A stretch of DNA of 64,000 nucleotides, from the IMG/VR virus record IMGVR_UViG_2795385714_000007. One strand, given 5' to 3'. The position numbers were made by a program, and so were the translations under genes. Shown here piece after piece: positions 1 through 64,000 of the stretch. The notes beneath the pieces are model-generated. The model saw only the letters and a program-made list of their open reading frames with translations, had not been told where the DNA came from and ran no database searches. The stretch is from a virus. Its lineage: Duplodnaviria > Heunggongvirae > Uroviricota > Caudoviricetes. The first letter of the stretch is position 1, and every line of letters begins with the position of its first letter.

Positions 1-27
1 CGGTTGCGGGTTGGTGGTCCAACTCAT

Positions 28-189
28 CTACGGACCGGCGAATCCTATGCAGGAGACCATTTGACCGTCTGCGTCGTTGGTGCCGGTGATCTGAATCCAG
101 GACGGGTTGAGCTTCCCGTCTGGGTCCAGGCCGCCGCGCTCGGCGGTGAAGGTGATGCCGGGTAGTTCGGGCATGGTGAATGTGGTCAT
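28..189 (-). CDS. small hypothetical protein downstream of minor tail genes
   Basis: Inner ATG (MTTFTMPELPG...) of ORF 28..348; follows tail module; no recognisable domain. Confidence 0.3.
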   Translation of the reverse strand: MTTFTMPELPGITFTAERGGLDPDGKLNPSWIQITGTNDADGQMVSCIGFAGP

Positions 190-211
190 CGCTGATGCCT
201 CTTTCGGGTGG

Positions 212-2728
212 TTATGCGATACGGCGGCCATCGAATGTGGCGATGCCGGATAGGGCTGTGATGCTTCGTGACACAACGGTTTCTGAGCCGGTTGAGCCGT
301 TGGACCGTATGTCGTAGTCGACCGCGATAAATCCCGGCTGCACGACATCTCCCGCCACGAGCGGGATCTCGAAAGGGCAACCTGAGGGAATGGCCCCGGT
401 GATGCGGGTGCCGTTCTTGTACACGACCCAATAGGGCACGGACGTGCCCTTGGCGGTGACCGATCGGTACGTTGTGCTGATGCGGTACAAGCCGGTGGTG
501 GCGATCTCGATACGTGCCGTGCCTAAGTCGTCGAGCGTGACGTCTGTGGTGTAGTCGTTGAATGTGAAGAACCCCGACGGGAACGCGCCGGAAGAATAGG
601 GGCCATAGGTGACGTCGGCGGTGCTGTCGCGTCTGATGCTCCATGAGTTTGACATCGAGAATCCCGCTCCCGCTGAGGTGTAGTCGGACATCGCGAACGC
701 GGCGATGCGGTAGGAGTCGTAGGTGAAAAACGGGCTTGCCCGCTGCACGCTGAACATCGAATACCGGTATGCGGCACCGATGTTGATGGTGTTGCCCGCG
801 TCGGTGGCGGAGAGGATTTGGCGGCCGTTGACGCGCACGAAGTAGTTGGTGCCTGAGCAGCGGATCTCGATGCGCGCGCCCTGCTTGACCGCTGAGAGTC
901 CGGTTTGCAGTGTCAGCGGCGTGTTGAATGACCAGCTGCTACCTGAGCGGGTGAACTTGCCGATACGGATCTCGCCCTCTTTGGCGAGGCAATAGGCGCC
1001 CTGTGTGCGGCCCGAGTCGCATCGGATGTAGACGCCCGAGTAGTAGTTGCCGTTCTGGGTGTCGCCCAGCACAAATGAGGCTGATTGGCCGTCGGTGGCG
1101 TAGGTGTAGTTGGGGCTGGCGAAGAAGTACCCGTCAGGGTTGCCGTTCTTGACCCCCGCATAACCGGAGTCCCCGCGGATGGTGATGTCGCCAGCGGTCG
1201 GGCCGGTGGTCCAATCAGTCGAATTCAGGGCGGAGCCGTCAGCGCCGGAGAACACGAAGCTGTAGCTGTTGCCGCCACCGGTGTTCTGCTCGGTCTCCTG
1301 TTCCTGCAACGTGGTCTGGGCCGCGATAGCGCTTTTGAGGGCGTCCTGCGACAGGCCGAGCAGGGACAGCAGGGAGTCCTTGGCCTGGTTGATCTGATCG
1401 GCGATGGTTCCCGTTGTGCCGGTGGTTGTTCCGTCGGCACCCGTCTTGACCCCGGTAAGCATGTTGCCGAGGTTGCTGACCAGATCGTTGACCCGGCTCA
1501 TGTCGAAATTGCCGACGACGTCGCCTGCGTTCAGTGTTCCGCCGCTGGTGAGCTTCTGAGTCTTGTTGTTACTCAGCCCGAACCAGTCCTTGACGGCCTG
1601 GATGGTCGAGTTGATGGGTGTGACGACAAGCCCGGCGAAGATGTCCCGTATCTGGTTCAGCTGGGCGTTGAGGTCGGGTAGGTCCGCGACCTTGGTCTGC
1701 GGGAGGAGTGGAATGTTGCCCAGGCCGAGCAAGCCCAGGATCTCTGCGGCGTCGATCTTGCCGTCGGCGGTGATGGCCGTGAGGCGGTTTTGGACGTCTC
1801 CGATTTCGGCGTTGACCTGTCCGGCGACGGTGTCGAAGAACTCCTTGAAGCGGTCCAGTCCGACCTTGTGTGCCAGCTCCTCTAGGGCGTTGCCTATGTC
1901 GGTGCCGAACTGCTCTAGCTGGGTGACGAGGTCCTGCACGTAATCCTGCGGGAGCTTCCCGGTCTTCCAGGTATCGGCGTCGTCGAACCACACGGTGCCC
2001 GCGGTGACGTCACCTGTAACCAGCAGCGTGGTGCGGACCTCGTCGACTCCGGTGTCGGGCACGGTGTAGGTCCCGTGTAGTTCCACCCATCCGCTGCTGT
2101 CGGCGGCCGACGGCTGGTGTTGTGCAACGATTGTGGATGCGACAGGGTTACCGGCGAGGTATGAGGTGATGACCAGCCGGATGGGGTTGGTGCCAGCAGC
2201 TGCCGCGAGTCCCTGCCAGCGGGTGAACGCCTCCAGCTCCAGGTGCTGCTTCTTGGCCACCGGTATGGCGTTGGAGTGCAGGTACTTTGCGGTGCCCGAC
2301 ATGATCGCCTTGACCGATCCCAATGGGCTGGTGCGGCCAACGGTGCCGTCCCACAGCCAGTCTGGGTTGTCCACAACCGCGGCGTCGGTGTCGAAGCCGC
2401 CGTTGAGAAGCAGATTCGGGAACCATTCGCCGATCTGCGACAGGGGGATAAGCGGCAGCAGTCCGGGCTTGATCCATGACAGGACGTTGGCGATGCCCTT
2501 TTTCAGCTCGTCCAGCCACTCGATGATTTCGGGGATGGGGTTGGTGGCGATTCCCAGCAGCGAGTCGATGAGCCGCTGGAGTTCCTTCTGGATCATCACC
2601 GGGAGCTGCTTGAGGACGTCGCCGAGGTTGGTGATCGTCTTCTTGAGGGCCGGGTCCTGGGCGAGTTGGTTGGTCGGGTCGTATTCCGTCTTGAAGTTCT
2701 GCGGGACCAGATCGACTGACCGAGGCAT
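212..2728 (-). CDS. minor tail protein (839 aa, possible receptor-binding/fibre protein)
   Basis: Start MPRSVDLVPQNFKTEYD at ATG overlapping upstream stop (TAATG); Gly/Thr/Ser-rich with beta-rich C-terminus; last large gene of tail module. Confidence 0.75.
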   Translation of the reverse strand: MPRSVDLVPQNFKTEYDPTNQLAQDPALKKTITNLGDVLKQLPVMIQKELQRLIDSLLGIATNPIPEIIEWLDELKKGIANVLSWIKPGLLPLIPLSQIGEWFPNLLLNGGFDTDAAVVDNPDWLWDGTVGRTSPLGSVKAIMSGTAKYLHSNAIPVAKKQHLELEAFTRWQGLAAAAGTNPIRLVITSYLAGNPVASTIVAQHQPSAADSSGWVELHGTYTVPDTGVDEVRTTLLVTGDVTAGTVWFDDADTWKTGKLPQDYVQDLVTQLEQFGTDIGNALEELAHKVGLDRFKEFFDTVAGQVNAEIGDVQNRLTAITADGKIDAAEILGLLGLGNIPLLPQTKVADLPDLNAQLNQIRDIFAGLVVTPINSTIQAVKDWFGLSNNKTQKLTSGGTLNAGDVVGNFDMSRVNDLVSNLGNMLTGVKTGADGTTTGTTGTIADQINQAKDSLLSLLGLSQDALKSAIAAQTTLQEQETEQNTGGGNSYSFVFSGADGSALNSTDWTTGPTAGDITIRGDSGYAGVKNGNPDGYFFASPNYTYATDGQSASFVLGDTQNGNYYSGVYIRCDSGRTQGAYCLAKEGEIRIGKFTRSGSSWSFNTPLTLQTGLSAVKQGARIEIRCSGTNYFVRVNGRQILSATDAGNTINIGAAYRYSMFSVQRASPFFTYDSYRIAAFAMSDYTSAGAGFSMSNSWSIRRDSTADVTYGPYSSGAFPSGFFTFNDYTTDVTLDDLGTARIEIATTGLYRISTTYRSVTAKGTSVPYWVVYKNGTRITGAIPSGCPFEIPLVAGDVVQPGFIAVDYDIRSNGSTGSETVVSRSITALSGIATFDGRRIA

Positions 2729-4131
2729 TAGACCGGCATGACCTCGACGTACAGCTGGGCGTTGGCCTTGTCGAACAGGTAGGCACCGGCCAGGCCGTCG
2801 TTGTAGAGGTTGACGTAGACGGTGCCCTGGTTGCCGGTGTGGTTGGCGGGCACCAGGGCGTAGGTGTTGTCCGGCGTGATGGCCATGGTGGGGTCCGACG
2901 GCGTCGACGCGTGCGGAGACATGTGTGCCCACTGGGAGGTGTTACCGAAGCCGCGGGCGATGAGTTGGCCGGAGGTGGGGTGTCCCAGCCGCACCTCGCA
3001 GCCGATGATGAGCGGGTCCTGGTCTAGCTCCACACCGGTCGCCTTGATCTTCCCGAAGACAATCGGCTTCCACGGGAATGGTTGCGCGGGAATGGCAAAC
3101 GACCCGATGGGTGCACGGGTGGAGAAGCCCTGGAAGTTGGTGAAGGCAGCTTCGGGCACCGTGAACGGCCTGGGCAGGATCGACCCGATGGACATGGGCC
3201 GCCACTTGCCGGACGCCCCGATGTTCTCGTCGAAGCCCAGAACCTGGAGGTGTTGTGGCGGGGTGGACATATCGACGTCCGGGGCCTGCCCGAGGCTGGC
3301 GGCGGGACCTTGCGGGCCGCGCGGGACCTTCAAGTACAGGCGGCACGACGGCGCGTATGGGGAGCCGGTCTGGTGGACGTAGGAGTCTTGGGCGCCCTCC
3401 GGCGGGAGAAGCTCAACGCTCCAGCTGATCTGGGGCACCGGCCCTGGGGGGCCTTCCGATCCCATCATGAGGATTCGGTATTCGGTGCCGAACCAGATGT
3501 AGGCGCGAGACCCGATGAGGTTGGTGACGCCCTCCTGTTCGGTGGTCACCACCACTGAGGGGCTGGTGCCACCGGTGGGCGTGCCGGTCATCTGTGGCTG
3601 CCCGATACCGGCCTTGGAACCGGCGAAGGTCACCGTGTAGGGGCCGCCGGGGTTGCCGACGACCTCGACGTCGCCGGTGGACACGTTGGGTAGGGCAACG
3701 AGCGCGTCCTCGAATGCCTGGGCGGTGGCGTTACCGGCAATGGATGCGGTCGGCTGGCCGTCGTACGCGATGGTGAAGGAGGTGGGGGCGCCGTTCAGTG
3801 TCACCGTCTGGACCTCGTTGACGGTGGCGTAGTGGTTCATGATCCAGTACTTGCCGATGTCCTCCTCGATGTCCTGGAGGTTGGTCGGCAGGTCCTCGGG
3901 GTCGTCGATCATCGACTTCTGGAGGCGCAGCGCGAAGGCGTTGGTACCGGCCGGACCCTGTGGCCCCATGAGCGCTGGCACTACCAAAGTTGCCTGGTCG
4001 CCTTGGATTTCCATGGTGACCGCGTACTGATCCGGTGTCGCCCCATCGGACACCACGGCGTAGATGTGGGTGTTCGTCAGCAGGGACTTGAGGTACACCA
4101 TCAGGCCGATGGGTGGTACCGGTGAAGTCAT
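2728..4131 (-). CDS. minor tail protein (467 aa) with collagen-like G-x-x stretches
   Basis: GPQGPAG and PPGPVP motifs; position in tail-gene run; stop overlaps next start. Confidence 0.7.
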   Translation of the reverse strand: MTSPVPPIGLMVYLKSLLTNTHIYAVVSDGATPDQYAVTMEIQGDQATLVVPALMGPQGPAGTNAFALRLQKSMIDDPEDLPTNLQDIEEDIGKYWIMNHYATVNEVQTVTLNGAPTSFTIAYDGQPTASIAGNATAQAFEDALVALPNVSTGDVEVVGNPGGPYTVTFAGSKAGIGQPQMTGTPTGGTSPSVVVTTEQEGVTNLIGSRAYIWFGTEYRILMMGSEGPPGPVPQISWSVELLPPEGAQDSYVHQTGSPYAPSCRLYLKVPRGPQGPAASLGQAPDVDMSTPPQHLQVLGFDENIGASGKWRPMSIGSILPRPFTVPEAAFTNFQGFSTRAPIGSFAIPAQPFPWKPIVFGKIKATGVELDQDPLIIGCEVRLGHPTSGQLIARGFGNTSQWAHMSPHASTPSDPTMAITPDNTYALVPANHTGNQGTVYVNLYNDGLAGAYLFDKANAQLYVEVMPV

Positions 4132-4743
4132 CTAGTCCTCCTTGGGACGGGGTGCGTCGGTGTAGCGGACCTCTGGTTTCGTGTGCCACTCGGCGGTCAA
4201 GACCGGCCCCTCGCCGTCGCGGCGTGCCGCGAGGCCGCGGACGTCGGGTGGGCGGAGTCGGTCGTCGCTGTAATCGCCTGGCTGTAGGTCTCGTTCGGCG
4301 TCGTCGGGGGCGTTGACGTCCACCCATGTGCACGCGTTCTCGTAGATGCCTGGGCCGTGCATGCGCCGCTTCTTGATGTGGGCGGCGGCGGTGCGGCGGA
4401 ATCCGTACAGCACTGCGGTCCAGGCGATTGCGAGGATGGTGGCGGACATGTGGTTGAGGTCGTGGACGCGCCCGTTCTGGTCGACTGGGTACTCCATGAC
4501 CTCCAGCAGCTCCAGGTATGCGCGCTGTATCTCACGCATTTCTGCGACCTTCGCCGCCTGCTCGATGTCCAGTCCGGCGTTGAGTCCGACCTGCATATCT
4601 GGTGTGAGGTCGCCATTTTCGGCGTCGTCAGCTGCCGCGCAGACGGCAAGGTCGCGGGGCGAAAGCGTCGCAGTGTCGGCCGCCGTTGGGGGCGCCTGGT
4701 CTGCCGGTACGCGGTGTGCCTTGCCTGGCCGGTCGGCGGCCAT
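4132..4743 (-). CDS. tail-associated hypothetical protein
   Basis: Start MAADRPGK at ATGA overlap with upstream gene; within tail module. Confidence 0.55.
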   Translation of the reverse strand: MAADRPGKAHRVPADQAPPTAADTATLSPRDLAVCAAADDAENGDLTPDMQVGLNAGLDIEQAAKVAEMREIQRAYLELLEVMEYPVDQNGRVHDLNHMSATILAIAWTAVLYGFRRTAAAHIKKRRMHGPGIYENACTWVDVNAPDDAERDLQPGDYSDDRLRPPDVRGLAARRDGEGPVLTAEWHTKPEVRYTDAPRPKED

Positions 4744-6578
4744 CAGAAGATGGTCCCTTCGCCGAGGAATTGGGACAGCGTTGTCCAAACGGCCTGCAAT
4801 GCACGAAGACCCCGCGCTGCGGGGTCTTCCTTGTCGCTGTCATCGCCGATAGCCAGTTGCACTGTGACTGGCTCACTTCGGGACCATGTCCGCTTTATCG
4901 CGGTGATCTGGTCGACGAAGATGATGCCGCCCTGCTCGAACCCGGCCCGGTCGCCCAGGCCGATATCGATGTCTATGGCGTGTGGTCGGCCGTTGACGAC
5001 CTTGACCGTAAAGCCCTGCCAGGCACGGGTTTTGTAGTGGCCGACGCGCATGGTGACGACACCGGACAGGGTGTAGGCGGTGCCGCCGCCCTTCTCGAAA
5101 TGCTCCTGCCAGGCCATGTCGCCGGTCCAGAGCGCGCGGCGCGGATCAGTGAAGCGCATCCACGCCAGCAAAGTGTTGTCCAGCTGGCCTTGGTAGAGGT
5201 TGTCCAGACCTTCAGTGCCCGGCTGCTGGTAGGCACCTATTGCATAGTTGATTACCTGCGCCAGCTGCGACAGCGCGTACCTAATAGCAAATGTCTGGGC
5301 TTGGTTGACAATCTGCGGGCTGCGGGAGCCCGTCATCACCGTCTTGACTGGACCCTTGTGTTGTCGGCGTTCCGATTCGATGATTCCGCTGAATTGGCCG
5401 TCGTACCAGATGGTTTTAGGCTTCTTGGGCGCGACGCCGAGCAGCTTTCGGAACACCGGATCGGTCTCGCCGTCACCGTCCTCATCGAGGTTGATGAGGG
5501 TTTCGGTGATCATGTCGTCCAACGTGGCGCCGATGAGGTTGATGACGCCGTCGGCCGCTGTTCCGGTTGGGCCGGTCACGCCCGACTTGTCTTCGATGGC
5601 GAAGACGATGCAGTTGCGGTGCGGCCTGGTGGCGTCGTTGACCGCGTCCTCAGCGACGGTGCCGCGCACCAGGTCTACGAGTTCGGTATGCGGAGAGTCC
5701 TTGTCTTCCTTGAGCCAGGTGTAGGCACGGAAGTCGCAGCCAGCGTCCTTCAACATGTCGTTCATCGCCGAGTGCCAGTCGGTCCATGCCGCGCCGATGA
5801 CGGAGAGGCGGGACTGATCGAGGATGGGGTTGACGAATGCGACTTGCAGTGGCCAGGACAGCGGGTCGAGTCCGCTGATGCCGCCGTTGAGCCAGCCGAA
5901 CGGGTTGAAGACGTTGGTCGGGATGGACAGGAGCGGGAAGAACAGGCGCGCCAGGTTGATGAACATGGACGCGGACAAGATGGTGCGTGTATTGCCTGGT
6001 AGCACCCACATTTTCGGCAGCTGAACCTCGGGAGGAAACACGGGGTTAGCGGCAAAGAGCAGGTTCTTTGCGTGCTGCCGGTTACTGATCGCCTCCAGTT
6101 CCAGCGTGTGGACGCCGGACGAGTCGCGCTTGGCGTTGATGCCGGTGACCTTCCCGCCCCACCGGGTCCGCCAGGTTGGCTGTGTGGGGATGGGGTCGAC
6201 GACGAGGTGCAGGTCCTCGTGGATCTTCGTCTGTTGGAGGATGAAGTCGGTGAGCCAGTTGTCGTACCGCAGTACGACATTCGCCTGACCGGAGTCCGAG
6301 TTCATCTCTTCGACCGACGCCAGCCGCTCGCCCGCGATCTGGGCGATGGGGTCCATGTTCTTGTCGAAGAGGCGCAGCATGGGGCGCTGGCGTGCCGCAC
6401 CTTCAATTGCGTCACGTCGGCCGCGCAGGTACTTGTAGGCCGACATGGGGTCTGTGGCCGGGTCCGGCTTGGTCGGCCGGTTCATCGTGTCTACGAGGGC
6501 GTCGTTGAGCCAGCGCGTGAACTCCAGTGGCGCTGTGGTCAATCCGTGCTGTACGCCATCTAGGAGTGCGCTAGTCAC
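4743..6578 (-). CDS. minor tail protein (611 aa, Tal-like)
   Basis: Large ORF second after tape measure; typical siphovirus synteny. Confidence 0.75.
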   Translation of the reverse strand: MTSALLDGVQHGLTTAPLEFTRWLNDALVDTMNRPTKPDPATDPMSAYKYLRGRRDAIEGAARQRPMLRLFDKNMDPIAQIAGERLASVEEMNSDSGQANVVLRYDNWLTDFILQQTKIHEDLHLVVDPIPTQPTWRTRWGGKVTGINAKRDSSGVHTLELEAISNRQHAKNLLFAANPVFPPEVQLPKMWVLPGNTRTILSASMFINLARLFFPLLSIPTNVFNPFGWLNGGISGLDPLSWPLQVAFVNPILDQSRLSVIGAAWTDWHSAMNDMLKDAGCDFRAYTWLKEDKDSPHTELVDLVRGTVAEDAVNDATRPHRNCIVFAIEDKSGVTGPTGTAADGVINLIGATLDDMITETLINLDEDGDGETDPVFRKLLGVAPKKPKTIWYDGQFSGIIESERRQHKGPVKTVMTGSRSPQIVNQAQTFAIRYALSQLAQVINYAIGAYQQPGTEGLDNLYQGQLDNTLLAWMRFTDPRRALWTGDMAWQEHFEKGGGTAYTLSGVVTMRVGHYKTRAWQGFTVKVVNGRPHAIDIDIGLGDRAGFEQGGIIFVDQITAIKRTWSRSEPVTVQLAIGDDSDKEDPAARGLRALQAVWTTLSQFLGEGTIF

Positions 6579-7592
6579 CTACCGAGACCTCTTATAGCGT
6601 TGCGGCAGTATCGCGGTGATCTTGGCATTGGGGTTGCTGTGCTTGACCCGGATCTGCGCGACGTGCCTGGATGGGACTGATGCTTGGAACCGCTTGTCGA
6701 ATCGCTTCCACACCGGCTCACCGGTGGCTGCCAGGTCGTGCAGTAGGAAGTCCAATATCTTTGAGCGCCTGGCGATCTGGTAGAAGATGTTGTCGACCGG
6801 GTCGTTGGATGCGGTGAGTGTCCGCTCCTTGGGGTCGGTGTCGACGAGGACGTATCCGTCGGATGGGGCGATCAGGGGTAGCTCGACCATGCGTCCGCTG
6901 TCGCCGTCCTCAACCCAGCACCGCCCGGGCGGGACTATGAATTGGGTGTAGGACTCCAGGTCGCCACGGTTGGGCAAGACGATGATGCCTTCGCCGTCGC
7001 CACCGAATTGTGCTGCGGTGGCGGGGTTGTTCTGCCACGTCGCCCAGATGGACGGCTTGCTGTAGTACGGCTTCTGGGCCAGCCACTTCATCGGCCACTT
7101 GGCGAAGTTGTTGCCGAAGGCTACGGGGTCGCGCTTCTGGCTGCCGCCTACGGTCTGGGCGGGCCGGACCCTGATCCATCGCCAGCCGGAGAAGCGGGTG
7201 TAGATGCCGAGCCATCCGTCACGGTTCTCGTCTTGGCCTCGGAACCAGCGGTCCTCAGCCATCCGGTACTGGAAGTTGTTGAACGGCACTCCCTTACCAC
7301 CGATAGAGACGGTGAAGTTGATTTCTCGTTTGAGGATGTTGGCGCGTTCGACGGTTGCCCCAAGCTCATAGGCGCCCTCGGTTAGCAGCAGCTCGAAAGG
7401 CCAGTGGTGCTCGCCCTCAATGTCTTCGGACAGCTGCACGCCCTGACGTCCGGCGTTGACGCCGCCGTACATGTCGGTGAAGTCGCCATCGGGCGAGATG
7501 TGGACTATCCGGGTGTCGAGCCCCTGGAGGGCCTTCGGCAGCTTGTCCCATTGGTCGTAGGCGGGGATCTCGGACTGCCGGATGAACCTCAC
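6579..7592 (-). CDS. minor tail protein (distal tail protein-like, 337 aa)
   Basis: First gene downstream of tape measure; start overlaps TMP stop. Confidence 0.7.
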   Translation of the reverse strand: MRFIRQSEIPAYDQWDKLPKALQGLDTRIVHISPDGDFTDMYGGVNAGRQGVQLSEDIEGEHHWPFELLLTEGAYELGATVERANILKREINFTVSIGGKGVPFNNFQYRMAEDRWFRGQDENRDGWLGIYTRFSGWRWIRVRPAQTVGGSQKRDPVAFGNNFAKWPMKWLAQKPYYSKPSIWATWQNNPATAAQFGGDGEGIIVLPNRGDLESYTQFIVPPGRCWVEDGDSGRMVELPLIAPSDGYVLVDTDPKERTLTASNDPVDNIFYQIARRSKILDFLLHDLAATGEPVWKRFDKRFQASVPSRHVAQIRVKHSNPNAKITAILPQRYKRSR

Positions 7593-10500
7593 GGCTTAGG
7601 CAGTCCCGTCATCCGGGTGTTCATCCGGTCGGGCGGCTTCACCAGGCCTCCTGGGTCGTTGATGGTGACGGGGCCGTAGAACGCGGCGCCGGTGGCGCTG
7701 CTGTTGTTGCTGTTCTGGTTGGTCGTGTAGTTGTTCCCGCCGGGGTTCTGGCTGTTGGGCAGGAAGTCGCCGACCTGAGGGAGCGCCGCCTGGAGTGCGT
7801 CACCGACTACGCCCATGCCGCCGTCGCCGAAGTCGAACTCTCCAAGGCCCCCGTTGCCGGGTCCGGGGGCGCCGCCCGGGCCATGGCGGTTGTTGCGCAT
7901 GGCCTGGGTACCCAAGGGGTTCTGCTGCTGTTGCTGCGGGCCGCCGAATGCGTTCTTGAGCATTCCGCCGATGGCGTTGGCGCCTCCGGTGAACAGCTTG
8001 AAGATTCCCCACTCCATGGGGTTGGAGAAGACGGAGCCGTCCAGGCCGAGCATCTCCATGGCGCCGGACATCATGTCCTTGGCGAAGCTCTTGCCGTCGG
8101 GGCCGCTGCCCGGTTGCTGGCCGTTGCGTCCACCGCGGCCCCGGGCGTCGGCGTCGTTGACCTGTTCCTGCTTGGTGGACAGGTCGTCCAGCGCGTCCTT
8201 GTGCTCGCGCTGCGCCCGGGATAGCCGTTCCTCGGCGGCTGCCTGCTCGGACGGCTTGACGTTCTTCTTGCCCTGGAGTTCGTCGAGCTTCCGTTGTGCC
8301 TGTTCGATGTCGAACTGCTTGTCCTGGACCTTCTGCTCTGCGTCACGCAGTTGACGTCGCTGGGCCGGGGATGCACCTCCCCCGCCGCTTCCTCCACCGC
8401 CGTAGCCGCCTGCCCCGCCCCCACCGCTGCCGGAGCCGTACATGCTGTAGCCGCCGCCCGCTGCGCCGCTGGGCCAGCCGTCGGGGTACATGGCGTTCAT
8501 GGGGATGTACGCCTGGTTGGTGAATTGGGGGTCGTCGGCGCCTGCGGCGCCCGCGCCGACGGTGAACTTGCCTACGCTGCCGCCGGATTCAGCGTTGCGG
8601 CCATCGGGCAGCGTGACGGCCATGTGGCCGCCGCCGGGGCCGCCGTTCTTCCATCCGACGCGCAGGGTGCCTGCTGGTCCGCGGCCCATGATGGCGCCTC
8701 GGGCGGCGAGCCAATCGGCTGCGTTACCGGTGGCCATCCGCTCGCCGTACAGGGGCTGCCCGACGGCGGCGTTGACGAGGACGGATGCGGCCCCGGAACA
8801 GTCGGTACCGGATGGGCCGTGGCCGCCGCGGACGTAGGGCGCACCCGCCATGTCGTTGGCTGCGTCCTCTATCGAGATGGGACCTCCGCCCGCGTATCCG
8901 GGTATACCGGTGAGGATTCGCAGGAAGTTGGCGGACGGTACCCAGCCGCGGTTCATGGCGTTGATGAGCGGCATGTTGTCGCGTGTGGACTGCGCAGTGT
9001 TGATCGACTCTCGGTTGGATACCTTGATGAATCCACCTGCGCCACCGTCTATTACACGGGCGAGGATGGAGTCACTGGTGCCCGTCCCGGGGCCACTGAT
9101 GACGCCGCGGCCGTCGACATGTCCACCGGAGGCGCGGCCTGGTACCTGCCCGGCGAGGGTGGCTGCACTGAATACGCCTTGCAATCCGGGCGGCAAGATC
9201 GCACCGAGCGAGTTGGCCAGTTTGAGATCTATAGGAAGGGTGGCGGTCGTGTTGTTGACCTTGTACACCAGGTCGTTGAAACGCTTCTGCGCCTCATCGG
9301 TTGCCGCGGTGACCTTTACGATTCCGCCGGGCAGCTGCGTGACGGTGTACCCAAGTTCTTCGAGCTTCTTCTTCGTCTCGTCGTACTTCGCCGGGTCGAC
9401 CTTGAGGTCTATCGACTTGTTGTTGGGCACCGACACGATGGCCGCGCCCAGGTCCTTGAACCGGGCGGCGCCTTCCTCGGTCGGTTTCCACAGCCCGTAC
9501 TGGGCTTGTGCCATGTCCCGCAACGACTGTGCACCCTTGTCCGTCTCACGCCGCTGCTCGTTGACGTTCTGAGTCAGCGTGATAAGCGACTCATTCGCGT
9601 CGGGCATTGCGTCGATAATCTGTTGCAGTCCAACGAGGTTCTGGTCGCCGGGGTTGGCCGTGCGGTATTTTGCGATCTTCTCGTTGACGGTGTCCCAGCC
9701 GTTGCCCTCCTTGAGGAGTGCGTTGTACAGCTCGTCGGATGACACCCCCATGGCCTGGTACTGCTGCTGGATGACCTTCCAGTCCAGCTTCGTGCCGCCT
9801 GATCCGGTGATGGAGACCTTGTCCAGGCCCTCCCGGACGCCCTTGTCTAGCGCCAGCTTTTTGATGATGTCGTACGCCTGCGCGTTGCCTGTTCCAGTTG
9901 CGGCGTCTACCAACATGTTTGGGTCGATTCCTAGGCCCTTGGCGCGCCCGATGTCGGTGGTCTTGTAGGGGTCTTCCTTGCCGAACCGCTCGGCGGCCTT
10001 CCTACGGGTCTCGTCGGTGACGCGACCGGTGTCCTGGTCCAGGGTGGCGCGCAATTCCTCTTCGGCCTGCTTCTGCTCCTGTGCCTTCTGTGCAGCCTTC
10101 TGGTGGGCGTCGGCGATCATGCCCATAGCGATGCCGACACCGGCGGCGGCGATGCCCCACGGGCCGCCGAGCATGGACAAGACCCCGGACCCGGCGAGCT
10201 TCATGCCGGTCATGGCTGCCCCGGCGGTTCCCGCGGTACGGGAGTAGAACAGGGACCGGTCGGCAGCCTGGTTGTAGCTGTCCCGCATCTGCGTGACCCA
10301 TCCGCGTTGCGCGCGTGTCGATTCGCCAGCGGCGCGTGTCGCGTTCTCCATGGCCTGCTGTGCCTGCGTAGCGGGGGTACGCCATCCCGCGAAGGCGGTG
10401 CCCCATGCCTGAGTGGCCTTAGCGGCAACCTGTAGGGCAGGGCCGGTCAACTTGGATTTGAGGTAGAGGGCGGTGAGGACTGCGACGAGGCCGGTGGTGA

Positions 10501-12298
10501 GCCACTGGTTGTTGCCGAGGATGTCGGCTACCAATTTCAGCGGCGGCTCCAACGCCTGCATGGCGAAACCTAGTGCACGCCAGCCTGCTACGGCAGTTGC
10601 CCCGGCGCCCATTGCGATGGCCTTGGATGCGGCAGCGAGGGAGGGTGCCAGGTCCTTGGCGGCGCTGGAGATGTCGCGCCAGCCCTGCCGGATCTGGTCG
10701 ACCGCGGTACCGCTGCCGCCACCGCCGGTCCTGAGGTCGCGCATCGCGTCGGCGGCCTTGTCCAGCCAGCCGGTCATCCCCCGACCGGCTGACTGCAAGG
10801 ACGGCGAAACAAGGTCGTAAAGAGCGAGTTTCGCACTCTCGGCGGTGTTCTTGAGGCCTTCGACGACCCCCGGTAGGCCCTGCATCTGGGCGGCGGCCAT
10901 CTCGCTGGCACCACCGGCGCGGCCGACAGCCCGGAACATCTCGTCGAACATCTGGACGCCGCCACCGGCTGCGACCATCGCCGCGCGCATGGCGTCCGAG
11001 CCGAACAGGATGTTGGTGTCGGCCTGGAACTCCTCTTCGGTCATCCTCTTTGACGCTGCGGCAACCTGTTCCAGCATGGAGCGGTAGCCGACAAACTTGC
11101 CGGTGGTGTCGTACAGGGTCAGTCCCAGGCTTTCGATGGCGCCCTGGGCGGGGTTTCCCTGGTCAGTGATGGCCTGGAGCGAGGTCTTGATGAGGGTGCC
11201 TGCATCGGAGCCGCGGATACCGGCGTTGGCCAGGAGCCCGAGGGCAGTGATGGTGTCCTGGGCGGTCAACCCGAAGCCGTGGGCAACGGCACCGGCCTGT
11301 TGGAGGCCGAGGGCGAAGTCGCCGATGTCGCCGGTGGATGCGTTGGCGACGTTCGCCAACATGTCGGCCATATTGGCCGCCTGGTTGGCGTCCATTCCGA
11401 AGGCATGCAGGGCGTTGGCCTGAATCTTGGCCGCCTCTGCTGCGGATACCTGTGCGGCGGTGGCCAATTGCAGGGTGCCGCGGGCCGCTGACATGGACTG
11501 GTCGACGTCGAATCCGCCCTTGGCGAGTTCGGTCATCGCCTGGGCTGCGTCGGAGGCCGATACCCCGGCGAGCTGGGTGTCGGCGCCCAGCTCGCGGGCG
11601 CGCCGCGATACGGCGGCCATTTGTTCAGGTAGGGCGCGGGTGACGCCCTGCATGGTGTTGAGCGCCGAGTCAAACGAAAGGCCCGTGTCTACAACACTTT
11701 TGACTGCGGCAATGAAACCTCCGCCTGCGGCCAGAGCGGCGCCGGTGTTGAGGGCGCGCTGGAAGCCCTGCGCGAAGCGGGCGCCGGAGTCCGACCCATA
11801 CGCCTCGGCTCGCATGATCAGCCCGGCACCGAACGGCATCTTGACCTGACTGGACGCCTGCGACTGCGCCTTCTGCGCACGCTCCAGGTCCCGGGTGGCG
11901 CGGGTCAGATTCTGTGTCGACAGCTCCTGCGCGCGCCGCGCCCGCGCCACTCCCTCCTCAGCGGTGGCCCGCTGGGTGGCTGTGGCCCTGCCCTTCTCGT
12001 TGAGTTCGTTGAGTCGTGTCTGGGCGACGGTGAGGCGGCCAGTGGCGTCCGCGTCTGCCTTCTTCGCAGTCGCCAGCGCCTTCTCCGCACGTTCGACCTG
12101 GCGAAGTGCGTCGACCGCCGACTTACCGCTGGCGGCAAGGTTGCGGGCCATGTCGGCGCCCATGGTCCGGGTGGCACGACCGAAGCGGCGTTCCGCGTCG
12201 CGGCCGATGCGTTCGACGCCCGCGGCAAGGCCGGACGCCTCGGGCATGAGTGGCACCCATACTTGCGCCAGTTCAACGGCGGCGACTGCTGGACTCAA
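7589..12298 (-). CDS. tape measure protein (1569 aa) with embedded NlpC/P60-like peptidase motif
   Basis: Very long Ala/Gly-rich coiled-coil ORF between chaperones and minor tail genes; segment GPSGTDCSGAASVLVN resembles NlpC/P60 catalytic Cys region. Confidence 0.9.
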   Translation of the reverse strand: MSPAVAAVELAQVWVPLMPEASGLAAGVERIGRDAERRFGRATRTMGADMARNLAASGKSAVDALRQVERAEKALATAKKADADATGRLTVAQTRLNELNEKGRATATQRATAEEGVARARRAQELSTQNLTRATRDLERAQKAQSQASSQVKMPFGAGLIMRAEAYGSDSGARFAQGFQRALNTGAALAAGGGFIAAVKSVVDTGLSFDSALNTMQGVTRALPEQMAAVSRRARELGADTQLAGVSASDAAQAMTELAKGGFDVDQSMSAARGTLQLATAAQVSAAEAAKIQANALHAFGMDANQAANMADMLANVANASTGDIGDFALGLQQAGAVAHGFGLTAQDTITALGLLANAGIRGSDAGTLIKTSLQAITDQGNPAQGAIESLGLTLYDTTGKFVGYRSMLEQVAAASKRMTEEEFQADTNILFGSDAMRAAMVAAGGGVQMFDEMFRAVGRAGGASEMAAAQMQGLPGVVEGLKNTAESAKLALYDLVSPSLQSAGRGMTGWLDKAADAMRDLRTGGGGSGTAVDQIRQGWRDISSAAKDLAPSLAAASKAIAMGAGATAVAGWRALGFAMQALEPPLKLVADILGNNQWLTTGLVAVLTALYLKSKLTGPALQVAAKATQAWGTAFAGWRTPATQAQQAMENATRAAGESTRAQRGWVTQMRDSYNQAADRSLFYSRTAGTAGAAMTGMKLAGSGVLSMLGGPWGIAAAGVGIAMGMIADAHQKAAQKAQEQKQAEEELRATLDQDTGRVTDETRRKAAERFGKEDPYKTTDIGRAKGLGIDPNMLVDAATGTGNAQAYDIIKKLALDKGVREGLDKVSITGSGGTKLDWKVIQQQYQAMGVSSDELYNALLKEGNGWDTVNEKIAKYRTANPGDQNLVGLQQIIDAMPDANESLITLTQNVNEQRRETDKGAQSLRDMAQAQYGLWKPTEEGAARFKDLGAAIVSVPNNKSIDLKVDPAKYDETKKKLEELGYTVTQLPGGIVKVTAATDEAQKRFNDLVYKVNNTTATLPIDLKLANSLGAILPPGLQGVFSAATLAGQVPGRASGGHVDGRGVISGPGTGTSDSILARVIDGGAGGFIKVSNRESINTAQSTRDNMPLINAMNRGWVPSANFLRILTGIPGYAGGGPISIEDAANDMAGAPYVRGGHGPSGTDCSGAASVLVNAAVGQPLYGERMATGNAADWLAARGAIMGRGPAGTLRVGWKNGGPGGGHMAVTLPDGRNAESGGSVGKFTVGAGAAGADDPQFTNQAYIPMNAMYPDGWPSGAAGGGYSMYGSGSGGGGAGGYGGGGSGGGGASPAQRRQLRDAEQKVQDKQFDIEQAQRKLDELQGKKNVKPSEQAAAEERLSRAQREHKDALDDLSTKQEQVNDADARGRGGRNGQQPGSGPDGKSFAKDMMSGAMEMLGLDGSVFSNPMEWGIFKLFTGGANAIGGMLKNAFGGPQQQQQNPLGTQAMRNNRHGPGGAPGPGNGGLGEFDFGDGGMGVVGDALQAALPQVGDFLPNSQNPGGNNYTTNQNSNNSSATGAAFYGPVTINDPGGLVKPPDRMNTRMTGLPKP

Positions 12299-13127
12299 CC
12301 GGTTACTCCTTTCTTCATACCGATGACGCGACCGGGCGACTCGCCCAGCGCGTAGTTGGCTGCGCGTAGCCGCTCGAATTCCTCAAGTGACATCTCGTCG
12401 CAGGTGAGTAGCCCCGGCGGTGGCGGTCCCACCGGCCGCTCAGGATGCGGCACAGGGGCGTTGGGGTCGACGCCCTCACGGGCGATCCGCTGGGGCATAG
12501 TGACCAGGCCCGCCTGCTGCTCCATCTGGGCAGCTAGCAGGTGAGACTCCCGGGTCCACCCGCCGTGGATGGCGTGGTAGACGGCCGTGCCAGGGGGTGC
12601 GGCCAGCACGATGGACCCGAGCTTGGCGACAGGCAGCAGCCGGTCGTCGAAATCGGAGTCCTTGTCTAGCGATATGAGGTCGCGCTCGACCGCGTGCCAG
12701 TGCTGGCCGATGGCCCGGGTGAGCGCACCTATTCCCCCGCGGTCAGTTTCGAGTCGGCGAACCAGGCGTCGAACACGGCCTTGTACTCGTCATCGCCGAG
12801 GCCGACGACGCGGAGCTGGATTTCCTTGGGAACCCCTGCCCAGTCCATCCACTCGAACGCCTGGAAGGTCTCGTCCAGTTGGTATAGCGCCCACCAGAAT
12901 TGGCGGGTAGGCGGCGTGATCTCCGAGTACTTCGGGAACTGGACGACATACCCGTCGCTGGTCGTGAATTCGAACAGGGCCGTGCCGTCGGGGTACGGAG
13001 AAGGTGCCCCCGCCGAAGCGGGGGCCTCCTTCGTCTCGTCCACCGGTGCGTCGGCTGCCGCTGGTGCGGCTGCCTTCTTCGCACCCGTCTTGCGGGGCGA
13101 TGCCTTGCGCGCGGTGGTGGTGCTCAA
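12295..13127 (-). CDS. tail assembly chaperone, long form made by -1 programmed frameshift
   Basis: The -1 frame is open with no stops from the GGGGGAA run at about 12733-12740 down to the stop at 12295, ending 4 nt inside the TMP start; classic G/GT-type arrangement. Confidence 0.6.
12729..12745 (-). promoter_or_regulatory. putative -1 ribosomal slippery site (GCGGGGGAATAG)
   Basis: Poly-G heptamer immediately before chaperone stop; downstream -1 frame stays open. Confidence 0.45.
12729..13127 (-). CDS. tail assembly chaperone (short form)
   Basis: 132-aa acidic protein between major tail protein and TMP; stop TAG at 12729-12731 preceded by GGGGGAA. Confidence 0.75.
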   Translation of the reverse strand: MSTTTARKASPRKTGAKKAAAPAAADAPVDETKEAPASAGAPSPYPDGTALFEFTTSDGYVVQFPKYSEITPPTRQFWWALYQLDETFQAFEWMDWAGVPKEIQLRVVGLGDDEYKAVFDAWFADSKLTAGE

Positions 13128-13705
13128 ATCGTCACCACGCCGTCGTTCCAGTACTGGTAACCGTGGTTACCGTCGGCGTCGGGGAACGGCTTGAGCGTGC
13201 ACTCGTAGGCCGCCAGTTCGGAGTGCGTCCACTTGATGGGCGCGACGGCGGTGATACGACCGATCGGGATGACCAGGCGCATGGAGATCAGGTTGTAGAA
13301 GCCGTCGAAAACCCAAGCGCCCGTGTCCAGGAGCTTGGCGTTCAGTTCGGCCTTGATCTCCGTGCCGGACGTGGTGCTGGCCGGGGTGACGGTGACGTTG
13401 GATGCACCGTGCACGGCCTTCTGCACGTCGACGTTGTTGACCTGGAGCAGCTTGAACTTGATTTCCAGGCCGTACTTTTCCTGGAGCACCGCGACTAGGT
13501 CGCCGCCCCAGTTGTACTCCTCCTGGTTCGACCGATCTTCGGTGCGTTCCAGGCCGTCTTTACCGACGTGGCCAAGGTTGTTGAAGGCCACGGCGGGGGC
13601 GCCGACAGCGGTGGTCGGCAGGGTCGTGCCGACCGGTGCACGCAGGACGCCGCCGGTGACCCGCGGGGACGGGGCGGCCAGCTCCAGCACATTGTTGAGA
13701 GCCAT
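13124..13705 (-). CDS. major tail protein
   Basis: 193-aa protein directly upstream of chaperone pair; synteny. Confidence 0.8.
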   Translation of the reverse strand: MALNNVLELAAPSPRVTGGVLRAPVGTTLPTTAVGAPAVAFNNLGHVGKDGLERTEDRSNQEEYNWGGDLVAVLQEKYGLEIKFKLLQVNNVDVQKAVHGASNVTVTPASTTSGTEIKAELNAKLLDTGAWVFDGFYNLISMRLVIPIGRITAVAPIKWTHSELAAYECTLKPFPDADGNHGYQYWNDGVVTI

Positions 13706-13781
13706 GCGGGGCTTTCCTCTCGTGATATGCGAAAGGCCGCCCCGGACGGGACGGCCTGATCTCCCGCGCGGGGGCGGTGAG

Positions 13782-14219
13782 TTATGGGGTGATGGGTGAG
13801 CCGATGGGCTGGCCCTGGACGCGCCAGGTGACCATCGACCGGTACCGGGGTGTCGCCACGTTCGGGTCCTTCGACTCGTGCGTCAGGCTCGTGGCGCGCG
13901 CCCAGACGACGTACCAGGTGTCGATGGTGAGACCGGTCGCGGCGTCCATGAGTGCTGTCGCGGTCCGCGAGATAGTCGACGCTTCAACCTCATCGGGGTG
14001 ATAGCCGAACAGAATGAGATCGAGGTCCCATTCGAGGAGGTTGGCTCGGGAGCCGCCACCGAACTCGACTCGCAGGAACCCGTCGGGCACCGTGGTGTCG
14101 GTGCGGGTGGGCGGCAGTTTGGAGCCGACTGGAACCGTCAGGGCGGGTTGGGGTGTCAGGTAGGTGACGGCCAGGGCCACCATGTCCGCTGGCAGCATCG
14201 CCGGATACAGGGCGGGCAT
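13782..14219 (-). CDS. head-tail connector / tail terminator protein
   Basis: 145 aa, between connector genes and major tail protein. Confidence 0.55.
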   Translation of the reverse strand: MPALYPAMLPADMVALAVTYLTPQPALTVPVGSKLPPTRTDTTVPDGFLRVEFGGGSRANLLEWDLDLILFGYHPDEVEASTISRTATALMDAATGLTIDTWYVVWARATSLTHESKDPNVATPRYRSMVTWRVQGQPIGSPITP

Positions 14220-14524
14220 CAGCGGCCCCGTAACCCAGCGATCAGTTTGAGGAGCCGCGAGTTGGCGGCGTCGTCGCGGCGCGCTGCATACGAAGCGGCG
14301 ACGATGAAGATACGCGGACGCTGCGTATTCGGATCACGTTGCACGACAATCACGTAGCCGTCCGGCAGGCCCTCGGCGGCCTGGCGCGCGATCTGTTCGA
14401 CGTACTCCCCGTATGCGTGTCGGATCTTGCGGAACCCTGCCATGTTGTACTTGATGCGTACGGCCACTAGCCGACCCGCTTGAGAGAAATTTCCCCGCCG
14501 AACATCCGCGAGTACTTCCGCCAT
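14219..14524 (-). CDS. head-tail connector protein
   Basis: 101-aa ORF from ATG; an alternative GTG start at 14467 (cactag stop/start junction) would give 82 aa. Confidence 0.55.
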   Translation of the reverse strand: MAEVLADVRRGNFSQAGRLVAVRIKYNMAGFRKIRHAYGEYVEQIARQAAEGLPDGYVIVVQRDPNTQRPRIFIVAASYAARRDDAANSRLLKLIAGLRGR

Positions 14525-14844
14525 GGCCCGTTGCGCCAGTCACCGTCAGCTCCCATACCGACGACATCGAAGCGGGCGCCGTGGATGTCGACCTGGTCCT
14601 GGGTTTTGTAGACGGTTGGGTCCTTCACCAGCATCGTCAACTCGGCGATGTGCCGGGCCACGTACTCCGGAGCTACCGGCTCGACTCTGTCGGCGGCGCG
14701 TTCACCGCGGGGGTAGAACGCCATTGCCCGCCGGGTTGTCGGGGTCTGCGCCACGCCACCAATGGTGTTGCCGTGCGCGTTCTTCCCTGTTGTCGCGCTG
14801 TACGGGTAGTGCGCGATGTCGTAGGGCTCGGGGATGATGCTCAC
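14467..14844 (-). CDS. head-tail connector protein (head closure-like)
   Basis: Real C-terminal 125 aa of ORF 14467..15255, from GTG overlapping upstream stop (GTGA); the N-terminal 137 codons of the ORF are Arg/Pro-rich off-frame artefact. Confidence 0.5.
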   Translation of the reverse strand: MSIIPEPYDIAHYPYSATTGKNAHGNTIGGVAQTPTTRRAMAFYPRGERAADRVEPVAPEYVARHIAELTMLVKDPTVYKTQDQVDIHGARFDVVGMGADGDWRNGPWRKYSRMFGGEISLKRVG

Positions 14845-15395
14845 GCGATGGCCTGGATGCGGTAGTCGGCCAGCCGGGACCGGTGGTCGTTGTTGAGCGA
14901 CAGGCCCGCAGTGCCCTTGAATTTGATGCGGAACGGGCCGCCGGTGGCCTCGGTGGCTACCGATGACGGCAGCTCGATGCCGCTGGAGGCCAGCTCCAGG
15001 ATCACAGCCTTCACGGCCAGCGGTACCTCCGGGTAGCCGTGGGTGAAAGTGACCTCGGCGTAGCGGGGGGACGGCAGTCCGAACACTGGCCAGTACCGGC
15101 CGCGCGGCCAGGTGGTGCGGGTTCGGGTGATGAATCCCGCTTCGTCCCAGTCGTATTCGTCTGGTTCGAGCACCTGGCCGTCGACCTTCACGGACTCGAC
15201 ATCGGTGACATGCAGGGAGTGCAGCATGATGATGCCGCGCTCCCCTATCTCGCATCGCCGGTCGACCTCGCGCCGCGACGGTGCGATGTGCCAGTCGCAG
15301 TAGTCCCGCACCGCCGATTCAGCGGTGTCTAGGAACCACTGCGGGTCACCGGCCTCGAACTTGCCGAGGTCAGTTGTCGTTACCAGGTCCGCCAT
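14841..15395 (-). CDS. head-to-tail adaptor protein
   Basis: Inner ATG (MADLVTTTDLGKFEAG...) of ORF 14841..15578; N-terminal 61 codons are Arg/Pro junk. Confidence 0.6.
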   Translation of the reverse strand: MADLVTTTDLGKFEAGDPQWFLDTAESAVRDYCDWHIAPSRREVDRRCEIGERGIIMLHSLHVTDVESVKVDGQVLEPDEYDWDEAGFITRTRTTWPRGRYWPVFGLPSPRYAEVTFTHGYPEVPLAVKAVILELASSGIELPSSVATEATGGPFRIKFKGTAGLSLNNDHRSRLADYRIQAIA

Positions 15396-15708
15396 TAGCG
15401 GCCTTGGTCTCCTCGGTCTTCGCCTGTGCCGGTGCGGGTTCCGCCTTGGCGGGGGCCTTTGCCGGAGCAGCCTTGGCGGGCTTGGCGGAGGCGTTCTCGG
15501 ATGCGGGCGGGGTTGCCTTCTCCGGCGCCGCGGGGGCGGCCTTGTTCTCGACCGGCGGAGCGGGCTCGACCGGGTCAATGTCTGCGCGCCACTCGGCGAG
15601 CTTGGCGTCGATGACGGAGGTGTCCTCGCCGAGGGACGCCAGCAGCTCGCGCTTGGTCTCCAGTGCGGCGACGGTGTCGGCGACGGCGTCGCGCTTCTTT
15701 AGTGCCAT
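15370..15708 (-). CDS. hypothetical Ala/Pro/Lys-rich protein downstream of capsid
   Basis: 112 aa; MALKKRD...; common position of a small capsid-adjacent gene. Confidence 0.5.
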   Translation of the reverse strand: MALKKRDAVADTVAALETKRELLASLGEDTSVIDAKLAEWRADIDPVEPAPPVENKAAPAAPEKATPPASENASAKPAKAAPAKAPAKAEPAPAQAKTEETKAANGGPGNDN

Positions 15709-15795
15709 GGGATTTCAGCTCCTCTGTTGTCGTGTCGTGGTGCTGGGCGCACCCACCGCCCCGGGTTACGGGGCGGTGGGTGGCCTAGCGGTGGG

Positions 15796-17175
15796 TCAGA
15801 AAGCGGGCGGGGTCAGTCCGCCGATCTCGACCACGGACTGCGGGTAGCGCCCGGCGGTGAAGGCCAGGTAGCCGTACACCTGGAGGCACACCGTCAGGTT
15901 CTTCGCGCCCGGCTCCGGCAGGGTGCGGGTACGGATACCCGACTCGAACAGCAGCAGGTCCGAGGAGCGCTGCACGTAGACAACGTCCTCGTTGGTGCCG
16001 GTGCCGTATGCGGTGCCGATGTTGGGGTCGGTCACCACGGGCAGGCCCTGGAGCTGGCCGACCACCTGCTGGGACGCAACGGCGTCCAGGGTGGCCACCG
16101 CGTTCTGCGGCGCGTTGGCCGCGGGCAGAACGAGCGGACGCTGGTCGCCGTCCAGCGACGCGGTGAGCCAGCCCCAACGGCGGGGGTGCATCACGATGTG
16201 CGTCGGGGGCAGGAACCGGCTGGTGTGGACCCGCTGGATGGCGTCGGCGATGGCCGCGTAGAACGAGGCCACGGTCAGCGCGGTAATGGCGATGGTGCCG
16301 ATGCCCGGGGTGCCGTGAACACCCAGTACCTGGCCGCTGCTGCCGGAACCTCCGAGGACCTGGAGGTCCAGTTTGGTGCCGAAGTCTGCGATCAGATCCT
16401 GGAAGACGACCTCGTCGAAGTTGACGGGCGACTGGTCCAGGAGCTGGATTGCGACGTCCTGCTGACCGGCGACGGTCCGCACCTTGGCCTCGATGAAGTT
16501 GTCGTCGAGGTCCTGCTCGGTGACGGCCGCGTTGTCGGCGGTCTGGACAGCAGTAGCGGTCCCCGCGGTGACCTTGGGGATGTTGATGCTGTCGGTGCCG
16601 GACGGCAGCGGCTGCGCGGTGACCAGGTTGGCGTAGGCGCGGCCAGCGCGCGCCAGGGGCACGTACTGGTTGACCAGCCAGGCCGGGGGCACGAAGTAGC
16701 CGCCGTTGTCGTCGGTGCGGTCCAGGTCGCGGTACTCGGAGTCGTTGGCGACGTCCTGGGCGTGACGCTGGAGCCGTTCCAGGCTCTTGCCGTTGTCGTC
16801 CATGTTCCGCTGGACCCGCATGAGGTCCTGGAGGTAGGACCGGCCGTTGCCCTTGGCGTAGGCGGCTGCTTCCTTGACCGACTCGACGCGGGACTGTGCG
16901 CGACGGACCTTGGCGGCCTCGTCGCTCAGCTTCCCGGACCGCTCGATTTCGTCGGACAGCTCCTGGATGCGCTCGTTGTAGCCCGCGATCTCGCCCTGCT
17001 TGGCCTTGATCTCGGCGGACTTGGCGCGGAATTCGACGTCTTCCTCAGGGGTGAGGTCCTGGCGGGCCTCTTCCTTGACGATGTCGGTGATGGCCGTGCG
17101 CTTCGCGAGCAGGGTTTCCAGCTCGGCCTCGGCCTTGGCGCGCAGCTCCATGAGCCGCTTGAGACGCTCCTCCAT
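15796..17175 (-). CDS. major capsid protein, HK97 fold with N-terminal coiled-coil delta (scaffold) domain
   Basis: 459 aa; first ~120 aa strongly coiled-coil then capsid-like body; follows prohead protease. Confidence 0.85.
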   Translation of the reverse strand: MEERLKRLMELRAKAEAELETLLAKRTAITDIVKEEARQDLTPEEDVEFRAKSAEIKAKQGEIAGYNERIQELSDEIERSGKLSDEAAKVRRAQSRVESVKEAAAYAKGNGRSYLQDLMRVQRNMDDNGKSLERLQRHAQDVANDSEYRDLDRTDDNGGYFVPPAWLVNQYVPLARAGRAYANLVTAQPLPSGTDSINIPKVTAGTATAVQTADNAAVTEQDLDDNFIEAKVRTVAGQQDVAIQLLDQSPVNFDEVVFQDLIADFGTKLDLQVLGGSGSSGQVLGVHGTPGIGTIAITALTVASFYAAIADAIQRVHTSRFLPPTHIVMHPRRWGWLTASLDGDQRPLVLPAANAPQNAVATLDAVASQQVVGQLQGLPVVTDPNIGTAYGTGTNEDVVYVQRSSDLLLFESGIRTRTLPEPGAKNLTVCLQVYGYLAFTAGRYPQSVVEIGGLTPPAF

Positions 17176-17368
17176 GGAGGTTCGTTCCTTTCGTGGATGC
17201 CCTTGTGGGCGTTTGGATTTGCAATGGGGCGGCCCGAGCGGGGCACCGGCGGCCCCGAGCGGGGGCAGGCCGTTCGACCCGGCGCACGAAAAAGGCCCCC
17301 GGGGGTGTCGGGGGCCTTGTGGTTGGTGCGTCGGGTGGAATTAGTGGGGCGCCTACCGGCGCCGGGTG

Positions 17369-18253
17369 TTACTGGTCGACGACTGCAAGCGCGTCACTGA
17401 GGGACAACACGGAGCCATCCTCAGACGCAAAGCCCTGGCGGGCCATGGCTTCTCGTAGCGACATGCCCTTGGGGGCGTCATCCTCGGACCGAGATTGCAG
17501 AACCTGGGCTGCGGCAGACGCAGCGTCTGCGGCGGCGCGGGCGGTGGTATGGGCCGCCTGTACCGCGGCAACCTTGTCGATGCTGCCGAGGGAGTTCAGG
17601 ACAGCGCGTGCTCGGCGGAGAAGTTCCCCGTCGGATCGGATTTCAGCGAGCGCGCCGGGGTCGCAGTCGGCCAGGAACGCGAGGGCCTGGTCGACTGACT
17701 TGAGTTCGGCGCTGGTGGTGGGGTTGGCGCCGAAGTTGACCACGGACACATCTCCCTTGTGCAGCGAGACCTCAGTGATGGTGCGGAGGGCGTAGTTGTC
17801 CTCCGGGAATTCCTCGGTGCACTCCCACTTCTGGCCCTTCACGCGGAACGCGAAGGACATCTCGTCCATGTCCTTGCGGCGCATCTTCGGCTCCAGCCGT
17901 TGTACGTCGGGGTCGGACCGGTCGAGCTGGGCTGTGACCTTGAGGCCGTGCCGGTCGACGCTCAGCTGGAGGGTGTCGGACTTGGTGCGCGCAAGCGGCA
18001 TGCCCTCGTGGTTGATCAGCAGGTGGAGGTCCGGCTTCTCACGGAGGGTGTTAGTGAAAGCGGCCCTGTCCAGCTGCTCGATCCAGCCGCCAGCGTCGGG
18101 GCCGCCGTACATCTCGTAGGGCTCGAACGTCGACGCGTACCCGGTGAGGGTGATGGTGTCGCTGTCCTCGCGGACTTCGAACGAGGATGTCCGGCGGTGC
18201 TCCCAGACGTCCTTGCGGTTGTCGCGGTCGGCGCGAATGGTGTTGGTGGTCAT
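17369..18253 (-). CDS. capsid maturation (prohead) protease, HK97 family
   Basis: GYASTFEPYEMYGG...HEGMPLARTK motifs; between portal and capsid. Confidence 0.85.
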   Translation of the reverse strand: MTTNTIRADRDNRKDVWEHRRTSSFEVREDSDTITLTGYASTFEPYEMYGGPDAGGWIEQLDRAAFTNTLREKPDLHLLINHEGMPLARTKSDTLQLSVDRHGLKVTAQLDRSDPDVQRLEPKMRRKDMDEMSFAFRVKGQKWECTEEFPEDNYALRTITEVSLHKGDVSVVNFGANPTTSAELKSVDQALAFLADCDPGALAEIRSDGELLRRARAVLNSLGSIDKVAAVQAAHTTARAAADAASAAAQVLQSRSEDDAPKGMSLREAMARQGFASEDGSVLSLSDALAVVDQ

Positions 18254-19557
18254 TGGTCCTCCTGTCCCGTGCCTTCTTCGTCCTCGTCGTCCTCGTCGGC
18301 CGGTTCTTCTTCGGGGGTCTCGTCGTCCTCGGGTTCTGGCTCTGCCTCGGACGTCCCGGGTGGGTCCGGGGGCGTCCAGCCCAGGGGCGCCATGTTGGTA
18401 GGTTGCAGCCGGATGTCGCCGCCCTCAACCGGTTCCATGTCCTCGCGTTCGCGGATGTCGTTGACGCTGTAGACACCGGCGTCGCGACCGGCCTTGTAGG
18501 ACGTCCATAGGGACTTGATGTCGCCGCGGAGCAGGTCGTTGACGTCGAACTTCACGAAAACGCCGCGCGGAAGCAGTGCGGACAGTTGCTGCTCAATGCA
18601 GGTGAGCCAGGGGCGCAGGGTGTACCGGACGAAGCCGGTGGACTGCTGCTCGATGCCAGTACCCCATGAGGTCGTCTTCTCGGTGTCGCCGATCATGTGG
18701 GGCGGGATACGGAACAGCATGGCGATCTCACCGCGCTGGTACTTGCGCGTCTCCAGGAACTGGGACTCGTTGGGCGATATGGCGATTGGACGCCACTTCA
18801 CCCCGCCAGACAGGATCGCGGGGCGGCGACGGCCGCCATGGCTGGCGATCCATTGCTGTTGCAGATTCTTGGTTGCGGTGGCGTCTAGGACGAGGTCTGT
18901 TTCAAGGACGGAGCTGGGGTTGGCTGAGTCGCGGAAGTAGTTGAGGCCGTATCGTTCTGCGGCAAGGGCGATGCCCACGGCTGCTGCTGCGCGTTGTACA
19001 GGGGACAGTCCGAGTGCCGCTCCGGCGATGGGGTAACGCTTAATGTGGAGGATGTCGGAGCGGTCGACCTTGCTGCCCTCAACGTAATAGTTGGGGTTGG
19101 GCCACCGGTCCTTGTCGGGCATCTCCACTGTGATGCAGTCGGGATGGACGGGCATGATGCCACGTGGCCGGTCGTCTGGTCCGCGAGATGTTATGTAGCC
19201 GTAGCCGTTTCCAGTTACAGCCAGCGCTTCAACCAGCATCCAGACCCAGTCGAAGATCGTGTTTTCGACGTAAGGCTGTTGGACGATGACGGGCTGGGGA
19301 TCGAGGGCCACCTTGGTCTTGCCCTGACGCCGGTACGCGACAAGCGGCAGTGCGGCGATGGTGTCGGCGAGAAGCGTTACGCAGGCGGAGAAGGCGGCGA
19401 CCTGCATCTCGCGGGTGCCCGTCGGCGTCATGGACCCGTACCCGTACATGCCGTTCATCGCGGCGTCCTCGGCCGGGGTGGGCACAAACGACGAGCTGGT
19501 GATGGCCCGCTCCTCCACCGCGGGCGCGCCGGTGAAGATGCGGGACAGGAAGCTCAC
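18250..19557 (-). CDS. portal protein
   Basis: 435 aa with acidic C-terminal tail; GTG start overlapping upstream small ORF stop; synteny. Confidence 0.85.
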   Translation of the reverse strand: MSFLSRIFTGAPAVEERAITSSSFVPTPAEDAAMNGMYGYGSMTPTGTREMQVAAFSACVTLLADTIAALPLVAYRRQGKTKVALDPQPVIVQQPYVENTIFDWVWMLVEALAVTGNGYGYITSRGPDDRPRGIMPVHPDCITVEMPDKDRWPNPNYYVEGSKVDRSDILHIKRYPIAGAALGLSPVQRAAAAVGIALAAERYGLNYFRDSANPSSVLETDLVLDATATKNLQQQWIASHGGRRRPAILSGGVKWRPIAISPNESQFLETRKYQRGEIAMLFRIPPHMIGDTEKTTSWGTGIEQQSTGFVRYTLRPWLTCIEQQLSALLPRGVFVKFDVNDLLRGDIKSLWTSYKAGRDAGVYSVNDIREREDMEPVEGGDIRLQPTNMAPLGWTPPDPPGTSEAEPEPEDDETPEEEPADEDDEDEEGTGQEDQ

Positions 19558-19727
19558 TGCTCAGTCCGCCGCTCACGGCTAGGAGGCGGGTCTATCGCTA
19601 AACCTATTGCTACACAACCTATTCCGGTGACAATTAACCCTGCTGGGGGGTAAATTACCCACACGCCAGCGACAATCGCGAAGATTCCTAGCAGCTCAAC
19701 GAGCGTTGCTACGGCAAACCTGATCAC
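19554..19727 (-). CDS. small membrane protein (2 predicted TM helices)
   Basis: 57-codon GTG-initiated ORF with GAGGGGAG RBS; GTGA overlap with terminase stop and GTGA overlap with portal start; not in ORF track (<60 aa). Confidence 0.35.
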   Translation of the reverse strand: MIRFAVATLVELLGIFAIVAGVWVIYPPAGLIVTGIGCVAIGLAIDPPPSRERRTEQ

Positions 19728-21334
19728 TCAAACTCCCCTCGTTCCCATCGCGCGATCTCCTCGTCGTCGGGCCATTCATGGATTACGGGTACCGGTTCTG
19801 GCTCTGGTATCCCCTTGGATTCGGCCCACGCCGCCGCGGCGCAGGCAACCAGCGGAGAGGCGTCGACCGGGCTTCCCTTGCGGTCGAATACCCATGCGTC
19901 GCCTAGTGATTTCGCTGCGGCGGATGCGGCGGCGGTGTCTAGTGCTGCCTGGGGCCGGTGCTTGATGCCGCGTTGCACGAGGCCGTCGTAGAAGTCGCCG
20001 CACGCCTTCGCGAGGTCCGGGCCGCCCCACTCCAGCACTGGGATTTCGGCCTTTTCCATGCCCTCGATCAGCCCGGAGGCTGGCGCACCGCGGACCTGTA
20101 CAGCCACTGCGACGAACTTTCCGGCGCGTGTGGAGTCGGTGAACCACGGGATGATCCAGTCGGTTCCGCGTCCGGCCTTCACGACTTCGACGTGTAGAAG
20201 GCCGTCCGCGCGGCGCGCCGCGATGGCGATATATGCGCGGGAGCGTTGGAAGTTGACGTCTACGGCAGCCCACACAGGCGCCCCCTCAGCCCTGCGTGAG
20301 TCCGGGTCCATCGTTTCCGCCCAGTGCTCGGGCTCGATGATTCCGGGCAACAAGGTGTCGACCCATTGGCATAGGTGCTCGGTCTTGAATCCGGCGATGT
20401 CGCCGCGCTTCGCCTCGTACTTGGCGGCCAGTGACTCCTCGTCGTGGCCCGGCAGCCAGCCGAGGGCGGGGTTGGCCATGGGCCACACCGACCGGTTGCT
20501 CGGCTCGGCGTCGTCCGGTGCCGACCACTCGAATAGGCCGGTGCTGGTGCCGTCGGTGTCCCGCCGGTAGATGTCTTCTAGGCAGCCCTGCCGGACAGAA
20601 CGAAGCACCATGGACCGCTTGTCACCGGCGTTGGATGCGCAGACAACTTGGCTGTTCGGCCGGGCCGTAGTGGTCGGGACGATGGCATCCCAGGCCAGCC
20701 AGTCGTGGTGCTCGCGCAGCTCGTCCAGCTGCGCCAGATCGACGGAGAAGGAACGGCCGCCCTTGCGGTTTGCGGCGACCGCGCGCCATGACCGGCGGCC
20801 AGTCAGCAGCATGCGGTGCTTGCCGTTCGTCTGTACGTGCTTGACGAATTCCCGCTTGAGGGCTGGGCATTCGTCGACGTTGATGACGACTTCGCCCAGC
20901 GTCGCCTCGGCGTACTCCAGGCCCTGCGCGGCGATCAGGACCGTTTTCGCCGCCGGTGGCTTCCCGACCATCGGGCGGCCGGTCTTGTTGAGGTACAGGC
21001 GCCAGAGGCCGAGGCCGCGCAGCCACTGGGTTTTGCCGTTCTGGCGGGCGATCAAAATGCAGACGGTGCGGAACCTGAATCCGGTTCCGTTGGCGCCCTT
21101 CTCCAGGGCGTGGATGTAAAGCCACTTCTGGTACGGCAGAAGCTCCCAGTTGACGACGTTCTCGAGAAAGTCGATGCAGCCAAAGCCCCACGAGGTAGCG
21201 GGGTTTAGGCCACACCCGCATTCGCAGGTCTCGGGTAGGTCGGGGTCGCAGTGATCAGCTAGGGGTGGCGTGAACAGCCTGGGGACCGTGTGTCCCCTAA
21301 GCGTTCTGTCGAGAACGCCACTCGTCGAGGTCAC
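19724..21334 (-). CDS. terminase large subunit
   Basis: 536 aa; ATPase plus nuclease architecture; follows small terminase and precedes portal. Confidence 0.9.
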   Translation of the reverse strand: MTSTSGVLDRTLRGHTVPRLFTPPLADHCDPDLPETCECGCGLNPATSWGFGCIDFLENVVNWELLPYQKWLYIHALEKGANGTGFRFRTVCILIARQNGKTQWLRGLGLWRLYLNKTGRPMVGKPPAAKTVLIAAQGLEYAEATLGEVVINVDECPALKREFVKHVQTNGKHRMLLTGRRSWRAVAANRKGGRSFSVDLAQLDELREHHDWLAWDAIVPTTTARPNSQVVCASNAGDKRSMVLRSVRQGCLEDIYRRDTDGTSTGLFEWSAPDDAEPSNRSVWPMANPALGWLPGHDEESLAAKYEAKRGDIAGFKTEHLCQWVDTLLPGIIEPEHWAETMDPDSRRAEGAPVWAAVDVNFQRSRAYIAIAARRADGLLHVEVVKAGRGTDWIIPWFTDSTRAGKFVAVAVQVRGAPASGLIEGMEKAEIPVLEWGGPDLAKACGDFYDGLVQRGIKHRPQAALDTAAASAAAKSLGDAWVFDRKGSPVDASPLVACAAAAWAESKGIPEPEPVPVIHEWPDDEEIARWERGEFE

Positions 21335-21749
21335 TCACGTTGTCACCGGTGGCATCGCCACTGCCCTCGGTGCTCTCGTCGTCTTCGGTGCCGTCGGGGT
21401 CCGGCGGGTCTCCGCCAACCCGGCTTCCGGCGGCGGGCTCAAGCCCGAATAGCCGGGCCTCCTGTTGAGCGACGCGGCGGCAGTGTTCAGCAGCTCGGGT
21501 GTCCCCGGCGACAGCCCGCGGGTAGTGGGCGGCCCACAACGCCTCCAGCCGCTCCAGGTAGACGTCGAAAGCCTTGTCGCGGAGCAGGTCGCGCCGCTCT
21601 GACTTCGCCATCTCGCGGCGTACCGCCTTGTGGCAGGCGGCCAGGGTGTTGTAGCCGCACGCCTCCTGGATGGCGCGGAATGACTTCCCCGCGATGAACA
21701 GCCGCACCGCCTTCATATCCCGCTCCAGGCGCTCGGCAGCGCGCATCAA
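21297..21749 (-). CDS. terminase small subunit (HTH)
   Basis: 150 aa, basic N-terminal HTH-like, acidic C-terminus; directly upstream of terL. Confidence 0.6.
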   Translation of the reverse strand: MMRAAERLERDMKAVRLFIAGKSFRAIQEACGYNTLAACHKAVRREMAKSERRDLLRDKAFDVYLERLEALWAAHYPRAVAGDTRAAEHCRRVAQQEARLFGLEPAAGSRVGGDPPDPDGTEDDESTEGSGDATGDNVSDLDEWRSRQNA

Positions 21750-23257
21750 TCCTCACCGTCCTCGTCCAGCTCGGGTTCCGCGATCAAGGTGACTTCCTCC
21801 CCGCAACGGCGTGCAGCCCGTATCCGGTCGCCCTTCACCAACACCAAGATGTCCTGGTGCACCCGGCCCAGTGCGCGACCTTTGGAGAAGGGGCGCGCCG
21901 CGCGGGCGGCGTTGGACCCGATGGCGGTCAGGAGTACGGCGTCGTTGGCGAGCTTCATTCCGGTGGCCTCGGCCGCGCGGGAAACCAGGGATCGCATATC
22001 GCGTAGGTCCCCGCGCTTGTCGCGGGCTGACCCGACCACGAGTGCCGCGAACGAGTCGGGCCGCAGCACCCGGGCCACCTCGGCGATGGTCTCGATGAAG
22101 GCGGCGTCGAACTCGTCCGTGGACATGGCCGACAGGTCGGCCGGGTCCTTGGAGTACTGCTCCAGGTCGTAGTAGGGCGGGCAGCCGATCATCATGTCGA
22201 ACGACTCGTCATCCAGGGTCTTGAGAACGTCGCGAGAGTCGCCCTGAATCCACTGCGGTGCCGTGACGGTCGTGGCCATCTGCGGGAGTCGCGGTTCCAC
22301 CACCGCCCACTGTTCCCCGTTCACCGCCAGCTGGTCACCGGACAGGTCGATGCCGGTGTACCTGCGGCCGAGGGCGGCCGATACGACACCCCGGACCGAG
22401 CCGCCGGACCATGGGTCGATGACGTCGGCCTCCACCGGTGAGAACCACGACACCAGCAGCTCGGCGAGCACCGGGTCGAATACCGAGATGGCGCCGCCCT
22501 CGGCGTAGAACTTCAGCTCGTCGCCGTAGCGCTCCATGATCTCGGCGGTGGTCAACGTCCGGCCGATCTTCTTCTCAGCGGCGTTCTTGATCTCGTACCA
22601 GTTGGCGTAGATCGACTGAGGCGCCTTGAACGCCATGATGCCCGTTGCGGCACGGGCATCCGACCCACCTTCTGTATCGACCGAGCGGCCGGACGCCGAG
22701 GCGATTCCGAGCGCCTTCCACGCCTTAACCCGTTGCTTCCAGGCGCCCTGCTTGGCATCGAGCACCGTGAACGGTGGAACCCCGAACCGGGAGGCCAGCG
22801 TGCTCTTGGCATCGGACACCGCACCGTCTCCGTCCGGCACGGTCAGCTCGGACGCCAGCTCCTCCAGGTCGGCCGCCGTGTAACCGGTACCGTCCAGCTC
22901 GTCCAAGCCCTCCAGGAGCGCCAGCAGTTCGGCGGTGTCGTAGTCGCCCAGGTCGGACAAACGGTTGTCGGCCGCGACGATGGCCTTGGCCTGCTGCTCG
23001 GACACGTCCAGCAACGTGGCACTGATGGTGTCCCAGCCCAGCTTGCGGGCCGCCAGGAGGGTGTGGTTGCCCGCCAGCACCTCCATCGGGCGACCTGTCT
23101 TAGTGCCCGCATTGACGACAATCGGCCGGTACTGGCCATGACGGGACAGCGACTGGACGATGGCGTCGACCTGGCCCCGGCGCGGATTGCCGGCGAAAGT
23201 CCTCAAGTCGGTTACAGCAAACACTCGGACGACCAGGTCCTCGGGGGTCATGGCCAT
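21746..23257 (-). CDS. ParB-like nuclease domain / DNA methyltransferase fusion
   Basis: N-terminal ParB-like region (AGNHTLLAARKLGW) and C-terminal SAM-MTase motif IV-like CPPY; inner ATG (MAMTPEDL). Confidence 0.75.
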   Translation of the reverse strand: MAMTPEDLVVRVFAVTDLRTFAGNPRRGQVDAIVQSLSRHGQYRPIVVNAGTKTGRPMEVLAGNHTLLAARKLGWDTISATLLDVSEQQAKAIVAADNRLSDLGDYDTAELLALLEGLDELDGTGYTAADLEELASELTVPDGDGAVSDAKSTLASRFGVPPFTVLDAKQGAWKQRVKAWKALGIASASGRSVDTEGGSDARAATGIMAFKAPQSIYANWYEIKNAAEKKIGRTLTTAEIMERYGDELKFYAEGGAISVFDPVLAELLVSWFSPVEADVIDPWSGGSVRGVVSAALGRRYTGIDLSGDQLAVNGEQWAVVEPRLPQMATTVTAPQWIQGDSRDVLKTLDDESFDMMIGCPPYYDLEQYSKDPADLSAMSTDEFDAAFIETIAEVARVLRPDSFAALVVGSARDKRGDLRDMRSLVSRAAEATGMKLANDAVLLTAIGSNAARAARPFSKGRALGRVHQDILVLVKGDRIRAARRCGEEVTLIAEPELDEDGED

Positions 23258-23436
23258 GTGGATTCCGTCAACTTTCGTCGGGGGGGGAGGACACAAGCCG
23301 GGCGGCATGGGCCTCGGCTGGGCGTTTGAAGTTTCGGAGGCCCCTTACCCCTCTGGTTGGCCCTGAGACGGCCGTTTGTGGGGTGTCGGGTGTCATCGGT
23401 CCTCTGTGGCACGGGGGCGTACAGGGCGTTTCAGCG

Positions 23437-24189
23437 TCACCACTGCTCTGAGGGCAAACCGATGTCGATGTGGGCGTCGTCGGTGCCGCGTTTGAGGTTG
23501 CAGTCGCGATGGGAGGGCCGGAGGTTGTTGATGTCCATGGCCAGCTCGGGGCGTTCCTTGACGGGTGCGGCGTGGTCGGCGTTGAAGACGTCGGGGTGGT
23601 AGGGGTCGGTGATGGTGTAGTCGATGGGGTGGTGGCAGATCCAGCAGGGTGCGCCGGTGGTGCCGTCGTCGTTGGTGTGGTGGGCGCAGGCTGTGCGGAA
23701 GTCGGCGACGAGCTTGCGGTAGGCGCGGGAGCGTGGGCGTCCGTCTGCATCCAGGCCCTGGACGTTGGCGGGGTCCACGGGTGTGGTGGGCGCTTCGTCG
23801 TGGGTCTCGTACCAGTGGCGTGCTGCCTGCTGGATGTTGTGGGGCCGCTGCTGCTGGGCGCGGGCGAGTACTACGTCCTTGCCGGGGTTGATGGTGACGA
23901 CCTCTGCGCCCAGTGCCCGGTACTTGGTGAGCAGGGCCTCGCTGGGGGTGGAGTGGATGACGTACACGTCGGTGGTGGCGATCAGTAGGACGGCGGCGTC
24001 TATGGCTGCCTGCCGGGCTGCCTTCGTTACGGCCTTCACATGCTCGGGGTGGCTGTGGGGGTCACCGTGGGGCGGGGTGAGGACGCTGGCGATGGCGTCG
24101 TAGTCGATGGTGATGTCGCCGGGCTGGGCGTTGGCCTGTACCCACGTGGACTTGCCAGCGGCAGGCGGGCCAGTCACCACGTACAGCAC
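23437..24189 (-). CDS. P-loop kinase (PNK/zeta-like) - HNH endonuclease fusion
   Basis: Walker A GPPAAGKST near N-terminus; C-terminal CWICHH...ADHAAPV...HRDCN HNH motif; GTG start overlapping upstream stop. Confidence 0.7.
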   Translation of the reverse strand: MLYVVTGPPAAGKSTWVQANAQPGDITIDYDAIASVLTPPHGDPHSHPEHVKAVTKAARQAAIDAAVLLIATTDVYVIHSTPSEALLTKYRALGAEVVTINPGKDVVLARAQQQRPHNIQQAARHWYETHDEAPTTPVDPANVQGLDADGRPRSRAYRKLVADFRTACAHHTNDDGTTGAPCWICHHPIDYTITDPYHPDVFNADHAAPVKERPELAMDINNLRPSHRDCNLKRGTDDAHIDIGLPSEQW

Positions 24190-24434
24190 TAGACCGCCAC
24201 CAGGTGGCCGCACTCCAGGCAGCGGGGTGTGCCGCAGTAGCCGGTGATGCGGATGCGGTCGTCCGCGGCCAGGACCACGGCGCCGTGGGCGGGTGCGCCG
24301 GGTCCGGCCAGGGTGCCGTCCAGCCGGAACCACTCACTACCGCACTTGATGCAGCGGTGGTTAGAGGTGGCCACGGTGCGGTGGTCGTCCAGACGGATGA
24401 CGGAACCGCTCGACTGGGTGACCTGCTCCTTCAC
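24189..24434 (-). CDS. small zinc-ribbon protein
   Basis: CIKCGSEW...CGTPRCLECG; GTG start at cactag junction. Confidence 0.45.
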   Translation of the reverse strand: MKEQVTQSSGSVIRLDDHRTVATSNHRCIKCGSEWFRLDGTLAGPGAPAHGAVVLAADDRIRITGYCGTPRCLECGHLVAV

Positions 24435-24736
24435 TAGGAACGCCCAGGTTGCAGGAGCCGGAGTGCTCGACCGCGGCAATGCTTGTGTTTGGTGAGCATG
24501 CGCAGCAGTGGCCGCTTCCAGCGGGGCGCGGTCAGATAGCGGACCGTGTCGTGAGCGTCGGTGATGAGCGCGAGGGCACGGGCGAGTGGGTCCGGTGACC
24601 GGCGCGACGGGCAGGCGGATGGTTCTAAATCAGGTGTAAGTCCGTCAGTGACGTGGACCCCTGAATATTTCTTGCCACTCACGTGGTCGATGTACACAAC
24701 GCCGTCGATCACGACGCCTACGCGCTGGCCGGTCAT
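24434..24736 (-). CDS. hypothetical protein
   Basis: 100-aa ORF, translationally coupled. Confidence 0.45.
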   Translation of the reverse strand: MTGQRVGVVIDGVVYIDHVSGKKYSGVHVTDGLTPDLEPSACPSRRSPDPLARALALITDAHDTVRYLTAPRWKRPLLRMLTKHKHCRGRALRLLQPGRS

Positions 24737-25167
24737 CAGTGGAGACCCACGGGTTTATGGCCGCGGACGTCGGCGTCACCGGGGCAGCTGGTGCACAGGG
24801 CGTCTGGGCCGCCGAGCCAGTCGGGTGCCGGGTGCTCGCACTTGCCGTCGGCGTGGGAGGGGTGTCCGCAGTAGCCGCATGGGGGGTTACTGGTGTCAGC
24901 CTCGGGTCGCTCCACGGTCGCTACAAACTCGCAGAACGTGTACTCGGCGAGTGGCCGGTCAAGGTTGGCGGCTGCGAGCGGTACACCGGTGTTCGGGTCC
25001 TTCGGCAGGGCGTCGACCGGTATTACGGCCGACGTGACCGCGACAACGGTGAGGCCGTCGGCCGCCGCGGTGGTCTCAATCGACTCGCGGGTGTGCCAGA
25101 GCACCTGGTCCATGTCCATGTCGGGAAGGACCGGGATGACGGCGCGGATGGTGCGCTGGTTGCTCAC
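24736..25167 (-). CDS. hypothetical protein with Cys-rich C-terminus
   Basis: 143 aa; CGYCGH...CEH...CTSC. Confidence 0.45.
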   Translation of the reverse strand: MSNQRTIRAVIPVLPDMDMDQVLWHTRESIETTAAADGLTVVAVTSAVIPVDALPKDPNTGVPLAAANLDRPLAEYTFCEFVATVERPEADTSNPPCGYCGHPSHADGKCEHPAPDWLGGPDALCTSCPGDADVRGHKPVGLH

Positions 25168-25607
25168 CAGAACGGCCGATCATCGGCGCGGGGCGCGTGA
25201 TATATGCGGGCGGGCGGACCGTATAGCAGCTCCCGCGGTACCGGGACGTCGTCGAAGACGTACGTGTCGGCCCGGTAGTGCGCGCCGCTGCGGGTCCGGC
25301 CGATGGACAGGAACTGGACCCGGCCGCCGGAGCGGTGTCGGACGGACAGGTCGTTAGCACTGCGGCGGACCCGCTCCAGCACGTCGATGCCCGGTATGAG
25401 ATGGATGTCGACGAGGTTGCGGTGGTGTTCCTGTGCCATGGGCCAGTCCGACGTCTCGTACAGCACGAACCGGCCGCGCCGAAGCTCACCGGCGACGAGG
25501 TCGAGCAGGATGTGCGTCTTGCCGTGCTGGCGGTCGCCGCTGACGGTGACCACGGTGACCTTCGGGCCAGCGACGGCGTCCTGGTGGACCTGCTCTGCGG
25601 TGGTCAT
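25164..25607 (-). CDS. small P-loop NTPase
   Basis: Inner ATG MTTAEQ; Walker A SGDRQHGKT and Walker B-like VFDDV. Confidence 0.5.
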   Translation of the reverse strand: MTTAEQVHQDAVAGPKVTVVTVSGDRQHGKTHILLDLVAGELRRGRFVLYETSDWPMAQEHHRNLVDIHLIPGIDVLERVRRSANDLSVRHRSGGRVQFLSIGRTRSGAHYRADTYVFDDVPVPRELLYGPPARIYHAPRADDRPFW

Positions 25608-25921
25608 GCGTGGTGGTCCTGGATGACGGGCTGGTGGGCGTTGGCGATCGGCTCCCGTGGGACCTCGCGGGCGATGGCTGCGTTGCCCCACATCAGGACT
25701 TCCTCCAGCTTGGTCAACGCGAGGGACTTCTCGCGGCCCGGCGGGAGGATCGAGTCGAGGTCGTGCGCCAGGTCCTTGCATTTCCCGCGGATGCTCTCGT
25801 GTCGGGTGACCTGGTCGACATCGGGTCGGTGGTAGTTGAACCGGTGGTCGATGTCGGCGTGACTGGCGGGGGTGCTGTGGAACATGGCTGGGTCTCCTTG
25901 GAGCCATAGGTTGCAGGTCAT
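25604..25921 (-). CDS. hypothetical protein (His-rich conserved core)
   Basis: Inner ATG MTCNLW with GAGG RBS; HADIDHRFNYHRPD motif; no family assigned. Confidence 0.45.
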   Translation of the reverse strand: MTCNLWLQGDPAMFHSTPASHADIDHRFNYHRPDVDQVTRHESIRGKCKDLAHDLDSILPPGREKSLALTKLEEVLMWGNAAIAREVPREPIANAHQPVIQDHHA

Positions 25922-25980
25922 GGTCAGACCTGCCTCGTCGATCACTGCTCGCAGCAGCGGGTCGTGGAGGGCGGGTTGGG

Positions 25981-26352
25981 TCAGCACAGGTAGCACTTCT
26001 TCTTGGTGTGGTCGTGCTGGCGGCGGTGGCAACCGGGGCATGTGCCGCCGAGCTGCTGGCCGCAGTGCCTGCACACCTCTGGGGCGCGCGGTGCCGGTGC
26101 GGCGGGGGTGGGCAGTGTGAGGAGCAGGGTGTAGAAGGTCAGCGGCTGGGACGCCGGGTACGCCATGCCTGCGACGGTGGCCACGACGTCCGGGGTGAGG
26201 AGGTCGGGGTCGGTGGTGATCACCACGGGCTTGCAGCGGCGCCCCTGGCTGGACTGTCCCGGTGTGATGATCTGCCAGCCGGTCAGGTCCAGTAGTTCGG
26301 CCAGCCGCTCGCCGTCCTCACGGCTGCGTGCGACTACGACACCGGCGCGCAT
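25981..26352 (-). CDS. hypothetical protein with C-terminal zinc ribbon
   Basis: Inner ATG MRAGVVVA; CRHCGQQLGGTCPGCH. Confidence 0.45.
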   Translation of the reverse strand: MRAGVVVARSREDGERLAELLDLTGWQIITPGQSSQGRRCKPVVITTDPDLLTPDVVATVAGMAYPASQPLTFYTLLLTLPTPAAPAPRAPEVCRHCGQQLGGTCPGCHRRQHDHTKKKCYLC

Positions 26353-26834
26353 CAGACGGGCGCCGGGTGGTTCTGGAACCAGCCCTCGTACTGCTGCGGT
26401 GTGAGGAACGGGTACCGCTGCACCGTGGTGAGGTTGACCGTCCCACCGCCGGTGGTGGGGGCGACGATGGCGAAGTTTCGCCATGACCGGTCACCGCGGT
26501 TGAACACGATGTTGGAGAAGCTGATGTCGATGTACAGCGGCTGATCCCACGCCAGGAGCGGGGTGTTGGCGATGAGCTTGACGTTGACCGTGCCATCCAG
26601 CTGCTTCAACCGTCCCTCGTCGAGGCGGGCGGTGAAGGTGTCGAGCGCGAAGTCGGTGGGGCGTGGGTCGTACTCGGCGGCGCGGAACGCCCAGCCGGAC
26701 GGCACCCGGTACCGGAACAGGATGGTGCCGGTGACGGGTCGGATGTCCGGCTCGTTGTCCGGGTCGGTCTGGCGGTCGGTGACACCTGCCCAGGTGTCGT
26801 AGCTGACCGTGAACGACTCTGGCAGAGCGCTCAC
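26352..26834 (-). CDS. hypothetical protein
   Basis: 160-aa ORF, coupled. Confidence 0.5.
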   Translation of the reverse strand: MSALPESFTVSYDTWAGVTDRQTDPDNEPDIRPVTGTILFRYRVPSGWAFRAAEYDPRPTDFALDTFTARLDEGRLKQLDGTVNVKLIANTPLLAWDQPLYIDISFSNIVFNRGDRSWRNFAIVAPTTGGGTVNLTTVQRYPFLTPQQYEGWFQNHPAPV

Positions 26835-27181
26835 TTGCCCTTGGCGCCCTTACCGGTGTCCGCCGCCGGGGTGTCGTCCTCGCCGCCGGTCGTCGTGTAC
26901 GCCTCGCCGGTGTGCACGGTCTCCAGCACCTCAGGGTCCTGGATGGTGGCGTCGCTGAGGTGGGCGTCCGGCGCGATGACGACGGACTCTGGCGGCAGGT
27001 TGTCGAGGCTGATGACGCCGTCCATGACGGTGCCGGTCGGGATTGCGGGGTCGGCGCGATGCCCGGACTCGATGGCGGCCAGCGTTACCGTGCCTTCCGC
27101 GGTGGTGTCGATGGTGTATTCGTCGACGTCCTGCAAGTAGATGACGCGGTCGTTGAAGCGGATCTCAAGGCGTGCGGCCAT
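26831..27181 (-). CDS. hypothetical acidic protein
   Basis: 116-aa ORF. Confidence 0.45.
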   Translation of the reverse strand: MAARLEIRFNDRVIYLQDVDEYTIDTTAEGTVTLAAIESGHRADPAIPTGTVMDGVISLDNLPPESVVIAPDAHLSDATIQDPEVLETVHTGEAYTTTGGEDDTPAADTGKGAKGK

Positions 27182-27470
27182 CGGAGTCTCCTAGGTTGGG
27201 GAAGAGGTTCTTGAAGGGGATGGACGGGAGACCGCGTAGGCGTGAAAGTAGCTCTGTCACAATGGTTTTTGCGAGTTCGTCGAGCTTGTTGAGGCCAGTG
27301 CGGTCCAGGATTGCGCGGGTAACGGCGTCGGCGATCACGGGCAGCTTGTCGTCCAGCTCGCCGATTCGCGCGAATACGCGGTTCAGTACCCGGTCAATCA
27401 GCTTGTCCAGCAGGCGGTCGACGAATGTGGTCGAAGGACGCTGACCGGGCAGGATCGAAGAATCGTCCAT
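27165..27470 (-). CDS. hypothetical protein
   Basis: Inner ATG MDDSSILPG with GGGAGA RBS; first gene after a ~430-bp non-coding region. Confidence 0.45.
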   Translation of the reverse strand: MDDSSILPGQRPSTTFVDRLLDKLIDRVLNRVFARIGELDDKLPVIADAVTRAILDRTGLNKLDELAKTIVTELLSRLRGLPSIPFKNLFPNLGDSDGRTP

Positions 27471-27807
27471 TGCGTGTATCTCCCTGCGTAACAACATGTT
27501 TGGGGCGCACCGGGCCTAGTTACCCGTTCGGCCGTGACGCGATAGCTGCCCAGCTTGTTCCACGCGAGGGCAAATGGCGGCCCGGTGCACCAGCCTTGGG
27601 GCTTCCCGCCAGCGCGGCGCAGCGCGCCCTCACCCCCAAGGAGTTGGGGCGTCCTGGGCATCGGCGTACCACCCGCCCGACAGGCCGGGCGGCGATGTGG
27701 TGGCGTACCTGGTGACCCTGGCGCCGAGCACGCGGCGAACCTGGGGTCGCGCGCTTACCGGCAGTATCAGCGGTACCGGGTTGACGCGGCGCGGGGGCGG
27801 GAAGCGG

Positions 27808-27848
27808 ATAAACGAAACGCCCCCGGGGTGAGGTCCGGGGGCGTTTAG
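27808..27848. terminator. GC-rich perfect hairpin, intrinsic terminator (bidirectional; T-tract stronger on minus strand)
   Basis: AAACGCCCCCGG-ggtgaggt-CCGGGGGCGTTT, followed on minus strand by TTTCGTTTAT. Confidence 0.6.
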
Positions 27849-27865
27849 GGCACAGCGGTGCCAAC

Positions 27866-27885
27866 GACATATGTATAACACGTGA
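27866..27885. terminator. second hairpin just downstream of gene 27927..28253
   Basis: ATACGGGC-gcag-GCCCGTAT next to an unusually AT-rich stretch (catatgtataacacgtg). Confidence 0.4.
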
Positions 27886-27926
27886 TACGGGCGCAGGCCC
27901 GTATGCAGGTCAGACGGGAGTGTCGG

Positions 27927-28253
27927 TCAGCCGGTATATGGGAATCCCCGCCACAGCCGGGCGCACTGGCGGTTGATCTCAAGCTGGGTCTGTTCGGCGG
28001 CGCGGGCCGCCTTCCAGAGCACGTCGCCAAAGAACTGGATCACGTCGGCAGGGACAGGTGTTTCCCGGTAGGTGTGCAGCAGTTGATCGAGCGACGACGT
28101 CATGGCGTCGTGGCTGCTGACCCCGACTGAATCGGCTATGCGTTCAAGCTGATTGAACGCCTGGTATTCGGGGTCTCTGCGGACCTCGGCCTCAAGCTGG
28201 AGCACCTTCTCCGCGGCGTCGTGCAACTCGCCTGCATTCCATGTCAGCGCCAT
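27927..28253 (-). CDS. hypothetical protein
   Basis: 108-aa ORF ending just before tandem hairpins. Confidence 0.45.
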   Translation of the reverse strand: MALTWNAGELHDAAEKVLQLEAEVRRDPEYQAFNQLERIADSVGVSSHDAMTSSLDQLLHTYRETPVPADVIQFFGDVLWKAARAAEQTQLEINRQCARLWRGFPYTG

Positions 28254-28321
28254 GTCGACATGGTGCCAGACTGTGTCCGAGACGTCTTCGGGCCACGAGG
28301 GACATCACTATGACCAGGGGC

Positions 28322-28927
28322 CTAGTCGTTAGACCTATTGTCATCGTCGGGGTCGGTGGGCTGCCCCGGCAGCTCACGTAATCGTTGATCTAGCTCCAAC
28401 GCTTCCCGCTGGTTCCTGATCTCCTCGGCCATGATGCGGACGGCCCGTTCGCGCCTGGCTAGGTCGGCGTCCCGCTGCTCCTGTTCCAGTTGGAACTCGG
28501 CACGGTCGTTGGCAATCGTCTTCTCTCTGAGTGCTTCCTGCGCCAGCAGCTTGTCGGTGTGACCGTCGGTCAGATCGAACGACAACCGACTCAGCCTGTG
28601 CCCCATCCACATTGCGTAGCTGCCGAATACGGCGGACGCGCTGAAGACGGCAGGGTTGAGGCCAAGGACCAGGGTCGCGATACCACCGACAACGACGGCC
28701 GCTGCGCCGAGGAGAAAAAGAGCCGTCGAAAGGCCCCGGGTTAAACGTGAGTGGTGCGCTAGCTGCTTCGCAACCTCGTGGAACGCGCCCACGGAGATGG
28801 TGGCAGCGAGCCCGCCCCCGAAGGTTGCATACAGGAGTACCTGTAGCCATGACGGCATACCAAGCTCGGAGTTCCCGCCCTGGCCGTCTGCGAGTAGAAC
28901 CGTGACGGTTTCCCACTCCGTGAACAT
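28322..28927 (-). CDS. membrane protein (3-4 TM) with C-terminal coiled coil
   Basis: Hydrophobic segments followed by a charged E/R/Q-rich helix. Confidence 0.5.
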   Translation of the reverse strand: MFTEWETVTVLLADGQGGNSELGMPSWLQVLLYATFGGGLAATISVGAFHEVAKQLAHHSRLTRGLSTALFLLGAAAVVVGGIATLVLGLNPAVFSASAVFGSYAMWMGHRLSRLSFDLTDGHTDKLLAQEALREKTIANDRAEFQLEQEQRDADLARRERAVRIMAEEIRNQREALELDQRLRELPGQPTDPDDDNRSND

Positions 28928-28933
28928 CAGGCC

Positions 28934-29233
28934 CTATCGGATCGTGTTGACGGCGTCGTCGACCATGTCCGCCAGGTCAGGCTCGGGCGGTTCAACGGCG
29001 TCGACATTCACCCAGTCGTGTGGCGCGTAGACGAACCAGCGCGGCGTCCGTGGTGTTGGGTTCGGCGGCATCAGCGGGTTGTCAATCAGCTGCTGCTTCG
29101 TCCCCATGGGGTCGTGCACCAGCAAGGAGCCGTCCTCCAGGACGATCCATTGCGAGCCGACGCCGTACCGGTCGTATATCGGGTTGTCGGTGCGGTAAAC
29201 GGTTATCCCGATGTATGCCTCAGCCATGGCCAC
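28934..29233 (-). CDS. hypothetical protein
   Basis: 99-aa ORF. Confidence 0.45.
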   Translation of the reverse strand: MAMAEAYIGITVYRTDNPIYDRYGVGSQWIVLEDGSLLVHDPMGTKQQLIDNPLMPPNPTPRTPRWFVYAPHDWVNVDAVEPPEPDLADMVDDAVNTIR

Positions 29234-29236
29234 AAA

Positions 29237-29635
29237 CTACCTGCGGCGACGCTGCGCCGTTGTGTGGATGGCCAGCAGCGCGGCAGCCAGCCCTAGCGCG
29301 TCGCGGAGCGGTATGCGTGAGGGGAATCCGGAAAGGGCGAGGCGGCCGGTCTGTTCAATGAATACCTCGCCGTCTGCGCATGGCTGCTCGCTCAACGGCA
29401 CCCTGACCGACCAGCCTCCGTACCCATCCGGGTCGATGTTGGGCAGCTGGACCAGCACGTAGCCTTCAGCGGCTAGGAGCGCTGGCAGTACCGAGGCAAT
29501 GCGGTCCGCTACCTCATCAGTCGAGCGGACGTGTACGTGGGCCGCGGGGTCGACGATGAAGTTCGGCGTGACGGTGCGGCCCAGTAGGTCTGGGATGCCT
29601 GCAATGAGCCGGGTCAACACCGCGCGGGCGGACAT
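29237..29635 (-). CDS. hypothetical protein
   Basis: Inner ATG MSARAVLTRL (alternative GTG at 29662). Confidence 0.4.
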   Translation of the reverse strand: MSARAVLTRLIAGIPDLLGRTVTPNFIVDPAAHVHVRSTDEVADRIASVLPALLAAEGYVLVQLPNIDPDGYGGWSVRVPLSEQPCADGEVFIEQTGRLALSGFPSRIPLRDALGLAAALLAIHTTAQRRRR

Positions 29636-29663
29636 GGCCCCGTTGTACTCGGGGCCACCGACA

Positions 29664-29972
29664 TCACAACCAGCCGATGCAGATGCCGCAGTCCACGCAC
29701 TCCCAGGCCGATGGCACCGCAATCAGGTCGCGGCGCATGCGGGTTTGGTGGCCATGCAGGCGATGCCACCACTGGAAACGGCGCACACCAAGCGCCGGTT
29801 GCTGGGTACGTACCGCGCGGATGGCTGCGGCGGCGACCTTGTCCATGTCCAGCTCGATGCTGTTCATGTCGATGATCGAGTGGACGCGGTCGACGTGCCC
29901 GAATCGTGCGGCCTGGCGCTCCAGCTCGTTCCAAATAGCGTCGCGCACCCTGGACACGTGCGCGTCAGCCAT
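29664..29972 (-). CDS. hypothetical protein (C-terminal CxxC pair)
   Basis: 102-aa ORF. Confidence 0.45.
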   Translation of the reverse strand: MADAHVSRVRDAIWNELERQAARFGHVDRVHSIIDMNSIELDMDKVAAAAIRAVRTQQPALGVRRFQWWHRLHGHQTRMRRDLIAVPSAWECVDCGICIGWL

Positions 29973-30306
29973 CGGACCTGTCCGCCTCGGGGTCGGGGGT
30001 GGCGTGCTGCGTGAACACCGGTGCGGTCGCGGCGTTGACGACGCACAGGGAGCCCAGCTCCGGTAGGTAGATGACCACGTTGCCGCTGGGTAGCTGGACT
30101 GGTAAGCCGGGGGCTAGAACGCGCACGGGGATGGAACCGAGGGCGATGTAGGACGTCACGGTCGTCGGCAGACCGGGGCTGGTGGCCTCGATAGCCTCCA
30201 GCTGCCGCCGGGTGATGTAGAGGGTGCCTTCGATGTACTGCGGGTGCTCGATCTGCGCTAACGGTGTGCAGTCGATCAGTGCTTGGATGTCCCGAGTCGT
30301 TGTCAT
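29965..30306 (-). CDS. hypothetical protein
   Basis: Inner ATG MTTTRDIQ at ATGA overlap. Confidence 0.45.
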   Translation of the reverse strand: MTTTRDIQALIDCTPLAQIEHPQYIEGTLYITRRQLEAIEATSPGLPTTVTSYIALGSIPVRVLAPGLPVQLPSGNVVIYLPELGSLCVVNAATAPVFTQHATPDPEADRSDG

Positions 30307-30665
30307 GTGGTCGGCGCTTTCCGCTCGATCACCAGCGCGAAGTCGGCGGTGCCGGTCGCCCATTTGTAGGTCGGGCAGGGCCAGGAGTAGCAGCAATGTT
30401 TCGCCTTGCACGTGAACCTGGGTTGATGGTCGCCGAACAGCGAGATGGTCTTGTCGAAGCCGGGGAGGCTGTCCTCGGATGTGGCGTCGATCTGGGGAAG
30501 GTGCTCCAGAGCTAGGTTGACGATGCGGTGGTGCTCATCCTCGTAGCGCTGCTCCCACTCATCACGCTCTGTGCGCAGGCCGGTGATGGTGGCGCGGTAT
30601 CGCGCCAGCAGGCGGCGTAGCCCGTTCTTGGTGAGGGGTGGTTTCCAGTCGGCGTCTACGACCAT
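30303..30665 (-). CDS. hypothetical protein
   Basis: 120-aa ORF. Confidence 0.45.
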   Translation of the reverse strand: MVVDADWKPPLTKNGLRRLLARYRATITGLRTERDEWEQRYEDEHHRIVNLALEHLPQIDATSEDSLPGFDKTISLFGDHQPRFTCKAKHCCYSWPCPTYKWATGTADFALVIERKAPTT

Positions 30666-31102
30666 GGGTTGTCATACCTCCAGTTGTGCATGTCTTCGCC
30701 GGGGTGGTCGTGGTCACCCCGGCGGGTTATCTGCTGCCAGTCCAGCGGGATACGAAGCAGGGGCGGTCGCGCCATCAGAAGGTCGAGCGCCTTCAAACGT
30801 TGTGGCACAACACGTGTCGGTGGATACAACTCAATGTTGTCTGGGTCGGTCAGCACCACGTTGTAGGCGGACGGCCAGACATCTTGTGTGTAGCCGTCGC
30901 GCAGCTCGATAGTGAGGTAGAAGCCCCTACTAAAGCCCCTGCTGTCGAAGTCGACGTGTTGCACCACGTTGACCAAGCCGCGGTCCTCCGCAGTCCTGCT
31001 GCTACGGATATTGGGACCGAGGCGCCACCAGCAGTCGGCCGGGCCTGGCAGTCGACGCGGGATCACCGACTGCGGCGCGGGGGCGGGCAGGTTGTCGGTC
31101 AC
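30656..31102 (-). CDS. hypothetical protein
   Basis: GTG start at GTGA overlap with upstream stop. Confidence 0.4.
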   Translation of the reverse strand: MTDNLPAPAPQSVIPRRLPGPADCWWRLGPNIRSSRTAEDRGLVNVVQHVDFDSRGFSRGFYLTIELRDGYTQDVWPSAYNVVLTDPDNIELYPPTRVVPQRLKALDLLMARPPLLRIPLDWQQITRRGDHDHPGEDMHNWRYDNPWS

Positions 31103-31773
31103 GGATGCCCCAGCCCTGCGAAACGTAGGCGCAGTTGAACGGCGCCGCCTTTGATGCGGAACCATGCGACAACCCCGTAGGTGGAGTGGGTGAACAACTC
31201 CACGTAGCTGTCCGCCAGGTTCGGAATCGAGGTATGGAGCAGGCGGACGCCAGGACGCGCACCGTACACGGCTTCGTACGGGACGATGTGCCTCAGATAT
31301 TGGTCGCCGAACCGTATCCGAAGCCAGAGCATGTCTGTTGCATGGGCGTAGGACGACTCACACCTGATGTCGACTGTCCGGTGGTGGCTCGGAAGTAGCC
31401 GGTATTCCTCGGGCGTCTCAACTGCTCGGAACTCGGTGGGCACCGGTTCAGCGATGACCAGAATGAACTCTGATAGGAGCGGTTGGTCGTCGCTGGGAAT
31501 GATGGGGTACGAGTGACGCTGCTCAGTCCAGGGCCGCGGCGTGGCAGGAATGGTCAGCTGGGCAAGGAGAGGCGCTGGTAGTTGCTCCGGGTCACTTCCC
31601 CGGATGCCGGTCGCGCCAGGGCAGGTGCCGCGCACGAGGCCGTGCCAGGGGCCGCCACACTGCGGGCAGGTGTCCTGGTTGATGTTGTGGTCGTAGCCCG
31701 ACCGTTCCTGCTCCAGCTGCTCGTCGACGAGCGCGGCTATCGCGTCGACGACATCGGCCTCCGGGTTCTTCAC
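31099..31773 (-). CDS. hypothetical protein with zinc-finger motif
   Basis: GTG start at GTGA overlap; CPQCGGPWHG...C. Confidence 0.45.
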   Translation of the reverse strand: MKNPEADVVDAIAALVDEQLEQERSGYDHNINQDTCPQCGGPWHGLVRGTCPGATGIRGSDPEQLPAPLLAQLTIPATPRPWTEQRHSYPIIPSDDQPLLSEFILVIAEPVPTEFRAVETPEEYRLLPSHHRTVDIRCESSYAHATDMLWLRIRFGDQYLRHIVPYEAVYGARPGVRLLHTSIPNLADSYVELFTHSTYGVVAWFRIKGGAVQLRLRFAGLGHP

Positions 31774-32075
31774 CGGTGCGCTGCCTCCCAGGCGCGCAGC
31801 CGCGCCCACGCGGTCATCGAGTGGAGGTCGTGCGGGAAGTTGGGCTCGCCGTCGAAGATGTGCAGCGCGGTATAGCCGGGTGCGAAGTGGGTGAGGCCGG
31901 TCTGGCTGGACACACCGCTGCCGTAGGCGTCTCCCTCGATCTCCCACTCAACGACCGGGCCGCCGTCGGGCGCGACGATCACGATGCGCTCCGTGACCGT
32001 GGTGTCGGCGATGCGGTGGGCCAGCTGCATCAGCCGCCACGCCAGCCACCGACGGAGGCCCAACTCCCGGATCAT
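31770..32075 (-). CDS. hypothetical protein
   Basis: 101-aa ORF. Confidence 0.45.
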   Translation of the reverse strand: MIRELGLRRWLAWRLMQLAHRIADTTVTERIVIVAPDGGPVVEWEIEGDAYGSGVSSQTGLTHFAPGYTALHIFDGEPNFPHDLHSMTAWARLRAWEAAHR

Positions 32076-32506
32076 TGGCCGTCCCTGATGAATCTGGCCA
32101 GCTTGGCGGCGTGGGCCGCTATGGCGTCGAGGGCGTCCGGAGTTTCCGGCGCCGCCGCGTCGTCGATGCTGTCGACCGCCTTCTTGAGGAGTTTGACTCC
32201 GCCCCGCACCTTCGACCGATAGATGGCTGTCGCGGCGCGGCGGTCGTCGGCCCTGTACATCCTGTGCGTGGTGCCGTCCCAGGTGCCGTAGCCGGATGAG
32301 CGGTAGTACTCGTCATCCCTTGGGATGTAGTCGTTGCGGCGGAACCGCATCAGCTCTGACCCGCCCGCTCCGACAACGACGATGTCGCGGGCCAGGATGC
32401 GGGTGACCGTGCCTGCACTGACTATGTCGCCGTGGTATCGGTTGGGTCGCACCTGCACTACGTTGGCGCCGACATGCATCCAGCACGGCAGCTCGTCAGC
32501 GCTCAT
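32072..32506 (-). CDS. hypothetical protein
   Basis: 144-aa ORF. Confidence 0.45.
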   Translation of the reverse strand: MSADELPCWMHVGANVVQVRPNRYHGDIVSAGTVTRILARDIVVVGAGGSELMRFRRNDYIPRDDEYYRSSGYGTWDGTTHRMYRADDRRAATAIYRSKVRGGVKLLKKAVDSIDDAAAPETPDALDAIAAHAAKLARFIRDGQ

Positions 32507-32889
32507 GGTGTGACCACCGCGATTACGGGCTTGCCGGGCATCATGTCGGCCAACTCTGTCAACGGGTCTATGTGGGTGTGGGCGTCGGATGGCAGGGGCG
32601 TCACGGCTAGCTCGGTCCCGTAGGTCTCCTCCAGCCTGGCCAGGTACGCCATGTATGCGTCTGCGTCCGGCAGGTCGGGTACGTCAACGTCGGCCAATTG
32701 AGGGTGTTGCTCCAGCAGCGCTGGCTTGCATTCGCCTGCGGCGCGGGGCAATTGGTGGGTGAAGAGGTTGTCGCCGGTCATGTAGTTGAGGAGCGCGTAG
32801 ATGTCGCCGATGTCGGCTACCAGGAACACGTCTGTGGTGACGGTCAGGATGGCGCCGAGGCCGAACATGCGCGGGACGGGCGTGATCAT
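32503..32889 (-). CDS. hypothetical protein (paralogue of 53495..53896)
   Basis: Shares L..MTG..F.HQ.PRA core with the gene at 53.5 kb. Confidence 0.45.
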   Translation of the reverse strand: MITPVPRMFGLGAILTVTTDVFLVADIGDIYALLNYMTGDNLFTHQLPRAAGECKPALLEQHPQLADVDVPDLPDADAYMAYLARLEETYGTELAVTPLPSDAHTHIDPLTELADMMPGKPVIAVVTP

Positions 32890-32895
32890 GGTCGT

Positions 32896-33225
32896 CTAGT
32901 CCTCTCCGGCAGTGTTGGGAGCCTTGATGTTTGGCCAGTAGATGACGGTGCGGCGGCCCATGCTGTCGGTGTAGGTGGGAAGCGACCAAATACGGTCTAC
33001 GAGATCTGCGACGTCATCGTCAGTGTCTGCCAGGACGTAGGCCAGTTCGGCGGTGACCGCGGGAGTGAGGGCGGAGTCGTCGAGTACGACGGCCAGGCAT
33101 TCCTTGCCGTACATGCCTCGCCCGCTGTAGTCCGTTCGTACAGTGGGCAATTCGCCGTCGCCCGCGTAGTTGTTGAGGCTGTCCTCAAAGGAGGTCAGCT
33201 GCTGGGCGGTCAGGGTCTCATTCAT
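32896..33225 (-). CDS. hypothetical acidic protein
   Basis: 109-aa ORF; 16-bp palindrome 10 nt upstream of its ATG. Confidence 0.45.
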   Translation of the reverse strand: MNETLTAQQLTSFEDSLNNYAGDGELPTVRTDYSGRGMYGKECLAVVLDDSALTPAVTAELAYVLADTDDDVADLVDRIWSLPTYTDSMGRRTVIYWPNIKAPNTAGED

Positions 33226-33235
33226 GATATAGACT

Positions 33236-33251
33236 GTATAGTGCGCTATAC
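33236..33251. promoter_or_regulatory. 16-bp palindromic operator GTATAGTGCGCTATAC
   Basis: Perfect inverted repeat; identical copy at 36917..36932; both lie 10 nt upstream of a start codon. Confidence 0.5.
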
Positions 33252-33264
33252 GGTGTGTCGAGGG

Positions 33265-33378
33265 TTAGTCGGCGCGGATAACCGCGACGATCACGGCGGT
33301 CACGCAGAGCACCGCGACGACAAGGACGACCGCGGCGGGCCATCCGTTCAGGCTCTGGAGTGGGGTGTTGAAATCCAT
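33265..33378 (-). CDS. small single-TM membrane peptide (37 aa)
   Basis: Inner ATG MDFNTPLQSLNGWPAAVVLVVAVLCVTAVIVAV. Confidence 0.3.
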   Translation of the reverse strand: MDFNTPLQSLNGWPAAVVLVVAVLCVTAVIVAVIRAD

Positions 33379-33395
33379 TGCGGCGTCTGCCTTCC

Positions 33396-33626
33396 TCACC
33401 TGGTTACGTGCTGGGCTGTTGGGGTGCGGCCGTCGAGAATCTTCTGGATCAGTCCCGGGCTGCACGTCACCGCCGCGGCCAGCGTGGCGTAGGTCCACTT
33501 CTCTCGTTCGGTGGTCCACAGTTCACGAACTAGCCGGTCTCGTTCGTACCGGTGTTGTTCGCCGACGCGGGAGGCATCACGCTGCAACCGGTGATGCTCC
33601 CGCGCCTGCTGTGCCCTCGGGTCCAC
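33396..33626 (-). CDS. helix-turn-helix DNA-binding protein
   Basis: 76 aa; TYATLAAAVTCSPGLIQKI resembles an HTH; sits between Ro60 gene and operator palindrome. Confidence 0.55.
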   Translation of the reverse strand: MDPRAQQAREHHRLQRDASRVGEQHRYERDRLVRELWTTEREKWTYATLAAAVTCSPGLIQKILDGRTPTAQHVTR

Positions 33627-33632
33627 GCCTTC

Positions 33633-35348
33633 CTACAGTCCGGCCGAGAAGTCCGAGATCAGCTGCGGGACAGCCGAGTCGAAACCGGACACGTCCAGCT
33701 GGCCGGGGTCGGCGGGGTCGGCGATGGTGAAGCGGGTTGCCGTCATGCCGACAACGATCAGGCGGGCGTTGATGCCCGTCTTGTTGCGGTAGTCGCGGAG
33801 CGCCTGGTGTGGGTGGACGTCGCCGAACCAGGTTTCGTTGTCGGTGATGACCACGAACGTGTCGAACTCGCGCTTGGACTGCTGTGCCCACAGCATGGGG
33901 AGTGCGCAGTCGGTGGCGCCGAAGCTGAGTCCGGCGGTGTACCGGCACACGTCGTCGAGGCGGCGGCGCGGTGTGATGTCCAGCGGGGTGATGTGGTGCT
34001 GGGACCGGTAGCCGTAGCCCGAGCGCGCGGCCTGTCGTCCGTCGGTGAAGCCGACGACCTCGTGGTCGGGCTCGACGTTGGTGGTGACGAGTGCGAGTGC
34101 GGCTGCGGCCTCGCGGCATGTCAGCGGCATACCTGAGATAACGGCGCCCATGGAGCCGGACACGTCCAGCGCCAGCAGGGTGCGCTTGCCCGACGGCTCT
34201 ACCACGCCGTAGGCGTTGTAGAACGCGGCGTCCAGGGCGTCCACGACCTTGCGTTCCGGCGTCCAGGTGGAGTCGCCGCGCGCCGAATGCCCGGACGCGT
34301 AGGTGCGCTGTGCGATCAGGACGTTGACCGGGTGGACGCGGCCCTTGCGTAGGCGGTCGGCGTCCTGGAGCTGAGCAACGACACGATCCAGATATTCACC
34401 ATGCAGGACCCCATGCCGGGTCAGGCGAGGAAGTTGGCGCATCAATGCGGTCTGCGGCAGACCGTGCTCAATCAGCGCTTCCCACACAGCGGTGAAGTTG
34501 AGCGCGACGTCTGGCAACGCTTCCCAGGGAAGGCCGTTGCCACGTCGAATGATGCTCACCCATTCCTTGGGCTGGGTGGCGCGCTGGGCATCCTCGAAGT
34601 CCTCGATGATCGCCAGGGGGTGGTCAACCACAAGCTCGACGTTAGGCAGCTTGGGCCGGGAGGCATTGCGCTCCCCTGCCTTCAACTGCTCGGCAGTGAG
34701 GGGCTGGACCTTACCGATGTAGTCGTTCAGGCCCTTGCCGACTGCCCAGTTGAAGGCGAGGCGGCGGGCCGGGTCCGCCGTGGTGGGGCCGGACAGGCGT
34801 AGTAGGTCCCGGTGCATCCAGCCTTCGCGCTGTCGGTACTTGACCAGCTGGTAGGCGAGGCGGTCGACGGGCTTGTCGAGGTACCAGCCGCCGACGGCGC
34901 GCTGCATGGCGCGGCCCCACCCGCGGAACTGCTCCATGTACTTGACGAACGTGTAGAGCTGGGTGCCGGTGCGGGCGACCGTGGGCAGGGCTGCTGCTGC
35001 GGCGCGGCGGCCGTCGACGTCCTCTGCTGCGGCGGCGATGGCGAGGGCGAACAGGGCCGGGTTCTGCCGGGGTGCGCGTCCGTCCACAGACACCTCGACG
35101 ATGTGCTGGACGAGGCGGACTGGGTCGGCCGCTGCTGCGCGGAGCACGACGGCCGCTGTTTCCTTGGTGAGGTCGGGGGCGGTGGTGTAGTAGGTGCCGC
35201 CGTCGGTGCCGAGGGTGAGGAAGCGGTGCAGCAGGGCCTCGTCGTCGATGGTGAAGGTGTAGCCACCGGCGGAGTTCTTCACCTGCCGGGGGTCCGCCTG
35301 CTGCGACTGCGGCGTCTTACGGGTTCCGATAGTGGTGAGAACGTCCAC
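33633..35348 (-). CDS. rsr: Ro60-like ribonucleoprotein (TROVE domain + vWA domain), Rsr orthologue
   Basis: 571 aa; N-terminal TROVE/HEAT-like region; C-terminal vWA with MIDAS motif LALDVSGSM; adjacent permuted tRNA-like RNAs. Confidence 0.85.
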   Translation of the reverse strand: MDVLTTIGTRKTPQSQQADPRQVKNSAGGYTFTIDDEALLHRFLTLGTDGGTYYTTAPDLTKETAAVVLRAAAADPVRLVQHIVEVSVDGRAPRQNPALFALAIAAAAEDVDGRRAAAAALPTVARTGTQLYTFVKYMEQFRGWGRAMQRAVGGWYLDKPVDRLAYQLVKYRQREGWMHRDLLRLSGPTTADPARRLAFNWAVGKGLNDYIGKVQPLTAEQLKAGERNASRPKLPNVELVVDHPLAIIEDFEDAQRATQPKEWVSIIRRGNGLPWEALPDVALNFTAVWEALIEHGLPQTALMRQLPRLTRHGVLHGEYLDRVVAQLQDADRLRKGRVHPVNVLIAQRTYASGHSARGDSTWTPERKVVDALDAAFYNAYGVVEPSGKRTLLALDVSGSMGAVISGMPLTCREAAAALALVTTNVEPDHEVVGFTDGRQAARSGYGYRSQHHITPLDITPRRRLDDVCRYTAGLSFGATDCALPMLWAQQSKREFDTFVVITDNETWFGDVHPHQALRDYRNKTGINARLIVVGMTATRFTIADPADPGQLDVSGFDSAVPQLISDFSAGL

Positions 35349-35479
35349 CGTGCATCTCCTTGTTAGAGGGTGCGGGCGGCGCGAACGTGTGAAGGGCGGC
35401 CGGGGTTCGTCATCCTTGCGAGGGGTGGGGTAACCGACTGCGATCCTGCTCGTGCCACCCGCGAGGGCTATTGGGCGGG

Positions 35480-35600
35480 TGATGTGAACGTGTTTGTGCT
35501 GACCGGGATTTCGCTTTTACACCCGCACTGGGTGCGGGCGACAGGGATTGAACCTGCATTAACCAATTGAGTGATAACCGACCGAGCGTCCTGTTCACAT
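35480..35600 (-). ncRNA. YrlA-like Y RNA module 1 (permuted tRNA-like)
   Basis: Minus strand: 9-bp closing stem GATGTGAAC/GTTCACATC; T-arm-like GCAGGTTCAATCCCTG; 7-bp acceptor-like hairpin CCCGCAC-CCA-GTGCGGG capped by a CCA loop. Confidence 0.6.
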
Positions 35601-35619
35601 CGGGTTGTCTGTAGTGCGT

Positions 35620-35775
35620 GCGCGTAGGTGGTGTGGGCGTGTGGGGTGCTGACCGGCGTATGTGGACAATTGCCTCTACCAATTGGGCTACACCCCGCGG
35701 GCGAGGTGGTGGGGCTCGAACCCACACCTGACTGTTTTGGTAACCGACCTGCGTCCTGTCCACACCGCCTGCGCG
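35620..35775 (-). ncRNA. YrlA-like Y RNA module 2
   Basis: T-arm GTGGGTTCGAGCCCCAC then D-arm-like GCCCAATTGGTAGAGGC; flanked by conserved GGTCGGTTACC / CCGGTCAGCAC arms. Confidence 0.55.
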
Positions 35776-35799
35776 CGTGCGTCTGCTGGCGTTTGAGGC

Positions 35800-35940
35800 G
35801 GTGTGAGCGTGTGGGTGTCTGCCGGGGTTAAGCGCTCTAGGCCACTGAGCTACAACCACTTTCGTGGTCGACGGGATTCGAACCCGCGTCTCTCTCGTGA
35901 AAGGAGTTAACCGACTGACGTCCTGTTCACACCGTGCTGC
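35800..35940 (-). ncRNA. YrlA-like Y RNA module 3
   Basis: T-arm CGGGTTCGAATCCCG; acceptor stem CGACCAC-GAAA-GTGGTTG; canonical D-arm TAGCTCAGTGGCCTAGAGCGC; T-arm/3' acceptor strand precedes 5' acceptor/D-arm. Confidence 0.65.
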
Positions 35941-35964
35941 GTCTATGGAGTTGTGTCAGGGGGC

Positions 35965-36115
35965 CGCGACCGTGTGTGTGCCGACCGGTGTTTTAGGCGC
36001 TCTGCCAGGCTGAGCTACCCCGGACATGTGATGCCGGGGGCAGGATTTGAACCTGCGACCTCCCGCTCCGAATGCGATAACCGACCATGCGTCCTGGTCG
36101 CACCCTGATGCGTAT
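35965..36115 (-). ncRNA. YrlA-like Y RNA module 4
   Basis: T-arm GCAGGTTCAAATCCTGC; hairpin CCCCGG-(10 nt)-CCGGGG; D-arm TAGCTCAGCCTGGCAGAGCGCC. Confidence 0.6.
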
Positions 36116-36139
36116 ATGGAGTTGTGTTGGGTGATGGGG

Positions 36140-36280
36140 CGAACGTGTGTGTGCTGACCGGGGTTTAGCGCTCTGCCAACTGAGCTACAGCCGGGGGCTG
36201 GCTGGCGGGACTCGAACCCGCGACCTCTCCATTACAAGTGGTAACCGACCTGCGTCCTGCTCGCACCATCTGGTGTCTAT
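36140..36280 (-). ncRNA. YrlA-like Y RNA module 5
   Basis: T-arm CGGGTTCGAGTCCCG; D-arm TAGCTCAGTTGGCAGAGCGC; same conserved flanking arms. Confidence 0.6.
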
Positions 36281-36298
36281 GTAGTTGTGGTCTGGGGG

Positions 36299-36418
36299 AC
36301 GACGTGAACGTGGTTGGCGCTGGGCGGGTTTGGCTCCATTTCCCCGCTTGGCTCGGGGCGTTCTAACTTGAACTACGGGGGCGTACCCCGAGATAACCGA
36401 CCTGCATTCTGTTCACGT
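36299..36418 (-). ncRNA. divergent Y RNA-like module 6
   Basis: Same 9-bp closing stem (GACGTGAAC/GTTCACGTC) and GGTCGGTTATC arm, but the internal domain is two GC hairpins rather than a tRNA-like T/D pair. Confidence 0.4.
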
Positions 36419-36446
36419 CGTCCGTTGTTTTGTTGTCTGAAAACGA

Positions 36447-36464
36447 AGCTATACCGCGGTATAG
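36447..36464. promoter_or_regulatory. 18-bp palindrome GCTATACCGCGGTATAGC
   Basis: Perfect inverted repeat using the same TATAG/CTATA half-sites in swapped order; lies just upstream (on the minus strand) of the Y RNA array. Confidence 0.4.
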
Positions 36465-36519
36465 CGGTGCTGCAACAGGATTGAGGCTTGTCTGTATAGC
36501 CGCTCGGTAGCCGCGACCA

Positions 36520-36858
36520 TCACCGTCCGGCGCCAGCTCCTCCGCTCGCCGAGGAACCACCGCTACTAGCAGACCCGCTACCAGCGCTGTTACCTCCAGT
36601 TTCGCCCGCGCCAGGACCTGCCGGAGCTGTAGATGAACGGTGCTGGCCCTCAGGGCATTCCGGGTCCTCCGGGGGTTTGTATCCGCCGCCACCCGCTGGC
36701 GTGAAGGGTGCCGGTCGGGCGCCCAGGCAGGTCTTAGCGTCTGTCGCGGCATACAGGCAACGGTCGGGGAACGCGGAGGCGGTCGCAGTTGGGAGCACCG
36801 TTAGGGCCGCGATGGCGGCACCGATGACGGCAATACGTTTTACATAAAGGTTTTTCAT
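36520..36858 (-). CDS. secreted protein with Gly/Ser-rich C-terminus
   Basis: Inner ATG MKNLYVKRIAVIGAAIAALTVLPTATASA = signal peptide with AXA site; N-terminal codons unusually AT-rich for this genome; GTATAG-N4-GTATAC motif 8 nt upstream. Confidence 0.5.
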   Translation of the reverse strand: MKNLYVKRIAVIGAAIAALTVLPTATASAFPDRCLYAATDAKTCLGARPAPFTPAGGGGYKPPEDPECPEGQHRSSTAPAGPGAGETGGNSAGSGSASSGGSSASGGAGAGR

Positions 36859-36868
36859 GACTCGGAAC

Positions 36869-36887
36869 GTATACAGAACTATACATA
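36869..36887. promoter_or_regulatory. operator-like repeat GTATACAGAACTATACA in divergent promoter region
   Basis: Between minus-strand gene start 36858 and plus-strand gene start 36943. Confidence 0.4.
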
Positions 36888-36916
36888 GAAGCAAGGTCGT
36901 TAAGGCTTGTCCTTTC

Positions 36917-36932
36917 GTATAGTGCGCTATAC
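36917..36932. promoter_or_regulatory. 16-bp palindromic operator GTATAGTGCGCTATAC (second copy)
   Basis: Identical to the site at 33236..33251; 10 nt upstream of ATG 36943; no SD, so leaderless promoter/operator likely. Confidence 0.5.
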
Positions 36933-36942
36933 ATTCTGAGTC

Positions 36943-37194
36943 ATGGCAAGAGTGATACTCACAGCGAAAGCGCGGATGCGCGCCAACAAGCGCCGCGTCA
37001 CGTCGGCACTCCGCAACGCAGGTATGCCGCTCCTCGTCGACAACCGCGACGGCATCTGGCGCCTCTACTTCATCGGCACCGACGACACCGGTGTCGAGCT
37101 GGAGCTGATCCTGGTCCCACACGCCACCCAGGACTGGACCTGGGTATGTATCCACGCCATGCCCACCAAGTACCGGAAAGGAGGGGCACAATGA
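36943..37194 (+). CDS. BrnT-like (RelE-fold, DUF497-like) toxin candidate
   Basis: 83 aa; RLYFIGTDDTGVELELILVPHATQDWTWVCIHAMPT resembles the BrnT core (R..IG...G.L.VV......IRIISAR); plus strand in a minus-strand genome. Confidence 0.45.
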   Translation: MARVILTAKARMRANKRRVTSALRNAGMPLLVDNRDGIWRLYFIGTDDTGVELELILVPHATQDWTWVCIHAMPTKYRKGGAQ

Positions 37195-37394
37195 CCCTCA
37201 TGAGCAGTCACAGCGAAGCCGACCTCAAGCGCCTCACCTTCGGCGATGACCTGGTCGTCGACGACATCGACCTCGACAAGGAAGAGTTCCTTGTCGGCGA
37301 CGGAGTCCGGCTGACCAACGAAGCGGCCGACAAGCTCGCAGCCGAAACCCTAGCCGAGGTCGAACGGCGAAACATCCAGGCAGAGAAAGGCTAG
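37191..37394 (+). CDS. small acidic antitoxin-like protein (BrnA/RHH-like C-terminus)
   Basis: 67 aa; ATGA overlap with toxin gene; GGAGG RBS; C-terminal GVRLTNEAADKLAAETL is consistent with a ribbon-helix-helix. Confidence 0.4.
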   Translation: MTLMSSHSEADLKRLTFGDDLVVDDIDLDKEEFLVGDGVRLTNEAADKLAAETLAEVERRNIQAEKG

Positions 37395-37398
37395 CCAG

Positions 37399-37560
37399 AT
37401 GGACGCGGTATACGTAGTAGATACAGGCAGCGAAGAGATCTACGTTATCGCTGACCACGAATGCGCCGCGGCCGAGAAAGCGGCGGCGATGGTCGGTCAC
37501 GAGGTCAACTACGCCGAGCACTATTCGGACGATCTAGACGATATGCCCGGGACGGACTAA
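37399..37560 (+). CDS. small acidic protein (53 aa)
   Basis: ATG 4 nt after previous stop; not in ORF track (<60 aa). Confidence 0.3.
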   Translation: MDAVYVVDTGSEEIYVIADHECAAAEKAAAMVGHEVNYAEHYSDDLDDMPGTD

Positions 37561-37994
37561 CCAGGGGTGCTTCGGACTGCCATCACTCGGCTGTACCAGC
37601 GTGCCTCTTCCTCGGGTGTGGTCGGCGCTGGCGGGTCGTTGTTCCGCATGTAGCGTTCCCACGCGGAACGGCGGCGGGTCTCGGCGTGGTGTTTCTCAGC
37701 GGCCTTGCGGGCGGCGCGTAGGTCGTTGCCGCAGTAGAGGTCCCGGGATGACGGAATAGCGTCCCAGTCGCGCGAGCCGGGCACGTATTCAGTGATCCAG
37801 CAGCGTTTAACGACCTCGGTGGTGGTGTTGGTTGACGGGTCCCAGAGGCGGTACTCCGTTGTCCGCGGCAACAGGGTGTACGTCCCGCCGATGTCGTCGC
37901 GGTGGTGGGCGACCCACAACCAGCGGACCTTGTGCCAACGATCCTCGATGCGTTTCCATGCCAGGGTCACGTCAACGAAGGCGATGCCGGTCAT
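37557..37994 (-). CDS. hypothetical protein
   Basis: 145-aa ORF; its stop converges on the plus-strand island. Confidence 0.45.
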   Translation of the reverse strand: MTGIAFVDVTLAWKRIEDRWHKVRWLWVAHHRDDIGGTYTLLPRTTEYRLWDPSTNTTTEVVKRCWITEYVPGSRDWDAIPSSRDLYCGNDLRAARKAAEKHHAETRRRSAWERYMRNNDPPAPTTPEEEARWYSRVMAVRSTPG

Positions 37995-38335
37995 GATGTT
38001 CCGCCATTCTGGGGTGCGGCGATTGCCGCTGCGGTCATGCTCTTGACCTCTGCCATGTACCGCTCAAACCGCAGGCGCTGGGCTTTCTCGTAGGGGCGTT
38101 CTACACGTTGGGTTGGCCAGTCGGGCTCCATAATGCGGCGTTGGGCCTCGTCCTCGGCGGCGTCCATCACGCCGGTGATCCACCTGCCGTCGTTGATCAG
38201 TGGCCGGGCGTCGGCGGGCAGCGTCTCCACTGTCTCGCGGCCGTTCGTGGAGGGTACGCATTTGTAGAAGCCACCCCAGTTGTCGAGCTGCCAGAAGATC
38301 TGGCCGGACGGGGTTGCCCATAGTTCCCAGATCAT
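37991..38335 (-). CDS. hypothetical protein
   Basis: Inner ATG MIWELWATPSG at ATGA overlap. Confidence 0.45.
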   Translation of the reverse strand: MIWELWATPSGQIFWQLDNWGGFYKCVPSTNGRETVETLPADARPLINDGRWITGVMDAAEDEAQRRIMEPDWPTQRVERPYEKAQRLRFERYMAEVKSMTAAAIAAPQNGGTS

Positions 38336-38757
38336 GCGCTGGTGCCTCCCTGTCGGCGGACGCGTTGGCGGGTGAGGTAGGCCAGGACGTCGGCGACGTT
38401 GTATTCCGGTTTGCCTTCCTGCCCGGTACGCTCGGTTATGCCGTCGCCCAGTCCCTTTCGTCGCCGGTACGCCCAGTTGCGGACCTGATGCTCGGTGAGT
38501 TGGACGATGTGGGCGAGGTGGATGACGAGGTCGGCGGCCGACAACCACGCCTCCTGGTCGATGGGGGCGACGGATGGCACCGACCAGTAGACGCCGAGGT
38601 CTTGCCAGTACCTGTCGCGTTCGATGAGGGCCTGCATGGGGTCGGTGATGCGTCCGGCGGCGACATCTTCAAGGAGCTGGCGATAGGACAGGGCGACGCG
38701 TTTCGCCTTGTCCTCGCGGCTGTCGCCGGTCCACTTCCAAACCTTCTGATCAGTCAT
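38332..38757 (-). CDS. hypothetical protein with possible MerR/Xis-like HTH
   Basis: 141 aa; HIVQLTEHQVRNWAYRRRKG. Confidence 0.45.
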   Translation of the reverse strand: MTDQKVWKWTGDSREDKAKRVALSYRQLLEDVAAGRITDPMQALIERDRYWQDLGVYWSVPSVAPIDQEAWLSAADLVIHLAHIVQLTEHQVRNWAYRRRKGLGDGITERTGQEGKPEYNVADVLAYLTRQRVRRQGGTSA

Positions 38758-38841
38758 AGTCGTGCCCTATCGCTGGGCTGCGGCACACGTTGGTATGTCC
38801 CGTCTCTGGATTCCATGGAAGCAGGTGCGGGGTACGCGGTT

Positions 38842-39162
38842 TCATGCCTCGCGGCTCCGTCCCCCGAAGGTCAACAGGATGCCAACCATGGCGAGCCAGT
38901 CGTGCGCGGTGTTGCCGCCGTTGATGCGGTTGAGCATTTCGTCAGCCAGCATCAGCGACACGCGGCGCCGGGCTGGGTACGTGATCCAGCGTTCGGGCGG
39001 GAACTGCGGAACCTCGGTGACGGTGTCGGGGCATACCAGCGCGGTGTCGACGGTGTACTTGGTTGGCGCGGACAGCATGTCCAGCCAGTCGGAGAAGTCC
39101 GGCATAGCGGGGATGCTGGCGGCGACTGCCTCGGCGTACCGGCGGTAGACCCGTGTCTCCAT
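38842..39162 (-). CDS. hypothetical protein
   Basis: ATG METRVYRRY with GGAGG RBS (alternative GTG at 39195). Confidence 0.45.
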   Translation of the reverse strand: METRVYRRYAEAVAASIPAMPDFSDWLDMLSAPTKYTVDTALVCPDTVTEVPQFPPERWITYPARRRVSLMLADEMLNRINGGNTAHDWLAMVGILLTFGGRSREA

Positions 39163-39191
39163 AACGTGCAGGTCCTCCACCGCGGCGCCGG

Positions 39192-39548
39192 TCACGTGGT
39201 CTGCCCCGCGCTGACGACCTTGTGCCGGGTGATGCTGCGGTAGTCCCACGACCCCGGCTCCAGCCCTGAATACCACGCCTGGGCGGTGCTCTCGTCGCCG
39301 AACACCACTTGCAGCCGGGAGCCTCCCTGGAGGGCGGGGCCGTCGCCCTGGTACCCCAGCCAGACCTCCTGCGTGGTGCCCTGGTTAGCGGCGAACCGGA
39401 GGAAGGCGGTGTAGCAGGCGGCGCACCACCAGTACTTCTCACCCTTGGCGCCTGCGTGGGCGCCGCGCTCATAGTCCCGGGAGCTGGTGGACTCGGACCC
39501 GCACCGGTCGCATTTGTAGATCGTGCTGACGACCGTCTGCACGCCCAT
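39192..39548 (-). CDS. hypothetical zinc-ribbon protein
   Basis: CDRCGSES...CAACY. Confidence 0.45.
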   Translation of the reverse strand: MGVQTVVSTIYKCDRCGSESTSSRDYERGAHAGAKGEKYWWCAACYTAFLRFAANQGTTQEVWLGYQGDGPALQGGSRLQVVFGDESTAQAWYSGLEPGSWDYRSITRHKVVSAGQTT

Positions 39549-40597
39549 CAGTTACCGCCCGCCGGGGTGGTCTGCCGCTGCTCGGGTGTCTGGTGCGGTA
39601 CCAGCCCGTCGTTGAGTATCGCGGTCACCTTGTCGACGACCAGTCGTCCGGCGCCCGCCTCGTCCAGCAGCGGCTCGTCGGCGACACGCTGGACCATGTC
39701 GTTGATGCCGTCGAGGCGCCAGTATGCCTCGGCTAGTAGGTGTTTGAGTTGGTCGAGTAGTTGCATGTTTTTCTCCCGTTCTTCGAGTTCGCGCATGAGG
39801 TCGATGACGCCGCGCTGGAGCCAGGGGTATTCCCGTTCGCCATATGTTCGGCCGCAGGTGGTGCAGTCGTATTGGGAGGTGCCGTCCCAGCGGCCGACGG
39901 TGTAGGCGCCGCACTGCTGGCCGTCCCGTTTGACTGCGGGGCAGGGCATGGCGGAGTGGTGGCGTAGTCGGGGTAGTCCGAGGGCCTGGTAGACGTTGCG
40001 GGACAGCTCGATTAGTTGGAGGGCGATGTCGACGCCGTCGCGGTCTACGAGGTGGCGGGGTTGTCCGTGCTGGGGATGCCAGCCCTCGTCGCCGTCGGGT
40101 ACTCGGCCCCAGACGAGCATGGGTTGGGCGGGTTGAGCCAGGAGTACGTCCAGGTTTTCGCCGACGACGGCGACGGAACGGGCGACTACCTGACGTTGGT
40201 GGACGGTGAAGCCCTGGCGGCCGTGGCGCTGCCTGCCGGTCAGGTTCATCGCGTGTTCAACCATTTCCGCTGCGCGGTCGGCGGTCTCGACGATGTCGCG
40301 TTGGAGAGCGTCGCGTTGGGTGTTGAGGTTGATGGCTGCGGTAGAGGTCATGGTGACGCGTGCTCGGTCGACGTACACGCGTTCGCCGATGCCTTCGTGG
40401 AGCCGGTCCCAGTCCCGGGGTAGGCCGTTGACGGCGTACCGCAGGCGGGTTAGGCAGCCGCCGCAGATCACACCGTCGGCAATGAGTTGGCCGGAGGGTG
40501 CGTCATCTTCGTCGACGACGGTTGACCAGTCGTGGTTTACGCATCGGTGTCCGAACGCGCAGCGGTGCGGATCACGTTGCGTCACAGGGTTACTCAT
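39548..40597 (-). CDS. hypothetical protein with multiple zinc-finger motifs (350 aa)
   Basis: Inner ATG MSNPVTQRD; several CxxC/HxxC clusters. Confidence 0.45.
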   Translation of the reverse strand: MSNPVTQRDPHRCAFGHRCVNHDWSTVVDEDDAPSGQLIADGVICGGCLTRLRYAVNGLPRDWDRLHEGIGERVYVDRARVTMTSTAAINLNTQRDALQRDIVETADRAAEMVEHAMNLTGRQRHGRQGFTVHQRQVVARSVAVVGENLDVLLAQPAQPMLVWGRVPDGDEGWHPQHGQPRHLVDRDGVDIALQLIELSRNVYQALGLPRLRHHSAMPCPAVKRDGQQCGAYTVGRWDGTSQYDCTTCGRTYGEREYPWLQRGVIDLMRELEEREKNMQLLDQLKHLLAEAYWRLDGINDMVQRVADEPLLDEAGAGRLVVDKVTAILNDGLVPHQTPEQRQTTPAGGN

Positions 40598-40599
40598 GC

Positions 40600-41052
40600 T
40601 CACTGCGCCTCGCCCTGTTCCCATGAGTTGCGGCATGTGATGCAGGTGCGGAGGACGTACCTGCGGTGCGGGAACTCGGCGGTTAGCGGGCTGTCCCACC
40701 ACGTCTCGTACTCGGGTATCTCGACCTGGTGTGCTGCCTGGGTGTCGCATTGGGGGCAGGTGTCGAAGGCGTGGAATTGCAGGTCGATTCGGTATGGGTG
40801 GGTCTTGCGTGCGAACCAGTGGCCGTCGTTGTCGCGGGCTTTCGGCGGCCATACGGCGATCTCCACTATGGTGCCGGTGACGTTGAAGGGCAGGTCCAGG
40901 ATGTCGCCGGGGTGCAGGGTGTCGGTCAGCCTGGCGCGAACGAAATCGTCGTGTGCGAGATTCAGGCGGAAGGGTACTGGCCACTTCTTACCGTTGCGGT
41001 GCAACGCAACTGGGGTTGTCGGATCGTCCAGGCGAACGGTCTGATAGGTCAC
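40600..41052 (-). CDS. hypothetical protein
   Basis: GTG start with GGAGG RBS at GTGA overlap. Confidence 0.4.
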   Translation of the reverse strand: MTYQTVRLDDPTTPVALHRNGKKWPVPFRLNLAHDDFVRARLTDTLHPGDILDLPFNVTGTIVEIAVWPPKARDNDGHWFARKTHPYRIDLQFHAFDTCPQCDTQAAHQVEIPEYETWWDSPLTAEFPHRRYVLRTCITCRNSWEQGEAQ

Positions 41053-41660
41053 TGCTGCCTCCAAGTCTGTCCACACTCCGTGCACTCCCGGGTGACAGAG
41101 CCGGTGTCCTGTGTGCATGGCTGGATGTAGTGGGTGTTGATGAATCCGCAACGGGGGCAGGCGCATTGTGCGGCGAACTCAGATATTCGGTAGGTGTCGG
41201 GTCGTGTCGGTTTGGCTATCTCGGGTGCGCCTAGGACCTTGTAGCCCTGGCCGAGCCAGAGGTATGCGACCTCGCTAGTGCGGTCCCACCACCACTTGCC
41301 GATGTGGTCGGTGGCCGCGTTGACCATGCTGGGCAACTCGTCGTAGGAGTCGACCTCGCCGAACATGTACAGCGGCTGGCCTGGACCGGAGCGGGCAAGT
41401 AGTGCACGCCGTAGCGGGTTCGGTTCGACTCCGACCCAGCGCTCACCACCGACGTTCACGTTGCCGACGATGGTGTGGGCGGCGATGCTACCGCGGCTGG
41501 CCTGCACCGTGATGGTCCCGCCAGCCTGGATAGCGACGGAATTGTCGCCGGAGATCTGGATCTGGTTGCCGCGTCGGCGATGCCCGAGCGTCAACAGGTA
41601 CGCGGTGAATCCGCCACTAGCCGCAAGAAATAGCGCCAGGGCCTCAAGAATCACGCTCAC
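41049..41660 (-). CDS. membrane-anchored protein with C-terminal zinc ribbon
   Basis: N-terminal TM helix; CACPRCG...CTECGQ. Confidence 0.5.
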   Translation of the reverse strand: MSVILEALALFLAASGGFTAYLLTLGHRRRGNQIQISGDNSVAIQAGGTITVQASRGSIAAHTIVGNVNVGGERWVGVEPNPLRRALLARSGPGQPLYMFGEVDSYDELPSMVNAATDHIGKWWWDRTSEVAYLWLGQGYKVLGAPEIAKPTRPDTYRISEFAAQCACPRCGFINTHYIQPCTQDTGSVTRECTECGQTWRQQ

Positions 41661-41974
41661 GACTCCAACCCCCGCGGCCGGTTGTTGATGCGTGCTAGCT
41701 CCATGCCCTGTCGCTCCAGTTCCTCCCGCTCAGCCGCGCGTAGGTACGCACTCTGCAACTGGAGGATGACGTGCCGTATGGCGTCTTGCTGGGTGTCGAC
41801 GCAGGCGATGGGGTGTTGCTCCCAGGGCCGCCATATGCACCATTGCGGCGATGCGGTCAGGACGTCGTCGGGCAGTGCGGACCAGTCCCGGCGCTGCCAG
41901 GGTGTCTGTTCGCCGTTCTGCGCTTTGCGTATGCGCCAACGCTTTAGCTGCTCCGGGGTCCACTCACGGTGCAT
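41657..41974 (-). CDS. hypothetical protein
   Basis: Inner ATG MHREWTPEQL with GGAGG RBS. Confidence 0.45.
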   Translation of the reverse strand: MHREWTPEQLKRWRIRKAQNGEQTPWQRRDWSALPDDVLTASPQWCIWRPWEQHPIACVDTQQDAIRHVILQLQSAYLRAAEREELERQGMELARINNRPRGLES

Positions 41975-42389
41975 TGAAAACCTCCTCGTATTTGCGTACA
42001 TCGCGGACGATGTGCGATGGCTTGACGACCGGTGCCTGGCACGTAGAGCACATGGGTATGACGCCAGCACGGGTAGCGGCGACGGTGCGTTCGCGTACCT
42101 CCCACATGGCCGCCATCCACAGCGCCCGTGCGCAATTCGTGCACAACAGGAACACCTCGTTGCCGAACTCGTCGGCCTCCTCGCCGTCGCAGTTGTCCAG
42201 GACATGCACCGAGACGACCGCGGTGACCGGCCGCCTGCACGTGCGTTGCGGGTGCTGGCAGGTGGGGCGACGACCGACAAACTGGTCGTTGAGCCCGACC
42301 AGCTGGGTATCTACTAGGGCTGCGATCTGCTGTTCGGTGAGGCGGTCTCCGGTCATCACAGGCAGCCCCCGGCGTGCACGGTCCAGCAT
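41964..42389 (-). CDS. hypothetical zinc-finger protein
   Basis: 141 aa; CTNCARALW...CSTCQ. Confidence 0.45.
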   Translation of the reverse strand: MLDRARRGLPVMTGDRLTEQQIAALVDTQLVGLNDQFVGRRPTCQHPQRTCRRPVTAVVSVHVLDNCDGEEADEFGNEVFLLCTNCARALWMAAMWEVRERTVAATRAGVIPMCSTCQAPVVKPSHIVRDVRKYEEVFNAP

Positions 42390-42402
42390 GTCGCGCTGGC
42401 GG

Positions 42403-43347
42403 TCATCCTGCTGCCCTCTGCGCGTCGGTGGGGTGTGGGACGAGCTGTAGGGGTTTACGGCACGTGCAGGGCAGGACGCCGGAACCGTCGTCGGCCTCGA
42501 TCCAGCCGCCGCCCTGACAGCGGGTGCACGCCTCGCGTCGGGCCAGGGCTGCTGCCCGGTCTGACTTCTGACGTTCAGCTGCCTCCTGGGCGGCTGCCTC
42601 GGATGCCAGTCGGGCTGTCATGCAGTCGCGGCAGTTTGGGGGGTGTGGGTCGTTGATGTGCTTAGGGCAGCGGGTGGGCGCCTCCCCAACGTAACCACCT
42701 ACCCAAGGTGACCCCTTCCCCCTCCCCTTCCCCTTCCCCCTAGTGATCCCGATGCCATCGGAATGGCATTCCAATGGCACATCGGTTTGCGATGGGTTTT
42801 CGATGCCATTGGGGTCGGTTTCAGATGGCATCGAAATGCCGTCGAGGTCACTGTCTGGGGACGTTGGGTCGTCGTCCGGCCTAGGGTCTGTCGGGGTGCC
42901 GTCTGGGCCGGGGCCAGACGGGTCGATCTGGTTGGCGACCGTCACCGCATCGGCACGGCGGGTGCGCCGCAACTCGGCCGCCAGTACCGCACGCAGGCTA
43001 GGTGATTCGACGGCCTGGGCGCATTTCAGAGCGTTAGCGAACAGGTACTTGTGCTTAAGCACGCCGTCGTTGCGAATATACGAGCGGACCAGCAGTTCCT
43101 CGGTGTCCTCGTCGTAGGCCACATAGAGGTGCTCGGCGAGTTCGTTTGTAGCGCGGCGTACATCGGCGACGCTGGTCTGCTCGCAGCCCTTCGCCCACTT
43201 GCTTAGTTGCAGCGGCAGGACACCGGCATTGTTCACATTCGGCTGCGACAACAGAAGCATGTACATGCGCTGTGCCTCCACGGAACGCTGCTGAAAGTCT
43301 TTGTCCCGCCAAATGATTGTAAGAATCCGACCATGGTCGCGCGGCAC
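42403..43347 (-). CDS. replication initiator-like DNA-binding protein (ori embedded in coding sequence)
   Basis: GTG start with GAAGGAGA RBS; N-terminal winged-helix-like region, low-complexity linker that encodes the iteron array, C-terminal Cys clusters. Confidence 0.45.
   Translation of the reverse strand: MPRDHGRILTIIWRDKDFQQRSVEAQRMYMLLLSQPNVNNAGVLPLQLSKWAKGCEQTSVADVRRATNELAEHLYVAYDEDTEELLVRSYIRNDGVLKHKYLFANALKCAQAVESPSLRAVLAAELRRTRRADAVTVANQIDPSGPGPDGTPTDPRPDDDPTSPDSDLDGISMPSETDPNGIENPSQTDVPLECHSDGIGITRGKGKGRGKGSPWVGGYVGEAPTRCPKHINDPHPPNCRDCMTARLASEAAAQEAAERQKSDRAAALARREACTRCQGGGWIEADDGSGVLPCTCRKPLQLVPHPTDAQRAAG
42712..42845. repeat. iteron array with 11-bp phasing plus polypyrimidine tract: candidate origin of replication
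   Basis: cccttccccctccccttccccttccccc, then alternating ATGCCAT/ATGGCAT heptamers at 42752, 42763, 42774, 42802, 42824, 42835 (spacings 11, 11, 28, 22, 11). Confidence 0.55.
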
Positions 43348-43349
43348 AG

Positions 43350-43733
43350 CTATATCTCCTTCTCGTTGGCTAGTTCTAGTAGGACGTCCGCGTGGCAGGG
43401 GGCGTCGAGTCGGCACCAGCAGCAAAGGTCGTGGCCTCGGAGAAGGGGCACCAGATCCTCCACGCGCTTCATGGAGCTGAGGAGCCAGCGGCGGTACAGG
43501 CGCACTGCGTAGACTGCTGCCCACTCGTGTGTCCCGGTGCCCTGGAAGAACTTTCCGGGTCCTTCGACGGTCCAGACACGTTCGCGACGGCGGCTGAAAA
43601 GGCCGGGCTCCGTCCCGGTGCACACGACCTTGAACGGGTTGCCCCATCGCGATGGCCGGGCAACTACTATCGCCCCTTCCGGTTTCCGCCACCCTGCGCT
43701 ACGCCGCAACTGAATACGTTGGGGCATGCTCAC
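43350..43733 (-). CDS. DUF4326 family protein
   Basis: PSRWGNPF signature. Confidence 0.65.
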   Translation of the reverse strand: MSMPQRIQLRRSAGWRKPEGAIVVARPSRWGNPFKVVCTGTEPGLFSRRRERVWTVEGPGKFFQGTGTHEWAAVYAVRLYRRWLLSSMKRVEDLVPLLRGHDLCCWCRLDAPCHADVLLELANEKEI

Positions 43734-43740
43734 CAGCCGG

Positions 43741-44163
43741 TCACTGGGTCACGGCCCATTCCACGGGGTGGACGGTCCAGCTGAAACCTGGCAGCTCCTT
43801 GCCGCTGTCTACCTCCAGTGGCGCGTCACTGGGGGGTTGAATCACTAACCAGGTCAACCGCTTCCCGGTGGCCGAGTAGTAGCGGCGGGCCAGGCGACCG
43901 TCCGTGTGGACGGCCACGCTGCCCTCGGCGTAGCCCAGGCGCTTGACGTTGAGGGCGCGGAGCAACCCGACCACTAGCTGTTTGGCGATGTTGTAATCCA
44001 GCTTCTGCGGGAAGCTGGGTATCTCCCTCTGTAGCCAAACGATCATGGCAGCCAGCTCGGTGTCGCTAACGGTCACACGGCCGTCCAGATATTCAAGTGG
44101 AGCCTCCGGCGAGGCTGGGGTCTGCGCCGGTGTGTCGTTGTCCAGTGTCGCGTTGAGGTTCAC
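43741..44163 (-). CDS. hypothetical protein
   Basis: 140-aa ORF. Confidence 0.45.
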   Translation of the reverse strand: MNLNATLDNDTPAQTPASPEAPLEYLDGRVTVSDTELAAMIVWLQREIPSFPQKLDYNIAKQLVVGLLRALNVKRLGYAEGSVAVHTDGRLARRYYSATGKRLTWLVIQPPSDAPLEVDSGKELPGFSWTVHPVEWAVTQ

Positions 44164-44516
44164 GCTGTCTCCTTGTTGTGGGTTGCGTTGCCGGACATGG
44201 GCGCCCAGCTGAGCAGCCCGTTGTGGTTGCTGCGGTAGTTGTCGACGGCCGCCTGTGCCTTATCTCGGCTGTAGTCCATGGACATCCACCACTCGACGTC
44301 GTGCCAGACGTCCCGTAGCGCCCTCATCTGCTCGGACTCCCACGCGGTCAACGCCTCGTTAATGCGGGCGATGAGTGCGCGGGTGTCCCGTGCGGCGCGA
44401 GTTCCCGGAAAGGACGAGTCCAGGGCGTCGGCCATGTCGTTGAGGGTGGACATGTGGCACATGACTTCGTCTAGGGCGTCCGAGTACAGGTAGTTGAAGC
44501 TGCCGCCGCTCACCAC
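44160..44516 (-). CDS. hypothetical protein
   Basis: 118-aa ORF. Confidence 0.45.
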   Translation of the reverse strand: MVSGGSFNYLYSDALDEVMCHMSTLNDMADALDSSFPGTRAARDTRALIARINEALTAWESEQMRALRDVWHDVEWWMSMDYSRDKAQAAVDNYRSNHNGLLSWAPMSGNATHNKETA

Positions 44517-45145
44517 TCGGCTCCCAGCTGCTCTATGCCGTCAGCCAGCACGTCGATGTTCACGGGCGCCATCTGCCATGCGTCTACGCCCACGTGGAGC
44601 TGCCGTTGGTGCACATGTGGGAGGAAGCTGGCGCGGGAATGGGTGTGCCCGTGTAGAAGCCACTCGCCCTCGTCGCGGAGCCGGTACTGGTTGTAGCGCT
44701 GCTCCGTGGTGTGGTCGCCGCGGTAGGGCAGGTGCGACAGCAACGCGGTGTGTCCGCCCACGCGGCGACGGGCGAACGGCTGCACCGACTGGAACACCTC
44801 CAGGTAGTGCGCCTGCCACTTGTGGGCGTCCCGATACATGGGGTGGACGCGGTCGTGGTTCCCGGAAACCAGGTGCTTCTCGCCGGGCCTTTGCTCGATC
44901 CATTTCAGCGCGTTCCTTTGTGCTCCAGATGATCCGGCGCTGAGGTCGCCCAGCACCCACACCTGGTCGTGCGGCTGAACGACTGCGTCCCAATTCTCGG
45001 CGAGGGTCCGGTCGTGCCACCGGATGCAGTGCTCACTACGTTCTGTAGGGGCCAGCGGGACCGCGATGTTGGCGCGGTTGGCGCGTTCCTCCGCGACCAG
45101 GGCATGCCCGATGTGTAGGTCGGAGGTGAACCAGACGGTCGTCAT
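44510..45145 (-). CDS. metallophosphoesterase (calcineurin-like Ser/Thr phosphatase fold)
   Basis: FTSDLHIGH, GDL, GNHD motifs; inner ATG at ATGA overlap. Confidence 0.7.
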   Translation of the reverse strand: MTTVWFTSDLHIGHALVAEERANRANIAVPLAPTERSEHCIRWHDRTLAENWDAVVQPHDQVWVLGDLSAGSSGAQRNALKWIEQRPGEKHLVSGNHDRVHPMYRDAHKWQAHYLEVFQSVQPFARRRVGGHTALLSHLPYRGDHTTEQRYNQYRLRDEGEWLLHGHTHSRASFLPHVHQRQLHVGVDAWQMAPVNIDVLADGIEQLGAEW

Positions 45146-45342
45146 CAGAAGCACTCCCCTGCGTGGATTGTGTGGCAGTCCGGGCACTTTCGCTCCTGCC
45201 GCCCGGGCTGTGCCGGATCGACCGCGTCAGGGCATTGGTCATGGACGATGTGATCGTGCATGTAGGTCGCCAAGTCACCCGGCTCGATCTGCTCACCGCA
45301 GTTACGGCACTGCCCGCGGTATTTAGCCTGAAACGCCATCAC
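45145..45342 (-). CDS. small zinc-ribbon protein
   Basis: CRNCGEQ...CPDCH. Confidence 0.45.
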   Translation of the reverse strand: MMAFQAKYRGQCRNCGEQIEPGDLATYMHDHIVHDQCPDAVDPAQPGRQERKCPDCHTIHAGECF

Positions 45343-46355
45343 GCCAACACCTGGGGGTAGCCGTCGAAGGTCCGGCCGTCGTGGTACAGCTCGCGGCCCG
45401 CCGCCTTCTTCCCGACGCGGTACATGGAGGTCGGGTGGTGGTGTGGGAAGTCGGCGCGTATCGCCTCACCACGGCGCGGGCCGTCAGGCCAGTCCAGATC
45501 ACCCGCGTTGTAGGTGTTTCCGTCGTCGGTCATCGCGATACCGTTCGAGAAGTCGAAACGGCCCTTCTTCAACGGCGCCATGGGTGTCCAATCGCCCCAT
45601 TGCTTGAACAGGAACGGGACACCGGCTGCCACACACTGGCGGTGCAGGCTCTCCGCCCACCACGGATGCATCGGCCGCGCGCCCGACCCGGACTCGCCGC
45701 CGACGATCACCCAGTCCAGACGCCCGATCCAGAACACCGAGTCTTTCCCGATCGGGTCGGCATGTAGGTCGATCGGCCCGAGAAGCGGCTCGGCACTGAT
45801 GAACCGCACGGCGGCCGGGGTGTCCAGCAGCGCCGGGATGCGGAGGTCGGCGCGCTTCTGATCTTCTGCGCTCACTCCCAACCAGACGTTGGGCAGGTAG
45901 TGCTGATCTAGCGAAACACCGGCCTGGGGCAACCAAACATCGCGGTCGAGCCCCGCCACGCCAACCCGCGCCCAGAAGGCATGACTACTCAGGAGCGACC
46001 GCATGCGGTCGTGGCGTTTGGTGAGCACCTGGAAGGTGTGGTGCGGGGCGAGCGCCATGACGGCGAACACCTTCGCGATGTACTCGTCGGGCACATCAGA
46101 GTGGAAAAGGTCGGCTTGTGAGCAGACGAAGATCTTCTTCCCGTCACGCTTTCGGAGTGGCCAGTCCAGACGGTTCGGGTGGAGTTGTACCGCCAGACTC
46201 GACCCGATGCCTTCACCGTCAAACTTTCGGCCTGCGATACGAATTGGTGTCGATCGTTCGATGTAGCAGTTCAGGCATCCATCACTGACACGGGTGCAAC
46301 CGGTCACTGGTGACCAAGTGGCATCAGTCCATTCGATGCCTGTTTTGTCCCCCAT
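45339..46355 (-). CDS. phage Gp37/Gp68 family protein
   Basis: Inner ATG MGDKTGIEWTDATWSPVTGCTRVSDGCLNCY, the characteristic N-terminus of this family. Confidence 0.7.
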   Translation of the reverse strand: MGDKTGIEWTDATWSPVTGCTRVSDGCLNCYIERSTPIRIAGRKFDGEGIGSSLAVQLHPNRLDWPLRKRDGKKIFVCSQADLFHSDVPDEYIAKVFAVMALAPHHTFQVLTKRHDRMRSLLSSHAFWARVGVAGLDRDVWLPQAGVSLDQHYLPNVWLGVSAEDQKRADLRIPALLDTPAAVRFISAEPLLGPIDLHADPIGKDSVFWIGRLDWVIVGGESGSGARPMHPWWAESLHRQCVAAGVPFLFKQWGDWTPMAPLKKGRFDFSNGIAMTDDGNTYNAGDLDWPDGPRRGEAIRADFPHHHPTSMYRVGKKAAGRELYHDGRTFDGYPQVLA

Positions 46356-46960
46356 CAGAACGCCGCCTCTGCTGCCGCGGTGCGCAGTTTGTTGAGCATT
46401 CGCCAGTTCCACCGGGCGTCGGAAAGAGCGTCGTGGGCGGTACCAGGTTTCGGTACAGTGCTGCCGCTGATACTGAGGCGGTCCATCTCCTGCTTGAGGT
46501 CCAGGGTGTACATGGGCATGAACCGAGGGTGGTGAATCATCCGACCCCATAGCTGGCACAGGGCCACGTGGTCGTAGGCGCCGTAGTAAGCCCAGAGCAC
46601 CGGTAGCTCGTGGTCGGCGACAGCCTCGTTTCGGTCTGCGAGGTCACCGATGATGAACTGGCGAACCTCGTTGGCAATTACCCACTTTGGCTTTACCAGC
46701 GGGGAGCGCATGTCTATTCCTCCCCACGACCAACCGGTAGCGCTGAATCCTTGACGCTTCTTCACCTCCCCGGTTGGGTGGGTGGGCAAGTGGCGTACGA
46801 CGTTGTCCATGAGCCAGTCGTCCTTGCGGATACGGTCCCAATCGGCCTCGCTGTTGACGGCGTAGTATTCGCGGCCGTCCTCGCACACGATTCCGATTGA
46901 GATCAGGTCTATGGTGCGGCCGTCTTCCAGGAACTCTGTGTCGTAGCAGTAGATGGTCAT
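46355..46960 (-). CDS. DnaQ-like (DEDDh) 3'-5' exonuclease
   Basis: Exo I motif IYCYDTEFLE; inner ATG MTIYCYD. Confidence 0.65.
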   Translation of the reverse strand: MTIYCYDTEFLEDGRTIDLISIGIVCEDGREYYAVNSEADWDRIRKDDWLMDNVVRHLPTHPTGEVKKRQGFSATGWSWGGIDMRSPLVKPKWVIANEVRQFIIGDLADRNEAVADHELPVLWAYYGAYDHVALCQLWGRMIHHPRFMPMYTLDLKQEMDRLSISGSTVPKPGTAHDALSDARWNWRMLNKLRTAAAEAAF

Positions 46961-47169
46961 TGCTCGCTCGTTTCTGCGGGGTTGTCCGCCCACGGCTGGT
47001 AGTGCTCGGGGCAGCGAAGGCCGCCCTGGCCGTCAAGGTCTATGGCGATCATCGCGGTCTGCCCACAGTGGGTTATGCCGCATACGCCTAGATCGGTGTC
47101 GTTGACGGTGAAAGTGATTCCGCCGCTGGTGGTGTAGATGCCGGTGCGGATGTGGACTGTCTGGCTCAC
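46957..47169 (-). CDS. hypothetical protein
   Basis: GTG start with AAGGGGA RBS. Confidence 0.35.
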   Translation of the reverse strand: MSQTVHIRTGIYTTSGGITFTVNDTDLGVCGITHCGQTAMIAIDLDGQGGLRCPEHYQPWADNPAETSEQ

Positions 47170-47171
47170 CG

Positions 47172-47642
47172 TTATTCCCCTTGGTCCGGTCGTACTTCGA
47201 CGGATGGGGTGACGTCGTGGCCAGTGCCCTTGTGGTGGCCGTCGGCCCATAGGTCACGGTCGTCCTCGGCGCCAAACGGGAGCTTCATATCGACGCACTC
47301 CTGGCAGGTGGCGAGGTAGTACACCGCGGGGCGGCCGGGGAATACCGTTGGAAGGTTGACCTTTACGGCAATAGCGGAGGCTAGGCGCTCCCCGTCAGCG
47401 TCCAGAGGCAGGGCCATGTACCCCGCTCCATTGTCGCGCAGGGTCGCCTCCATGACGTACTGCTCGCTGACGTAAGTGCGGTGACCTTGCAGCGAGTTGT
47501 GGCGGACGGCAAATGCTTCCGCGTGAACCTTGCCTTCATCGGTGCCTGGGAATGCCCAGGTTTGGCCGTCGCTGTCACCGGGTCCGGGTGGGCATACGGT
47601 GCACACGACGGCCCATTGCCGTTGTGTATCAATGATCTTCAT
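47172..47642 (-). CDS. hypothetical protein
   Basis: Inner ATG MKIIDTQRQW at ATGA overlap. Confidence 0.45.
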   Translation of the reverse strand: MKIIDTQRQWAVVCTVCPPGPGDSDGQTWAFPGTDEGKVHAEAFAVRHNSLQGHRTYVSEQYVMEATLRDNGAGYMALPLDADGERLASAIAVKVNLPTVFPGRPAVYYLATCQECVDMKLPFGAEDDRDLWADGHHKGTGHDVTPSVEVRPDQGE

Positions 47643-48427
47643 CGGTTTACGTCGCCGTCTACGTCGCTGTGCACGTGCTCGATGGCCTTGTTGGGGTCTG
47701 CGGTGCGCCAGTCGGGCCACGTGCGTTGCTCGTTCCTGGTCTGCTTCGCAAGGATCGCGTCGATGATCTGTTGCGGTTCCCAGCCCGCGCGCCAGGCTCC
47801 GTCGAAGGCCAGGATGATGACGTCTACCCATTCGGAGATGTCGTCAGGGGCGTCCCGTATCTCGTTCAGCTCTTTGCCGATGTGGTCCAAGACTCCGTTG
47901 GTTCGGGCACCCGGGCCGAAGGTTGCGAGGCTGAATGCACGCTGTCGCGCCAGGTGTGCTGCGTCTATTACGCGGGTGGGTGACGTGCCCGGTCGCTGCT
48001 GTTCGTCCACCGTTGTGGGCTCACCGCACCCAGCCGCCCCGAACTCGTCCCATGGGATAAACCGGTCTACTTCGAAGACCTCACCGCGCCGCACGCGCAT
48101 ACGGTCGATGGCGTTGTCGACGTTGGTTTCATCCGCGCGGTCTTTGCACCAGAACCCCCAAAGGCGTACCCGCCGCCCTGTCACGATGAGTGTCCAGCAC
48201 GGGAGCTTGCGCTGATCGCGGCGCGCGAGGAACTGATTTGAGTGCGTCGCGGCCGGTACCAACTCCACGCGGTGCCGCCATGTGCCTCGCCGGAATGCCA
48301 GCGGCCGGTCGCCCCAGAAGAAGCGCCACGGCTCCGGGGCGGACCTGACGGACCGACCCTCCTCAGTGACCTCCACGACTGGGGAAGTACACGTATTCGA
48401 TATGTGCGCTATTCCGGTAGGGATCAT
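47639..48427 (-). CDS. MazG-like dATP/dGTP pyrophosphohydrolase domain protein
   Basis: C-terminal EWVDVIILAFDGAWRAGWEPQQIIDAILAKQTRNEQRTW resembles phage MazG-like/DUF550 core. Confidence 0.55.
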   Translation of the reverse strand: MIPTGIAHISNTCTSPVVEVTEEGRSVRSAPEPWRFFWGDRPLAFRRGTWRHRVELVPAATHSNQFLARRDQRKLPCWTLIVTGRRVRLWGFWCKDRADETNVDNAIDRMRVRRGEVFEVDRFIPWDEFGAAGCGEPTTVDEQQRPGTSPTRVIDAAHLARQRAFSLATFGPGARTNGVLDHIGKELNEIRDAPDDISEWVDVIILAFDGAWRAGWEPQQIIDAILAKQTRNEQRTWPDWRTADPNKAIEHVHSDVDGDVNR

Positions 48428-50724
48428 GGCTGGACCGCCTTCGACTGGCGGATGTGTTCTGTTGCTTCGAGGTATGCCGCCCAGCTGTTCTGTGCGTATT
48501 CAGCCCATCGATAGGCAGTGGATGGCGCGATGCCGAACAGGTCTGTCATGACTGGGGGTGGCAGCGTCGAGGCCGAGGCGATCATCGCGGCGTTGCGTGC
48601 GTGGATGACGGGGAGGCCGTAGCGGGTCAGTCGCTGCTGCAGCGATCTTGGATGGATGGGCCTGCTCGGTGGTCGCCCGGGGAACAGGTATCGCGGGATC
48701 TCATCAGAAGCGTTGTGCACCATACTGCTTACGGATCGTCGTTCGATGAGCTGTTCAATGAGCCGCGCTAGAGATGGCGGCAGGAGAACGGGATTGCGGT
48801 CGAAAGTGATGAAGGATCCGTGTTCGTCTGCGTGGTAGCGATCGGTGGTGAGTTCGATCATCCGGACGGTCATCGGCGCGTAGAGCCGGATCAGTGCTCC
48901 CGCAACGCGGACTTCCAGTGGGAGTGTTTCGTCAGTGAGGCATCGGCGAAGCTGCTGGTGCAGTTCGTCTTCGGGCAGCAGTCGTGACGGTGGTCCGGTG
49001 GGCCGCGATGGGACGGTGAGGGCGGCGCCGGCCAGGCGCTGTTTGGTCAACCACTTCGCGAAGACGACCAGGTGTTTTTGCGAGGTTGGGTTGGCGGCGA
49101 GCCACTCCTCGAGGTGCGGCTGTCCGATGGCCTCGAGCGAGTATTGCTTCTGGTCGATCCAGTCGAGAAAATCGATCGCGGTAAGGATCTTGGCGCGGTC
49201 GGAGGCGGCAGCACCGTCGGTGTAGTTGCGGCGTCGCGATCGCGCCCGGGCGTCACGGACGACTCTCCATTCAGCGAACGGTCGGATGATCCGGGCTTGG
49301 TGGCTGGGCAGCGCGGCGGTCGTGCGCGTCGCCCACAGCATCAGTTGTGTCAGCTGTTCAGGGCGCGAAGGCAATACCCCTGTTGCGACGAGTAGTTGCC
49401 GAATGTAGCGGGTGGCTCCGTCCTGGTTGAGGTCATCGAGCAGTTCGTGGGTGATCGGCTGCTGATCGGCGACCAGGCCGGCCAGCAGCCGCGAGGACTT
49501 GCCGACGCGTAGCCAGGTGAGGATCGAATTGGGGTGGGCCGTGGCGAGGGCGTCGACGAGCGGTTGCAGCTGTGTAGGGACCTGTCCGGTGTCGTCGCTG
49601 AGCAAGTCAGTGACACGGCTGGCGGCCACGCATCGAGCGCATTTACCGGCGCTGTAGTGCATGCCTTCGGCCCCGCAGGTTTTGCAGGCGAAGTCGAGGT
49701 CGGCGCCCGAGCATGCAGTGCAGATCTCTTTGCCGTCGGTGTTCAAGCCGACCATGACCGCGGTGCGTTGGCACGTTGCGCAGGTTGTTGGGTTGTGCAG
49801 GCGCCGCTGGTAGCAGCTTCGACAGATGGTGCCCAGTGGCCATGTGGCGCAGGCGGTGCCGTACTCACCGCAGTAGTGGCAGTGGCGAGGACGCATCGGC
49901 CAGCAGGAGATGCAGTGAAACGGGCCGCCGCGGTATTTTCCTCCAGCTCGGGTTCGCCCGCAGGCGACACATTCGCCGATGTTTCGGTAGCAGCGTCGGC
50001 AGATGTCTGGGGTGGTGTCTGTTGCCCGGGCCTGTATTTCGTTGATCTCGCCGCATAGTCCGCATCGTCGTGCTGGTGTGCTGTAGCAGGCCCGGCAAAG
50101 CGGGCCTTCGGCGGTGAGGGCATGGGTCTGGCGGGTTTGGCCGCACTGGCTGCATTGTCGCGGCGGCGGCAGGCTGCATCCCTGACACAGCACCGTGCCG
50201 TCGGCGCGTCGAACATTGGGCGGGCGGGTCCGGCCGCAGCCGGCGCACTGTTGAAGGAACTCGGGATCGTTGTTGTAGCAGCGTCGGCAGATCGCTCCTT
50301 CTTTGCGGCGTGCCGTGAGGAGACCGGGCTCGCCGCAGCGCGCGCAGGGCCGTCGGTCGTTCTTTATCGCGCACCAGTTGCAGCAGCGGCCCTCGGGGCT
50401 GGTGCGGCGCAGCCGCACGTCGGTTCGGCCGCATCGAGCGCAGCCCAGCAGCGTCACCGAATCGGCGTATCCGTTGGCGGCCAACAGTTGCAGTAGCGCT
50501 GGTAGCGACGCGGGCCCTGCGTGAGTGGGTGCAGTGAACGCGTCAGCGTTCTCGGCGAGGTGCCGCTGCAGCTCGGCGACCCGCCCGCGGGAGTTCCACG
50601 CCTTCGCCTCGATCAGGAACTGCTGAGCGCGATCGCGCGGCATCTGCGGGTCGATGGCATCGACCACTTTTCTCACGAGGGCTTCGCGGGCTTCGTCCAG
50701 CGACAAGTTGGCTGTGGTGGTCAT
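48424..50724 (-). CDS. multi-zinc-ribbon protein fused to a divergent tyrosine recombinase-like domain (766 aa)
   Basis: 8-9 tandem C-x2-C...C-x2-C units in N-terminal half; C-terminal half has a core-binding-like segment (ATRYIRQLLVATGVLP), a catalytic-like segment (HPRSLQQRLTRYG...HARNAA...STAYRW) and a candidate Tyr; coupled (ATGA) at both ends. Confidence 0.55.
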   Translation of the reverse strand: MTTTANLSLDEAREALVRKVVDAIDPQMPRDRAQQFLIEAKAWNSRGRVAELQRHLAENADAFTAPTHAGPASLPALLQLLAANGYADSVTLLGCARCGRTDVRLRRTSPEGRCCNWCAIKNDRRPCARCGEPGLLTARRKEGAICRRCYNNDPEFLQQCAGCGRTRPPNVRRADGTVLCQGCSLPPPRQCSQCGQTRQTHALTAEGPLCRACYSTPARRCGLCGEINEIQARATDTTPDICRRCYRNIGECVACGRTRAGGKYRGGPFHCISCWPMRPRHCHYCGEYGTACATWPLGTICRSCYQRRLHNPTTCATCQRTAVMVGLNTDGKEICTACSGADLDFACKTCGAEGMHYSAGKCARCVAASRVTDLLSDDTGQVPTQLQPLVDALATAHPNSILTWLRVGKSSRLLAGLVADQQPITHELLDDLNQDGATRYIRQLLVATGVLPSRPEQLTQLMLWATRTTAALPSHQARIIRPFAEWRVVRDARARSRRRNYTDGAAASDRAKILTAIDFLDWIDQKQYSLEAIGQPHLEEWLAANPTSQKHLVVFAKWLTKQRLAGAALTVPSRPTGPPSRLLPEDELHQQLRRCLTDETLPLEVRVAGALIRLYAPMTVRMIELTTDRYHADEHGSFITFDRNPVLLPPSLARLIEQLIERRSVSSMVHNASDEIPRYLFPGRPPSRPIHPRSLQQRLTRYGLPVIHARNAAMIASASTLPPPVMTDLFGIAPSTAYRWAEYAQNSWAAYLEATEHIRQSKAVQP

Positions 50725-51056
50725 GACCGGCCTGGTCTGCGCACGATGGAACGTTTCGGCACCACGGGCGGCGCCGATGGCGCTGCGCCGGTGCCGTCGG
50801 CGGTCTTTCGGGCCGATCCGGCCACGACTTCGGGAACGATGAGATCGTTGGGTGTGCATCCCAAGATGTCGCACAAGGCGACGAGGGTGTCCATGCTCAG
50901 CCGTTGTGGTGGTTGGGTCACCAGCCGATAGACCTGCTCCCGCGACAGCGTGATGCCGCGCTCCACCAGGTGCGGAATCAGGTCCGATGTTTGAAACATG
51001 TCCTGCTCAGCCATCAGGGCCCGAAGTCGCCACTGAAACGTCATCTTCTTCGTCAT
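50721..51056 (-). CDS. Xre-like helix-turn-helix protein
   Basis: 111 aa; SREQVYRLVTQPPQRLSMDTLVALCDILGCTPNDL; ATGA overlaps on both sides. Confidence 0.6.
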   Translation of the reverse strand: MTKKMTFQWRLRALMAEQDMFQTSDLIPHLVERGITLSREQVYRLVTQPPQRLSMDTLVALCDILGCTPNDLIVPEVVAGSARKTADGTGAAPSAPPVVPKRSIVRRPGRS

Positions 51057-52171
51057 TGGCTCACTCCATCCCAGTGCTGGCCCAGGCGCCCCAGCAGGGA
51101 CGCTTTGAGCAGTTCGTTGCGGTACTCGTTGGTCACGTGGGTGTAGATCGATGTCGTCGAGGCATGGGCGTGGCCCACTTGCTCCTGGACAAACCTTGGT
51201 GGATAACCGAATTCGGTCCAATGAGTCACTGCCGAGTGACGAAGGCAATGCGGCGTGAGCACCGGATCGAGCCCAGCGTCATTGCGGGCAGCCACGAAGG
51301 CCTCGTTGATCGAGCGCGGGGAAAGCCGCCCACCACGTTCGGTCACCCACAAAGCCGGATACCGCTCGGGCAGACCGAACCGTGGCCGAATCTCGTCCAC
51401 CCACTGCGCAAGCGTGTCGACAATCCAATCCATCTCCGGGACGAGAAGCACACTGCGGCGCTTGGTCGCCGAACCCTTTGACGGCTTGCCGTGCCGCACC
51501 GTCACCACGCCGAACCCTCTGAACTCAGGGGCCAGCTTGTTCGAATGCAGATCTCCGATATCGAGTCGCGAGGCCTCGGTGCGTCGAAGTCCAAACGCGT
51601 ACAGCGTCTTTAAGACTGCCGCATCCCGAGCGGCGCCCAATGCCCCCTTCACGCCGCGCTCCCTGATCGTCGCGACCCGTCCGTCGGCGGCGTCGAACAA
51701 TGCCTGCACTTCGTCGTAGTTGAGTGGCCGACGCCCAGGATCGGACTCGTTCTCGACCCGGTGCTGAACGGAGTTTCCCTCGTGGAAAATCTGCTGAGGC
51801 GCCTGACCGAACTGCTCAAGGCATACGGTGACCCAGTCATAGCGCGGATCCAGCAGATACTCGACGAACAAGGTGATCGCGATCTCGTAGGACCGCGCTG
51901 TCGACACCGCTTTCACCGTCGTCGACCGCAAATGATCGATGAACGCCTCCCCCTCTGCCGGCGTCCACTGCCACGGATACAGGCCGGTGAACTCCTCCAA
52001 CCGGCGCATCAATGCGAGCCGCGACCCGATCGTTCCCGCCCGCAGAAACCGCGACGACTGTTGTCTTCGCCAGCCTTCGAGCATCGCCGAGAACACCGCT
52101 GCGGGAGGGTCCAGAGGAACCACGTTCTGCGCCAACATCAACCGCGCCGATCCCGGCGCCAAATCCGTCAC
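51053..52171 (-). CDS. int: tyrosine integrase/recombinase
   Basis: 372 aa; GLRRTEASRL, HCLRHSAVTHW and GHAHASTTSIYTHV (R-H-R-H-Y) motifs; GTG start. Confidence 0.85.
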   Translation of the reverse strand: MTDLAPGSARLMLAQNVVPLDPPAAVFSAMLEGWRRQQSSRFLRAGTIGSRLALMRRLEEFTGLYPWQWTPAEGEAFIDHLRSTTVKAVSTARSYEIAITLFVEYLLDPRYDWVTVCLEQFGQAPQQIFHEGNSVQHRVENESDPGRRPLNYDEVQALFDAADGRVATIRERGVKGALGAARDAAVLKTLYAFGLRRTEASRLDIGDLHSNKLAPEFRGFGVVTVRHGKPSKGSATKRRSVLLVPEMDWIVDTLAQWVDEIRPRFGLPERYPALWVTERGGRLSPRSINEAFVAARNDAGLDPVLTPHCLRHSAVTHWTEFGYPPRFVQEQVGHAHASTTSIYTHVTNEYRNELLKASLLGRLGQHWDGVSQ

Positions 52172-52178
52172 CGACCTG

Positions 52179-52193
52179 TTGTATCAGATGCAA
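52179..52193. promoter_or_regulatory. palindrome TTGTATCAGATGCAA 8 nt upstream of integrase start
   Basis: Near-perfect inverted repeat; second perfect copy 129 bp away. Confidence 0.45.
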
Positions 52194-52307
52194 CGATGAT
52201 GCGTTGGATTCAAGGCCGCAGGTCAAGGCCGTGTCAGCGCGGTCGACTAGAAGGCAGTCACGCCGGCCAACCAGCACCGTAGAGTGATCCTCAGACCGTG
52301 CCGAATG

Positions 52308-52322
52308 TTGCATCAGATGCAA
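52308..52322. promoter_or_regulatory. palindrome TTGCATCAGATGCAA (perfect copy)
   Basis: TTGCATC-A-GATGCAA. Confidence 0.45.
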
Positions 52323-52565
52323 TTCCGCGCATTTGTACTGCCCCCACAACATCAGGGAGACGAACCACCAGGGGTGGTCGTGCAGGGCGCGGTCGTCGTC
52401 GTCACGCAGGAACTTGTGTAGGTAGATGTTGAGCCACCGGTTGCGCGGGATTACGTACCAGCGCAATAGGTACGGCGCCTCGCCTTCGGCGCCGATGGGT
52501 TGATGCGGTTCCAGGCGCAACCACTTGCGCAGCAAGTGGTGGTTGTTGGGGCCGGTGGCGGTCAT
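52322..52565 (-). CDS. hypothetical protein (C-terminal end uncertain)
   Basis: MTATGPNNHHLLRKWLRLEP...LHDHPWW; ATGA-coupled to upstream gene; the frame stays open to 51837 across the palindrome and integrase start, so true stop or frameshift unclear. Confidence 0.3.
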
Positions 52566-52927
52566 CGCTTCTCCCCCGCCCCAACAACTCGCAGGTGTGT
52601 TGAAACCTGCGGTGCGACACCGTCCCAGCGGCACCATTGGCGGGCGCAAGGCTGGCATACCCACAGCGGGTTACGCCCGTCGGTCTTGACGCGGTACACG
52701 CCCTGGCAGGTGACGCACCGCACCGCGGTCCTTACATACACGGTCTGAGCTGGCGCAGGTTTCGTGCCGGGGTGGACTGTGGCCCGCATACCGGTGATCG
52801 CGTCGGCCAGTGCTTCCGTATCAACACTCTGGACGAATGTATCGATCCGGTTGGCTACTCCATGGAGGAGTCGGTTGGTGACGTCAGCTGCTGCCTTCAC
52901 CACGCGCTCAATATCGTTGGTAGTCAA
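52562..52927 (-). CDS. hypothetical protein with C-terminal zinc ribbon
   Basis: TTG start with AAGGGGAAGAAG RBS at TTGA overlap. Confidence 0.4.
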   Translation of the reverse strand: MTTNDIERVVKAAADVTNRLLHGVANRIDTFVQSVDTEALADAITGMRATVHPGTKPAPAQTVYVRTAVRCVTCQGVYRVKTDGRNPLWVCQPCARQWCRWDGVAPQVSTHLRVVGAGEKR

Positions 52928-53220
52928 TACTTCTTCCCCTTGCTTCGGCGCTGGCGCCGGTTGCCGTCCGGATGTGCCAACGGGATCTCGTCGCGCTGGT
53001 GGGCGCGTTGTGGTTGTGGGCGTGGGATAGACCGGAAGGTGACCTTTGTCTGGTCGGCCTCGGGGTCGTAGACCGCCGCCACGGGTGTGTAGAGGGCACC
53101 GAACATGTCCGGCCCCCATCGCTGGTTCACACTCATGACGTGGTCGGCGATGTCGCCCCGGTAATTGAGGGTGTTCCGCTTCGCTGTGGGGAACATGTCG
53201 GCCTGGGTGAGGGTGGCCAT
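52924..53220 (-). CDS. hypothetical protein
   Basis: 98-aa ORF. Confidence 0.45.
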   Translation of the reverse strand: MATLTQADMFPTAKRNTLNYRGDIADHVMSVNQRWGPDMFGALYTPVAAVYDPEADQTKVTFRSIPRPQPQRAHQRDEIPLAHPDGNRRQRRSKGKKY

Positions 53221-53498
53221 CAGGGCTCCTTGGCTGGGTCTAGGGCTTCAATGACCGGGTGGATGACCTGAGACGGGTCGAGGGTGATCGCGATTTCTGC
53301 TGTTATGGGCGAGAATTCAGCCGCATCCACTGTCACCCCGACCTTGACGGTGATCTGGTCCCGCGCCAGCTTCGCCGGGCGGTTGGCCCGGTATCCGGCG
53401 ATGCGTAGGCCGTTGACGACCTTGAGTCCGTCGTCACCCATGCGCCAGCCGCGGGACGCCTCCAAGATCAAGTAGCCGGTGGCGGAGTGTGTGGTCAC
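53220..53498 (-). CDS. hypothetical protein
   Basis: GTG start at GTGA overlap. Confidence 0.4.
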   Translation of the reverse strand: MTTHSATGYLILEASRGWRMGDDGLKVVNGLRIAGYRANRPAKLARDQITVKVGVTVDAAEFSPITAEIAITLDPSQVIHPVIEALDPAKEP

Positions 53499-53896
53499 CC
53501 TGCCGCCGCCTTCTCCTTGGCTGCCTGCTCCGCGGCCTTGATGTTGACCGCGTTCTCGATGATCGGGTCCATGTAGGTGTACGCGTCCCCGGGCAACACG
53601 CTGACCTTCACCGTTTCGCCGCGCACCTTCTCCACTGCATTCGCCCAGCGCCGCAACTTGGCGACGTCGGCCAGCTGCTCGGACGACGGGCAGGTGTTGT
53701 CTAGCCAGGTGTGCTGGTCGCGGAGGAACTTTCCGCACACGTCCTTCGCCCGCGGTATCTGATGCAGGAAGATGCGGTTACCGGTCATGTGCGACAACAG
53801 GTCCTGCACCTGCACCACGGTGCAGATGGCGCCTTCGGGGAGTCCGTTGGTGACGGCTAACACCGCCACCAACGGGAACTCCTTCCTCCTGCTCAC
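53495..53896 (-). CDS. hypothetical protein (paralogue of 32503..32889)
   Basis: Shared MTGN.IF.HQ.PRA core. Confidence 0.45.
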   Translation of the reverse strand: MSRRKEFPLVAVLAVTNGLPEGAICTVVQVQDLLSHMTGNRIFLHQIPRAKDVCGKFLRDQHTWLDNTCPSSEQLADVAKLRRWANAVEKVRGETVKVSVLPGDAYTYMDPIIENAVNIKAAEQAAKEKAAAG

Positions 53897-54717
53897 AGCT
53901 CGCGGATCGTGTCGGGCGCGGGACCAAACACGGACTTGATGACGGCCAGCTTCGCCACCTCAGCGTCGAACGCTGCGTCCTTGACGTCCCCGGCGCGGTC
54001 CAGCTTGTAGCCGAGGAGCAAGCCGTCCTGGCCGATGCGGAACCGCAGGCGGGCGGTCAGGTCGTACACGTCGCCGCGCTCGTAGACCGGGATGCGGAGG
54101 GTGAAGTGCTCGGGCACCTCGATATGCCCGCCCTTGCCGCCAGCGGTTGCGGTGGCCTCCTCCTTGTACTGGAACTGCACCTCGCCGGACTGGGTGCGGT
54201 GGCCGGACTGGAACTCGACCTTGCGCTTCGTCTGGAAGTTCTGCACGACCTCCATCAGGTCCGCCGCCGGTGGCGACGTGATGGCGGCCAGGCCGTCCTC
54301 GATGTGCTCGGCGAACGCAATCTGGTTGAGCAGCTTGCCGTCGGCTGCCGCCCAGTGGTTCCACTCGCGGGACAGCTGGAGCGCCACCACGATGCGGTGG
54401 TCACGCCAGCCCTTGTCGTTCAGTACCGCGGTGATCCGGCTGGGGCCGCGGTCGGCGTACGCGACGGCATCGAGTTGCAGGACGCCGTCGGTCAGCTTGT
54501 TGAAGCTGTCGACGTCCAGCACGGTGGTGGTGCCGCGGTCGCGTCGAGGGTTCGGCAGGTACCGCTCCAGCGAGTCGAAGTCGCGGCCCTCGTCGTCGCG
54601 GGTGACGAACGACAGGACGTGCTCGGTGTCGGGCACAACCTGCTCAGTGCTGTAACGCTCCGCCGCGTTGGCGAGTTCGGCGACAGCATCTGCCTCGGTA
54701 CGGATTTCGTCGGTCAT
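53893..54717 (-). CDS. conserved phage protein (possibly DUF2303/YfdQ-like)
   Basis: 274 aa; position next to the recombination genes; family call tentative. Confidence 0.4.
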   Translation of the reverse strand: MTDEIRTEADAVAELANAAERYSTEQVVPDTEHVLSFVTRDDEGRDFDSLERYLPNPRRDRGTTTVLDVDSFNKLTDGVLQLDAVAYADRGPSRITAVLNDKGWRDHRIVVALQLSREWNHWAAADGKLLNQIAFAEHIEDGLAAITSPPAADLMEVVQNFQTKRKVEFQSGHRTQSGEVQFQYKEEATATAGGKGGHIEVPEHFTLRIPVYERGDVYDLTARLRFRIGQDGLLLGYKLDRAGDVKDAAFDAEVAKLAVIKSVFGPAPDTIREL

Positions 54718-54720
54718 GGG

Positions 54721-55086
54721 TCAGGCTTCCTTTCGGATGTTCGTGGTGCTCTCGGCGACCGCTTTCATGGACTCGAACTGGAGTTGCGCCGGGTCGGTGC
54801 GGGTGACGTTGCCCTCGCGGTCGACGAACCAGAGGGATACCTGGCGGTCGGCCTGCGGCGCCTTGACAGTCACGTCGTCCTTGATGACCAACATGGAGGT
54901 GTTGGCCTGCTCAGAAACGCTGAGCTTCAACGTGAGTGACCCGGCCTTGCCGGTCGCGCGGACGGCGGCAACAACTTCCTTGAGGCCGTCGGACAGCTCG
55001 TCGTGCACGCGGCCCTTCTGTAGTTCCCGCAGGAAGTCGGCGAACGGGCGTACCCGGTCCGCTTCCTCGGGGGCTGGAGTGGTCAT
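54721..55086 (-). CDS. hypothetical protein
   Basis: Inner ATG MTTPAPEEADRVRPF. Confidence 0.45.
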   Translation of the reverse strand: MTTPAPEEADRVRPFADFLRELQKGRVHDELSDGLKEVVAAVRATGKAGSLTLKLSVSEQANTSMLVIKDDVTVKAPQADRQVSLWFVDREGNVTRTDPAQLQFESMKAVAESTTNIRKEA

Positions 55087-55112
55087 ATGGGCGGTGTTCC
55101 TTTCGTGGGGTG

Positions 55113-56000
55113 TTACTTGATGGGTGCGGTGATGGTGGCGAGGGCGCCGGTGCCGGGCCAGCAGCCCCACGGCGACATGCCCTTGTCCAGTGCCTTCGTG
55201 ATGCAGTTCTGCACAATCACGTTGGGGTCGTTGGATACTGATGAGGAGAGGATGCGGTTGGCCTCGGCCTGTTCGGTGGCCGTCTTCTTCGCCTGTTCGG
55301 CCTTCGCGGTGTTCGCACGCTCTGCGTTCAGCTCGTTGATACGGGCCTCGGTGCCGTCGTCATAGTCGATGGTGGGGACGGCGACGTCCAGGATGTCGAC
55401 CTGGTCACCTACCAGGGCGCGTAGCTTCTCGGACGCTTCCTTGGCGAAGGTCTCCAGCGGTAATCCGTTGGCCCACTTGGTTGCCAGTGGGTCGAGCTTG
55501 GAGAACACGTCGTTGAGTGAGACCTGGAGGTTGCGGGTGATGAGGTTGGTGCGAACGTTGTCGAATGACCGGTATTGCACGTACAGCTCGTCGGCGGCGT
55601 CCTGCTTGATCTGCCAGCGCACGGATACGTCAGCGTCGGCGGTGGACGAGTTGCCCAGGCGGACCTTGATGCGGCCGGTGCCCTCGTATTTATCGATCTG
55701 GACTGCCGCGTCCATCTCGTCGACCGTCGCCCACGGCTTCTTCCAGTGAAAGCCGTTGGACAGCGTCTCGCCGGAGGGCTTTCCGAACACGGTCTCGATA
55801 CCGACCTTGCGGGTGCCTACGACCGTGAAGCAGCCGATCAGGAGGACCGCGAAGGCCAACACAACGCCTATGACACCGACGCCCATCGAGACAACGGCGC
55901 CCTCAGAGTTACGGTCTAGGAATTTGACGCCTAGACCGCCCAGAAATAGCAGCAGTGCGATGCCGCCGACGATGAGGAATGTTACGAATTCCCAGGACAT
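55113..56000 (-). CDS. SPFH/band-7 (stomatin/prohibitin-like) membrane protein
   Basis: Two N-terminal TM helices followed by an SPFH-like domain and coiled coil. Confidence 0.6.
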   Translation of the reverse strand: MSWEFVTFLIVGGIALLLFLGGLGVKFLDRNSEGAVVSMGVGVIGVVLAFAVLLIGCFTVVGTRKVGIETVFGKPSGETLSNGFHWKKPWATVDEMDAAVQIDKYEGTGRIKVRLGNSSTADADVSVRWQIKQDAADELYVQYRSFDNVRTNLITRNLQVSLNDVFSKLDPLATKWANGLPLETFAKEASEKLRALVGDQVDILDVAVPTIDYDDGTEARINELNAERANTAKAEQAKKTATEQAEANRILSSSVSNDPNVIVQNCITKALDKGMSPWGCWPGTGALATITAPIK

Positions 56001-56004
56001 TTGG

Positions 56005-57213
56005 TTAGTTCTCCTTGTTGTTGAGTGCGGCGATGAGGTTTGCCGCTTCGTTTTCGGACAGGTCGTTGATGTCCGATATGTCCCTGCTGATGACCGTCTT
56101 GAGGTAGGCCAGTGCGTCGACAGCGGATTCTTTGGTGCGGAACGAGTACTTGGCGTTGCCTAGAAGGCCGCGGACGGTGCCGATGTCCTTCTTCGTTGCC
56201 AGGTACTCGCCTCGGCTGTTCACTTCTGCCGGGTCGGCTCCGTCAGGTGTTCCGCTGCCGGACGGCGGGATGAGGTCACCGCCGTCCGGCACGGGGACCT
56301 CCTCGGCCGCGGGTTCTGTAGCGCCCGAACCCGTTTCCGGGTCCCCGATGGTGGGCGCCAGATCACCGGTGGTCGTTGACGCGGGGTCCGTCTTCGGAGT
56401 GGCCTTTGTTTCTGTTGCACGGGCGGTGATTTCGTCTTGGGTGGACTGTGAGGCGGGCGGGAAGATCTCGCGCTGGTCCATGCCGTCGCGGGTGATGGAG
56501 GTGTACGTGATGCCCATCTGGGCGACGTCTCCGGCGTCCCAGGCGCCGCGCTTCTTCCCGATCCGGGCCTCCATCTGGGCCTCAGTGACACCGAGTTCCT
56601 GCCGGAACTTGGCGACCATGGTTTCGATGCGGTCCTTGAGGGGGACGCCTTCGCCCTTTTCCAAGGTGTTGCGGCACAGGTCCTGCGCCATCTCGGTAAA
56701 CCACTTCGGCAGCACCGACGAAATGCATTCGCGGACAGCGCGGGCACCGGCATTGTTGTTGTTGTTCGTGATGTCGCCGAGGTCGTTTAGCTCCTCGCGG
56801 CGCCCCTGCTTCATACGGGCGTGCGGCACGATGAACGTACGTGTGGAGCGCGTGTTGGTCTGGACGTCCCAGGCGAATGCCTGGATCTCGGACTCAGCTT
56901 TGAGGTCGTCGCGGTGCAGCTCGTTGACGCCGTATTGAACGTTGCCCCACAGCCGGGCCAGCTCGCGCATGAGGTGCACGGAGGGGCCGGTGCCGCGGTT
57001 GGGCACCTGGTAGAACGCCTGTACCGCCATGGCCATGCGGCTGCACGCGTCCCGCATTTCCGCCTCGGCGCGCTGGAGGTCACGGGGAATCTGTTGCGCA
57101 ACAATGACTGCTGACTGGACCTCGGCGACGGCACGGGACTGTTCCACCGAGGTGGCTTGGCTGATCGCGGTCCGGGGTGCAGCGGCGATGGGCTGGTACT
57201 GCGAGACGGTCAT
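56005..57213 (-). CDS. ssDNA annealing protein (RecT-like SSAP) with acidic low-complexity C-terminus
   Basis: 402 aa; paired with the upstream RecE/YqaJ-like exonuclease. Confidence 0.5.
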   Translation of the reverse strand: MTVSQYQPIAAAPRTAISQATSVEQSRAVAEVQSAVIVAQQIPRDLQRAEAEMRDACSRMAMAVQAFYQVPNRGTGPSVHLMRELARLWGNVQYGVNELHRDDLKAESEIQAFAWDVQTNTRSTRTFIVPHARMKQGRREELNDLGDITNNNNNAGARAVRECISSVLPKWFTEMAQDLCRNTLEKGEGVPLKDRIETMVAKFRQELGVTEAQMEARIGKKRGAWDAGDVAQMGITYTSITRDGMDQREIFPPASQSTQDEITARATETKATPKTDPASTTTGDLAPTIGDPETGSGATEPAAEEVPVPDGGDLIPPSGSGTPDGADPAEVNSRGEYLATKKDIGTVRGLLGNAKYSFRTKESAVDALAYLKTVISRDISDINDLSENEAANLIAALNNKEN

Positions 57214-58109
57214 TAGTCAAGGTCTCCTTCTTGCTGGTAGATGGCGTAGCTGGGCAGGGATATGGAGTTGATGCCCTGGCCGTAGTCCGGCCAGTGGTCG
57301 TTGGCAACGCATTGCGCGTAGAGGTCGATGGCCTTGCGGTTGCGTCGTCGGCCGAGATCGATTGCGGCGGGGTCTAGTTCGTTGACCGACACGAGGTAGG
57401 GCGGGTTCTTGGACTGGACGATGAACACGAACGCGGCGTCGTCGGCTATCTCGCATGCCGCCAGCCCGTCGAGGTACCAGGGGGCCTGCATGTGGTACCC
57501 GTATTCGGCTGCCGCCTTGGCGAAGTGACCTGGGTGCGCCGATGTCGAGGTCTTGTAGTCGACAACCACCAGGCGGTGGCGGCCGGGGTTGGGGAGCCAG
57601 TCGGGCCGGAGGCGCAGTCGCACCCCGGTTTCAGGGTCGTGCCAGTACCCGGATAGCTCGGGTGTTCCGTCTGCCAGCAGGATGCGGGCAATGGGGTGCT
57701 CGCGGACCTTGGCGGCCATAGCCTTTGCCTCCGCGACATCGTCGATGTGCATGGGTATCTGGCCGTTAGCGCGGGCCTCCTTCGCCGCCTCCTTCCACAT
57801 AGCGGTCGATGTAGGCGAGTCGGACACCTTGCCGTCTTTCGTCAACCCGTGTTCCTTCGGGTCTAGCGCGACGATCTCCCCGCCCTCGCCGAGTACGTAC
57901 AGGTGGGCAGCGTGGCCGAAGTCGTACTCCTTCTTCGGTGTCCGCGGCTGGTCCTGGTAGTGGCGGAATATCGCTGGGCATGACGGCGCCAGGAGCGCGC
58001 GGGCGCCGGAGGAGGACAGGCTGCCGCGGTCTGCGTGGTAGGCCTCGTCGGGGATACCGGCATACATACCGTCCACGGCAGGGATCAGCTTGGTGTCGGC
58101 GGCGGTCAT
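57213..58109 (-). CDS. RecE/YqaJ-like PD-(D/E)xK exonuclease
   Basis: Inner ATG MTAADTKLIP; VVVDYKTS (D-x-K) and QAPWYLDG motifs. Confidence 0.6.
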   Translation of the reverse strand: MTAADTKLIPAVDGMYAGIPDEAYHADRGSLSSSGARALLAPSCPAIFRHYQDQPRTPKKEYDFGHAAHLYVLGEGGEIVALDPKEHGLTKDGKVSDSPTSTAMWKEAAKEARANGQIPMHIDDVAEAKAMAAKVREHPIARILLADGTPELSGYWHDPETGVRLRLRPDWLPNPGRHRLVVVDYKTSTSAHPGHFAKAAAEYGYHMQAPWYLDGLAACEIADDAAFVFIVQSKNPPYLVSVNELDPAAIDLGRRRNRKAIDLYAQCVANDHWPDYGQGINSISLPSYAIYQQEGDLD

Positions 58110-58456
58110 GCGTTGCGGCCCTTCGGTAGGTAGTTGTCGTGCAGGTAGATGTCGTGCAGAGGCAGCGCGATGGGGGTGTCGTAGAGGTCCTGGCCGTGGG
58201 TGAGGGTGAGTCCGACTGCTTCGGCGTCCACCGGGTTGGTGGTGACCCAGTGGTGGCAGTCGCGGCACAGGTGCACGATGTTGGCCGGGTGCCACTGGCC
58301 GCCTTGTGACCGATTGCGGCGGTGGTGCATGTCTGTCCCGTGCTGCTTGCCGCACCACTCGCACCAGCCCATTGACCGGCCCTTGACGTGCTCACGAGTC
58401 AGGTCTTCGGTCCACTGGTATATGTACGGCTCTGCCCAAATGTCGTCTGTTGTCAC
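58106..58456 (-). CDS. HNH endonuclease
   Basis: GWCEWCGKQHGTDMHHRRNRSQGG...HLCRDCHHW; GTG start at GTGA overlap. Confidence 0.65.
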   Translation of the reverse strand: MTTDDIWAEPYIYQWTEDLTREHVKGRSMGWCEWCGKQHGTDMHHRRNRSQGGQWHPANIVHLCRDCHHWVTTNPVDAEAVGLTLTHGQDLYDTPIALPLHDIYLHDNYLPKGRNA

Positions 58457-58638
58457 GCTGCGGCTCGCCGTTCCCAGATGTGTTTGACGCGTGGGGTCCA
58501 CGGCTCGCACAGGTCGAACTTCTCGTATGACATGGGGCAGCGCGCGATGCCGTGTGGGTCGTGATGCGCGAGGACGTTGCCCTTGGGTGTGCGGAACACG
58601 GTTGCACCGCAGACCGGGCAGCGTCGACGCGCGCTCAT
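58453..58638 (-). CDS. small zinc-ribbon protein
   Basis: CPVCG...CPMS...C. Confidence 0.45.
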   Translation of the reverse strand: MSARRRCPVCGATVFRTPKGNVLAHHDPHGIARCPMSYEKFDLCEPWTPRVKHIWERRAAA

Positions 58639-58847
58639 TCGTCGTCACCGGGCGCCTCGCGAAGGACGTTGTCTCGTACCCACTTACGGGCTGCGGCGCG
58701 CGCAGCAGCGGTAGTTGGGAACGGTCCCGGGTGAAAGTGCACGTTGCCCTTGTTGGAGAACCAGCGCCAGCTCCAACCGGTGCCGTCGTTGCGTTCCTGA
58801 GTGGTTATGGCACCAGGTAGCGGCTCGGCCTTTTTGCGTGCCGTCAT
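58635..58847 (-). CDS. hypothetical protein (70 aa)
   Basis: Only the last 70 codons of the Arg-rich ORF 58635..59666 look protein-like (MTARKKAEPLPG...). Confidence 0.4.
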   Translation of the reverse strand: MTARKKAEPLPGAITTQERNDGTGWSWRWFSNKGNVHFHPGPFPTTAAARAAARKWVRDNVLREAPGDDE

Positions 58848-59629
58848 GCCGCTATGCCCTTCTTGCGTAGCCGCTTGAGTCGTGCCTCGACGGATTCCGT
58901 TGTGACTCCCATGCGTTCGGCGATCTCGTCGTTGGACAGTCCGAGGTCGAGGTAGTCGCGGTACAGGTCGATCCACACGACCTGCCCTCCGCGGACGTGG
59001 GCCGTTGCCGCTGGGTCGTCGATTTCGGTGTCGTCCCATGCCACCGGCGGCGGCCATCCCCTCTGCGTGGCGATGCGCCGTGCGACGTCGGAAGGACCTG
59101 GTACCTCCTGCAACTCGCGGTACAGCGCGTCGATCTCTCGGGCGCGGGCCACCGTGACCTTCTTGACGGCGCCCGTCGCGACCTTGGACAGGCCGCCGGG
59201 GTCTAGCCCGAGGCGTACCGAGAGGTGCTGTTGAGACCATCCGACCGCGGAAAGGGCCAGGACGCGGCGCCGTGAACCGGTGGCATCGATCCGCGCGCCA
59301 GCGGCCATCTGCGGCCCAAACGGACATACAGGCACCGGGATAGCGAGGATGGCGGCGCGGGTGGTCCGTTTCACCAGCCGTTGGTCTTCCCTGGTCAGGA
59401 AGTCGATGGCCCGGTGGGTCACTCCAGCTAGTTCTGCGATTCGGGATATGCCGACGCCCGCTGCCATGAGGGCGAGGACGCGGGTGCGGGTGTCGTCCGC
59501 TGGTACGTGTAGTGGGCTCCAGCGGCCGTCGGAGACGGCGAGGCGCCGGTACTTTGCGTAGTGGGTGGGGCACAGCCCGCGGGCCTGCACCAACTCGGTG
59601 CAGTTGGGGCGGGTGCATTCTTTCCTCAT
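58844..59629 (-). CDS. multi-HTH DNA-binding protein
   Basis: Inner ATG MRKECTRPNCT; at least three HTH-like segments including a sigma-70 region-4-like C-terminus (LSNDEIAERMGVTTESVEARLKRLRKKG). Confidence 0.55.
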   Translation of the reverse strand: MRKECTRPNCTELVQARGLCPTHYAKYRRLAVSDGRWSPLHVPADDTRTRVLALMAAGVGISRIAELAGVTHRAIDFLTREDQRLVKRTTRAAILAIPVPVCPFGPQMAAGARIDATGSRRRVLALSAVGWSQQHLSVRLGLDPGGLSKVATGAVKKVTVARAREIDALYRELQEVPGPSDVARRIATQRGWPPPVAWDDTEIDDPAATAHVRGGQVVWIDLYRDYLDLGLSNDEIAERMGVTTESVEARLKRLRKKGIAA

Positions 59630-59880
59630 GCTGCGCGGTTCCTGCGGCGCGCCTTGCGGGCCGCACGGTTCCGGCGGCGCCGACGCTGGACCTCGTCTGC
59701 GGGCACTGTCCCGGCGTAGGTGTTGGCCTGTCGTTGCAGTCCCAGGAAGACGGCGTACCCGAGGGTGTTGGAATTGGCGGCTGTCTGCTTCCGCAGCCGC
59801 TCCATGGGAGACAACTTGCTCATGGCGATTTCGATGTTCTTGCTCACCAGCTGGTTGTGGCGTGCGACGGGGTCGTTCAT
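59626..59880 (-). CDS. hypothetical protein with basic C-terminus
   Basis: Inner ATG MNDPVARHN. Confidence 0.4.
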   Translation of the reverse strand: MNDPVARHNQLVSKNIEIAMSKLSPMERLRKQTAANSNTLGYAVFLGLQRQANTYAGTVPADEVQRRRRRNRAARKARRRNRAA

Positions 59881-60449
59881 TGGTCCTTCCCGGGGTAGAG
59901 GCGGCGGAAGCATTGGACGGTTGCGCGGGCGTCACCTATCGCGGTGTGCTCGGCCTCGTTGGTGACGCCAAGTAGTTGGCACACCCCGGCGAGGCCGGGT
60001 ATGTCGTCTGGCGAGATGTCGAGTTGTCCTGCGGTGTAGGCACATAGGTCTGCGAGCCGATGGTGCCACGGCTCCTCGATGCGGGTGCTGACCCCGGCTA
60101 CGAGTGGCCCCTGTTCTAGCTGCCACGCGTATCCGTTGAGGAGCATGTCGGCGTCGAACCTGGGGTTTGCCCCTGCCAATGTTTGGCCGTGCAACAACTC
60201 GAAAAGGTCTTGGTAGCTGCGAATCGAGTTGTTGCGGTCGAGCTGATCTTTGTACAGCGCCCGCTCGTGGTACTTGTTGATCCGCATGGCTTCTCGGTCC
60301 GCTTGTCCTAGTGCCTCGCCAGTGATGAAGGGCACGAAGTGGATTTCGCGTCCGTTCTTGAGGTTGATCGCGGCCACTTCCACGGGTAGGTGGACATTCC
60401 GGTCGAGTCCGGTTGTCTCCAGGTCGATGACCCATACGTCGCGGCTCAT
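59877..60449 (-). CDS. DnaQ-like (DEDDh) 3'-5' exonuclease, second copy
   Basis: Exo I motif VWVIDLETTGLD; inner ATG MSRDVWV. Confidence 0.6.
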   Translation of the reverse strand: MSRDVWVIDLETTGLDRNVHLPVEVAAINLKNGREIHFVPFITGEALGQADREAMRINKYHERALYKDQLDRNNSIRSYQDLFELLHGQTLAGANPRFDADMLLNGYAWQLEQGPLVAGVSTRIEEPWHHRLADLCAYTAGQLDISPDDIPGLAGVCQLLGVTNEAEHTAIGDARATVQCFRRLYPGKDQ

Positions 60450-60745
60450 GCAGTCCTCCAGCGGGATGCCTTGGTGTACAGGTCGATGAGTGGTTGATGC
60501 CATGGGCAGTAGGCGGATACCGAGAGAGCGATGACGCGTCCGGCGGCCTGGTCGGTGAACCCCCGTAGGTTGAGCGCCTGGCCGATGCTGTTGATGCCGT
60601 GGAAGGTTGGGTCGGCGCCGACGATGACGCAGACTGCGCCGCCGATGTCATTGGCGACGTCGTTGACCCTGTCGGCCGACGCAGGTGCTGCGGTGGCGAG
60701 CGCCAGCGCGGCAGCCATAGCGACGGTGGGAAGTTGGCGAATCAT
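60446..60745 (-). CDS. small secreted protein
   Basis: Signal peptide MIRQLPTVAMAAALALATAAPASA; two Cys in mature part. Confidence 0.5.
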   Translation of the reverse strand: MIRQLPTVAMAAALALATAAPASADRVNDVANDIGGAVCVIVGADPTFHGINSIGQALNLRGFTDQAAGRVIALSVSAYCPWHQPLIDLYTKASRWRTA

Positions 60746-61356
60746 GCGGCGGCCTCCACCAGCGCCAGGAGGCTACGCACGCGGGGCACTCGGTCCTCGT
60801 AGATGTCTGGATACTCGTCGGCTCGACGCAGATAGCTATCGAGCGCGCCTCGGAATCCGTCGCGCTCTTCGGTGGTGAGCACCGCCCATTCGTCCGGCAG
60901 GGCCACGGCGGCGTCGCTATAGATCGCGGTGCTTCCGAGATTGCCTCCGGGGTCGGTGATCACGGACATACTGGCGCGGCGGTCATAGAAGGCAGCCTTG
61001 TAGAAGACACTGACGCGTTCTACGCCGCGGTCGTCGACGATGGTTGAGTGCATGGCGTGTTCACTGCCCTTGCGTGACCACCCTTCCGGGAGGGTGGCCC
61101 GAACGAATAGCGGATCGCCCTCAACGCGTTCGCTGCGTTGGAATCCCCACTGTTCCAGAACATCCCAGCCACTGATGTCGAGCATTGCGTCGCCCTCGCC
61201 TGACCACACTCGCCCGGCATTGGCAGGGAGGAGGTCGGACGTGAGGAGCTGCTGTTGCCCAGTTCGCTCCATGCCCTCGATGTAGTTGGAGGTGTTGCCG
61301 TCCAGGCAGCCAACTAGATGCTCGATGGGGTGGCGTTGCGAGGTGTTCTCAATCAT
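60742..61356 (-). CDS. hypothetical protein
   Basis: ORF 60742..61371, likely start MIENTSQ. Confidence 0.45.
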   Translation of the reverse strand: MIENTSQRHPIEHLVGCLDGNTSNYIEGMERTGQQQLLTSDLLPANAGRVWSGEGDAMLDISGWDVLEQWGFQRSERVEGDPLFVRATLPEGWSRKGSEHAMHSTIVDDRGVERVSVFYKAAFYDRRASMSVITDPGGNLGSTAIYSDAAVALPDEWAVLTTEERDGFRGALDSYLRRADEYPDIYEDRVPRVRSLLALVEAAA

Positions 61357-61502
61357 GCTGCTGTACCCCATATTTCAGCCGGGATGCCATGCTTGGCGGC
61401 CAGCTCGTCCCAGATTGGGTTGGGACTTGGGGGCGTCGGTGGCGGTGTCGGTTGGACACCGAATAGGGCGCGGCGCCACCACTTGGATTCTCGTACGGGC
61501 AT
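61354..61502 (-). CDS. small Pro-rich protein (49 aa)
   Basis: ATG with AAGGAGA RBS; stop overlaps next start; not in ORF track. Confidence 0.25.
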
Positions 61503-61533
61503 AGCTGTCTCCTTGTGCTGAGTGAGTGGTTGA

Positions 61534-61890
61534 TCAGGTCAGTGCTAGTTGTTGGCTGCCGCCGAGGCGGTAGTGCATTTCCGCGACACCGTTAGGGGTT
61601 AGGTAGATCTGTTTGGGACGTTCTCTGGTTTGTCCTGCGGGCGTTTGGTATTCGCCTCCGTCGTGGAGTGCGAGGTAGCCGAGGGTTACGGATTCGGCGT
61701 AGGCGATCCAGCGGTGGTCACGGCCGCGGAATATCCATTCCTCGCGGGCCATGGCGTCGAAGAGTTGGTCGCGGCCGACGGCGATTGCCGGGTCGAGGGA
61801 TAGCAGGCGCGCAGCGTCGGCCACGGTTTGGTCGCCGGTGATGTCCGTGAGATGCATTGGCAACTCGGGTCGTTGGTGGATGCGCGCCAT
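61534..61890 (-). CDS. KilAC-domain antirepressor-like protein
   Basis: Inner ATG MARIHQRPEL; AARLLSLDPAIAVGRDQLFDAMAREEWIF...QIYLTPNGVAEM resembles KilA-C. Confidence 0.45.
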   Translation of the reverse strand: MARIHQRPELPMHLTDITGDQTVADAARLLSLDPAIAVGRDQLFDAMAREEWIFRGRDHRWIAYAESVTLGYLALHDGGEYQTPAGQTRERPKQIYLTPNGVAEMHYRLGGSQQLALT

Positions 61891-61895
61891 GTCAT

Positions 61896-61990
61896 CACCG
61901 GGCGGCCATGACGTTGACCGTGAGGACGACGCCAACGAAGGCACCGAACAGGAGCATCCAGAACATGGGGACGACTACCTCGCGGATCAC
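61896..61990 (-). CDS. tiny hydrophobic peptide (31 aa)
   Basis: GTGA-coupled to upstream gene; single TM segment. Confidence 0.2.
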
Positions 61991-62850
61991 CGGAGTACTT
62001 CCTGTGCTGGTGCGCCTACGAGCTGCGGGAAGTTGGTCTTATTCCAGCCTCCCTTGGGCTGCTGCAACCGGGCCACGTGGTGGTCGGATAGCCAGTGGTT
62101 GAAGGCGGCGACGAAGTAGCCGATGGCCTCGGCGTCGGGCATCTTGAAGCCCTCGCCACGAACGCGGTCGAACCTGTTGCGCAGTGCAAGGATTGGCGAG
62201 CCGATTTCGAGGCCGACGCCGTCGAGGGTGCGTTGGAAGAATTCTGAGGTGACCTCCACGCCGTGGATGCGTCCGATGCCTGCGTAGACGGCCATGATGA
62301 GTCCGCGGCGCGCCTTGATGCGCGTGTAGTGTGTGCCGCGCCTGATCAACTCAAAGGTGTCGGGGTTGCCAAGGGTCCAAGCGACAATCTCAGAGCTGGT
62401 GACCGAGCCAGTGGCGCGGTCGGTGTAGAACCAGCCGCGCTCCCAGATGATCAGCGTCTTAACGGCCGAAGCGTCGGACTTGGAGGCGGTGATGCCGGAC
62501 AGGTTGAGTTGGTCGCTGGGTGACCGTTTGGTGCCCTGGTCCATGGTGATCTGGGTTTCCGGCGGCAGGTTGCGGATTACGACCGAGTCGATGGATACAC
62601 CGCACAGGGAGATCGCGTGGAGGCGGTGTTGGCCGTCCAGCAGGGCGCCTGCGGTATCGAATTTGATTGCCTCGCCGTTCATCTGCCAACGGCCCGCCTC
62701 CATGTCGGCGGCCAGCTGGATGACCTTGCGCTCGTTGAGGGGCCGGTTGTGGGTGTTGAACTTGAGGTATTCGTCGGCGGTCGTGCCGTCGATGGTTTCG
62801 ATGTCCGTCGTGATGGCCGGGGGCCGGTGCAGCGGTATAGCATTCGACAT
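61987..62850 (-). CDS. ParB-like nuclease domain protein
   Basis: ALLDGQHRLHAI (DGQHR) motif. Confidence 0.6.
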   Translation of the reverse strand: MSNAIPLHRPPAITTDIETIDGTTADEYLKFNTHNRPLNERKVIQLAADMEAGRWQMNGEAIKFDTAGALLDGQHRLHAISLCGVSIDSVVIRNLPPETQITMDQGTKRSPSDQLNLSGITASKSDASAVKTLIIWERGWFYTDRATGSVTSSEIVAWTLGNPDTFELIRRGTHYTRIKARRGLIMAVYAGIGRIHGVEVTSEFFQRTLDGVGLEIGSPILALRNRFDRVRGEGFKMPDAEAIGYFVAAFNHWLSDHHVARLQQPKGGWNKTNFPQLVGAPAQEVLR

Positions 62851-62870
62851 GAAGCAACTCCTTGTTGTGG

Positions 62871-63770
62871 TTACGAGGGGAACTTCTCGATGACGCGTTG
62901 CAGCGCGTCCCGTGCGCGGACCAGGTCGCTCTTGCGTAGGGCGAGTTGGTCCGCGTTCTTGTCGAAGCGGTCGTCGGCCGCCAGTGCCTCTACCCGCTTC
63001 ACCGCCTTCGTGACTGCCGTGGTGGCGTCGTCGAAGGAGTCTGTGATCGGCTTCCGGCGCGCCGGGGCGGGCGCGGTCTCGGGCTCCGGATCGTCTTGCT
63101 CAGGGCAGTAGTCGTGGATGACGCCGAACTCGTCGAACCGCTCGCGGTCCTCTTGAGTGGCGTTGTCGTACAGGTCGGCTCGGGCACCGCAGTGGCAGAT
63201 AGCGAAGGACGTGAGCTGTGGCTCGACGCCGTCGGCCTGGGGTGCGTTGTGCACGACTGAGTACCCGTCGCCGGAGATAAGTAGCGACGGGGTCAGTGGT
63301 GGCCCGGAGGCCGTCCCGCCGTGGGGCAAGGGGGCGGTCTCCGGGTGGTCTTCGGTTGTGGGGAGGTCTGGCACGACGGCCAGGTGAGGGCGGACGGGCT
63401 GGGTAGACGCGTAGGTCTTGCCGTCGGTGCCCATGACCGCCGCAGGTGCGGCAGATGCCGCGCCTGACAGGTCGCGGCGGACTGTGCGGTCATCGACCCC
63501 TATTGCGGAGCCGATGGCACGTGTGGACAGGCCGAGGTCGCGCAGGGACTGCACTACCTCGCCGCGGGTCTCGCGGGGGAGCTTGAACCAGGTGGACCCG
63601 AACTCGCGTTCGCAGTAGACGTCCCAGGTCGGGTATCCGAGGACTGCCCAGGCGCGGTCTGTGTATGCCTTGGCGATGAGGTCCCAGGTGCGGTCAATTG
63701 TGGTGCGGATGCGCTCGGTGAGGTCACGAGCGGCCGACGGGGACATGGCGGTGGCCGCGATGGTGCTCAT
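62871..63770 (-). CDS. helix-turn-helix DNA-binding protein
   Basis: LGLSTRAIGSAIGVDDRTVRRD HTH; 299 aa. Confidence 0.5.
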   Translation of the reverse strand: MSTIAATAMSPSAARDLTERIRTTIDRTWDLIAKAYTDRAWAVLGYPTWDVYCEREFGSTWFKLPRETRGEVVQSLRDLGLSTRAIGSAIGVDDRTVRRDLSGAASAAPAAVMGTDGKTYASTQPVRPHLAVVPDLPTTEDHPETAPLPHGGTASGPPLTPSLLISGDGYSVVHNAPQADGVEPQLTSFAICHCGARADLYDNATQEDRERFDEFGVIHDYCPEQDDPEPETAPAPARRKPITDSFDDATTAVTKAVKRVEALAADDRFDKNADQLALRKSDLVRARDALQRVIEKFPS

Positions 63771-64000
63771 GAGGCGGCCTGGGCGTAGTCGTTGAGGTCG
63801 CGGGTGGCCTGGCGTGCCTGTGCATATAGGCGGACGGCCTGGTGGTCGAGCAGGTAGGTCTTGCCGACGAGTCGGGCGGGGATGCGGCCGGACACGGCGA
63901 GTGCCTGGAGAGTCCGTTTGGAGACGTCATACAAGGTGGCGGCCTTGCTGACCGTGATCTCGTCGGAGGCGGTGCTCGACTCATCGGGGCGTGCGGGCAT
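63767..64000 (-). CDS. excisionase/MerR-type HTH DNA-binding protein
   Basis: ATLYDVSKRTLQALAVSGRIPARLVGKTYLLD; ATG at window edge. Confidence 0.5.
   Translation of the reverse strand: MPARPDESSTASDEITVSKAATLYDVSKRTLQALAVSGRIPARLVGKTYLLDHQAVRLYAQARQATRDLNDYAQAAS

What the first reader, a model, noticed from the sequence alone, without database searches (positions are those of the whole stretch)
33633..36420. Phage-encoded Ro60 (TROVE+vWA) immediately preceded by a tandem array of about six YrlA-like permuted tRNA-mimic RNAs
The 1-kb gene-free stretch upstream of the Ro60 gene, on the same strand, holds repeated modules. Read on the minus strand, each module has a tRNA-like T-arm (GGTTCGAATCC / GGTTCAAATCC) followed by the 3' acceptor strand, a short capping loop, the 5' acceptor strand and then a D-arm (TAGCTCAGTGG..TAGAGCGC). 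This is a circularly permuted tRNA: the ends sit where the anticodon stem would be and extend into a long imperfect stem. That is the architecture described for bacterial YrlA Y RNAs that bind Ro60/Rsr. Conserved arms (GGACG..GGTCGGTTA(C/T)C at the 5' side, CCGGTCAGCAC at the 3' side) recur in every unit, and 9-bp terminal stems (GATGTGAAC/GTTCACATC) close units 1 and 6. Several Y RNA paralogues next to a phage Ro60 would be unusual. It suggests the phage brings its own RNP (RNA decay/quality-control or tRNA-mimic decoy) system, possibly with differently specialised modules.
Basis: partly seen in the sequence, partly recalled or inferred. Interest (0 to 1): 0.85.

Follow-up and report, generated by a model that had tools for sequence, protein, structure and literature searches.

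The report
Seven Y RNA genes before prophage Ro60
A Mycobacterium abscessus-type prophage carries a Ro60 RNA-binding protein gene preceded by seven diverged Y RNA genes, four of them full tRNA look-alikes; this is an unusually large version of the Ro60/Y RNA system already described in bacteria and phages.

Summary
The ORF at 33633-35348 (-) is a full-length Ro60 (TROVE + Ro60-vWA; E 9e-103 to D. radiodurans Rsr). The 1.05 kb upstream, on the same strand, holds seven structured units, not about six.

- All seven share a closing stem, an internal loop and a GUCGGUUA/CCGG helix.
- U2-U5 carry the complete YrlA-type permuted tRNA module (hairpin, T arm, capped acceptor hairpin, UA, D arm).
- U6 has only a T arm and acceptor hairpin. 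U1 and U7 have no T arm.

A covariance model built from U2-U5 finds exactly these seven sites in 64 kb. In 48 other Ro60 loci its significant hits (E ≤ 0.01) all lie upstream of Ro60 on its strand. Compensatory changes support every helix. Rfam YrlA matches four units, but below its gathering score.

Phage Ro60 with YrlA RNAs has been known since 2014. What is new is the size of the array: 7 here, 6-7 in near-identical prophages, 2 in cluster C mycobacteriophage LinStu, 1-4 in bacterial loci. The array also mixes module types and varies by one whole unit (U3) between close relatives. No expression or binding data exist. The best reading is a co-transcribed family of Ro60-binding Y RNAs.

The parts
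33633..35348 (-). Ro60/Rsr orthologue, 571 aa, GTG start, TROVE ring plus vWA domain. The MIDAS motif DVSGS is present.
   Evidence: Pfam TROVE 1.4e-45 and vWA_Ro60 3.9e-63. PHROG 850 RNA-binding protein 2.2e-104. PDB 2nvo 9e-103. Translation. The start matches the GTGGAC start of M. smegmatis rsr used as a primer in PMC4201824.
35349..35374 (-). Leader between U7 and the Ro60 start codon. It contains the Shine-Dalgarno-like sequence AAGGAG 7 nt before the GTG.
   Evidence: Read directly from the sequence.
35375..35459 (-). U7, a minimal Y RNA. It has a terminal stem, an internal loop (CAGGAUCG) and a helix GCAGUCGG/CCGGCCGC. It has no tRNA-like arms. It sits in the position of M. smegmatis YrlB, directly upstream of Ro60.
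   Evidence: R1 hit 39.1 bits, E 3.7e-6, not in the training set. Across 17 orthologous minimal units, 12 of 17 predicted pairs show compensatory change.
35481..35601 (-). U6, a YrlB-like Y RNA. It has a 9-bp terminal stem GAUGUGAAC/GUUCACAUC, the Ro-type helix, a T arm (GCAGG-UUCAAUC-CCUGU) and a 9-bp capped acceptor-like hairpin with loop CCA. It has no D arm.
   Evidence: R1 hit 75.6 bits, E 2.2e-13, not in the training set. The MFE fold shows these elements, z -2.26.
35630..35766 (-). U5, a full YrlA-like unit. T arm GUGGG/CCCAC, 7-bp acceptor hairpin CACCUCG-CCCG-CGGGGUG, and a variant D arm (GCCC...GAGGC, one mismatch) followed by a longer 3' linker.
   Evidence: Rfam YrlA 28.4 bits, E 0.0013, full-length alignment. 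R1 121.1 bits.
35800..35933 (-). U4, a full YrlA-like unit. V hairpin CUUUC-ACGA-GAGAG, T arm GCGGG/CCCGU, 7-bp acceptor hairpin CGACCAC-GAAA-GUGGUUG, UA, then D arm GCUC/GAGC. It is the most variable unit among close relatives.
   Evidence: Rfam YrlA 26.5 bits, E 0.0046. R1 135 bits. The MFE fold shows all arms, z -2.40. Compensatory changes in the Ro-type helix against relatives.
35961..36105 (-). U3, a full YrlA-like unit. T arm GCAGG/CCUGC, 9-bp bulged acceptor hairpin, D arm GCUC/GAGC. It is absent from the 6-unit relatives.
   Evidence: Rfam YrlA 36.7 bits, E 5.2e-6, full-length. R1 125.6 bits. Clean one-unit indel against L001, L003 and L004.
36136..36267 (-). U2, a full YrlA-like unit and the closest counterpart of M. 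smegmatis YrlA. V hairpin CCACUUGUAAUGG with an anticodon-loop-like 7-nt loop, T arm GCGGG/CCCGC, acceptor hairpin CAGCCAG-CCC-CCGGCUG, D arm GCUC/GAGC.
   Evidence: Rfam YrlA 37.6 bits, E 2.8e-6. R1 138.4 bits. 19 orthologues give the same consensus fold de novo. 20/23 identity to the YrlA-5' probe target.
36297..36423 (-). U1, an atypical Y RNA-like unit. 13-bp terminal stem GGACGACGUGAAC/GUUCACGUCGUCC, loop CAGAAUG, GUCGG/CCGCC helix, then three small hairpins, one of them D-arm-like (GUUC-AAGUUA-GAAC). It has no T arm.
   Evidence: R1 hit 35.9 bits, E 1.7e-5, not in the training set. MFE z -3.65. It is conserved only in close relatives, so support is weaker.
36448..36465 (-). Hairpin GCUAUACCGCGGUAUAGC followed by UUCGUUUUCA, 25 nt upstream of U1. 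It could be a terminator that insulates the array from upstream genes, or part of a promoter region (TTGCAG-18-TAGCTT).
   Evidence: Terminator-like site (2 found against 2.2 expected, so not significant alone). The promoter reading comes from my own reading of the sequence and is unverified.
36195..36273 (-). ARAGORN 'tRNA-Thr(tgt)' call. This is a mis-reading of the 5' two-thirds of U2 (V hairpin read as anticodon arm, plus the U2 T arm). It is not a separate gene.
   Evidence: No Rfam tRNA hit at gathering score and only 18 bits to tRNA-Sec. The same spurious tRNA is annotated in MW584167.

Best explanation
The region is a phage-borne Ro60 operon whose 5' part encodes seven paralogous Y RNAs of the actinobacterial YrlA/YrlB type.

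Shown:
- Each unit folds so that its 5' and 3' ends pair. This forms a closing stem, an internal loop carrying a variant of the GNCGAA motif ((G/A)CAGGACG), and a second helix G(G)UCGG/CCGG(U/C)C with a conserved U-G wobble.
- This is the architecture of the Ro60-binding module of bacterial Y RNAs.
- The distal part differs between units. U2-U5 have a complete permuted tRNA-like domain, U6 has T arm plus acceptor hairpin only, and U1 and U7 have neither.

Inferred:
- The units are probably transcribed with Ro60 as one precursor and cut apart in the C/A-rich single-stranded spacers, as shown for M. smegmatis YrlA and YrlB.
- Each probably binds the outer surface of the phage Ro60 ring through the shared stem.
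- The variable distal module then probably decides which partner is tethered to Ro60, or how access to its cavity is gated. The host 3'-5' exoribonuclease PNPase is the documented partner elsewhere, and tRNA-recognising enzymes may also be recruited.
- On this reading the prophage supplies its own set of Ro60 RNPs to remodel or degrade structured RNA in the host.
For: - Ro60 identity.
- Seven and only seven hits of model R1 in 64 kb, all contiguous and on the Ro60 strand. Three of them were not in the training set.
- 143 R1 hits in 47 Ro60 loci, all upstream of Ro60 and on its strand.
- On that fitted alignment, 95.4% of cells are paired and 24 of 29 pairs show compensatory change. Slid controls reach at most 39% paired.
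- De novo RNAalifold consensus on MAFFT alignments recovers the terminal stem, Ro-type helix, T arm, acceptor hairpin and D arm (16 of 30 pairs compensatory). For the minimal type, 12 of 17 pairs are compensatory.
- Compensatory changes occur in the Ro-type helix even between ~97%-identical prophages.
- Rfam YrlA is the only family with significant E-values here.
- U2 is 20/23 identical to the target of the M. smegmatis YrlA-5' probe. [quoted passage not shown]
Against: - There are no expression, processing or binding data for this element.
- All Rfam YrlA scores are below the gathering threshold (at most 37.6 bits against 69).
- MFE z-scores for U2, U3, U5 and U7 do not differ from shuffles.
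- No consensus promoter was found upstream of U1, and a terminator-like hairpin sits there. The transcription unit is therefore inferred.
- U1 has no orthologue outside close relatives and could be a decaying copy.
- The internal-loop motif differs from the published GNCGAAN0-1G at two positions.
- The PNPase link is borrowed from other species.
Confidence: 0.78

Rival explanations
1. Only one or two units (U2 as YrlA, and U7 or U6 as YrlB) are functional Y RNAs. The rest are decaying duplicates carried along neutrally, so the 'array' has no collective function.
For: - U1 is found only in near-identical relatives.
- U5 has a weakened D stem.
- U3 is dispensable, since ten close relatives lack it.
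- Most Ro60 loci manage with 1-2 units.
Against: - The units are 47-76% identical to each other, yet all keep the paired ends and arms.
- U3-, U6- and U7-type units have recognisable counterparts in prophages whose Ro60 is only 75% identical.
- Compensatory substitutions in U4 between close relatives indicate ongoing selection on structure.
Confidence: 0.12
2. The units, at least U7, act in cis. They would form a structured 5' leader of the Ro60 mRNA to which Ro60 binds to autoregulate its own translation or stability, rather than acting as free trans-acting Y RNAs.
For: - U7 ends 26 nt before the start codon and 13 nt before the AAGGAG.
- A minimal unit sits directly upstream of Ro60 in most of the actinobacterial and phage loci sampled.
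- No terminator separates the array from Ro60.
Against: - In M. smegmatis the RNA in this position (YrlB) is a discrete Rsr-bound small RNA processed from the precursor (PMC4201824).
- The two roles are not exclusive.
Confidence: 0.07
3. The region is a degenerate phage tRNA gene cluster (pseudo-tRNAs or true permuted tRNA genes) with no relation to Ro60.
For: - ARAGORN calls a tRNA-Thr here, and GenBank MW584167 annotates it.
- Nucleotides 28-63 of U2 are 88.9% identical to tRNA-Thr genes of Klebsiella phages.
Against: - No Rfam tRNA hit at gathering score.
- The order of arms is T, capped acceptor, D, with no anticodon arm in the tRNA position.
- All units carry the conserved non-tRNA end-pairing module. 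Such units occur specifically upstream of Ro60 in 48 loci.
Confidence: 0.02

Closest known systems
M. smegmatis YrlA and YrlB upstream of rsr (Chen et al. 2014, RNA 20:1715; PMC4201824)
   Same: - Same layout: Y RNAs upstream of Ro60 on the same strand. The M. smegmatis RNAs are processed from one precursor.
- U2 matches the YrlA-5' probe target at 20/23 positions.
- YrlA carries a permuted tRNA module with a roughly 7-bp acceptor stem.
- A shorter RNA lies next to the Ro60 start. YrlB has a T arm only, like U6. The YrlB probe target matches the last unit of Mycobacterium MAG loci at 20/25 positions.
   Different: - Seven units instead of two, four of them full YrlA-like paralogues with different acceptor hairpins.
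- The element is on a prophage.
[quoted passage not shown]
Rfam RF02553 YrlA, and the S. Typhimurium YrlA structure 6CU1 (Wang et al. 2018, bioRxiv 10.1101/312249)
   Same: - T stem-loop, closed acceptor stem-loop, UA linker and D stem-loop with conserved T and D stem sequences and a GG in the D loop.
- The Ro60-binding module is formed by the RNA ends.
   Different: - Scores are only 26-38 bits against a gathering score of 69.
- The actinobacterial units have an extra hairpin before the T arm.
- The inner helix GUCGG/CCGG is different, and the loop motif is CAGGACG rather than GNCGAA.
Y RNAs of cluster C mycobacteriophages (ET08, LinStu, Bxz1-like) and Thermus phage phiLo Yrl1/Yrl2 (PMC4201824; PMC12135203)
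   Same: - Phage-encoded Ro60 with Y RNAs immediately upstream.
- LinStu has one YrlA-like unit and one minimal unit of the same type as here.
- phiLo Ro60 and its Yrl RNAs form a complex with host PNPase.
   Different: - Those phages carry two units. This temperate M. abscessus-type prophage carries seven, and its relatives 4-7.
- The cluster C phages are large lytic myoviruses with many tRNA genes. This window has no genuine tRNA gene.
D. radiodurans rsr locus with Yrn1, Yrn2 and further small RNAs upstream of rsr
   Same: Several small RNAs encoded upstream of Ro60. Yrn1 tethers Rsr to PNPase.
   Different: The Yrn1 tRNA-like module has a different arm order and an independent origin (PMC4201824). 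No sequence similarity to it was detected here.

Membership tests
YrlA (Y RNA-like A; Chen 2014 / Rfam RF02553) | Encoded within 4 kb of a Ro60 (TROVE) gene and on the same strand | tested here: met
   All seven units lie 27-1075 nt upstream of the Ro60 start on the minus strand. The same holds for 143 of 143 hits in 47 other loci.
YrlA (Y RNA-like A; Chen 2014 / Rfam RF02553) | Permuted tRNA-like domain: T stem-loop (GGUUCRA), then a closed acceptor-like stem-loop, then a UA linker, then a D stem-loop (GCUC...GG...GAGC) | tested here: met
   Met for U2, U3 and U4, and for U5 with one D-stem mismatch. Not met for U1, U6 and U7, which are therefore not YrlA in the strict sense.
YrlA (Y RNA-like A; Chen 2014 / Rfam RF02553) | 5' and 3' ends pair into a Ro60-binding module carrying the GNCGAAN0-1G motif on the 5' strand | tested here: inconclusive
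   The end-pairing and internal loop are present and covary. The loop motif is (G/A)CAGGACG here. Relatives show GCCGGA(C/U)G and the canonical GCCGAAG. It is a two-position variant, and binding is untested.
YrlA (Y RNA-like A; Chen 2014 / Rfam RF02553) | Reaches the Rfam gathering score (69 bits) | tested here: not met
   The best hit is 37.6 bits. The four hits have E-values from 2.8e-6 to 4.6e-3. The Rfam model fits the tRNA-like core but not the actinobacterial stem.
YrlA (Y RNA-like A; Chen 2014 / Rfam RF02553) | Bound by Ro60/Rsr in vivo and modified by tRNA enzymes (TruB, Dus) | not testable with these tools
   This needs RIP or Northern blots and modification mapping.
YrlB-type / minimal bacterial Y RNA | Short Rsr-bound RNA between YrlA and rsr, with the Ro-binding stem and at most a T arm | tested here: met
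   U6 (T arm plus acceptor hairpin) and U7 (stem only) occupy this position. Minimal units have a conserved, covarying fold in 17 loci. The YrlB probe target matches the equivalent unit of L026 at 20/25 positions. Binding is untested.
Ro60/Rsr protein | TROVE HEAT-repeat ring plus C-terminal vWA domain with a MIDAS motif | tested here: met
   Pfam hits for both domains over the full length. PDB 2nvo, 1yvp and 9nen at about 1e-100. DVSGS is present in the translation.
Canonical tRNA gene | Cloverleaf with open acceptor stem, anticodon arm and arm order D, anticodon, T | tested here: not met
   No Rfam tRNA hit at gathering score. The arm order is permuted. The single ARAGORN call overlaps the 5' part of U2.

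The most novel reading that the evidence does not exclude
The array could be a diversified cassette set rather than redundant copies. Each Y RNA would present a different acceptor-type hairpin on the same Ro60-binding handle.

Observations that prompt this reading:
- U4 and U5 have 7-bp stems, the length that makes M. smegmatis YrlA an RNase P and CCA-adding substrate.
- The loops that follow the acceptor 3' strand read CCC, CCCG and CCA.

On this reading the prophage would produce several split, CCA-tailed tRNA-like RNPs. These could sequester or redirect distinct host tRNA-recognising factors, such as RNase P, the CCA-adding enzyme, synthetases or acceptor-end-modifying toxins. Alternatively they could give Ro60/PNPase several substrate specificities. 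The gain and loss of whole units (6 versus 7 units, and a hypervariable U4) would then reflect an arms race.
Probability: 0.12. Interest if true: 0.8.

Novelty: new variant of a known kind. Interest (0 to 1): 0.45.

Why it matters
Bacterial Y RNAs are understood from very few cases, each with one or two RNAs per Ro60. What the tRNA-like module recruits is still unknown. A natural locus gives a ready-made comparison set for asking which module features control Ro60 partner choice. It has seven co-located Y RNAs sharing one Ro60-binding handle, graded distal modules (full tRNA mimic, T arm only, none) and unit-level presence/absence between near-identical prophages.

The host, M. abscessus, is clinically important, and its prophage accessory genes are of interest for lysogen fitness and phage therapy.

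There is also a practical annotation point. These RNAs are unannotated, or mis-annotated as tRNA-Thr or as hypothetical proteins, in public phage records.

Tried and rejected
- **Rfam at gathering thresholds:** no hit in the window. Hits appear only in E-value mode.
- **Tandem Repeats Finder:** nothing found, because the units are too diverged.
- **The repeat finder:** the call failed because it was given on the minus strand and was not repeated.
- **Single-sequence MFE z-scores:** not informative for four of the seven units.
- **Promoter scan:** no consensus promoter upstream of the array. My candidate TTGCAG-18-TAGCTT is unverified.
- **Alternative inner pairing GG[UC]GGUU/AACCCC:** considered and set aside. 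It works in U1, U2, U4 and U7 but fails in U5 and U6, whereas GUCGG/CCGG holds in all units and covaries.
- **Supplementary tables of Chen 2014:** these list loci with several YrlA hits but are not held. The 2020 Annual Review (PMC10870794) is not held either. I therefore could not check the largest number of Y RNAs per locus already reported.
- **Literature search for M. abscessus prophage with 'Ro-like':** no papers found.
- **Coding explanation:** rejected. ORFs overlapping the array (for example 35410-35859) fail a GC3 filter, and the curated relatives leave the region non-coding.


Full report
**1. What is there**

The ORF at 33633-35348 (minus strand, GTG start, 571 aa) is a complete Ro60.
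- Pfam finds TROVE (1.4e-45) and the Ro60 vWA domain (3.9e-63).
- PHROG 850 'RNA-binding protein' scores 2.2e-104.
- It matches the solved D. radiodurans Rsr, human Ro60 and X. laevis Ro60 at about 1e-100.
- A MIDAS-type DVSGS motif is present.

The window is a prophage. It encodes a tape-measure protein, major head protein, large terminase and an integrase. The Ro60 region is 93-94% identical to the M. abscessus prophages prophiT37-1 and prophiGD43A-5. In those records the 1.4 kb upstream of the 'Ro-like RNA binding protein' is unannotated, apart from a 'tRNA-Thr(tgt)' in one of them.

**2. The repeated units**

Read on the minus strand, GTCGGTTA occurs seven times between 35431 and 36401, at 144-170 nt spacing. 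The whole window has 8 matches against 1.33 expected by chance.

I delimited seven units by their self-complementary ends:

| Unit | Coordinates (minus strand) |
|---|---|
| U1 | 36423-36297 |
| U2 | 36267-36136 |
| U3 | 36105-35961 |
| U4 | 35933-35800 |
| U5 | 35766-35630 |
| U6 | 35601-35481 |
| U7 | 35459-35375 |

All seven share the same end module:
- a closing stem, GGUGYGANC/GNUCRCRCC in most units;
- an internal loop with (G/A)CAGGACG on the 5' side and CACAC on the 3' side;
- a second helix G(G)UCGG/CCGG(U/C)C containing a U-G wobble.

The distal parts differ.
- U2-U5 have a small hairpin, a T arm, a capped acceptor-like hairpin, a UA linker and a D arm. This is the permuted tRNA arrangement.
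- U6 has a T arm and acceptor hairpin but no D arm.
- U1 has no T arm, only small hairpins, one of them D-arm-like.
- U7 is the bare stem. It ends 26 nt before the Ro60 start codon, just ahead of an AAGGAG.

The units are 47-76% identical to each other, and Tandem Repeats Finder sees no array. They are old paralogues. The spacers are 21-33 nt, C/A-rich, and partly conserved (ACAACUCCAUAGAC).

**3. Is it more than chance?**

- Rfam at gathering thresholds finds nothing. In E-value mode the only significant family is YrlA (RF02553). It matches U2 (37.6 bits, 2.8e-6), U3 (36.7 bits, 5.2e-6, full-length), U5 (28.4 bits) and U4 (26.5 bits), all below the 69-bit gathering score.
- I built covariance model R1 from U2-U5. 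It returns exactly seven hits in the 64-kb window, all in this region. Three of them were not in the training set: U6 (75.6 bits), U7 (39.1 bits, E 3.7e-6) and U1 (35.9 bits, E 1.7e-5).
- Single-sequence folding gives z-scores of -3.65, +0.45, -0.48, -2.40, -0.20, -2.26 and -0.86 for U1 to U7. Thermodynamics alone does not carry the case.

**4. Comparative evidence**

Ro60 relatives were collected from viral contigs and from genomes, giving 45 loci, plus the two GenBank prophages. R1 gives 143 hits in these 47 loci. Every hit is on the Ro60 strand and upstream of Ro60.

- On the model-fitted alignment, 95.4% of cells pair and 24 of 29 pairs show double (compensatory) changes. Slid controls pair at no more than 39%. 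That alignment is biased towards the model, so I also ran independent tests.
- MAFFT plus RNAalifold on 19 U2-type orthologues predicted the terminal stem, the 2+5-bp inner helix, the T arm, a 6-bp acceptor hairpin and the D arm de novo. 16 of 30 pairs were compensatory.
- The same test on 17 minimal (U7-type) units gave an 8-bp terminal stem and a 9-bp inner helix, with 12 of 17 pairs compensatory and a nearly invariant U-G.
- Even among ~97%-identical prophages, U4 shows compensatory changes in the inner helix: G-C to U-A, and A·A to G-C.

**5. Link to characterised Y RNAs**

Chen et al. 2014 (PMC4201824) made four relevant points.
- YrlA-like RNAs lie within 4 kb of Ro60 in 254 bacteria and 22 phages.
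- YrlA, with a 7-bp acceptor stem, is cleaved by RNase P and receives CCA.
- YrlB has only a T arm.

The published probe sequences give a direct link. The YrlA-5' probe target is 20/23 identical to U2. The YrlB probe target is 20/25 identical to the last unit before Ro60 in a Mycobacterium MAG (L026).

The GNCGAAN0-1G motif corresponds to the 5' strand of the internal loop. Here it reads (G/A)CAGGACG. Relatives carry GCCGGA(C/U)G or the canonical GCCGAAG.

The structural paper on S. Typhimurium YrlA (10.1101/312249) lists the defining elements: T, closed acceptor, UA linker, D, and conserved T/D stems. U2-U4 have all of them. U5 has a weakened D stem.

**6. How unusual is the array?**

Units per locus:

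| Loci | Units |
|---|---|
| This window and L009 | 7 |
| Ten near-identical M. abscessus prophage relatives | 6 |
| Prophage contigs with 74-75%-identical Ro60 | 4-5 |
| Contigs with 62-65%-identical Ro60 | 2-5 |
| Cluster C mycobacteriophage LinStu (the type reported in 2014) | 2 |
| Bacterial MAG loci (Fimbriimonas has 4) | 1-4 |

A blastn of U2 against 50,697 phage records found 371 places in 366 records, so arrays with several blast-detectable copies are rare.

The 6-unit relatives differ from the window by a clean indel of about 175 nt that removes U3 plus one spacer, with junctions in the conserved spacers. U4 is the most divergent unit among relatives, at 88-90% identity against 97-100% for the others.

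I could not read Chen's supplementary tables or the 2020 Annual Review. The largest array already on record is therefore unknown to me.

**7. Mechanism**

Shown: homology and conserved structure of a Ro60-binding-type stem in all seven units, a tRNA-like domain in four, and strict linkage to Ro60.

Inferred from M. smegmatis, D. radiodurans, S. Typhimurium and Thermus phage phiLo (PMC4201824; PMC12135203):
- The units are co-transcribed with Ro60 and processed in the spacers.
- Each RNA binds the Ro60 ring.
- The distal module tethers a partner or gates the Ro60 cavity. PNPase is the documented partner.

There is no consensus promoter upstream of U1. A hairpin with a U-rich tail sits at 36465-36448. 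Its significance is unclear.

**8. Rivals**

- A neutral pile of decaying duplicates is possible for U1. It is unlikely overall, given conserved pairing at 47-76% identity and counterparts of several unit types in diverged prophages.
- A cis-regulatory role for U7 on Ro60 translation is compatible with its position and is not excluded.
- A tRNA gene cluster is rejected. The arm order is permuted, there is no tRNA hit at threshold, and the ARAGORN tRNA-Thr is a mis-reading of U2.

**9. Verdict**

Two adjustments are needed.
- The count and composition differ: seven units, of which four are true permuted tRNA mimics.
- Phage Ro60 with Y RNAs is established biology.

What is new is an expanded, heterogeneous Y RNA array that varies by one whole unit between close relatives, in M. 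abscessus-type prophages. It is not annotated in the public records examined, and no paper on it turned up in the library searched. I rate it a new variant of a known kind, with moderate interest.

Noticed in passing
window 36195-36273 (-); MW584167 gene 51 (L002 6228-6306): ARAGORN and the GenBank record of prophiGD43A-5 call a tRNA-Thr(tgt) here. It is the 5' part of Y RNA unit U2, with the V hairpin read as an anticodon arm, and is most likely a false tRNA annotation.
   Followed up: yes
window 36205-36240 (-), nt 28-63 of U2: The hairpin before the T arm, the linker and the T arm of U2 are 88.9% identical over 36 nt to tRNA-Thr genes of Klebsiella phages. The hairpin has a 7-nt anticodon-like loop, CUUGUAA. 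This fits the published idea that YrlA arose from a dimeric tRNA transcript, with the 'V' hairpin as an anticodon-arm relic. Orthologues vary the three central loop bases (UGU, UCU, UUU).
   Followed up: partly
window 35940-36115 versus L001, L003, L004: Close relatives lack exactly one unit (U3 plus a spacer), with breakpoints in the conserved spacers. L003 has a further deletion of about 34 nt at the 3' end of U4. The array changes by whole-unit gain and loss.
   Followed up: yes
window 35800-35933 (U4): U4 is much more variable among near-identical prophages (88-90% identity) than the other units (97-100%). The changes are concentrated in the Ro-type helix and the acceptor hairpin, and several are compensatory.
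   Followed up: partly
window U2 36192-36194, U5 35696-35699, U6 35530-35532 (approximate; acceptor hairpin loops): The loops that directly follow the 3' acceptor strand read CCC, CCCG and CCA, reminiscent of an encoded partial CCA end. U4 and U5 have exactly 7-bp acceptor stems, and U5 would have a G3-U70-like wobble. Relevance to RNase P or CCA processing is unknown.
   Followed up: no
window 36943-37394 (+): A BrnT-like toxin (PHROG 36779, 3.6e-34) and a small partner ORF are transcribed divergently from the Y RNA array, about 520 nt of non-coding DNA away. The same neighbourhood is found in prophiT37-1 and prophiGD43A-5.
   Followed up: partly
L048 (phage LinStu NC_023714) 3160-3305 and 3338-3409: The two Y RNA units of this cluster C mycobacteriophage overlap the annotated 'hypothetical protein' gp230 (3261-3434). 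Many cluster C records show hypothetical CDSs over the same spot. These are probably false gene calls.
   Followed up: partly
L032 3036-3590 (Fimbriimonas MAG); L025 81-2097 (viral contig): Multi-unit Y RNA sets (four R1 hits each) also occur upstream of distant Ro60 genes (39-46% identity). In L025 they are spread over 2 kb rather than tightly packed.
   Followed up: no
window 48424-50874 (-) and 51053-52171 (-): An 816-aa ORF with no PHROG match lies next to a tyrosine integrase. RecT-like and exonuclease genes lie beyond the integrase (56005-58364). The window may therefore span a prophage end, or a second element.
   Followed up: no
window 21746-23308 (-): A 520-aa protein combines a ParB-like nuclease N-terminus with a DNA methyltransferase C-terminus. 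It sits just upstream of the terminase genes.
   Followed up: no

Follow-up and report, generated by a model that had tools for sequence, protein, structure and literature searches.

A probable toxin-antitoxin pair with a shortened antitoxin in cluster MabK prophages of Mycobacterium abscessus

In Mycobacterium abscessus, a drug-refractory pathogen, prophages influence fitness as well as susceptibility to phage therapy. We asked what is encoded by a small plus-strand island in one such prophage, which an initial annotation had regarded as a horizontally acquired cassette containing a BrnT/BrnA-like toxin-antitoxin (TA) pair. The window, i.e., the whole stretch of 64,000 nucleotides analyzed here (IMG/VR record IMGVR_UViG_2795385714_000007), derives from a cluster MabK prophage of M. 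abscessus, with identities of 95% to prophiT37-1 and 93% to prophiGD43A-5.

Gene layout and distribution of the island

Three plus-strand open reading frames (ORFs) of 83, 67, and 53 aa were found as described, and the second and third are acidic (pI 4.3 and 4.05, respectively). As far as this is testable, they are the only plus-strand genes in 64 kb: all other plus-strand ORFs with coding-like GC3 are antisense to longer minus-strand ORFs, and the least shadowed of these (25278-25835 and 40016-40423) map within forward-annotated genes of prophiT37-1. The features of the locus are as follows.

36943-37194, plus strand: gene 1, candidate toxin, 83 aa, pI 10.3; RelE/BrnT fold, RelS-related; start at the ATG at 36943
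37191-37394, plus strand: gene 2, candidate antitoxin, 67 aa, pI 4.3; N-terminal acidic, putatively toxin-neutralizing module only, no RHH
37399-37560, plus strand: gene 3, small acidic ORFan, 53 aa, pI 4.05; variable cargo outside the TA pair
36520-36858, minus strand: unannotated secreted-protein gene, 112 aa; Sec signal peptide, conserved core with three Cys residues, Gly/Ser/Ala-rich tail
36917-36932, plus strand: 16-bp palindrome GTATAGTGCGCTATAC, exact match; overlaps the -10-like TACATT, 10 nt upstream of the toxin ATG
36869-36884, minus strand: second palindrome copy GTATAGTTCTGTATAC, one mismatch; 10 nt upstream of the secreted-gene ATG, conserved in relatives
36448-36465, minus strand: hairpin GCTATAC-CGCG-GTATAGC plus a T-rich run, from a terminator scan; between the secreted gene and a Y-RNA array
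33236-33251, minus strand: third palindrome copy, 10 nt upstream of the SD-less ATG (33225) of a minus-strand gene (32896-33225)

The TA pair itself is already published, and nothing here overturns the current understanding of it. Genes 50/49 of prophiGD43A-5 and 47/46 of prophiT37-1 were reported as a TA pair transcribed against the early lytic genes, and prophiGD43A-5 was mostly silent transcriptionally outside its PT-Imm locus (Dedrick et al. mBio 2021, PMC8092301). The counterpart of gene 1 is annotated as a "BrnT-like toxin" in both prophage records, and its partner as "antitoxin."

Codon usage and distribution separate the TA pair from the rest of the island. The GC3 values of the two TA genes were 0.80 and 0.79, compared with 0.82±0.05 for the genome, 0.70 for gene 3, and 0.58 for the secreted ORF, so that only the last two deviate in composition as a moron would. 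Using a flanking-gene probe, we found the TA pair and the secreted ORF in eight of nine relatives; the ninth (L034) carries a clean 1,165-bp deletion, equivalent to 36691-37855 of the window, by which both TA genes were lost together. In another relative (L006), an IS110 insertion disrupts only the toxin, leaving the antitoxin intact. With ordinary codon usage and presence in eight of nine relatives, the TA pair is therefore not a recently acquired foreign cassette, and the finding that the initial annotation had itself named as contrary to its proposal (conservation in all relatives with ordinary codon usage) is largely what the TA pair presents. Moron-like behavior was confined to gene 3, the other downstream cargo, and the low-GC3 secreted ORF. 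Relatives differ in what follows the antitoxin, a highly variable 3' cargo slot whose content is common to MabJ and MabI prophages. Among annotated MabK phage records and the loci found with a gene 2 probe, gene 3 occurs only in prophiT37-1; two IMG/VR relatives (L026 and L027) carry it as well, and MabJ and MabI prophages have copies with 82 to 83% identity that are not near any TA pair. Gene 3 is a mobile small cargo and not part of the TA pair. As for transcription signals of its own, the island has a promoter-like palindrome with a -10 element at both divergent starts and a weak hairpin after the secreted gene, and no terminator was found after gene 3.

The divergent ORF encodes, as described, a signal-peptide protein with AT-rich first codons (33% GC over the first ten); the Sec-type signal peptide ends at ASA/F. 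Because its GC content is higher at the second than at the third codon position, we considered whether this ORF was a noncoding artifact. This was ruled out by the substitution pattern (10, 5, and 33 variable sites at the three codon positions; pN/pS, 0.13 to 0.23) and by an in-frame 9-nt indel, all nine copies being intact, and we conclude that it is a real gene. No feature is annotated under its tblastn match in the prophiT37-1 and prophiGD43A-5 records, and no homologue of the protein was found in a set of 5.8 billion proteins. Missed by current gene callers, the secreted peptide is a candidate factor for lysogenic conversion.

Gene 1 and gene 2 as a probable toxin and shortened antitoxin

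A search of the PDB with the single sequence of gene 1 gave no relevant match, and gene 1 matched no Pfam family at an E value of ≤1, including PF04365. Scanning the four island proteins against Pfam, NCBIfam, and PADLOC likewise gave nothing useful, with no match for either TA protein, and PHROGs placed gene 1 in a "toxin" family and gene 2 in a family of unknown function. A word-indexed protein search recovered no more than 5 relatives of gene 1, whereas an exhaustive profile search gave 123 matches; approximately nine of these, long multirepeat proteins matching over a short beta-hairpin stretch, were judged spurious and left out of the alignment. The 74-member family profile matched residues 2 to 58 of the RelS toxin (chain 9sdc_C) with an E value of 1.3e-7 and 34.5 bits, compared with an E value of only 0.34 for an 8-sequence profile; no alignment of gene 1 with the RelS C terminus (R69 and K71) was obtained. 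The fold of gene 1 is RelE/RNase T1-like and closest to BrnT. Thus, the BrnT/RelE-like core ascribed to gene 1 is borne out by fold and by the RelS match, but not by family assignment, since PF04365 matched neither gene 1 nor any of the 74 family members (E value of ≤0.01).

By fold and profile, gene 1 groups with proven toxins. RelS is an experimentally shown toxin that cuts 16S rRNA at C1520/U1521, within the anti-SD (PMC13284704). Besides, gene 86 of phage Waterfoul, annotated as a BrnT-like toxin and likened to gene 1 by annotation alone, is toxic in M. smegmatis (PMC9339283). K9, H10, and H64 of RelS are essential for toxicity, and alanine substitutions at K9/H10 abolish it; this pair is also important for BrnT (PMC13284704). 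Gene 1 retains only the equivalent of H64, namely H71, the His of the HAM motif, which is kept in 73 of the 74 family members. The positions of K9 and H10 are occupied by M12 and R13, the family column at R13 being His in 52 and Arg in 11 of the 74 members. The catalysis of gene 1 may therefore be altered or weakened.

The initial annotation described gene 2 as ATGA coupled to gene 1 with a good ribosome-binding site, and we confirmed both the overlap (37191-37194) and an AGGAGG SD (37179-37184) 6 nt before the gene 2 ATG. The RHH-like C terminus that it also described did not hold up: no RHH profile matched, and the segment in question corresponds to a stretch of the longer homologues that precedes their true RHH. 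Gene 2 is 60% identical to residues 7 to 53 of a 107-aa antitoxin encoded in L016, and the alignment stops exactly at the "LVPGGKS...RHH" boundary. More broadly, gene 2 matches solely the N-terminal acidic module of 102- to 127-aa antitoxins from Gordonia, Agromyces, and other Mycobacterium, and RHH_1 scores above the cutoff only in the long homologues. No RHH remnant was found anywhere in the window, including downstream of gene 2. The AF2 model of gene 2 (pLDDT 57; a disordered N terminus, a hairpin, and a single helix) was too poor for a fold search, and a phmmer search against all PDB chains, including RelI of 9SDC, gave no match at an E value of ≤10. Judging from these alignments, gene 2 is the N-terminal module of a longer antitoxin that has lost its C-terminal RHH. 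No DNA-binding domain was detectable in it by profiles, AF2 model, or homologue alignment, which means that the complex cannot classically repress its own promoter. The protein binding the putative operator cannot be this antitoxin. The RHH-less antitoxin is a natural experiment in which regulation and neutralization would be uncoupled and the minimal toxin-neutralizing module of this antitoxin family exposed.

Genes 1 and 2 share the generic traits of type II TA systems: two small co-inherited genes with a 4-nt overlap, a basic toxin, and an acidic antitoxin. The toxin-first order with an overlapping downstream antitoxin is that of BrnT/BrnA. Both genes are under purifying selection (pN/pS of about 0.2), and the toxin is accompanied by the antitoxin N-module in Gordonia, Mycobacterium, and Agromyces, including the Gordonia phages Eyre and PhrostedPhlake, in which the two are annotated as BrnT/BrnA. 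On balance, genes 1 and 2 probably constitute a type II TA module that is resident in MabK prophages and comes from an actinobacterial lineage akin to BrnT-BrnA and M. tuberculosis RelS.

Palindromes and putative leaderless promoters

Palindromes of the GTATAG-N4-CTATAC type are present as described, exact at 36917-36932 and with one mismatch at 36869-36884, and the reverse arrangement CTATAC-CGCG-GTATAG lies at 36449-36464. Three motif matches were observed in the window against 0.31 expected, and none of 100 shuffles reached three. They do not frame the island as operators, however: two sit 10 nt upstream of the divergent ATGs, and the reverse arrangement belongs to a weak terminator-like hairpin (36448-36465; RNA fold of -12.2 kcal/mol, z score of -1.85), whose 14-nt core TATACCGCGGTATA is identical in all relatives. 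The half-sites of GTATAGTGCGCTATAC are invariant in nine relatives, one spacer base differing in one copy. The two island copies lie within an inverted repeat (36856-36884 versus 36917-36945, 83% complementary), the two 5' regions being duplicated in inverted orientation over 29 nt. Outside the window region, the motif recurs at the 5' ends of three accessory genes of prophiT37-1/prophiGD43A-5.

No SD was found between the 36917-36932 motif and the toxin ATG. In the toxin homologues of Gordonia phage Eyre and M. crassicus, the ATG is preceded by a -10 hexamer at a distance of 6 nt. The position of the palindromes 10 nt upstream of SD-less start codons suggests leaderless promoters, and the 36917-36932 motif is a putative leaderless promoter and operator; an operator role of the palindromes is plausible. 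A scan with the sigma-70 consensus found no promoter, which is the expected outcome for mycobacterial promoters of the -10-only type. The immunity repressor was considered as the palindrome-binding protein and provisionally rejected, the repressor-excise intergenic region of prophiT37-1 being free of the motif. An Rfam scan of the island revealed no riboswitch or small RNA, with subthreshold nhaA-I and Ysr141 hits that look like noise, and a viral fold library search gave no match.

Proposed working, alternatives, and relation to known systems

In the proposed module, the toxin would be a small basic RNase with a RelE fold, whose target, by homology to RelS, is most likely ribosomal, at the 3' end of 16S rRNA (anti-SD region). 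The antitoxin, an acidic and largely disordered peptide, most likely acts by shielding the basic face of the toxin, and its translation would be ensured by tight coupling through the ATGA overlap and the strong SD. Transcription of the operon appears to begin at the toxin ATG itself, giving a leaderless mRNA from a -10 element inside the 16-bp palindrome. At least four further accessory genes of the prophage, as well as the divergent secreted-protein gene, may be driven by the same motif, which, being common to several such genes, points to a shared trans-acting regulator and suggests a prophage accessory-gene regulon. The module might serve as a prophage-expressed defense by abortive infection, stabilize the prophage, or both.

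A bolder extension, which we consider highly speculative, is that a RelS-like toxin would damage or remove the anti-SD end of 16S rRNA and that the locus is wired to exploit this, locking itself on. Leaderless mRNAs (those of the toxin, the secreted protein, and two other palindrome-driven accessory genes) would stay translatable by cut ribosomes. Since the toxin mRNA would be leaderless while the antitoxin needs a strong SD and coupling, a triggered system would lock on, and translation would then switch toward a small leaderless prophage regulon under a dedicated GTATAG-N4-CTATAC regulator. A TetR-like or HTH protein encoded beside the integrase is a candidate for that regulator, and the HTH proteins of such prophages include the TetR-like gp116 of prophiGD43A-5.

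Alternatively, the pair may be decayed or attenuated, with the toxin having lost its RNase and the antitoxin its DNA-binding half, so that it is either a harmless remnant or a mini-antitoxin kept against related toxins of the host or competitors (anti-addiction). M12/R13 at positions where alanine abolishes RelS toxicity, the missing RHH, the intact antitoxin beside an IS110-disrupted toxin, and the deletion of the whole island from one relative without obvious harm all speak for this. Nevertheless, purifying selection acts on both genes, and the R-for-H state is common to a whole cross-genus subclade that still keeps its cognate antitoxin. RelE-superfamily active sites are notoriously variable, H71 is nearly invariant, the basic surface is retained, and the retained tight translational coupling speaks for a toxin that must still be neutralized. 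We therefore regard decay as a minor though real contender. It is much less probable that the island consists of morons for lysogenic conversion or superinfection exclusion without TA biology, gene 1 being an RNA-binding or regulatory protein. The highly variable 3' cargo slot, the movement of gene 3 between prophage clusters, the atypical GC3 of the homologue-free secreted ORF, and a promoter motif tying island genes to other accessory genes would fit such a reading, but they leave aside that gene 1 groups with proven toxins, that gene 2 shares homology with the N-module of RHH antitoxins, which always follow a toxin, and that the TA pair is rarely missing and does not deviate in codon usage.

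The palindromes pose a separate question, as they may be not protein-binding operators but a by-product, either of two -10 elements placed back to back or of the 5' regions having been duplicated in inverted orientation. At each site a TANNNT hexamer overlaps the right half-site, and both island copies fall within the 29-nt duplication. On the other hand, it is the 4-nt spacer that varies, from site to site and from relative to relative, with the half-sites unchanged, the motif stands at six dispersed loci, some of them unidirectional and followed by 35- to 45-nt leaders, and the 10-bp center-to-center spacing fits a dimeric DNA-binding protein. A by-product thus seems unlikely to us, although it deserves more weight than either alternative to the TA module.

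With genes 1 and 2 taken as a TA module, comparison with known systems places it as follows. At the same locus in prophiGD43A-5 (50/49) and prophiT37-1 (47/46), with 93 to 95% DNA identity, the records set the toxin start 3 codons downstream of the one used here, leave the secreted ORF and the Y-RNA array unannotated, and do not remark on the RHH loss or the shared palindrome. RelS-RelI of M. tuberculosis (Rv2663-Rv2664, PDB 9SDC; Han et al., NAR 2026, PMC13284704) likewise has an approximately 80-aa basic toxin of the RelE/RNase T1 fold, a toxin-first gene order, and an antitoxin without evident DNA-binding activity. The antitoxins are unrelated, however, RelI being an 85-aa ClpC2-like helical protein and gene 2 a member of the N-module family of RHH antitoxins; RelS carries K9/H10 where gene 1 has M12/R13, and the present pair resides in a prophage. 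Linking the MabK "BrnT-like" toxin to the newly characterized RelS provides a concrete test, namely, cleavage of the 16S anti-SD.

BrnT-BrnA of Brucella abortus (PDB 3U97; PF04365 and PF12441) and its Salmonella homologue (7VD7) differ in that gene 1 has no PF04365 match and lacks the conserved Lys/His pair, and in that their antitoxin bears a C-terminal RHH, which gene 2 lacks altogether. The toxins of Gordonia phages Eyre (gp31/gp30) and PhrostedPhlake (gp39/gp38) and of chromosomal copies in Gordonia soli, M. crassicus, and Agromyces are true homologues of gene 1, with 55 to 65% identity in Gordonia and M. crassicus. These pairs share the SD-less, apparently leaderless start and the antitoxin N-module motif DIDL..E..RLT.E.A, but their antitoxins are 102 to 127 aa long with a C-terminal RHH, whereas the MabK version is RHH-less. 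Furthermore, the module lies near the integrase in Eyre and PhrostedPhlake, whereas in MabK prophages it lies among the early lytic genes.

The toxin gene and its shortened antitoxin

The island consists of three plus-strand genes and one divergent reading frame, as follows:

36520-36858, minus strand, secreted ORF, 112 aa
36943-37194, plus strand, gene 1, toxin, 83 aa
37191-37394, plus strand, gene 2, antitoxin, 67 aa
37399-37560, plus strand, gene 3, 53 aa

We confirmed in the sequence the toxin-antitoxin anatomy described in the initial annotation, that is, the ORFs, the ATGA overlap, AGGAGG 6 nt ahead of the gene 2 ATG, the acidic products of genes 2 and 3, and a divergent signal-peptide ORF with an AT-rich start (first ten codons, 33% GC). 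A GC3-by-frame survey and mapping onto an annotated relative also supported its claim that the window has no plus-strand genes besides these three; Mycobacterium phage prophiT37-1 has one more opposite-strand gene (gene 60), in a segment that is replaced in the window.

Curated profiles did not recognize gene 1, except for one PHROG labelled "toxin" (3.6e-34); gene 1 is not a member of Pfam BrnT_toxin. An exhaustive profile search gave 123 relatives, and a 74-sequence alignment drawn from them matched one solved structure, 9sdc_C (E=1.3e-7). This is the RelS-RelI complex of M. tuberculosis, in which RelS is a RelE/BrnT-like RNase that cuts the anti-SD of 16S rRNA between C1520 and U1521 (PMC13284704). 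Based on fold and family-level homology, therefore, gene 1 falls within the RelE superfamily, with BrnT and RelS as its neighbours. The toxicity of RelS is severely affected by K9A, H10A, and H64A (PMC13284704). H64 corresponds to H71 of gene 1, which is conserved in 73 of the 74 family members, whereas K9 and H10 are replaced by M12 and R13. The H10-equivalent column holds H in 52/74 and R in 11/74 sequences, the latter being a mark of the toxin subclade containing the window. The alignment stops short of the RelS C-terminus with R69 and K71. The replacement of the K/H pair is the main doubt over the toxin mechanism proposed below.

Close homologues of gene 2 were only 61- to 67-aa Mycobacteroides proteins, always encoded after the 83-aa gene at the same prophage position. 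At the loci of toxin homologues in Gordonia soli, M. crassicus, Agromyces, and several MAGs, the 4-nt-overlapping downstream gene encodes 107 to 127 aa (up to 191 aa as read at locus L018), and gene 2 aligns to the N-terminal ~55 residues of these longer antitoxins (60% identity over 47 residues with that of locus L016; BLASTP E=7e-17, a value for a single pairwise comparison). Their C-terminal part is a ribbon-helix-helix (RHH) domain (RHH_1, 28.9 and 25.4 bits versus a cutoff of 20.5), with weak CopG_antitoxin matches besides. Likewise, the toxin homologue of Gordonia phages Eyre and PhrostedPhlake is followed by a 102- to 104-aa gene annotated as an RHH DNA-binding protein, the BrnA antitoxin according to a note in the Eyre record. 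Gene 2 ends exactly at the boundary between RRN(I/L) and VPGGKS in the longer antitoxins, and no RHH remnant was found in the window; thus, judged from sequence, gene 2 is a mini-antitoxin of the N-module only that has lost the RHH domain, and the RHH-like C-terminus initially ascribed to it was an error. Its AF2 model is poor (pLDDT 57) and mostly disordered except for a hairpin and one helix. Disorder with few structured elements is typical of toxin-binding antitoxin segments. No similarity to RelI was found for gene 2.

Some annotated starts of toxin homologues look wrong. Those in MabK loci L001 (6644) and L002 (6652) come 3 codons after the conserved ATG (MAR[IV]...), and that of Eyre gene 31 (L023, 1965) is extended upstream through its own apparent -35/-10 promoter.

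Distribution and composition of the island

Relatives were probed in IMG/VR by the flanking 145-aa gene, so that the island itself was not selected for. Toxin, antitoxin, and secreted ORF were present in eight of the nine relatives found, and the ninth (IMGVR_UViG_2795385756_000001) was a clean natural deletion of 1,165 bp, equivalent to 36691-37855 of the window, which took out toxin and antitoxin together, along with the promoter region and gene 3, and also removed half of the secreted ORF and truncated the 145-aa flanking gene at its 3' end. An IS110-family transposase was inserted in the toxin gene of M. abscessus CP014951.1 (locus L006, 2056-3550), leaving the antitoxin, the downstream genes, and the rest of the island intact. 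The slot after the antitoxin contained genes of 111, 83, and 83 aa; of 111, 102, and 67 aa; a single 111-aa gene; no gene; or gene 3, copies of which also occur in MabJ and MabI prophages (82 to 83% identity) away from any toxin-antitoxin pair. Thus, the pair is a stable MabK resident, and swap-site behaviour is confined to the 3' slot. At 37557-37560 the stop codons of gene 3 and of the convergent 145-aa minus-strand gene overlap, with no terminator between the two genes, and therefore island transcription must run into a lytic-direction gene.

The three conserved genes are under purifying selection (pN/pS of 0.16 to 0.32 for gene 1, 0.23 to 0.27 for gene 2, and 0.13 to 0.23 for the secreted ORF). 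In codon usage, the GC3 of genes 1 and 2 (0.80 and 0.79) is ordinary versus 0.82±0.05; GC3 is lower in gene 3 (0.70) and strongly atypical in the secreted ORF (0.58; Gly/Ser tail, 0.41).

The secreted ORF, on the strand of the lytic genes with its own start region, was intact in 9/9 copies, which differ in, among other things, an in-frame 9-nt indel and keep the core FPDRC...CPEGQH almost invariant; substitutions by codon position were 10/5/33. No feature is annotated beneath its tblastn match in the prophiT37-1 and prophiGD43A-5 records, the assemblies examined have no gene call at this place, and no homologues were found in a 5.8-billion-protein set or in plasmids. The ORF is a genuine, overlooked gene for a small secreted protein.

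Palindromes, start regions, and neighbouring features

The GTATAG-N4-CTATAC palindromes noticed at first do exist. With up to 2 mismatches, three occur in the window (0, 1, and 0 mismatches) versus 0.31 expected, a number reached in 0/100 shuffles. Three more lie at accessory-gene 5' ends in the right arm of both prophiT37-1 and prophiGD43A-5, beyond the window:

36869-36884, 1 mismatch, divergent region
36917-36932, exact, divergent region
33236-33251, exact, plus-strand reading GTATAGTGCGCTATAC, 10 nt before the ATG at 33225
prophiT37-1 (locus L004): 38024, 42191, 42647
prophiGD43A-5 (locus L025): 7102, 11201, 11657

The divergent region, 84 bp long, is almost symmetric, with a 29-nt inverted repeat (83% complementary) that takes in both ATGs. 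Each ATG has a 16-bp palindrome exactly 10 nt upstream, a TANNNT hexamer (TACATT or TACGTT) 7 nt upstream, and no SD. In toxin homologues elsewhere, a -10 hexamer stands 6 nt ahead of the ATG, with no SD and with a -35 farther upstream (TTGACT-18-TATACT-AGAGTC-ATG in Eyre and TTGACA...CATACT-CGATAC-ATG in M. crassicus). Leaderless mRNA thus appears to be a trait of this toxin family. The palindrome at 33236-33251 precedes, with the same geometry as in the divergent region, a 109-aa minus-strand gene (32896-33225) with an SD-less ATG amid a string of lytic-direction genes, which suggests an internal, separately controlled promoter.

The motif is conserved among relatives, in which the half-sites are invariant and the spacer changes. 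One further palindrome is in the divergent region before gene 113, which leads into WXG/polymorphic-toxin/immunity genes with reported lysogenic expression (PMC8092301), and no copy was found in the left early arm or the repressor-excise region. We read the palindrome as the shared promoter and putative operator for a set of accessory genes, to which some regulator would bind; the antitoxin cannot be this regulator, because gene 2 is without a DNA-binding domain. The annotated strand of the ORF by the middle further palindrome conflicts between the two records (gene 107, plus; gene 114, minus). The reverse half-site arrangement occurs once in the window, at 36449. On the minus strand it forms a weak hairpin with a T-rich run behind it, and a terminator separating the secreted gene from a Y-RNA array is the likelier reading.

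This array (35400-36420, minus strand) comprises about six tandem tRNA-like/Y-RNA-like modules with a period of ~165 nt, directly upstream, in transcription order, of a same-strand Ro60/TROVE orthologue (33633-35348). It gave four sub-threshold Rfam YrlA matches (26 to 38 bits versus a gathering score of 69), and ARAGORN called one module tRNA-Thr(tgt), beyond which the array is not annotated in either GenBank relative. YrlA-like RNAs beside mycobacteriophage Ro genes are already known (PMC4201824). Every gene in an insertion of ~4 kb relative to prophiT37-1 (48381-52335) is on the minus strand. One encodes a tyrosine recombinase (Phage_integrase, 2e-22) and another a Cro/C1-type HTH protein, and an 816-aa Cys-rich ORF lacks any Pfam match. 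The insertion is probably a small mobile element within the prophage.

Proposed mechanism and comparison with known systems

What the analysis shows is the toxin's fold and its family kinship with RelS, the toxin-antitoxin anatomy, the missing RHH domain, purifying selection, and a conserved motif. Beyond this, we propose that the toxin may be an RNase that targets the ribosome or rRNA, and that the acidic, DIDLDKEE-containing N-module of gene 2 would occlude its basic face, in the way that RelI covers RelS with its acidic α1 helix. The transcripts would be leaderless and controlled in trans through the palindrome, and the module might serve in defence or stabilisation.

Over the island (36300-37700), DNA identity is 95.5% to prophiT37-1 and 93.3% to prophiGD43A-5, both cluster MabK prophages of M. 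abscessus, and by megablast the window is the reverse complement of positions ~465-62,490 of the prophiT37-1 record. The gene 1 counterpart is already named "BrnT-like toxin" in both records, the following gene in prophiGD43A-5 is annotated "antitoxin", and Dedrick et al. (2021) listed this prophage among those with an opposite-strand toxin-antitoxin pair inside the early lytic genes (PMC8092301). Thus, the core of the finding is not new, and the pair is a known kind of element; modestly new relative to these systems are the RelS link, the RHH-trimmed antitoxin, the overlooked secreted-protein gene, and the shared palindromic promoter motif.

What the first reader, a model, noticed from the sequence alone, without database searches (positions are those of the whole stretch)
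42403..43347. Candidate origin of replication embedded in an initiator-like gene: 11-bp-phased ATGCCAT/ATGGCAT iterons next to a polypyrimidine tract
Within a low-complexity, linker-encoding part of a 314-aa DNA-binding-like gene there is a 28-nt C/T tract. It is followed by six heptamers alternating ATGCCAT and ATGGCAT at spacings of 11, 11, 28, 22 and 11 bp, that is, on one face of the helix. Iterons inside the initiator coding sequence are the lambda O/ori-type arrangement. The placement amid early genes fits an ori.
Basis: partly seen in the sequence, partly recalled or inferred. Interest (0 to 1): 0.6.

Follow-up and report, generated by a model that had tools for sequence, protein, structure and literature searches.

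The report
Replication origin inside a prophage initiator gene
A Mycobacterium abscessus prophage very probably carries its replication origin inside its own initiator gene, as an array of short 11-bp-spaced binding-site repeats followed by a G-run tract; this layout is known from phage lambda and staphylococcal plasmids, but I found no report of it for phages of high-GC bacteria.

Summary
The window is M. abscessus prophage prophiT37-1. The gene (minus strand, 42403-43347, gp34) belongs to an actinophage family annotated as 'replication initiation protein'.

There are four exact and two one-mismatch ATGSCAT heptamers at 42752-42842, with spacings of 11, 11, 29, 22 and 11 bp, next to a 30-nt pyrimidine run (42712-42741).

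The repeats are DNA elements, not a peptide by-product:
- They occupy all three codon frames and both orientations.
- Seven relatives (45-73% protein identity) keep the array, the 11-bp phasing and the G-run tract.
- Third-codon-position identity is highest there (0.84-0.89, against 0.51 in the N-domain).
- In phage Martha the equivalent array is non-coding.

In 15 of 16 homologous phage and prophage loci, and 38 of 66 further prophage loci, the most repeat-rich stretch is this linker.

The predicted N-domain is a winged helix. Its best structural match is the staphylococcal plasmid RepA_N initiator, whose origin also lies in the linker-coding middle of its gene.

Verdict: a lambda O/ori-type or pSK41-type in-gene iteron origin, and a new member of a known kind. 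Function is untested. The G4-capable tract in the place where those origins have an AT-rich unwinding region is the one unusual feature.

The parts
42403..43347 (-). Initiator gene (prophiT37-1 gp34, 314 aa), three-part: N-terminal DNA-binding domain, disordered linker, C-terminal Cys/His domain
   Evidence: Translation. Annotation. PHROG 3171 'replication initiation protein', E = 9e-71. AlphaFold2 model.
42925..43347 (-). N-terminal winged-helix domain (aa 1-141), the presumed iteron-binding module
42688..42897 (-). DNA encoding the disordered linker (aa 151-220); it contains the whole repeat array and the G-run tract
   Evidence: pLDDT below 50 over aa 159-220. This is the most repeat-rich 150-bp stretch of the 4.9-kb stretch of the window around the gene (40403-45347), with score 41 against a median of 7.
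42752..42842 (.). Iteron array: nine 11-bp-phased units with an ATGSCAT (ATSSSAT-like) palindromic core, in two registers offset by 7 bp. GC is 53.5%, among the lowest 1.5% of 100-bp windows.
   Evidence: Phasing P = 3e-4. Conserved in relatives.
42752..42758 (.). Unit ATGCCAT (exact); the 11-mer CGATGCCATCG is a perfect palindrome
42763..42769 (.). Unit ATGGCAT (exact); the 11-mer GAATGGCATTC is a perfect palindrome
42774..42780 (.). Unit ATGGCAC (one mismatch)
42781..42798 (.). Two weak units in the second register (ATCGGTT at 42781, ATGGGTT at 42792)
   Evidence: Read from the sequence. They are in 11-bp phase with the units at 42803, 42825 and 42836. Relatives P0009 and P0011 use ATCCCAT/ATGGGAT as their main unit.
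42803..42809 (.). Unit ATGCCAT (exact)
42814..42820 (.). Weak in-phase unit GTCGGTT
   Evidence: phase only
42825..42831 (.). Unit ATGGCAT (exact)
42836..42842 (.). Unit ATGCCGT (one mismatch)
42742..42751 (-). Conserved spacer between the array and the G tract (coding strand ...GATCACTA...)
   Evidence: ATCACTAGGGGG is identical in T37-1, P0002, P0004, P0005 and P0007 despite roughly 50% protein identity.
42712..42741 (-). G-run tract on the coding (non-template) strand: AGGGGGAAGGGGAAGGGGAGGGGGAAGGGG. On the + strand this is the 30-nt pyrimidine run. It is a candidate unwinding or structure-forming element.
   Evidence: The only strict G4 motif (G runs of 4 or more, loops of 3 or fewer) in the 64 kb on either strand, at 42718-42740. 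It is the longest purine/pyrimidine run in the window. All 5 Gly codons are GGG against 17% genome usage, and 2 Arg codons are AGG against 5%. The G runs are conserved while the loop codons vary in relatives. Third-position identity is 0.84-0.89. ViennaRNA with G-quadruplex folding enabled predicts a G4, -50 against -7.6 kcal/mol with RNA parameters.
42448..42687 (-). C-terminal domain (aa 221-300): CxxH...CxxC, a long helix, then CxxC...C. It is a presumed zinc-binding module that recruits the replisome.

Best explanation
The stretch at window 42712-42842 is most likely the lytic (theta-type) replication origin of prophage prophiT37-1. It lies inside the part of the initiator gene (gp34) that encodes a disordered linker.

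Proposed mechanism, with each step marked as shown or inferred:
1. After induction, gp34 is made from the early operon (inferred from gene order).
2. Its N-terminal winged-helix domain binds the roughly nine 11-bp-phased units with the ATGSCAT palindromic core, probably as dimers or oligomers. This wraps or bends the DNA into an O-some-like complex. The winged-helix fold and the repeat architecture are shown; binding is inferred.
3. The stress opens the neighbouring DNA. That DNA is either the relatively AT-rich array itself or the adjacent 30-nt homopurine/homopyrimidine G-run tract, which can adopt non-B structures (G-quadruplex, or triplex H-DNA) (inferred).
4. The C-terminal Cys/His domain recruits the host replicative helicase or primase. 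The phage has no annotated polymerase, helicase or primase of its own. The absence of such annotated genes is shown; recruitment is inferred by analogy with lambda O-P-DnaB and with pSK41 Rep-DnaG.

The linker peptide is largely a passenger of the DNA signal.
For: (a) Family. PHROG 3171 'replication initiation protein', E = 9e-71. 344 actinophage records share the N-domain, and many are annotated as replication initiators.

(c) The array is a DNA-level signal.
- The units fall in frames 0, 1 and 2 and on both strands.
- 35 of 54 spacings in ten related genes are multiples of 11 (P about 1e-23), and only 7 are multiples of 3 where 18 are expected.
- Codon-position identity is 0.75/0.81/0.51 in the N-domain but flat at 0.64/0.72/0.72 in the array plus tract. 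Third-position identity reaches 0.84-0.89 at aa 197-216, the highest in the gene.

(d) Position is conserved while the motif changes.
- The units are ATGSCAT in T37-1, P0002 and P0004; ATCCCAT/ATGGGAT in P0009 and P0011; and GAACCCTT in GAL1, Portcullis, Wizard and many prophages. All lie right after the N-domain.
- The densest repeat window of the locus is the linker in 15 of 16 loci and in 38 of 66 independent prophage loci, against 9% expected by chance (P = 3e-23).

(e) Natural 'deletion' experiment. In Arthrobacter phage Martha the gene stops after the N-domain, and the TAGCCCCT array sits in a 258-bp gap with no annotated gene and no ORF on the genes' strand, followed by an A/C-rich repeat tract.

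(f) Modularity. The BrutonGaster homologue joins the same N-domain to a DnaD-like helicase-loader C-domain.

(g) Composition. The array is locally AT-rich (53.5% GC, lowest 1.5% of 100-bp windows), and the G tract is unique in the window.

(h) Context. No polymerase, helicase or primase is annotated in the prophage.

(i) Precedents. oriλ lies in the middle of O (PMC7466680). The pSK41 ori lies in the linker-coding centre of rep, between a DNA-binding N-terminal domain and a C-terminal domain that binds DnaG (PMC5703833). SPP1 oriL lies within gene 38 (PMC6316719).
Against: - There is no functional evidence of any kind: no binding data, marker-frequency data or plasmid assay.
- Repeat density alone is only borderline against Markov simulations (7 of 100).
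- No classical AT-rich unwinding element is present; the adjacent tract is 73% GC.
- There is no GC-skew inflection at the site. This is weakly informative for a phage whose skew follows transcription.
- The protein has no Pfam match and no sequence match in the PDB, so its assignment as an initiator rests on database annotation by homology and on fold similarity.
- In more distant branches (Drago, BrutonGaster, T36-1, many prophages) the repeats are spaced 12 bp and lie in frame, so there they cannot be told apart from peptide repeats.
- 28 of 66 prophage loci do not have their top repeat window in the linker.
- The C-terminal domain has no recognisable structural relative.
Confidence: 0.7

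Rival explanations
1. The repeats are a specific protein-binding array, for gp34 itself or for another DNA-binding protein, but the array serves something other than origin firing. Candidates are autoregulation or a roadblock to transcription of the early operon, copy-number 'handcuffing', or a partition or nucleoid-organising site.
For: The evidence for a DNA-level signal shows selection on the DNA. It does not show what the DNA does. The phage encodes several other DNA-binding proteins and two ParB-like proteins. Iterons in plasmids also act in copy control (general knowledge).
Against: The array is tied to this N-domain across hundreds of phages, whatever the neighbouring genes are. The same three-part layout is a proven ori in lambda, pSK41 and SPP1. 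The prophage integrates through a tyrosine integrase, so it needs no partition site. There are no second-site clusters of the motif elsewhere in the window.
Confidence: 0.12
2. The repeats are a by-product of a low-complexity, slippage-prone linker. On this view the peptide repeats (DGI/PSE, GKGKG) and a GGGGAA hexanucleotide microsatellite have no DNA-level function.
For: The region encodes a disordered, compositionally biased linker. In distant relatives the repeats are in frame at 12-bp spacing and read as peptide repeats such as TPSP, EPF/EGF and SDTQ. Microsatellite expansion could homogenise the GGG codons.
Against: An 11-bp period is incompatible with codon periodicity. All three frames and both orientations are used. 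Multiples of 3 are depleted among the spacings, 7 of 54. Third-codon positions are the most conserved in the gene, and the codon-position profile is flat. The G runs are constant while the intervening codons vary (K, R, Q, L, E) across relatives at 45-73% identity. In Martha the array is non-coding.
Confidence: 0.07
3. The conserved DNA marks a module-exchange junction, that is, a recombination hotspot between interchangeable N- and C-terminal domains. Conservation would then reflect recent horizontal exchange rather than selection for an origin.
For: The same N-domain is joined to at least three unrelated C-terminal regions: the Cys/His type, the DnaD-like type, and GAL1's. The block ATCACTAGGGGG is identical in genes that are otherwise about 50% identical. 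Mosaic junctions are common in actinophages (general knowledge).
Against: The motif, unit number and loop sequences differ between lineages while the architecture persists. That fits long-term constraint, not recent transfer. This reading does not explain the 11-bp phasing or the palindromic cores. It is also compatible with an origin rather than exclusive of one.
Confidence: 0.05
4. The array is a packaging (pac or cos) recognition site bound by a small terminase.
For: Some pac sites are repeat arrays inside genes (general knowledge).
Against: The terminase and structural genes lie more than 20 kb away (record 41-43 kb against 17.7 kb). The record's note, written for a circularly permuted genome, says the cohesive ends of the virion DNA are joined, and it places no such end at this locus. 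The array travels with the initiator N-domain, not with terminases.
Confidence: 0.02

Closest known systems
Phage lambda O protein / oriλ (and lambdoid and Stx phages)
   Same: The origin lies in the middle of the initiator's own gene. It is an array of 4-6 internally symmetric iterons next to a strand-asymmetric unwinding region. The N-terminal domain binds the iterons and the C-terminal part recruits the helicase complex. The linker peptide lengthens when iterons are added (PMC7466680). Here the layout is the same, with the array in a disordered linker.
   Different: No sequence relationship was detectable; there is no Pfam Phage_rep_O hit in gp34 or in 67 relatives. The units are 11 bp with a 7-bp core, not 18-19 bp (the lambda iteron length is from my own knowledge). 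The flanking tract is a 73%-GC G-run, not an AT-rich region. No P-like helicase loader is recognised next to the gene. The host is a high-GC actinobacterium.
RepA_N plasmid initiators of Firmicutes (pSK41 Rep; PDB 4pta)
Bacillus phage SPP1 G38P replisome organiser / oriL, and similar organisers in phages of Firmicutes
   Same: The origin-binding protein binds direct repeats located within its own gene (PMC6316719). It is an early gene in a temperate or lytic siphovirus replication module.
   Different: SPP1 has an AT-rich unwinding element, a second origin (oriR), and its own loader and helicase (gp39, gp40). prophiT37-1 has none of these annotated. No sequence similarity was detected.
RepA-dependent origins of extrachromosomal cluster A mycobacteriophages (Miko, Jeeves; Wetzel et al. 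2020)
   Same: Among the papers my searches retrieved, these are the only protein-dependent mycobacteriophage origins that have been tested experimentally. repA plus flanking DNA is sufficient for replication, and the authors state that the cis-acting ori presumably lies within or next to repA (PMC7157519). M. abscessus prophage homologues of gp34 carry the label 'RepA-like replication initiator'.
   Different: Those RepA proteins are related to pMSC262-type plasmid RepA and act in prophage maintenance. gp34 belongs to an integrating prophage, presumably for lytic replication. I did not test homology between gp34 and Miko RepA.
G-rich origin elements: mitochondrial CSB II G-quadruplex/R-loop priming site
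   Same: The G runs lie on the non-template strand of a transcribed region next to a replication start. In CSB II, G4/R-loop formation is linked to replication priming (PMC3488243 and PMC4176368, abstracts). Here a G4-5/N1-2 x5 motif lies on the non-template strand of the initiator gene.
   Different: This is a purely sequence-level analogy. There is no evidence here for transcription termination or priming. The G-run form of the tract is confined to some lineages (T37-1 group, GAL1, GD33-1) and is replaced by other asymmetric repeats in others.

Membership tests
PHROG 3171 / actinophage 'replication initiation protein' family | Significant full-length profile match | tested here: met
   E = 9.1e-71 over aa 1-290. 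Homologues Drago, GAL1, T36-1, BrutonGaster and Martha match the same PHROGs.
Lambda O family (Pfam Phage_rep_O) | Sequence membership in the family | tested here: not met
   No Pfam hit for gp34 at E of 1 or less apart from a spurious Anti-TRAP match. None of the 68 family members hits any replication Pfam.
Lambda O family (Pfam Phage_rep_O) | Iteron array located inside the initiator gene, in the inter-domain region | tested here: met
   The array at 42752-42842 lies in the disordered linker, aa 169-199. It is conserved in relatives.
Lambda O family (Pfam Phage_rep_O) | AT-rich unwinding region adjacent to the iterons | tested here: not met
   The adjacent tract is 73% GC. The array itself is 53.5% GC, low for this genome but not AT-rich.
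RepA_N plasmid initiators (Pfam RepA_N; pSK41) | Sequence membership (RepA_N domain) | tested here: not met
   No Pfam match. A profile search against PDB sequences found nothing.
RepA_N plasmid initiators (Pfam RepA_N; pSK41) | Winged-helix N-terminal fold of the RepA_N/DnaD type | tested here: inconclusive
RepA_N plasmid initiators (Pfam RepA_N; pSK41) | ori (Rep boxes) in the central, linker-coding part of rep; N-terminal, linker and C-terminal domain plan | tested here: met
   Domain plan from the AlphaFold2 model. Repeats lie in the linker DNA. pSK41 description in PMC5703833.
RepA_N plasmid initiators (Pfam RepA_N; pSK41) | C-terminal domain binds host primase DnaG | not testable with these tools
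Iteron-type theta origin (functional class) | Multiple phased copies of a short motif, conserved at the DNA level | tested here: met
Iteron-type theta origin (functional class) | Specific binding of the cognate initiator to the repeats | not testable with these tools
   This needs EMSA or footprinting. The only hint is residues 97-104, which differ by iteron class (HKY, HPN or QPN) and are confounded with phylogeny.
Iteron-type theta origin (functional class) | Fragment supports initiator-dependent autonomous replication, or replication starts there in vivo | not testable with these tools
   No experiment or read-depth data are available here.
Canonical G-quadruplex motif | At least four G runs of 3 or more, with loops of 7 nt or fewer | tested here: met
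   Five G4-5 runs with 1-2-nt loops. This is the only strict motif in the 64 kb. ViennaRNA with G-quadruplex folding enabled predicts a G4.
Canonical G-quadruplex motif | Actual quadruplex formation and a role in initiation | not testable with these tools
   This needs biophysics and recoding genetics.
Known RNA families (Rfam) | Covariance-model match in the region | tested here: not met
   No match at E of 1 or less in 41900-43900. No match at gathering score anywhere in the window.

The most novel reading that the evidence does not exclude
In this lineage of high-GC phages, the AT-rich unwinding element of classical iteron origins may have been replaced by a conserved G-quadruplex/R-loop-prone tract on the non-template strand of the initiator gene. 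Transcription of the initiator gene itself would then leave a G4 or an RNA:DNA hybrid next to the initiator-iteron complex. That would hold the duplex open, or provide a primer, for loading of the host helicase. This would be a G4-assisted bacterial-virus origin, mechanistically closer to mitochondrial CSB II or metazoan G-rich origins than to oriλ.
Probability: 0.15. Interest if true: 0.75.

Novelty: new member of a known kind. Interest (0 to 1): 0.45.

Why it matters
Replication origins of mycobacteriophages and other actinobacteriophages are almost entirely unmapped. My literature searches found only the cluster A RepA and RNA-based prophage origins.

If this reading is right, a simple rule follows: look for the phased repeat array right after the N-domain of this initiator family. 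That rule would locate candidate origins in hundreds of actinophages and prophages, including 344 phage records and many prophages across Mycobacterium, Gordonia, Nocardia, Amycolatopsis, Streptomyces and Arthrobacter.

It would also provide:
- compact initiator-plus-ori cassettes for new shuttle vectors in M. abscessus and relatives;
- a natural series of initiator/iteron specificity pairs (ATGSCAT, ATCCCAT, GAACCCTT and others) for studying how recognition co-evolves;
- a test case for how an origin unwinds in a 65%-GC genome without an AT-rich element.

For annotation, it warns that the 'low-complexity linker' of these proteins is shaped by DNA function.

Tried and rejected
- Pfam on gp34 and on 68 family members: no replication family matched.
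- Profile search against PDB sequences: nothing.
- Rfam on the region and on the whole window: no RNA family.
- Promoter and terminator scan: no promoter-like site. One terminator-like hairpin at 42780-42794 on the + strand matches chance expectation (1 found, 0.9 expected) and was rejected.
- GC skew: no inflection near 42.7 kb. This is uninformative, because the skew is positive on the + strand across nearly the whole window.
- The close relative prophiGD43A-5 (96% identical) is too similar for a conservation test, so more distant relatives were fetched.
- PHROG scan of ten neighbouring genes: no helicase, loader or primase was recognised.
- Literature searches for an in-gene ori in actinophages or a G4 origin in phages: no direct precedent in the held library.
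- The peptide-repeat explanation was rejected on frame, orientation and codon-position evidence.
- The pac/cos explanation was rejected on genome position.
Full report
**Identity of the locus**

The 2-kb stretch around the finding is 100% identical to Mycobacterium phage prophiT37-1 (OQ417969.1), a 76-kb integrated prophage of M. abscessus T37. The window is the reverse complement of that record. The gene in the finding lies on the minus strand at 42403-43347 and encodes 314 aa. It is gp34, annotated 'helix-turn-helix DNA binding protein'.

It sits in a long rightward early operon with a DnaQ-like exonuclease, a RecE-like exonuclease, an RNase H-like gene, a metallophosphoesterase and many hypothetical genes. 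No DNA polymerase, helicase or primase is annotated anywhere in the prophage.

**Checking the observation**

- The pyrimidine run is real but is 30 nt long (42712-42741). It is the longest homopurine/homopyrimidine run in the window; the next longest is 14 nt.
- Four heptamers are exact: 42752 ATGCCAT, 42763 ATGGCAT, 42803 ATGCCAT and 42825 ATGGCAT.
- Two carry one mismatch: 42774 ATGGCAC and 42836 ATGCCGT.
- The spacings are 11, 11, 29, 22 and 11.
- ATGSCAT is a palindrome apart from its centre. The 11-mers CGATGCCATCG and GAATGGCATTC are perfect palindromes.
- Three weaker units (42781, 42792, 42814) lie in 11-bp phase with the second group. The array is therefore about nine units in two registers offset by 7 bp.

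**Is it more than chance?**

- Four of the window's eight exact copies lie within 80 bp.
- Without choosing the motif in advance, this is the only 7-mer in the window with at least 4 non-overlapping copies per 100 bp, and ATGGCA/TGCCAT is the only 6-mer with at least 5.
- However, 7 of 100 (7-mer) and 5 of 100 (6-mer) Markov-simulated windows contain some such cluster. Density alone is borderline.
- Four of five spacings being multiples of 11 has P = 3e-4.
- The array is also unusually AT-rich for this genome: 53.5% GC, in the lowest 1.5% of 100-bp windows.

**The repeats are not a peptide repeat**

On the coding strand the six strong units start in frames 1, 0, 1, 0, 2 and 1 and occur in both orientations. 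They are translated variously as DGI, MPS, NGI, VPL, ECH and DGI. An 11-bp period cannot arise from codon-level repetition.

**Close and intermediate relatives**

The database search returned relatives at 73% identity (P0002, another M. abscessus prophage) and at 45-55% (P0004, P0005, P0007, P0009, P0011). I fetched their DNA.

- All carry, at the same place, an array of 7-bp palindromic-core units. The units are ATGSCAT, or ATCCCAT/ATGGGAT in P0009 and P0011.
- The units are spaced 11 or 22 bp, in mixed frames and orientations.
- The array is followed by a short conserved spacer (ATCACTA or ATCCTTGC) and a G-run tract.
- Even the internal phase break is conserved: a 29-bp gap, or 18 + 11.
- Over ten related genes, 35 of 54 spacings are multiples of 11 (P about 1e-23). 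Only 7 are multiples of 3, against 18 expected.

In the seven-gene DNA alignment, the N-domain shows the usual coding signature, with identity at codon positions 1/2/3 of 0.75/0.81/0.51. The array plus tract is flat at 0.64/0.72/0.72. Third-position identity reaches 0.84-0.89 at aa 197-216, the highest in the gene.

The DNA is conserved beyond what the protein needs.

**Family-wide pattern**

The N-domain (aa 3-126) is shared by 344 phage records from Gordonia, Mycobacterium, Arthrobacter, Rhodococcus and others. Many are annotated 'replication initiation protein' or 'RepA-like replication initiator'.

- In 15 of 16 phage or prophage loci examined, the most repeat-rich 150-bp window of the 4.4-7-kb locus lies directly after the N-domain.
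- In an independent set of 66 prophage loci from across the Actinomycetota, this holds for 38, against 9% expected by chance (P = 3e-23).
- The motif differs by lineage. GAACCCTT/AAGGGTTC is the commonest; others are GGGGTTA, GGGACCC and TAGCCCCT. The position is constant.
- In the Mycobacterium/Gordonia/Nocardia branch the spacing is 11 bp. In more distant branches it is mostly 12 bp and in frame, so there the DNA and peptide explanations cannot be separated.

Two natural variants are informative:
- In Arthrobacter phage Martha the gene ends after the N-domain (182 aa). Eight TAGCCCCT-type units sit in the 258-bp gap before the next gene, which holds no annotated gene and no ORF on the genes' strand, followed by an A/C-rich repeat tract.
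- In Gordonia phage BrutonGaster the same N-domain is fused to a DnaD-like helicase-loader C-domain.

**The G-run tract**

On the coding, non-template strand the tract reads AGGGGGAAGGGGAAGGGGAGGGGGAAGGGG and encodes RGKGKGRGKG.

- It is the only strict G4 motif (G runs of 4 or more, loops of 3 or fewer) on either strand of the 64 kb.
- All five Gly codons are GGG, against 17% usage in 42 other genes of the phage (P = 1.4e-4). Both Arg codons are the rare AGG, at 5% usage.
- In relatives the G runs stay while the intervening codons change (AAG, AGG, TTG, CAG, GAA). This is the pattern expected if the G runs themselves are under selection.
- ViennaRNA with quadruplex folding enabled predicts a G4, -50 against -7.6 kcal/mol with RNA parameters.
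- The G-run form is not universal. Portcullis has a GGA/GWR purine tract, T36-1 has GGTTCW repeats, Wizard has a G/T tract, and Martha has an A/C tract. What these share is a short-period tract with strong strand asymmetry after the repeats.

**Protein structure**

AlphaFold2 with a 68-sequence alignment gives three parts:
- a confident N-domain (aa 10-141, pLDDT above 90) with winged-helix topology;
- a disordered linker (aa 159-220, pLDDT below 50);
- a confident C-domain (aa 221-300).

The repeats and the G tract encode aa 169-212, entirely within the linker.

The C-domain has invariant C227, H230, C239 and C242 and further conserved Cys/His residues. It has no structural relative.

**How it most likely works**

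Shown:
- a conserved, phased, palindromic-core repeat array and an unusual asymmetric tract under DNA-level constraint, inside the linker-coding DNA of a protein;
- that protein's family is annotated as an initiator, and its N-domain has an initiator-like winged-helix fold;
- the phage has no annotated replisome genes.

Inferred:
- The N-domain binds the units as dimers or oligomers and bends the DNA.
- The adjacent DNA opens. This is either the comparatively AT-rich array or the G-run tract, through non-B structure.
- The C-domain brings in the host helicase or primase.

I put this at 0.7.

**Comparison with known systems**

The arrangement matches three documented cases:
- oriλ in the middle of O, with iterons plus an AT-rich tract (PMC7466680);
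- pSK41-type RepA_N plasmids, where Rep boxes lie centrally in rep, the linker peptide is dispensable, the N-terminal domain binds DNA and the C-terminal domain binds DnaG (PMC5703833);
- SPP1 oriL within gene 38 (PMC6316719).

Membership by sequence in any of these families was tested and not met. The similarity is in fold and architecture. The main differences are the lack of an AT-rich element and the unrelated C-domain.

The RepA origins of cluster A mycobacteriophages (PMC7157519) are the only experimentally tested protein-dependent mycobacteriophage origins that my searches retrieved. Their relationship to gp34 was not tested here.

**Rivals**

- A binding array with a non-origin role: 0.12.
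- A low-complexity or slippage by-product: 0.07. This is contradicted by the frame, orientation, codon-position and Martha evidence.
- A module-exchange junction: 0.05. This is compatible with an origin rather than exclusive of one.
- A packaging site: 0.02.

**Novelty and verdict**

This is a new member of a known kind. It is an in-gene iteron origin of the lambda/pSK41 type, in a family and host group where I found no description of it.

It is useful rather than startling. It offers a rule for locating origins in hundreds of actinophages and raw material for vectors.

The one unusual feature is the conserved G4-capable tract in the position where those origins have an AT-rich element. A real role for G4 or R-loop formation in initiation is the most novel reading that the evidence does not exclude (probability about 0.15).

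Noticed in passing
window 36195-36273 (-), within the unannotated gap ~35532-36951 next to the Ro-like RNA-binding protein gene (~33804-35531): ARAGORN calls a 79-nt tRNA-Thr(tgt), and the relative prophiGD43A-5 annotates a tRNA-Thr(tgt) at the corresponding end of its early region. Rfam finds no tRNA or Y RNA at gathering score. Since it lies beside a Ro-like gene, it may be the tRNA-like module of a Y-RNA-type partner rather than a true tRNA.
   Followed up: partly
L011 (Arthrobacter phage Martha) 1998-2804: The initiator gene stops after the N-domain (182 aa). The iteron array (TAGCCCCT and variants, 2557-2707) and an A/C-rich repeat tract (AACAACAGACAACTAACAAC...) lie in the 258-bp non-coding gap before gene 40. 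This is a natural split version of the in-gene origin.
   Followed up: yes
L008 (Gordonia phage BrutonGaster) 2001-2978: The same N-domain is fused to a C-terminal region that matches the PHROGs 'DnaD-like helicase loader' and 'primosomal protein'. This shows modular swapping of the recruitment domain.
   Followed up: partly
window 31722-31744: Four overlapping copies of the palindrome CGTCGAC form the only other 7-mer cluster with at least 4 copies per 100 bp in the window when overlapping copies are counted. It disappears when overlaps are excluded.
   Followed up: no
window 24046-24077, 25959-25980, 35045-35072 (+ strand): Three looser G4-type motifs (G runs of 3 or more) lie on the + strand. 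None meets the strict definition that the origin tract meets.
   Followed up: no
window 60522-64000: This stretch lies beyond position 1 of the prophage record (record position 1 corresponds to window 60521), so it is probably host flank. The record notes that the immunity repressor gene is split across the prophage ends, which suggests attP lies within the repressor gene (my inference).
   Followed up: no
N-domain aa 97-104 (window ~43036-43059, - strand): The residues after the wing differ by iteron class: HKY(L/I)(F/W) with ATGSCAT, HPN with ATCCCAT and QPN with GAACCCTT. This may be a specificity determinant, but it is confounded with phylogeny.
   Followed up: partly
L021-L085 (prophage loci from genome contigs): GAACCCTT/AAGGGTTC recurs as the linker repeat across distant actinobacterial genera, including Nocardia, Gordonia, Micromonospora, Nocardiopsis, Dactylosporangium, Lentzea and Arthrobacter. 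When in frame it is read as EPF or EGF depending on orientation.
   Followed up: partly
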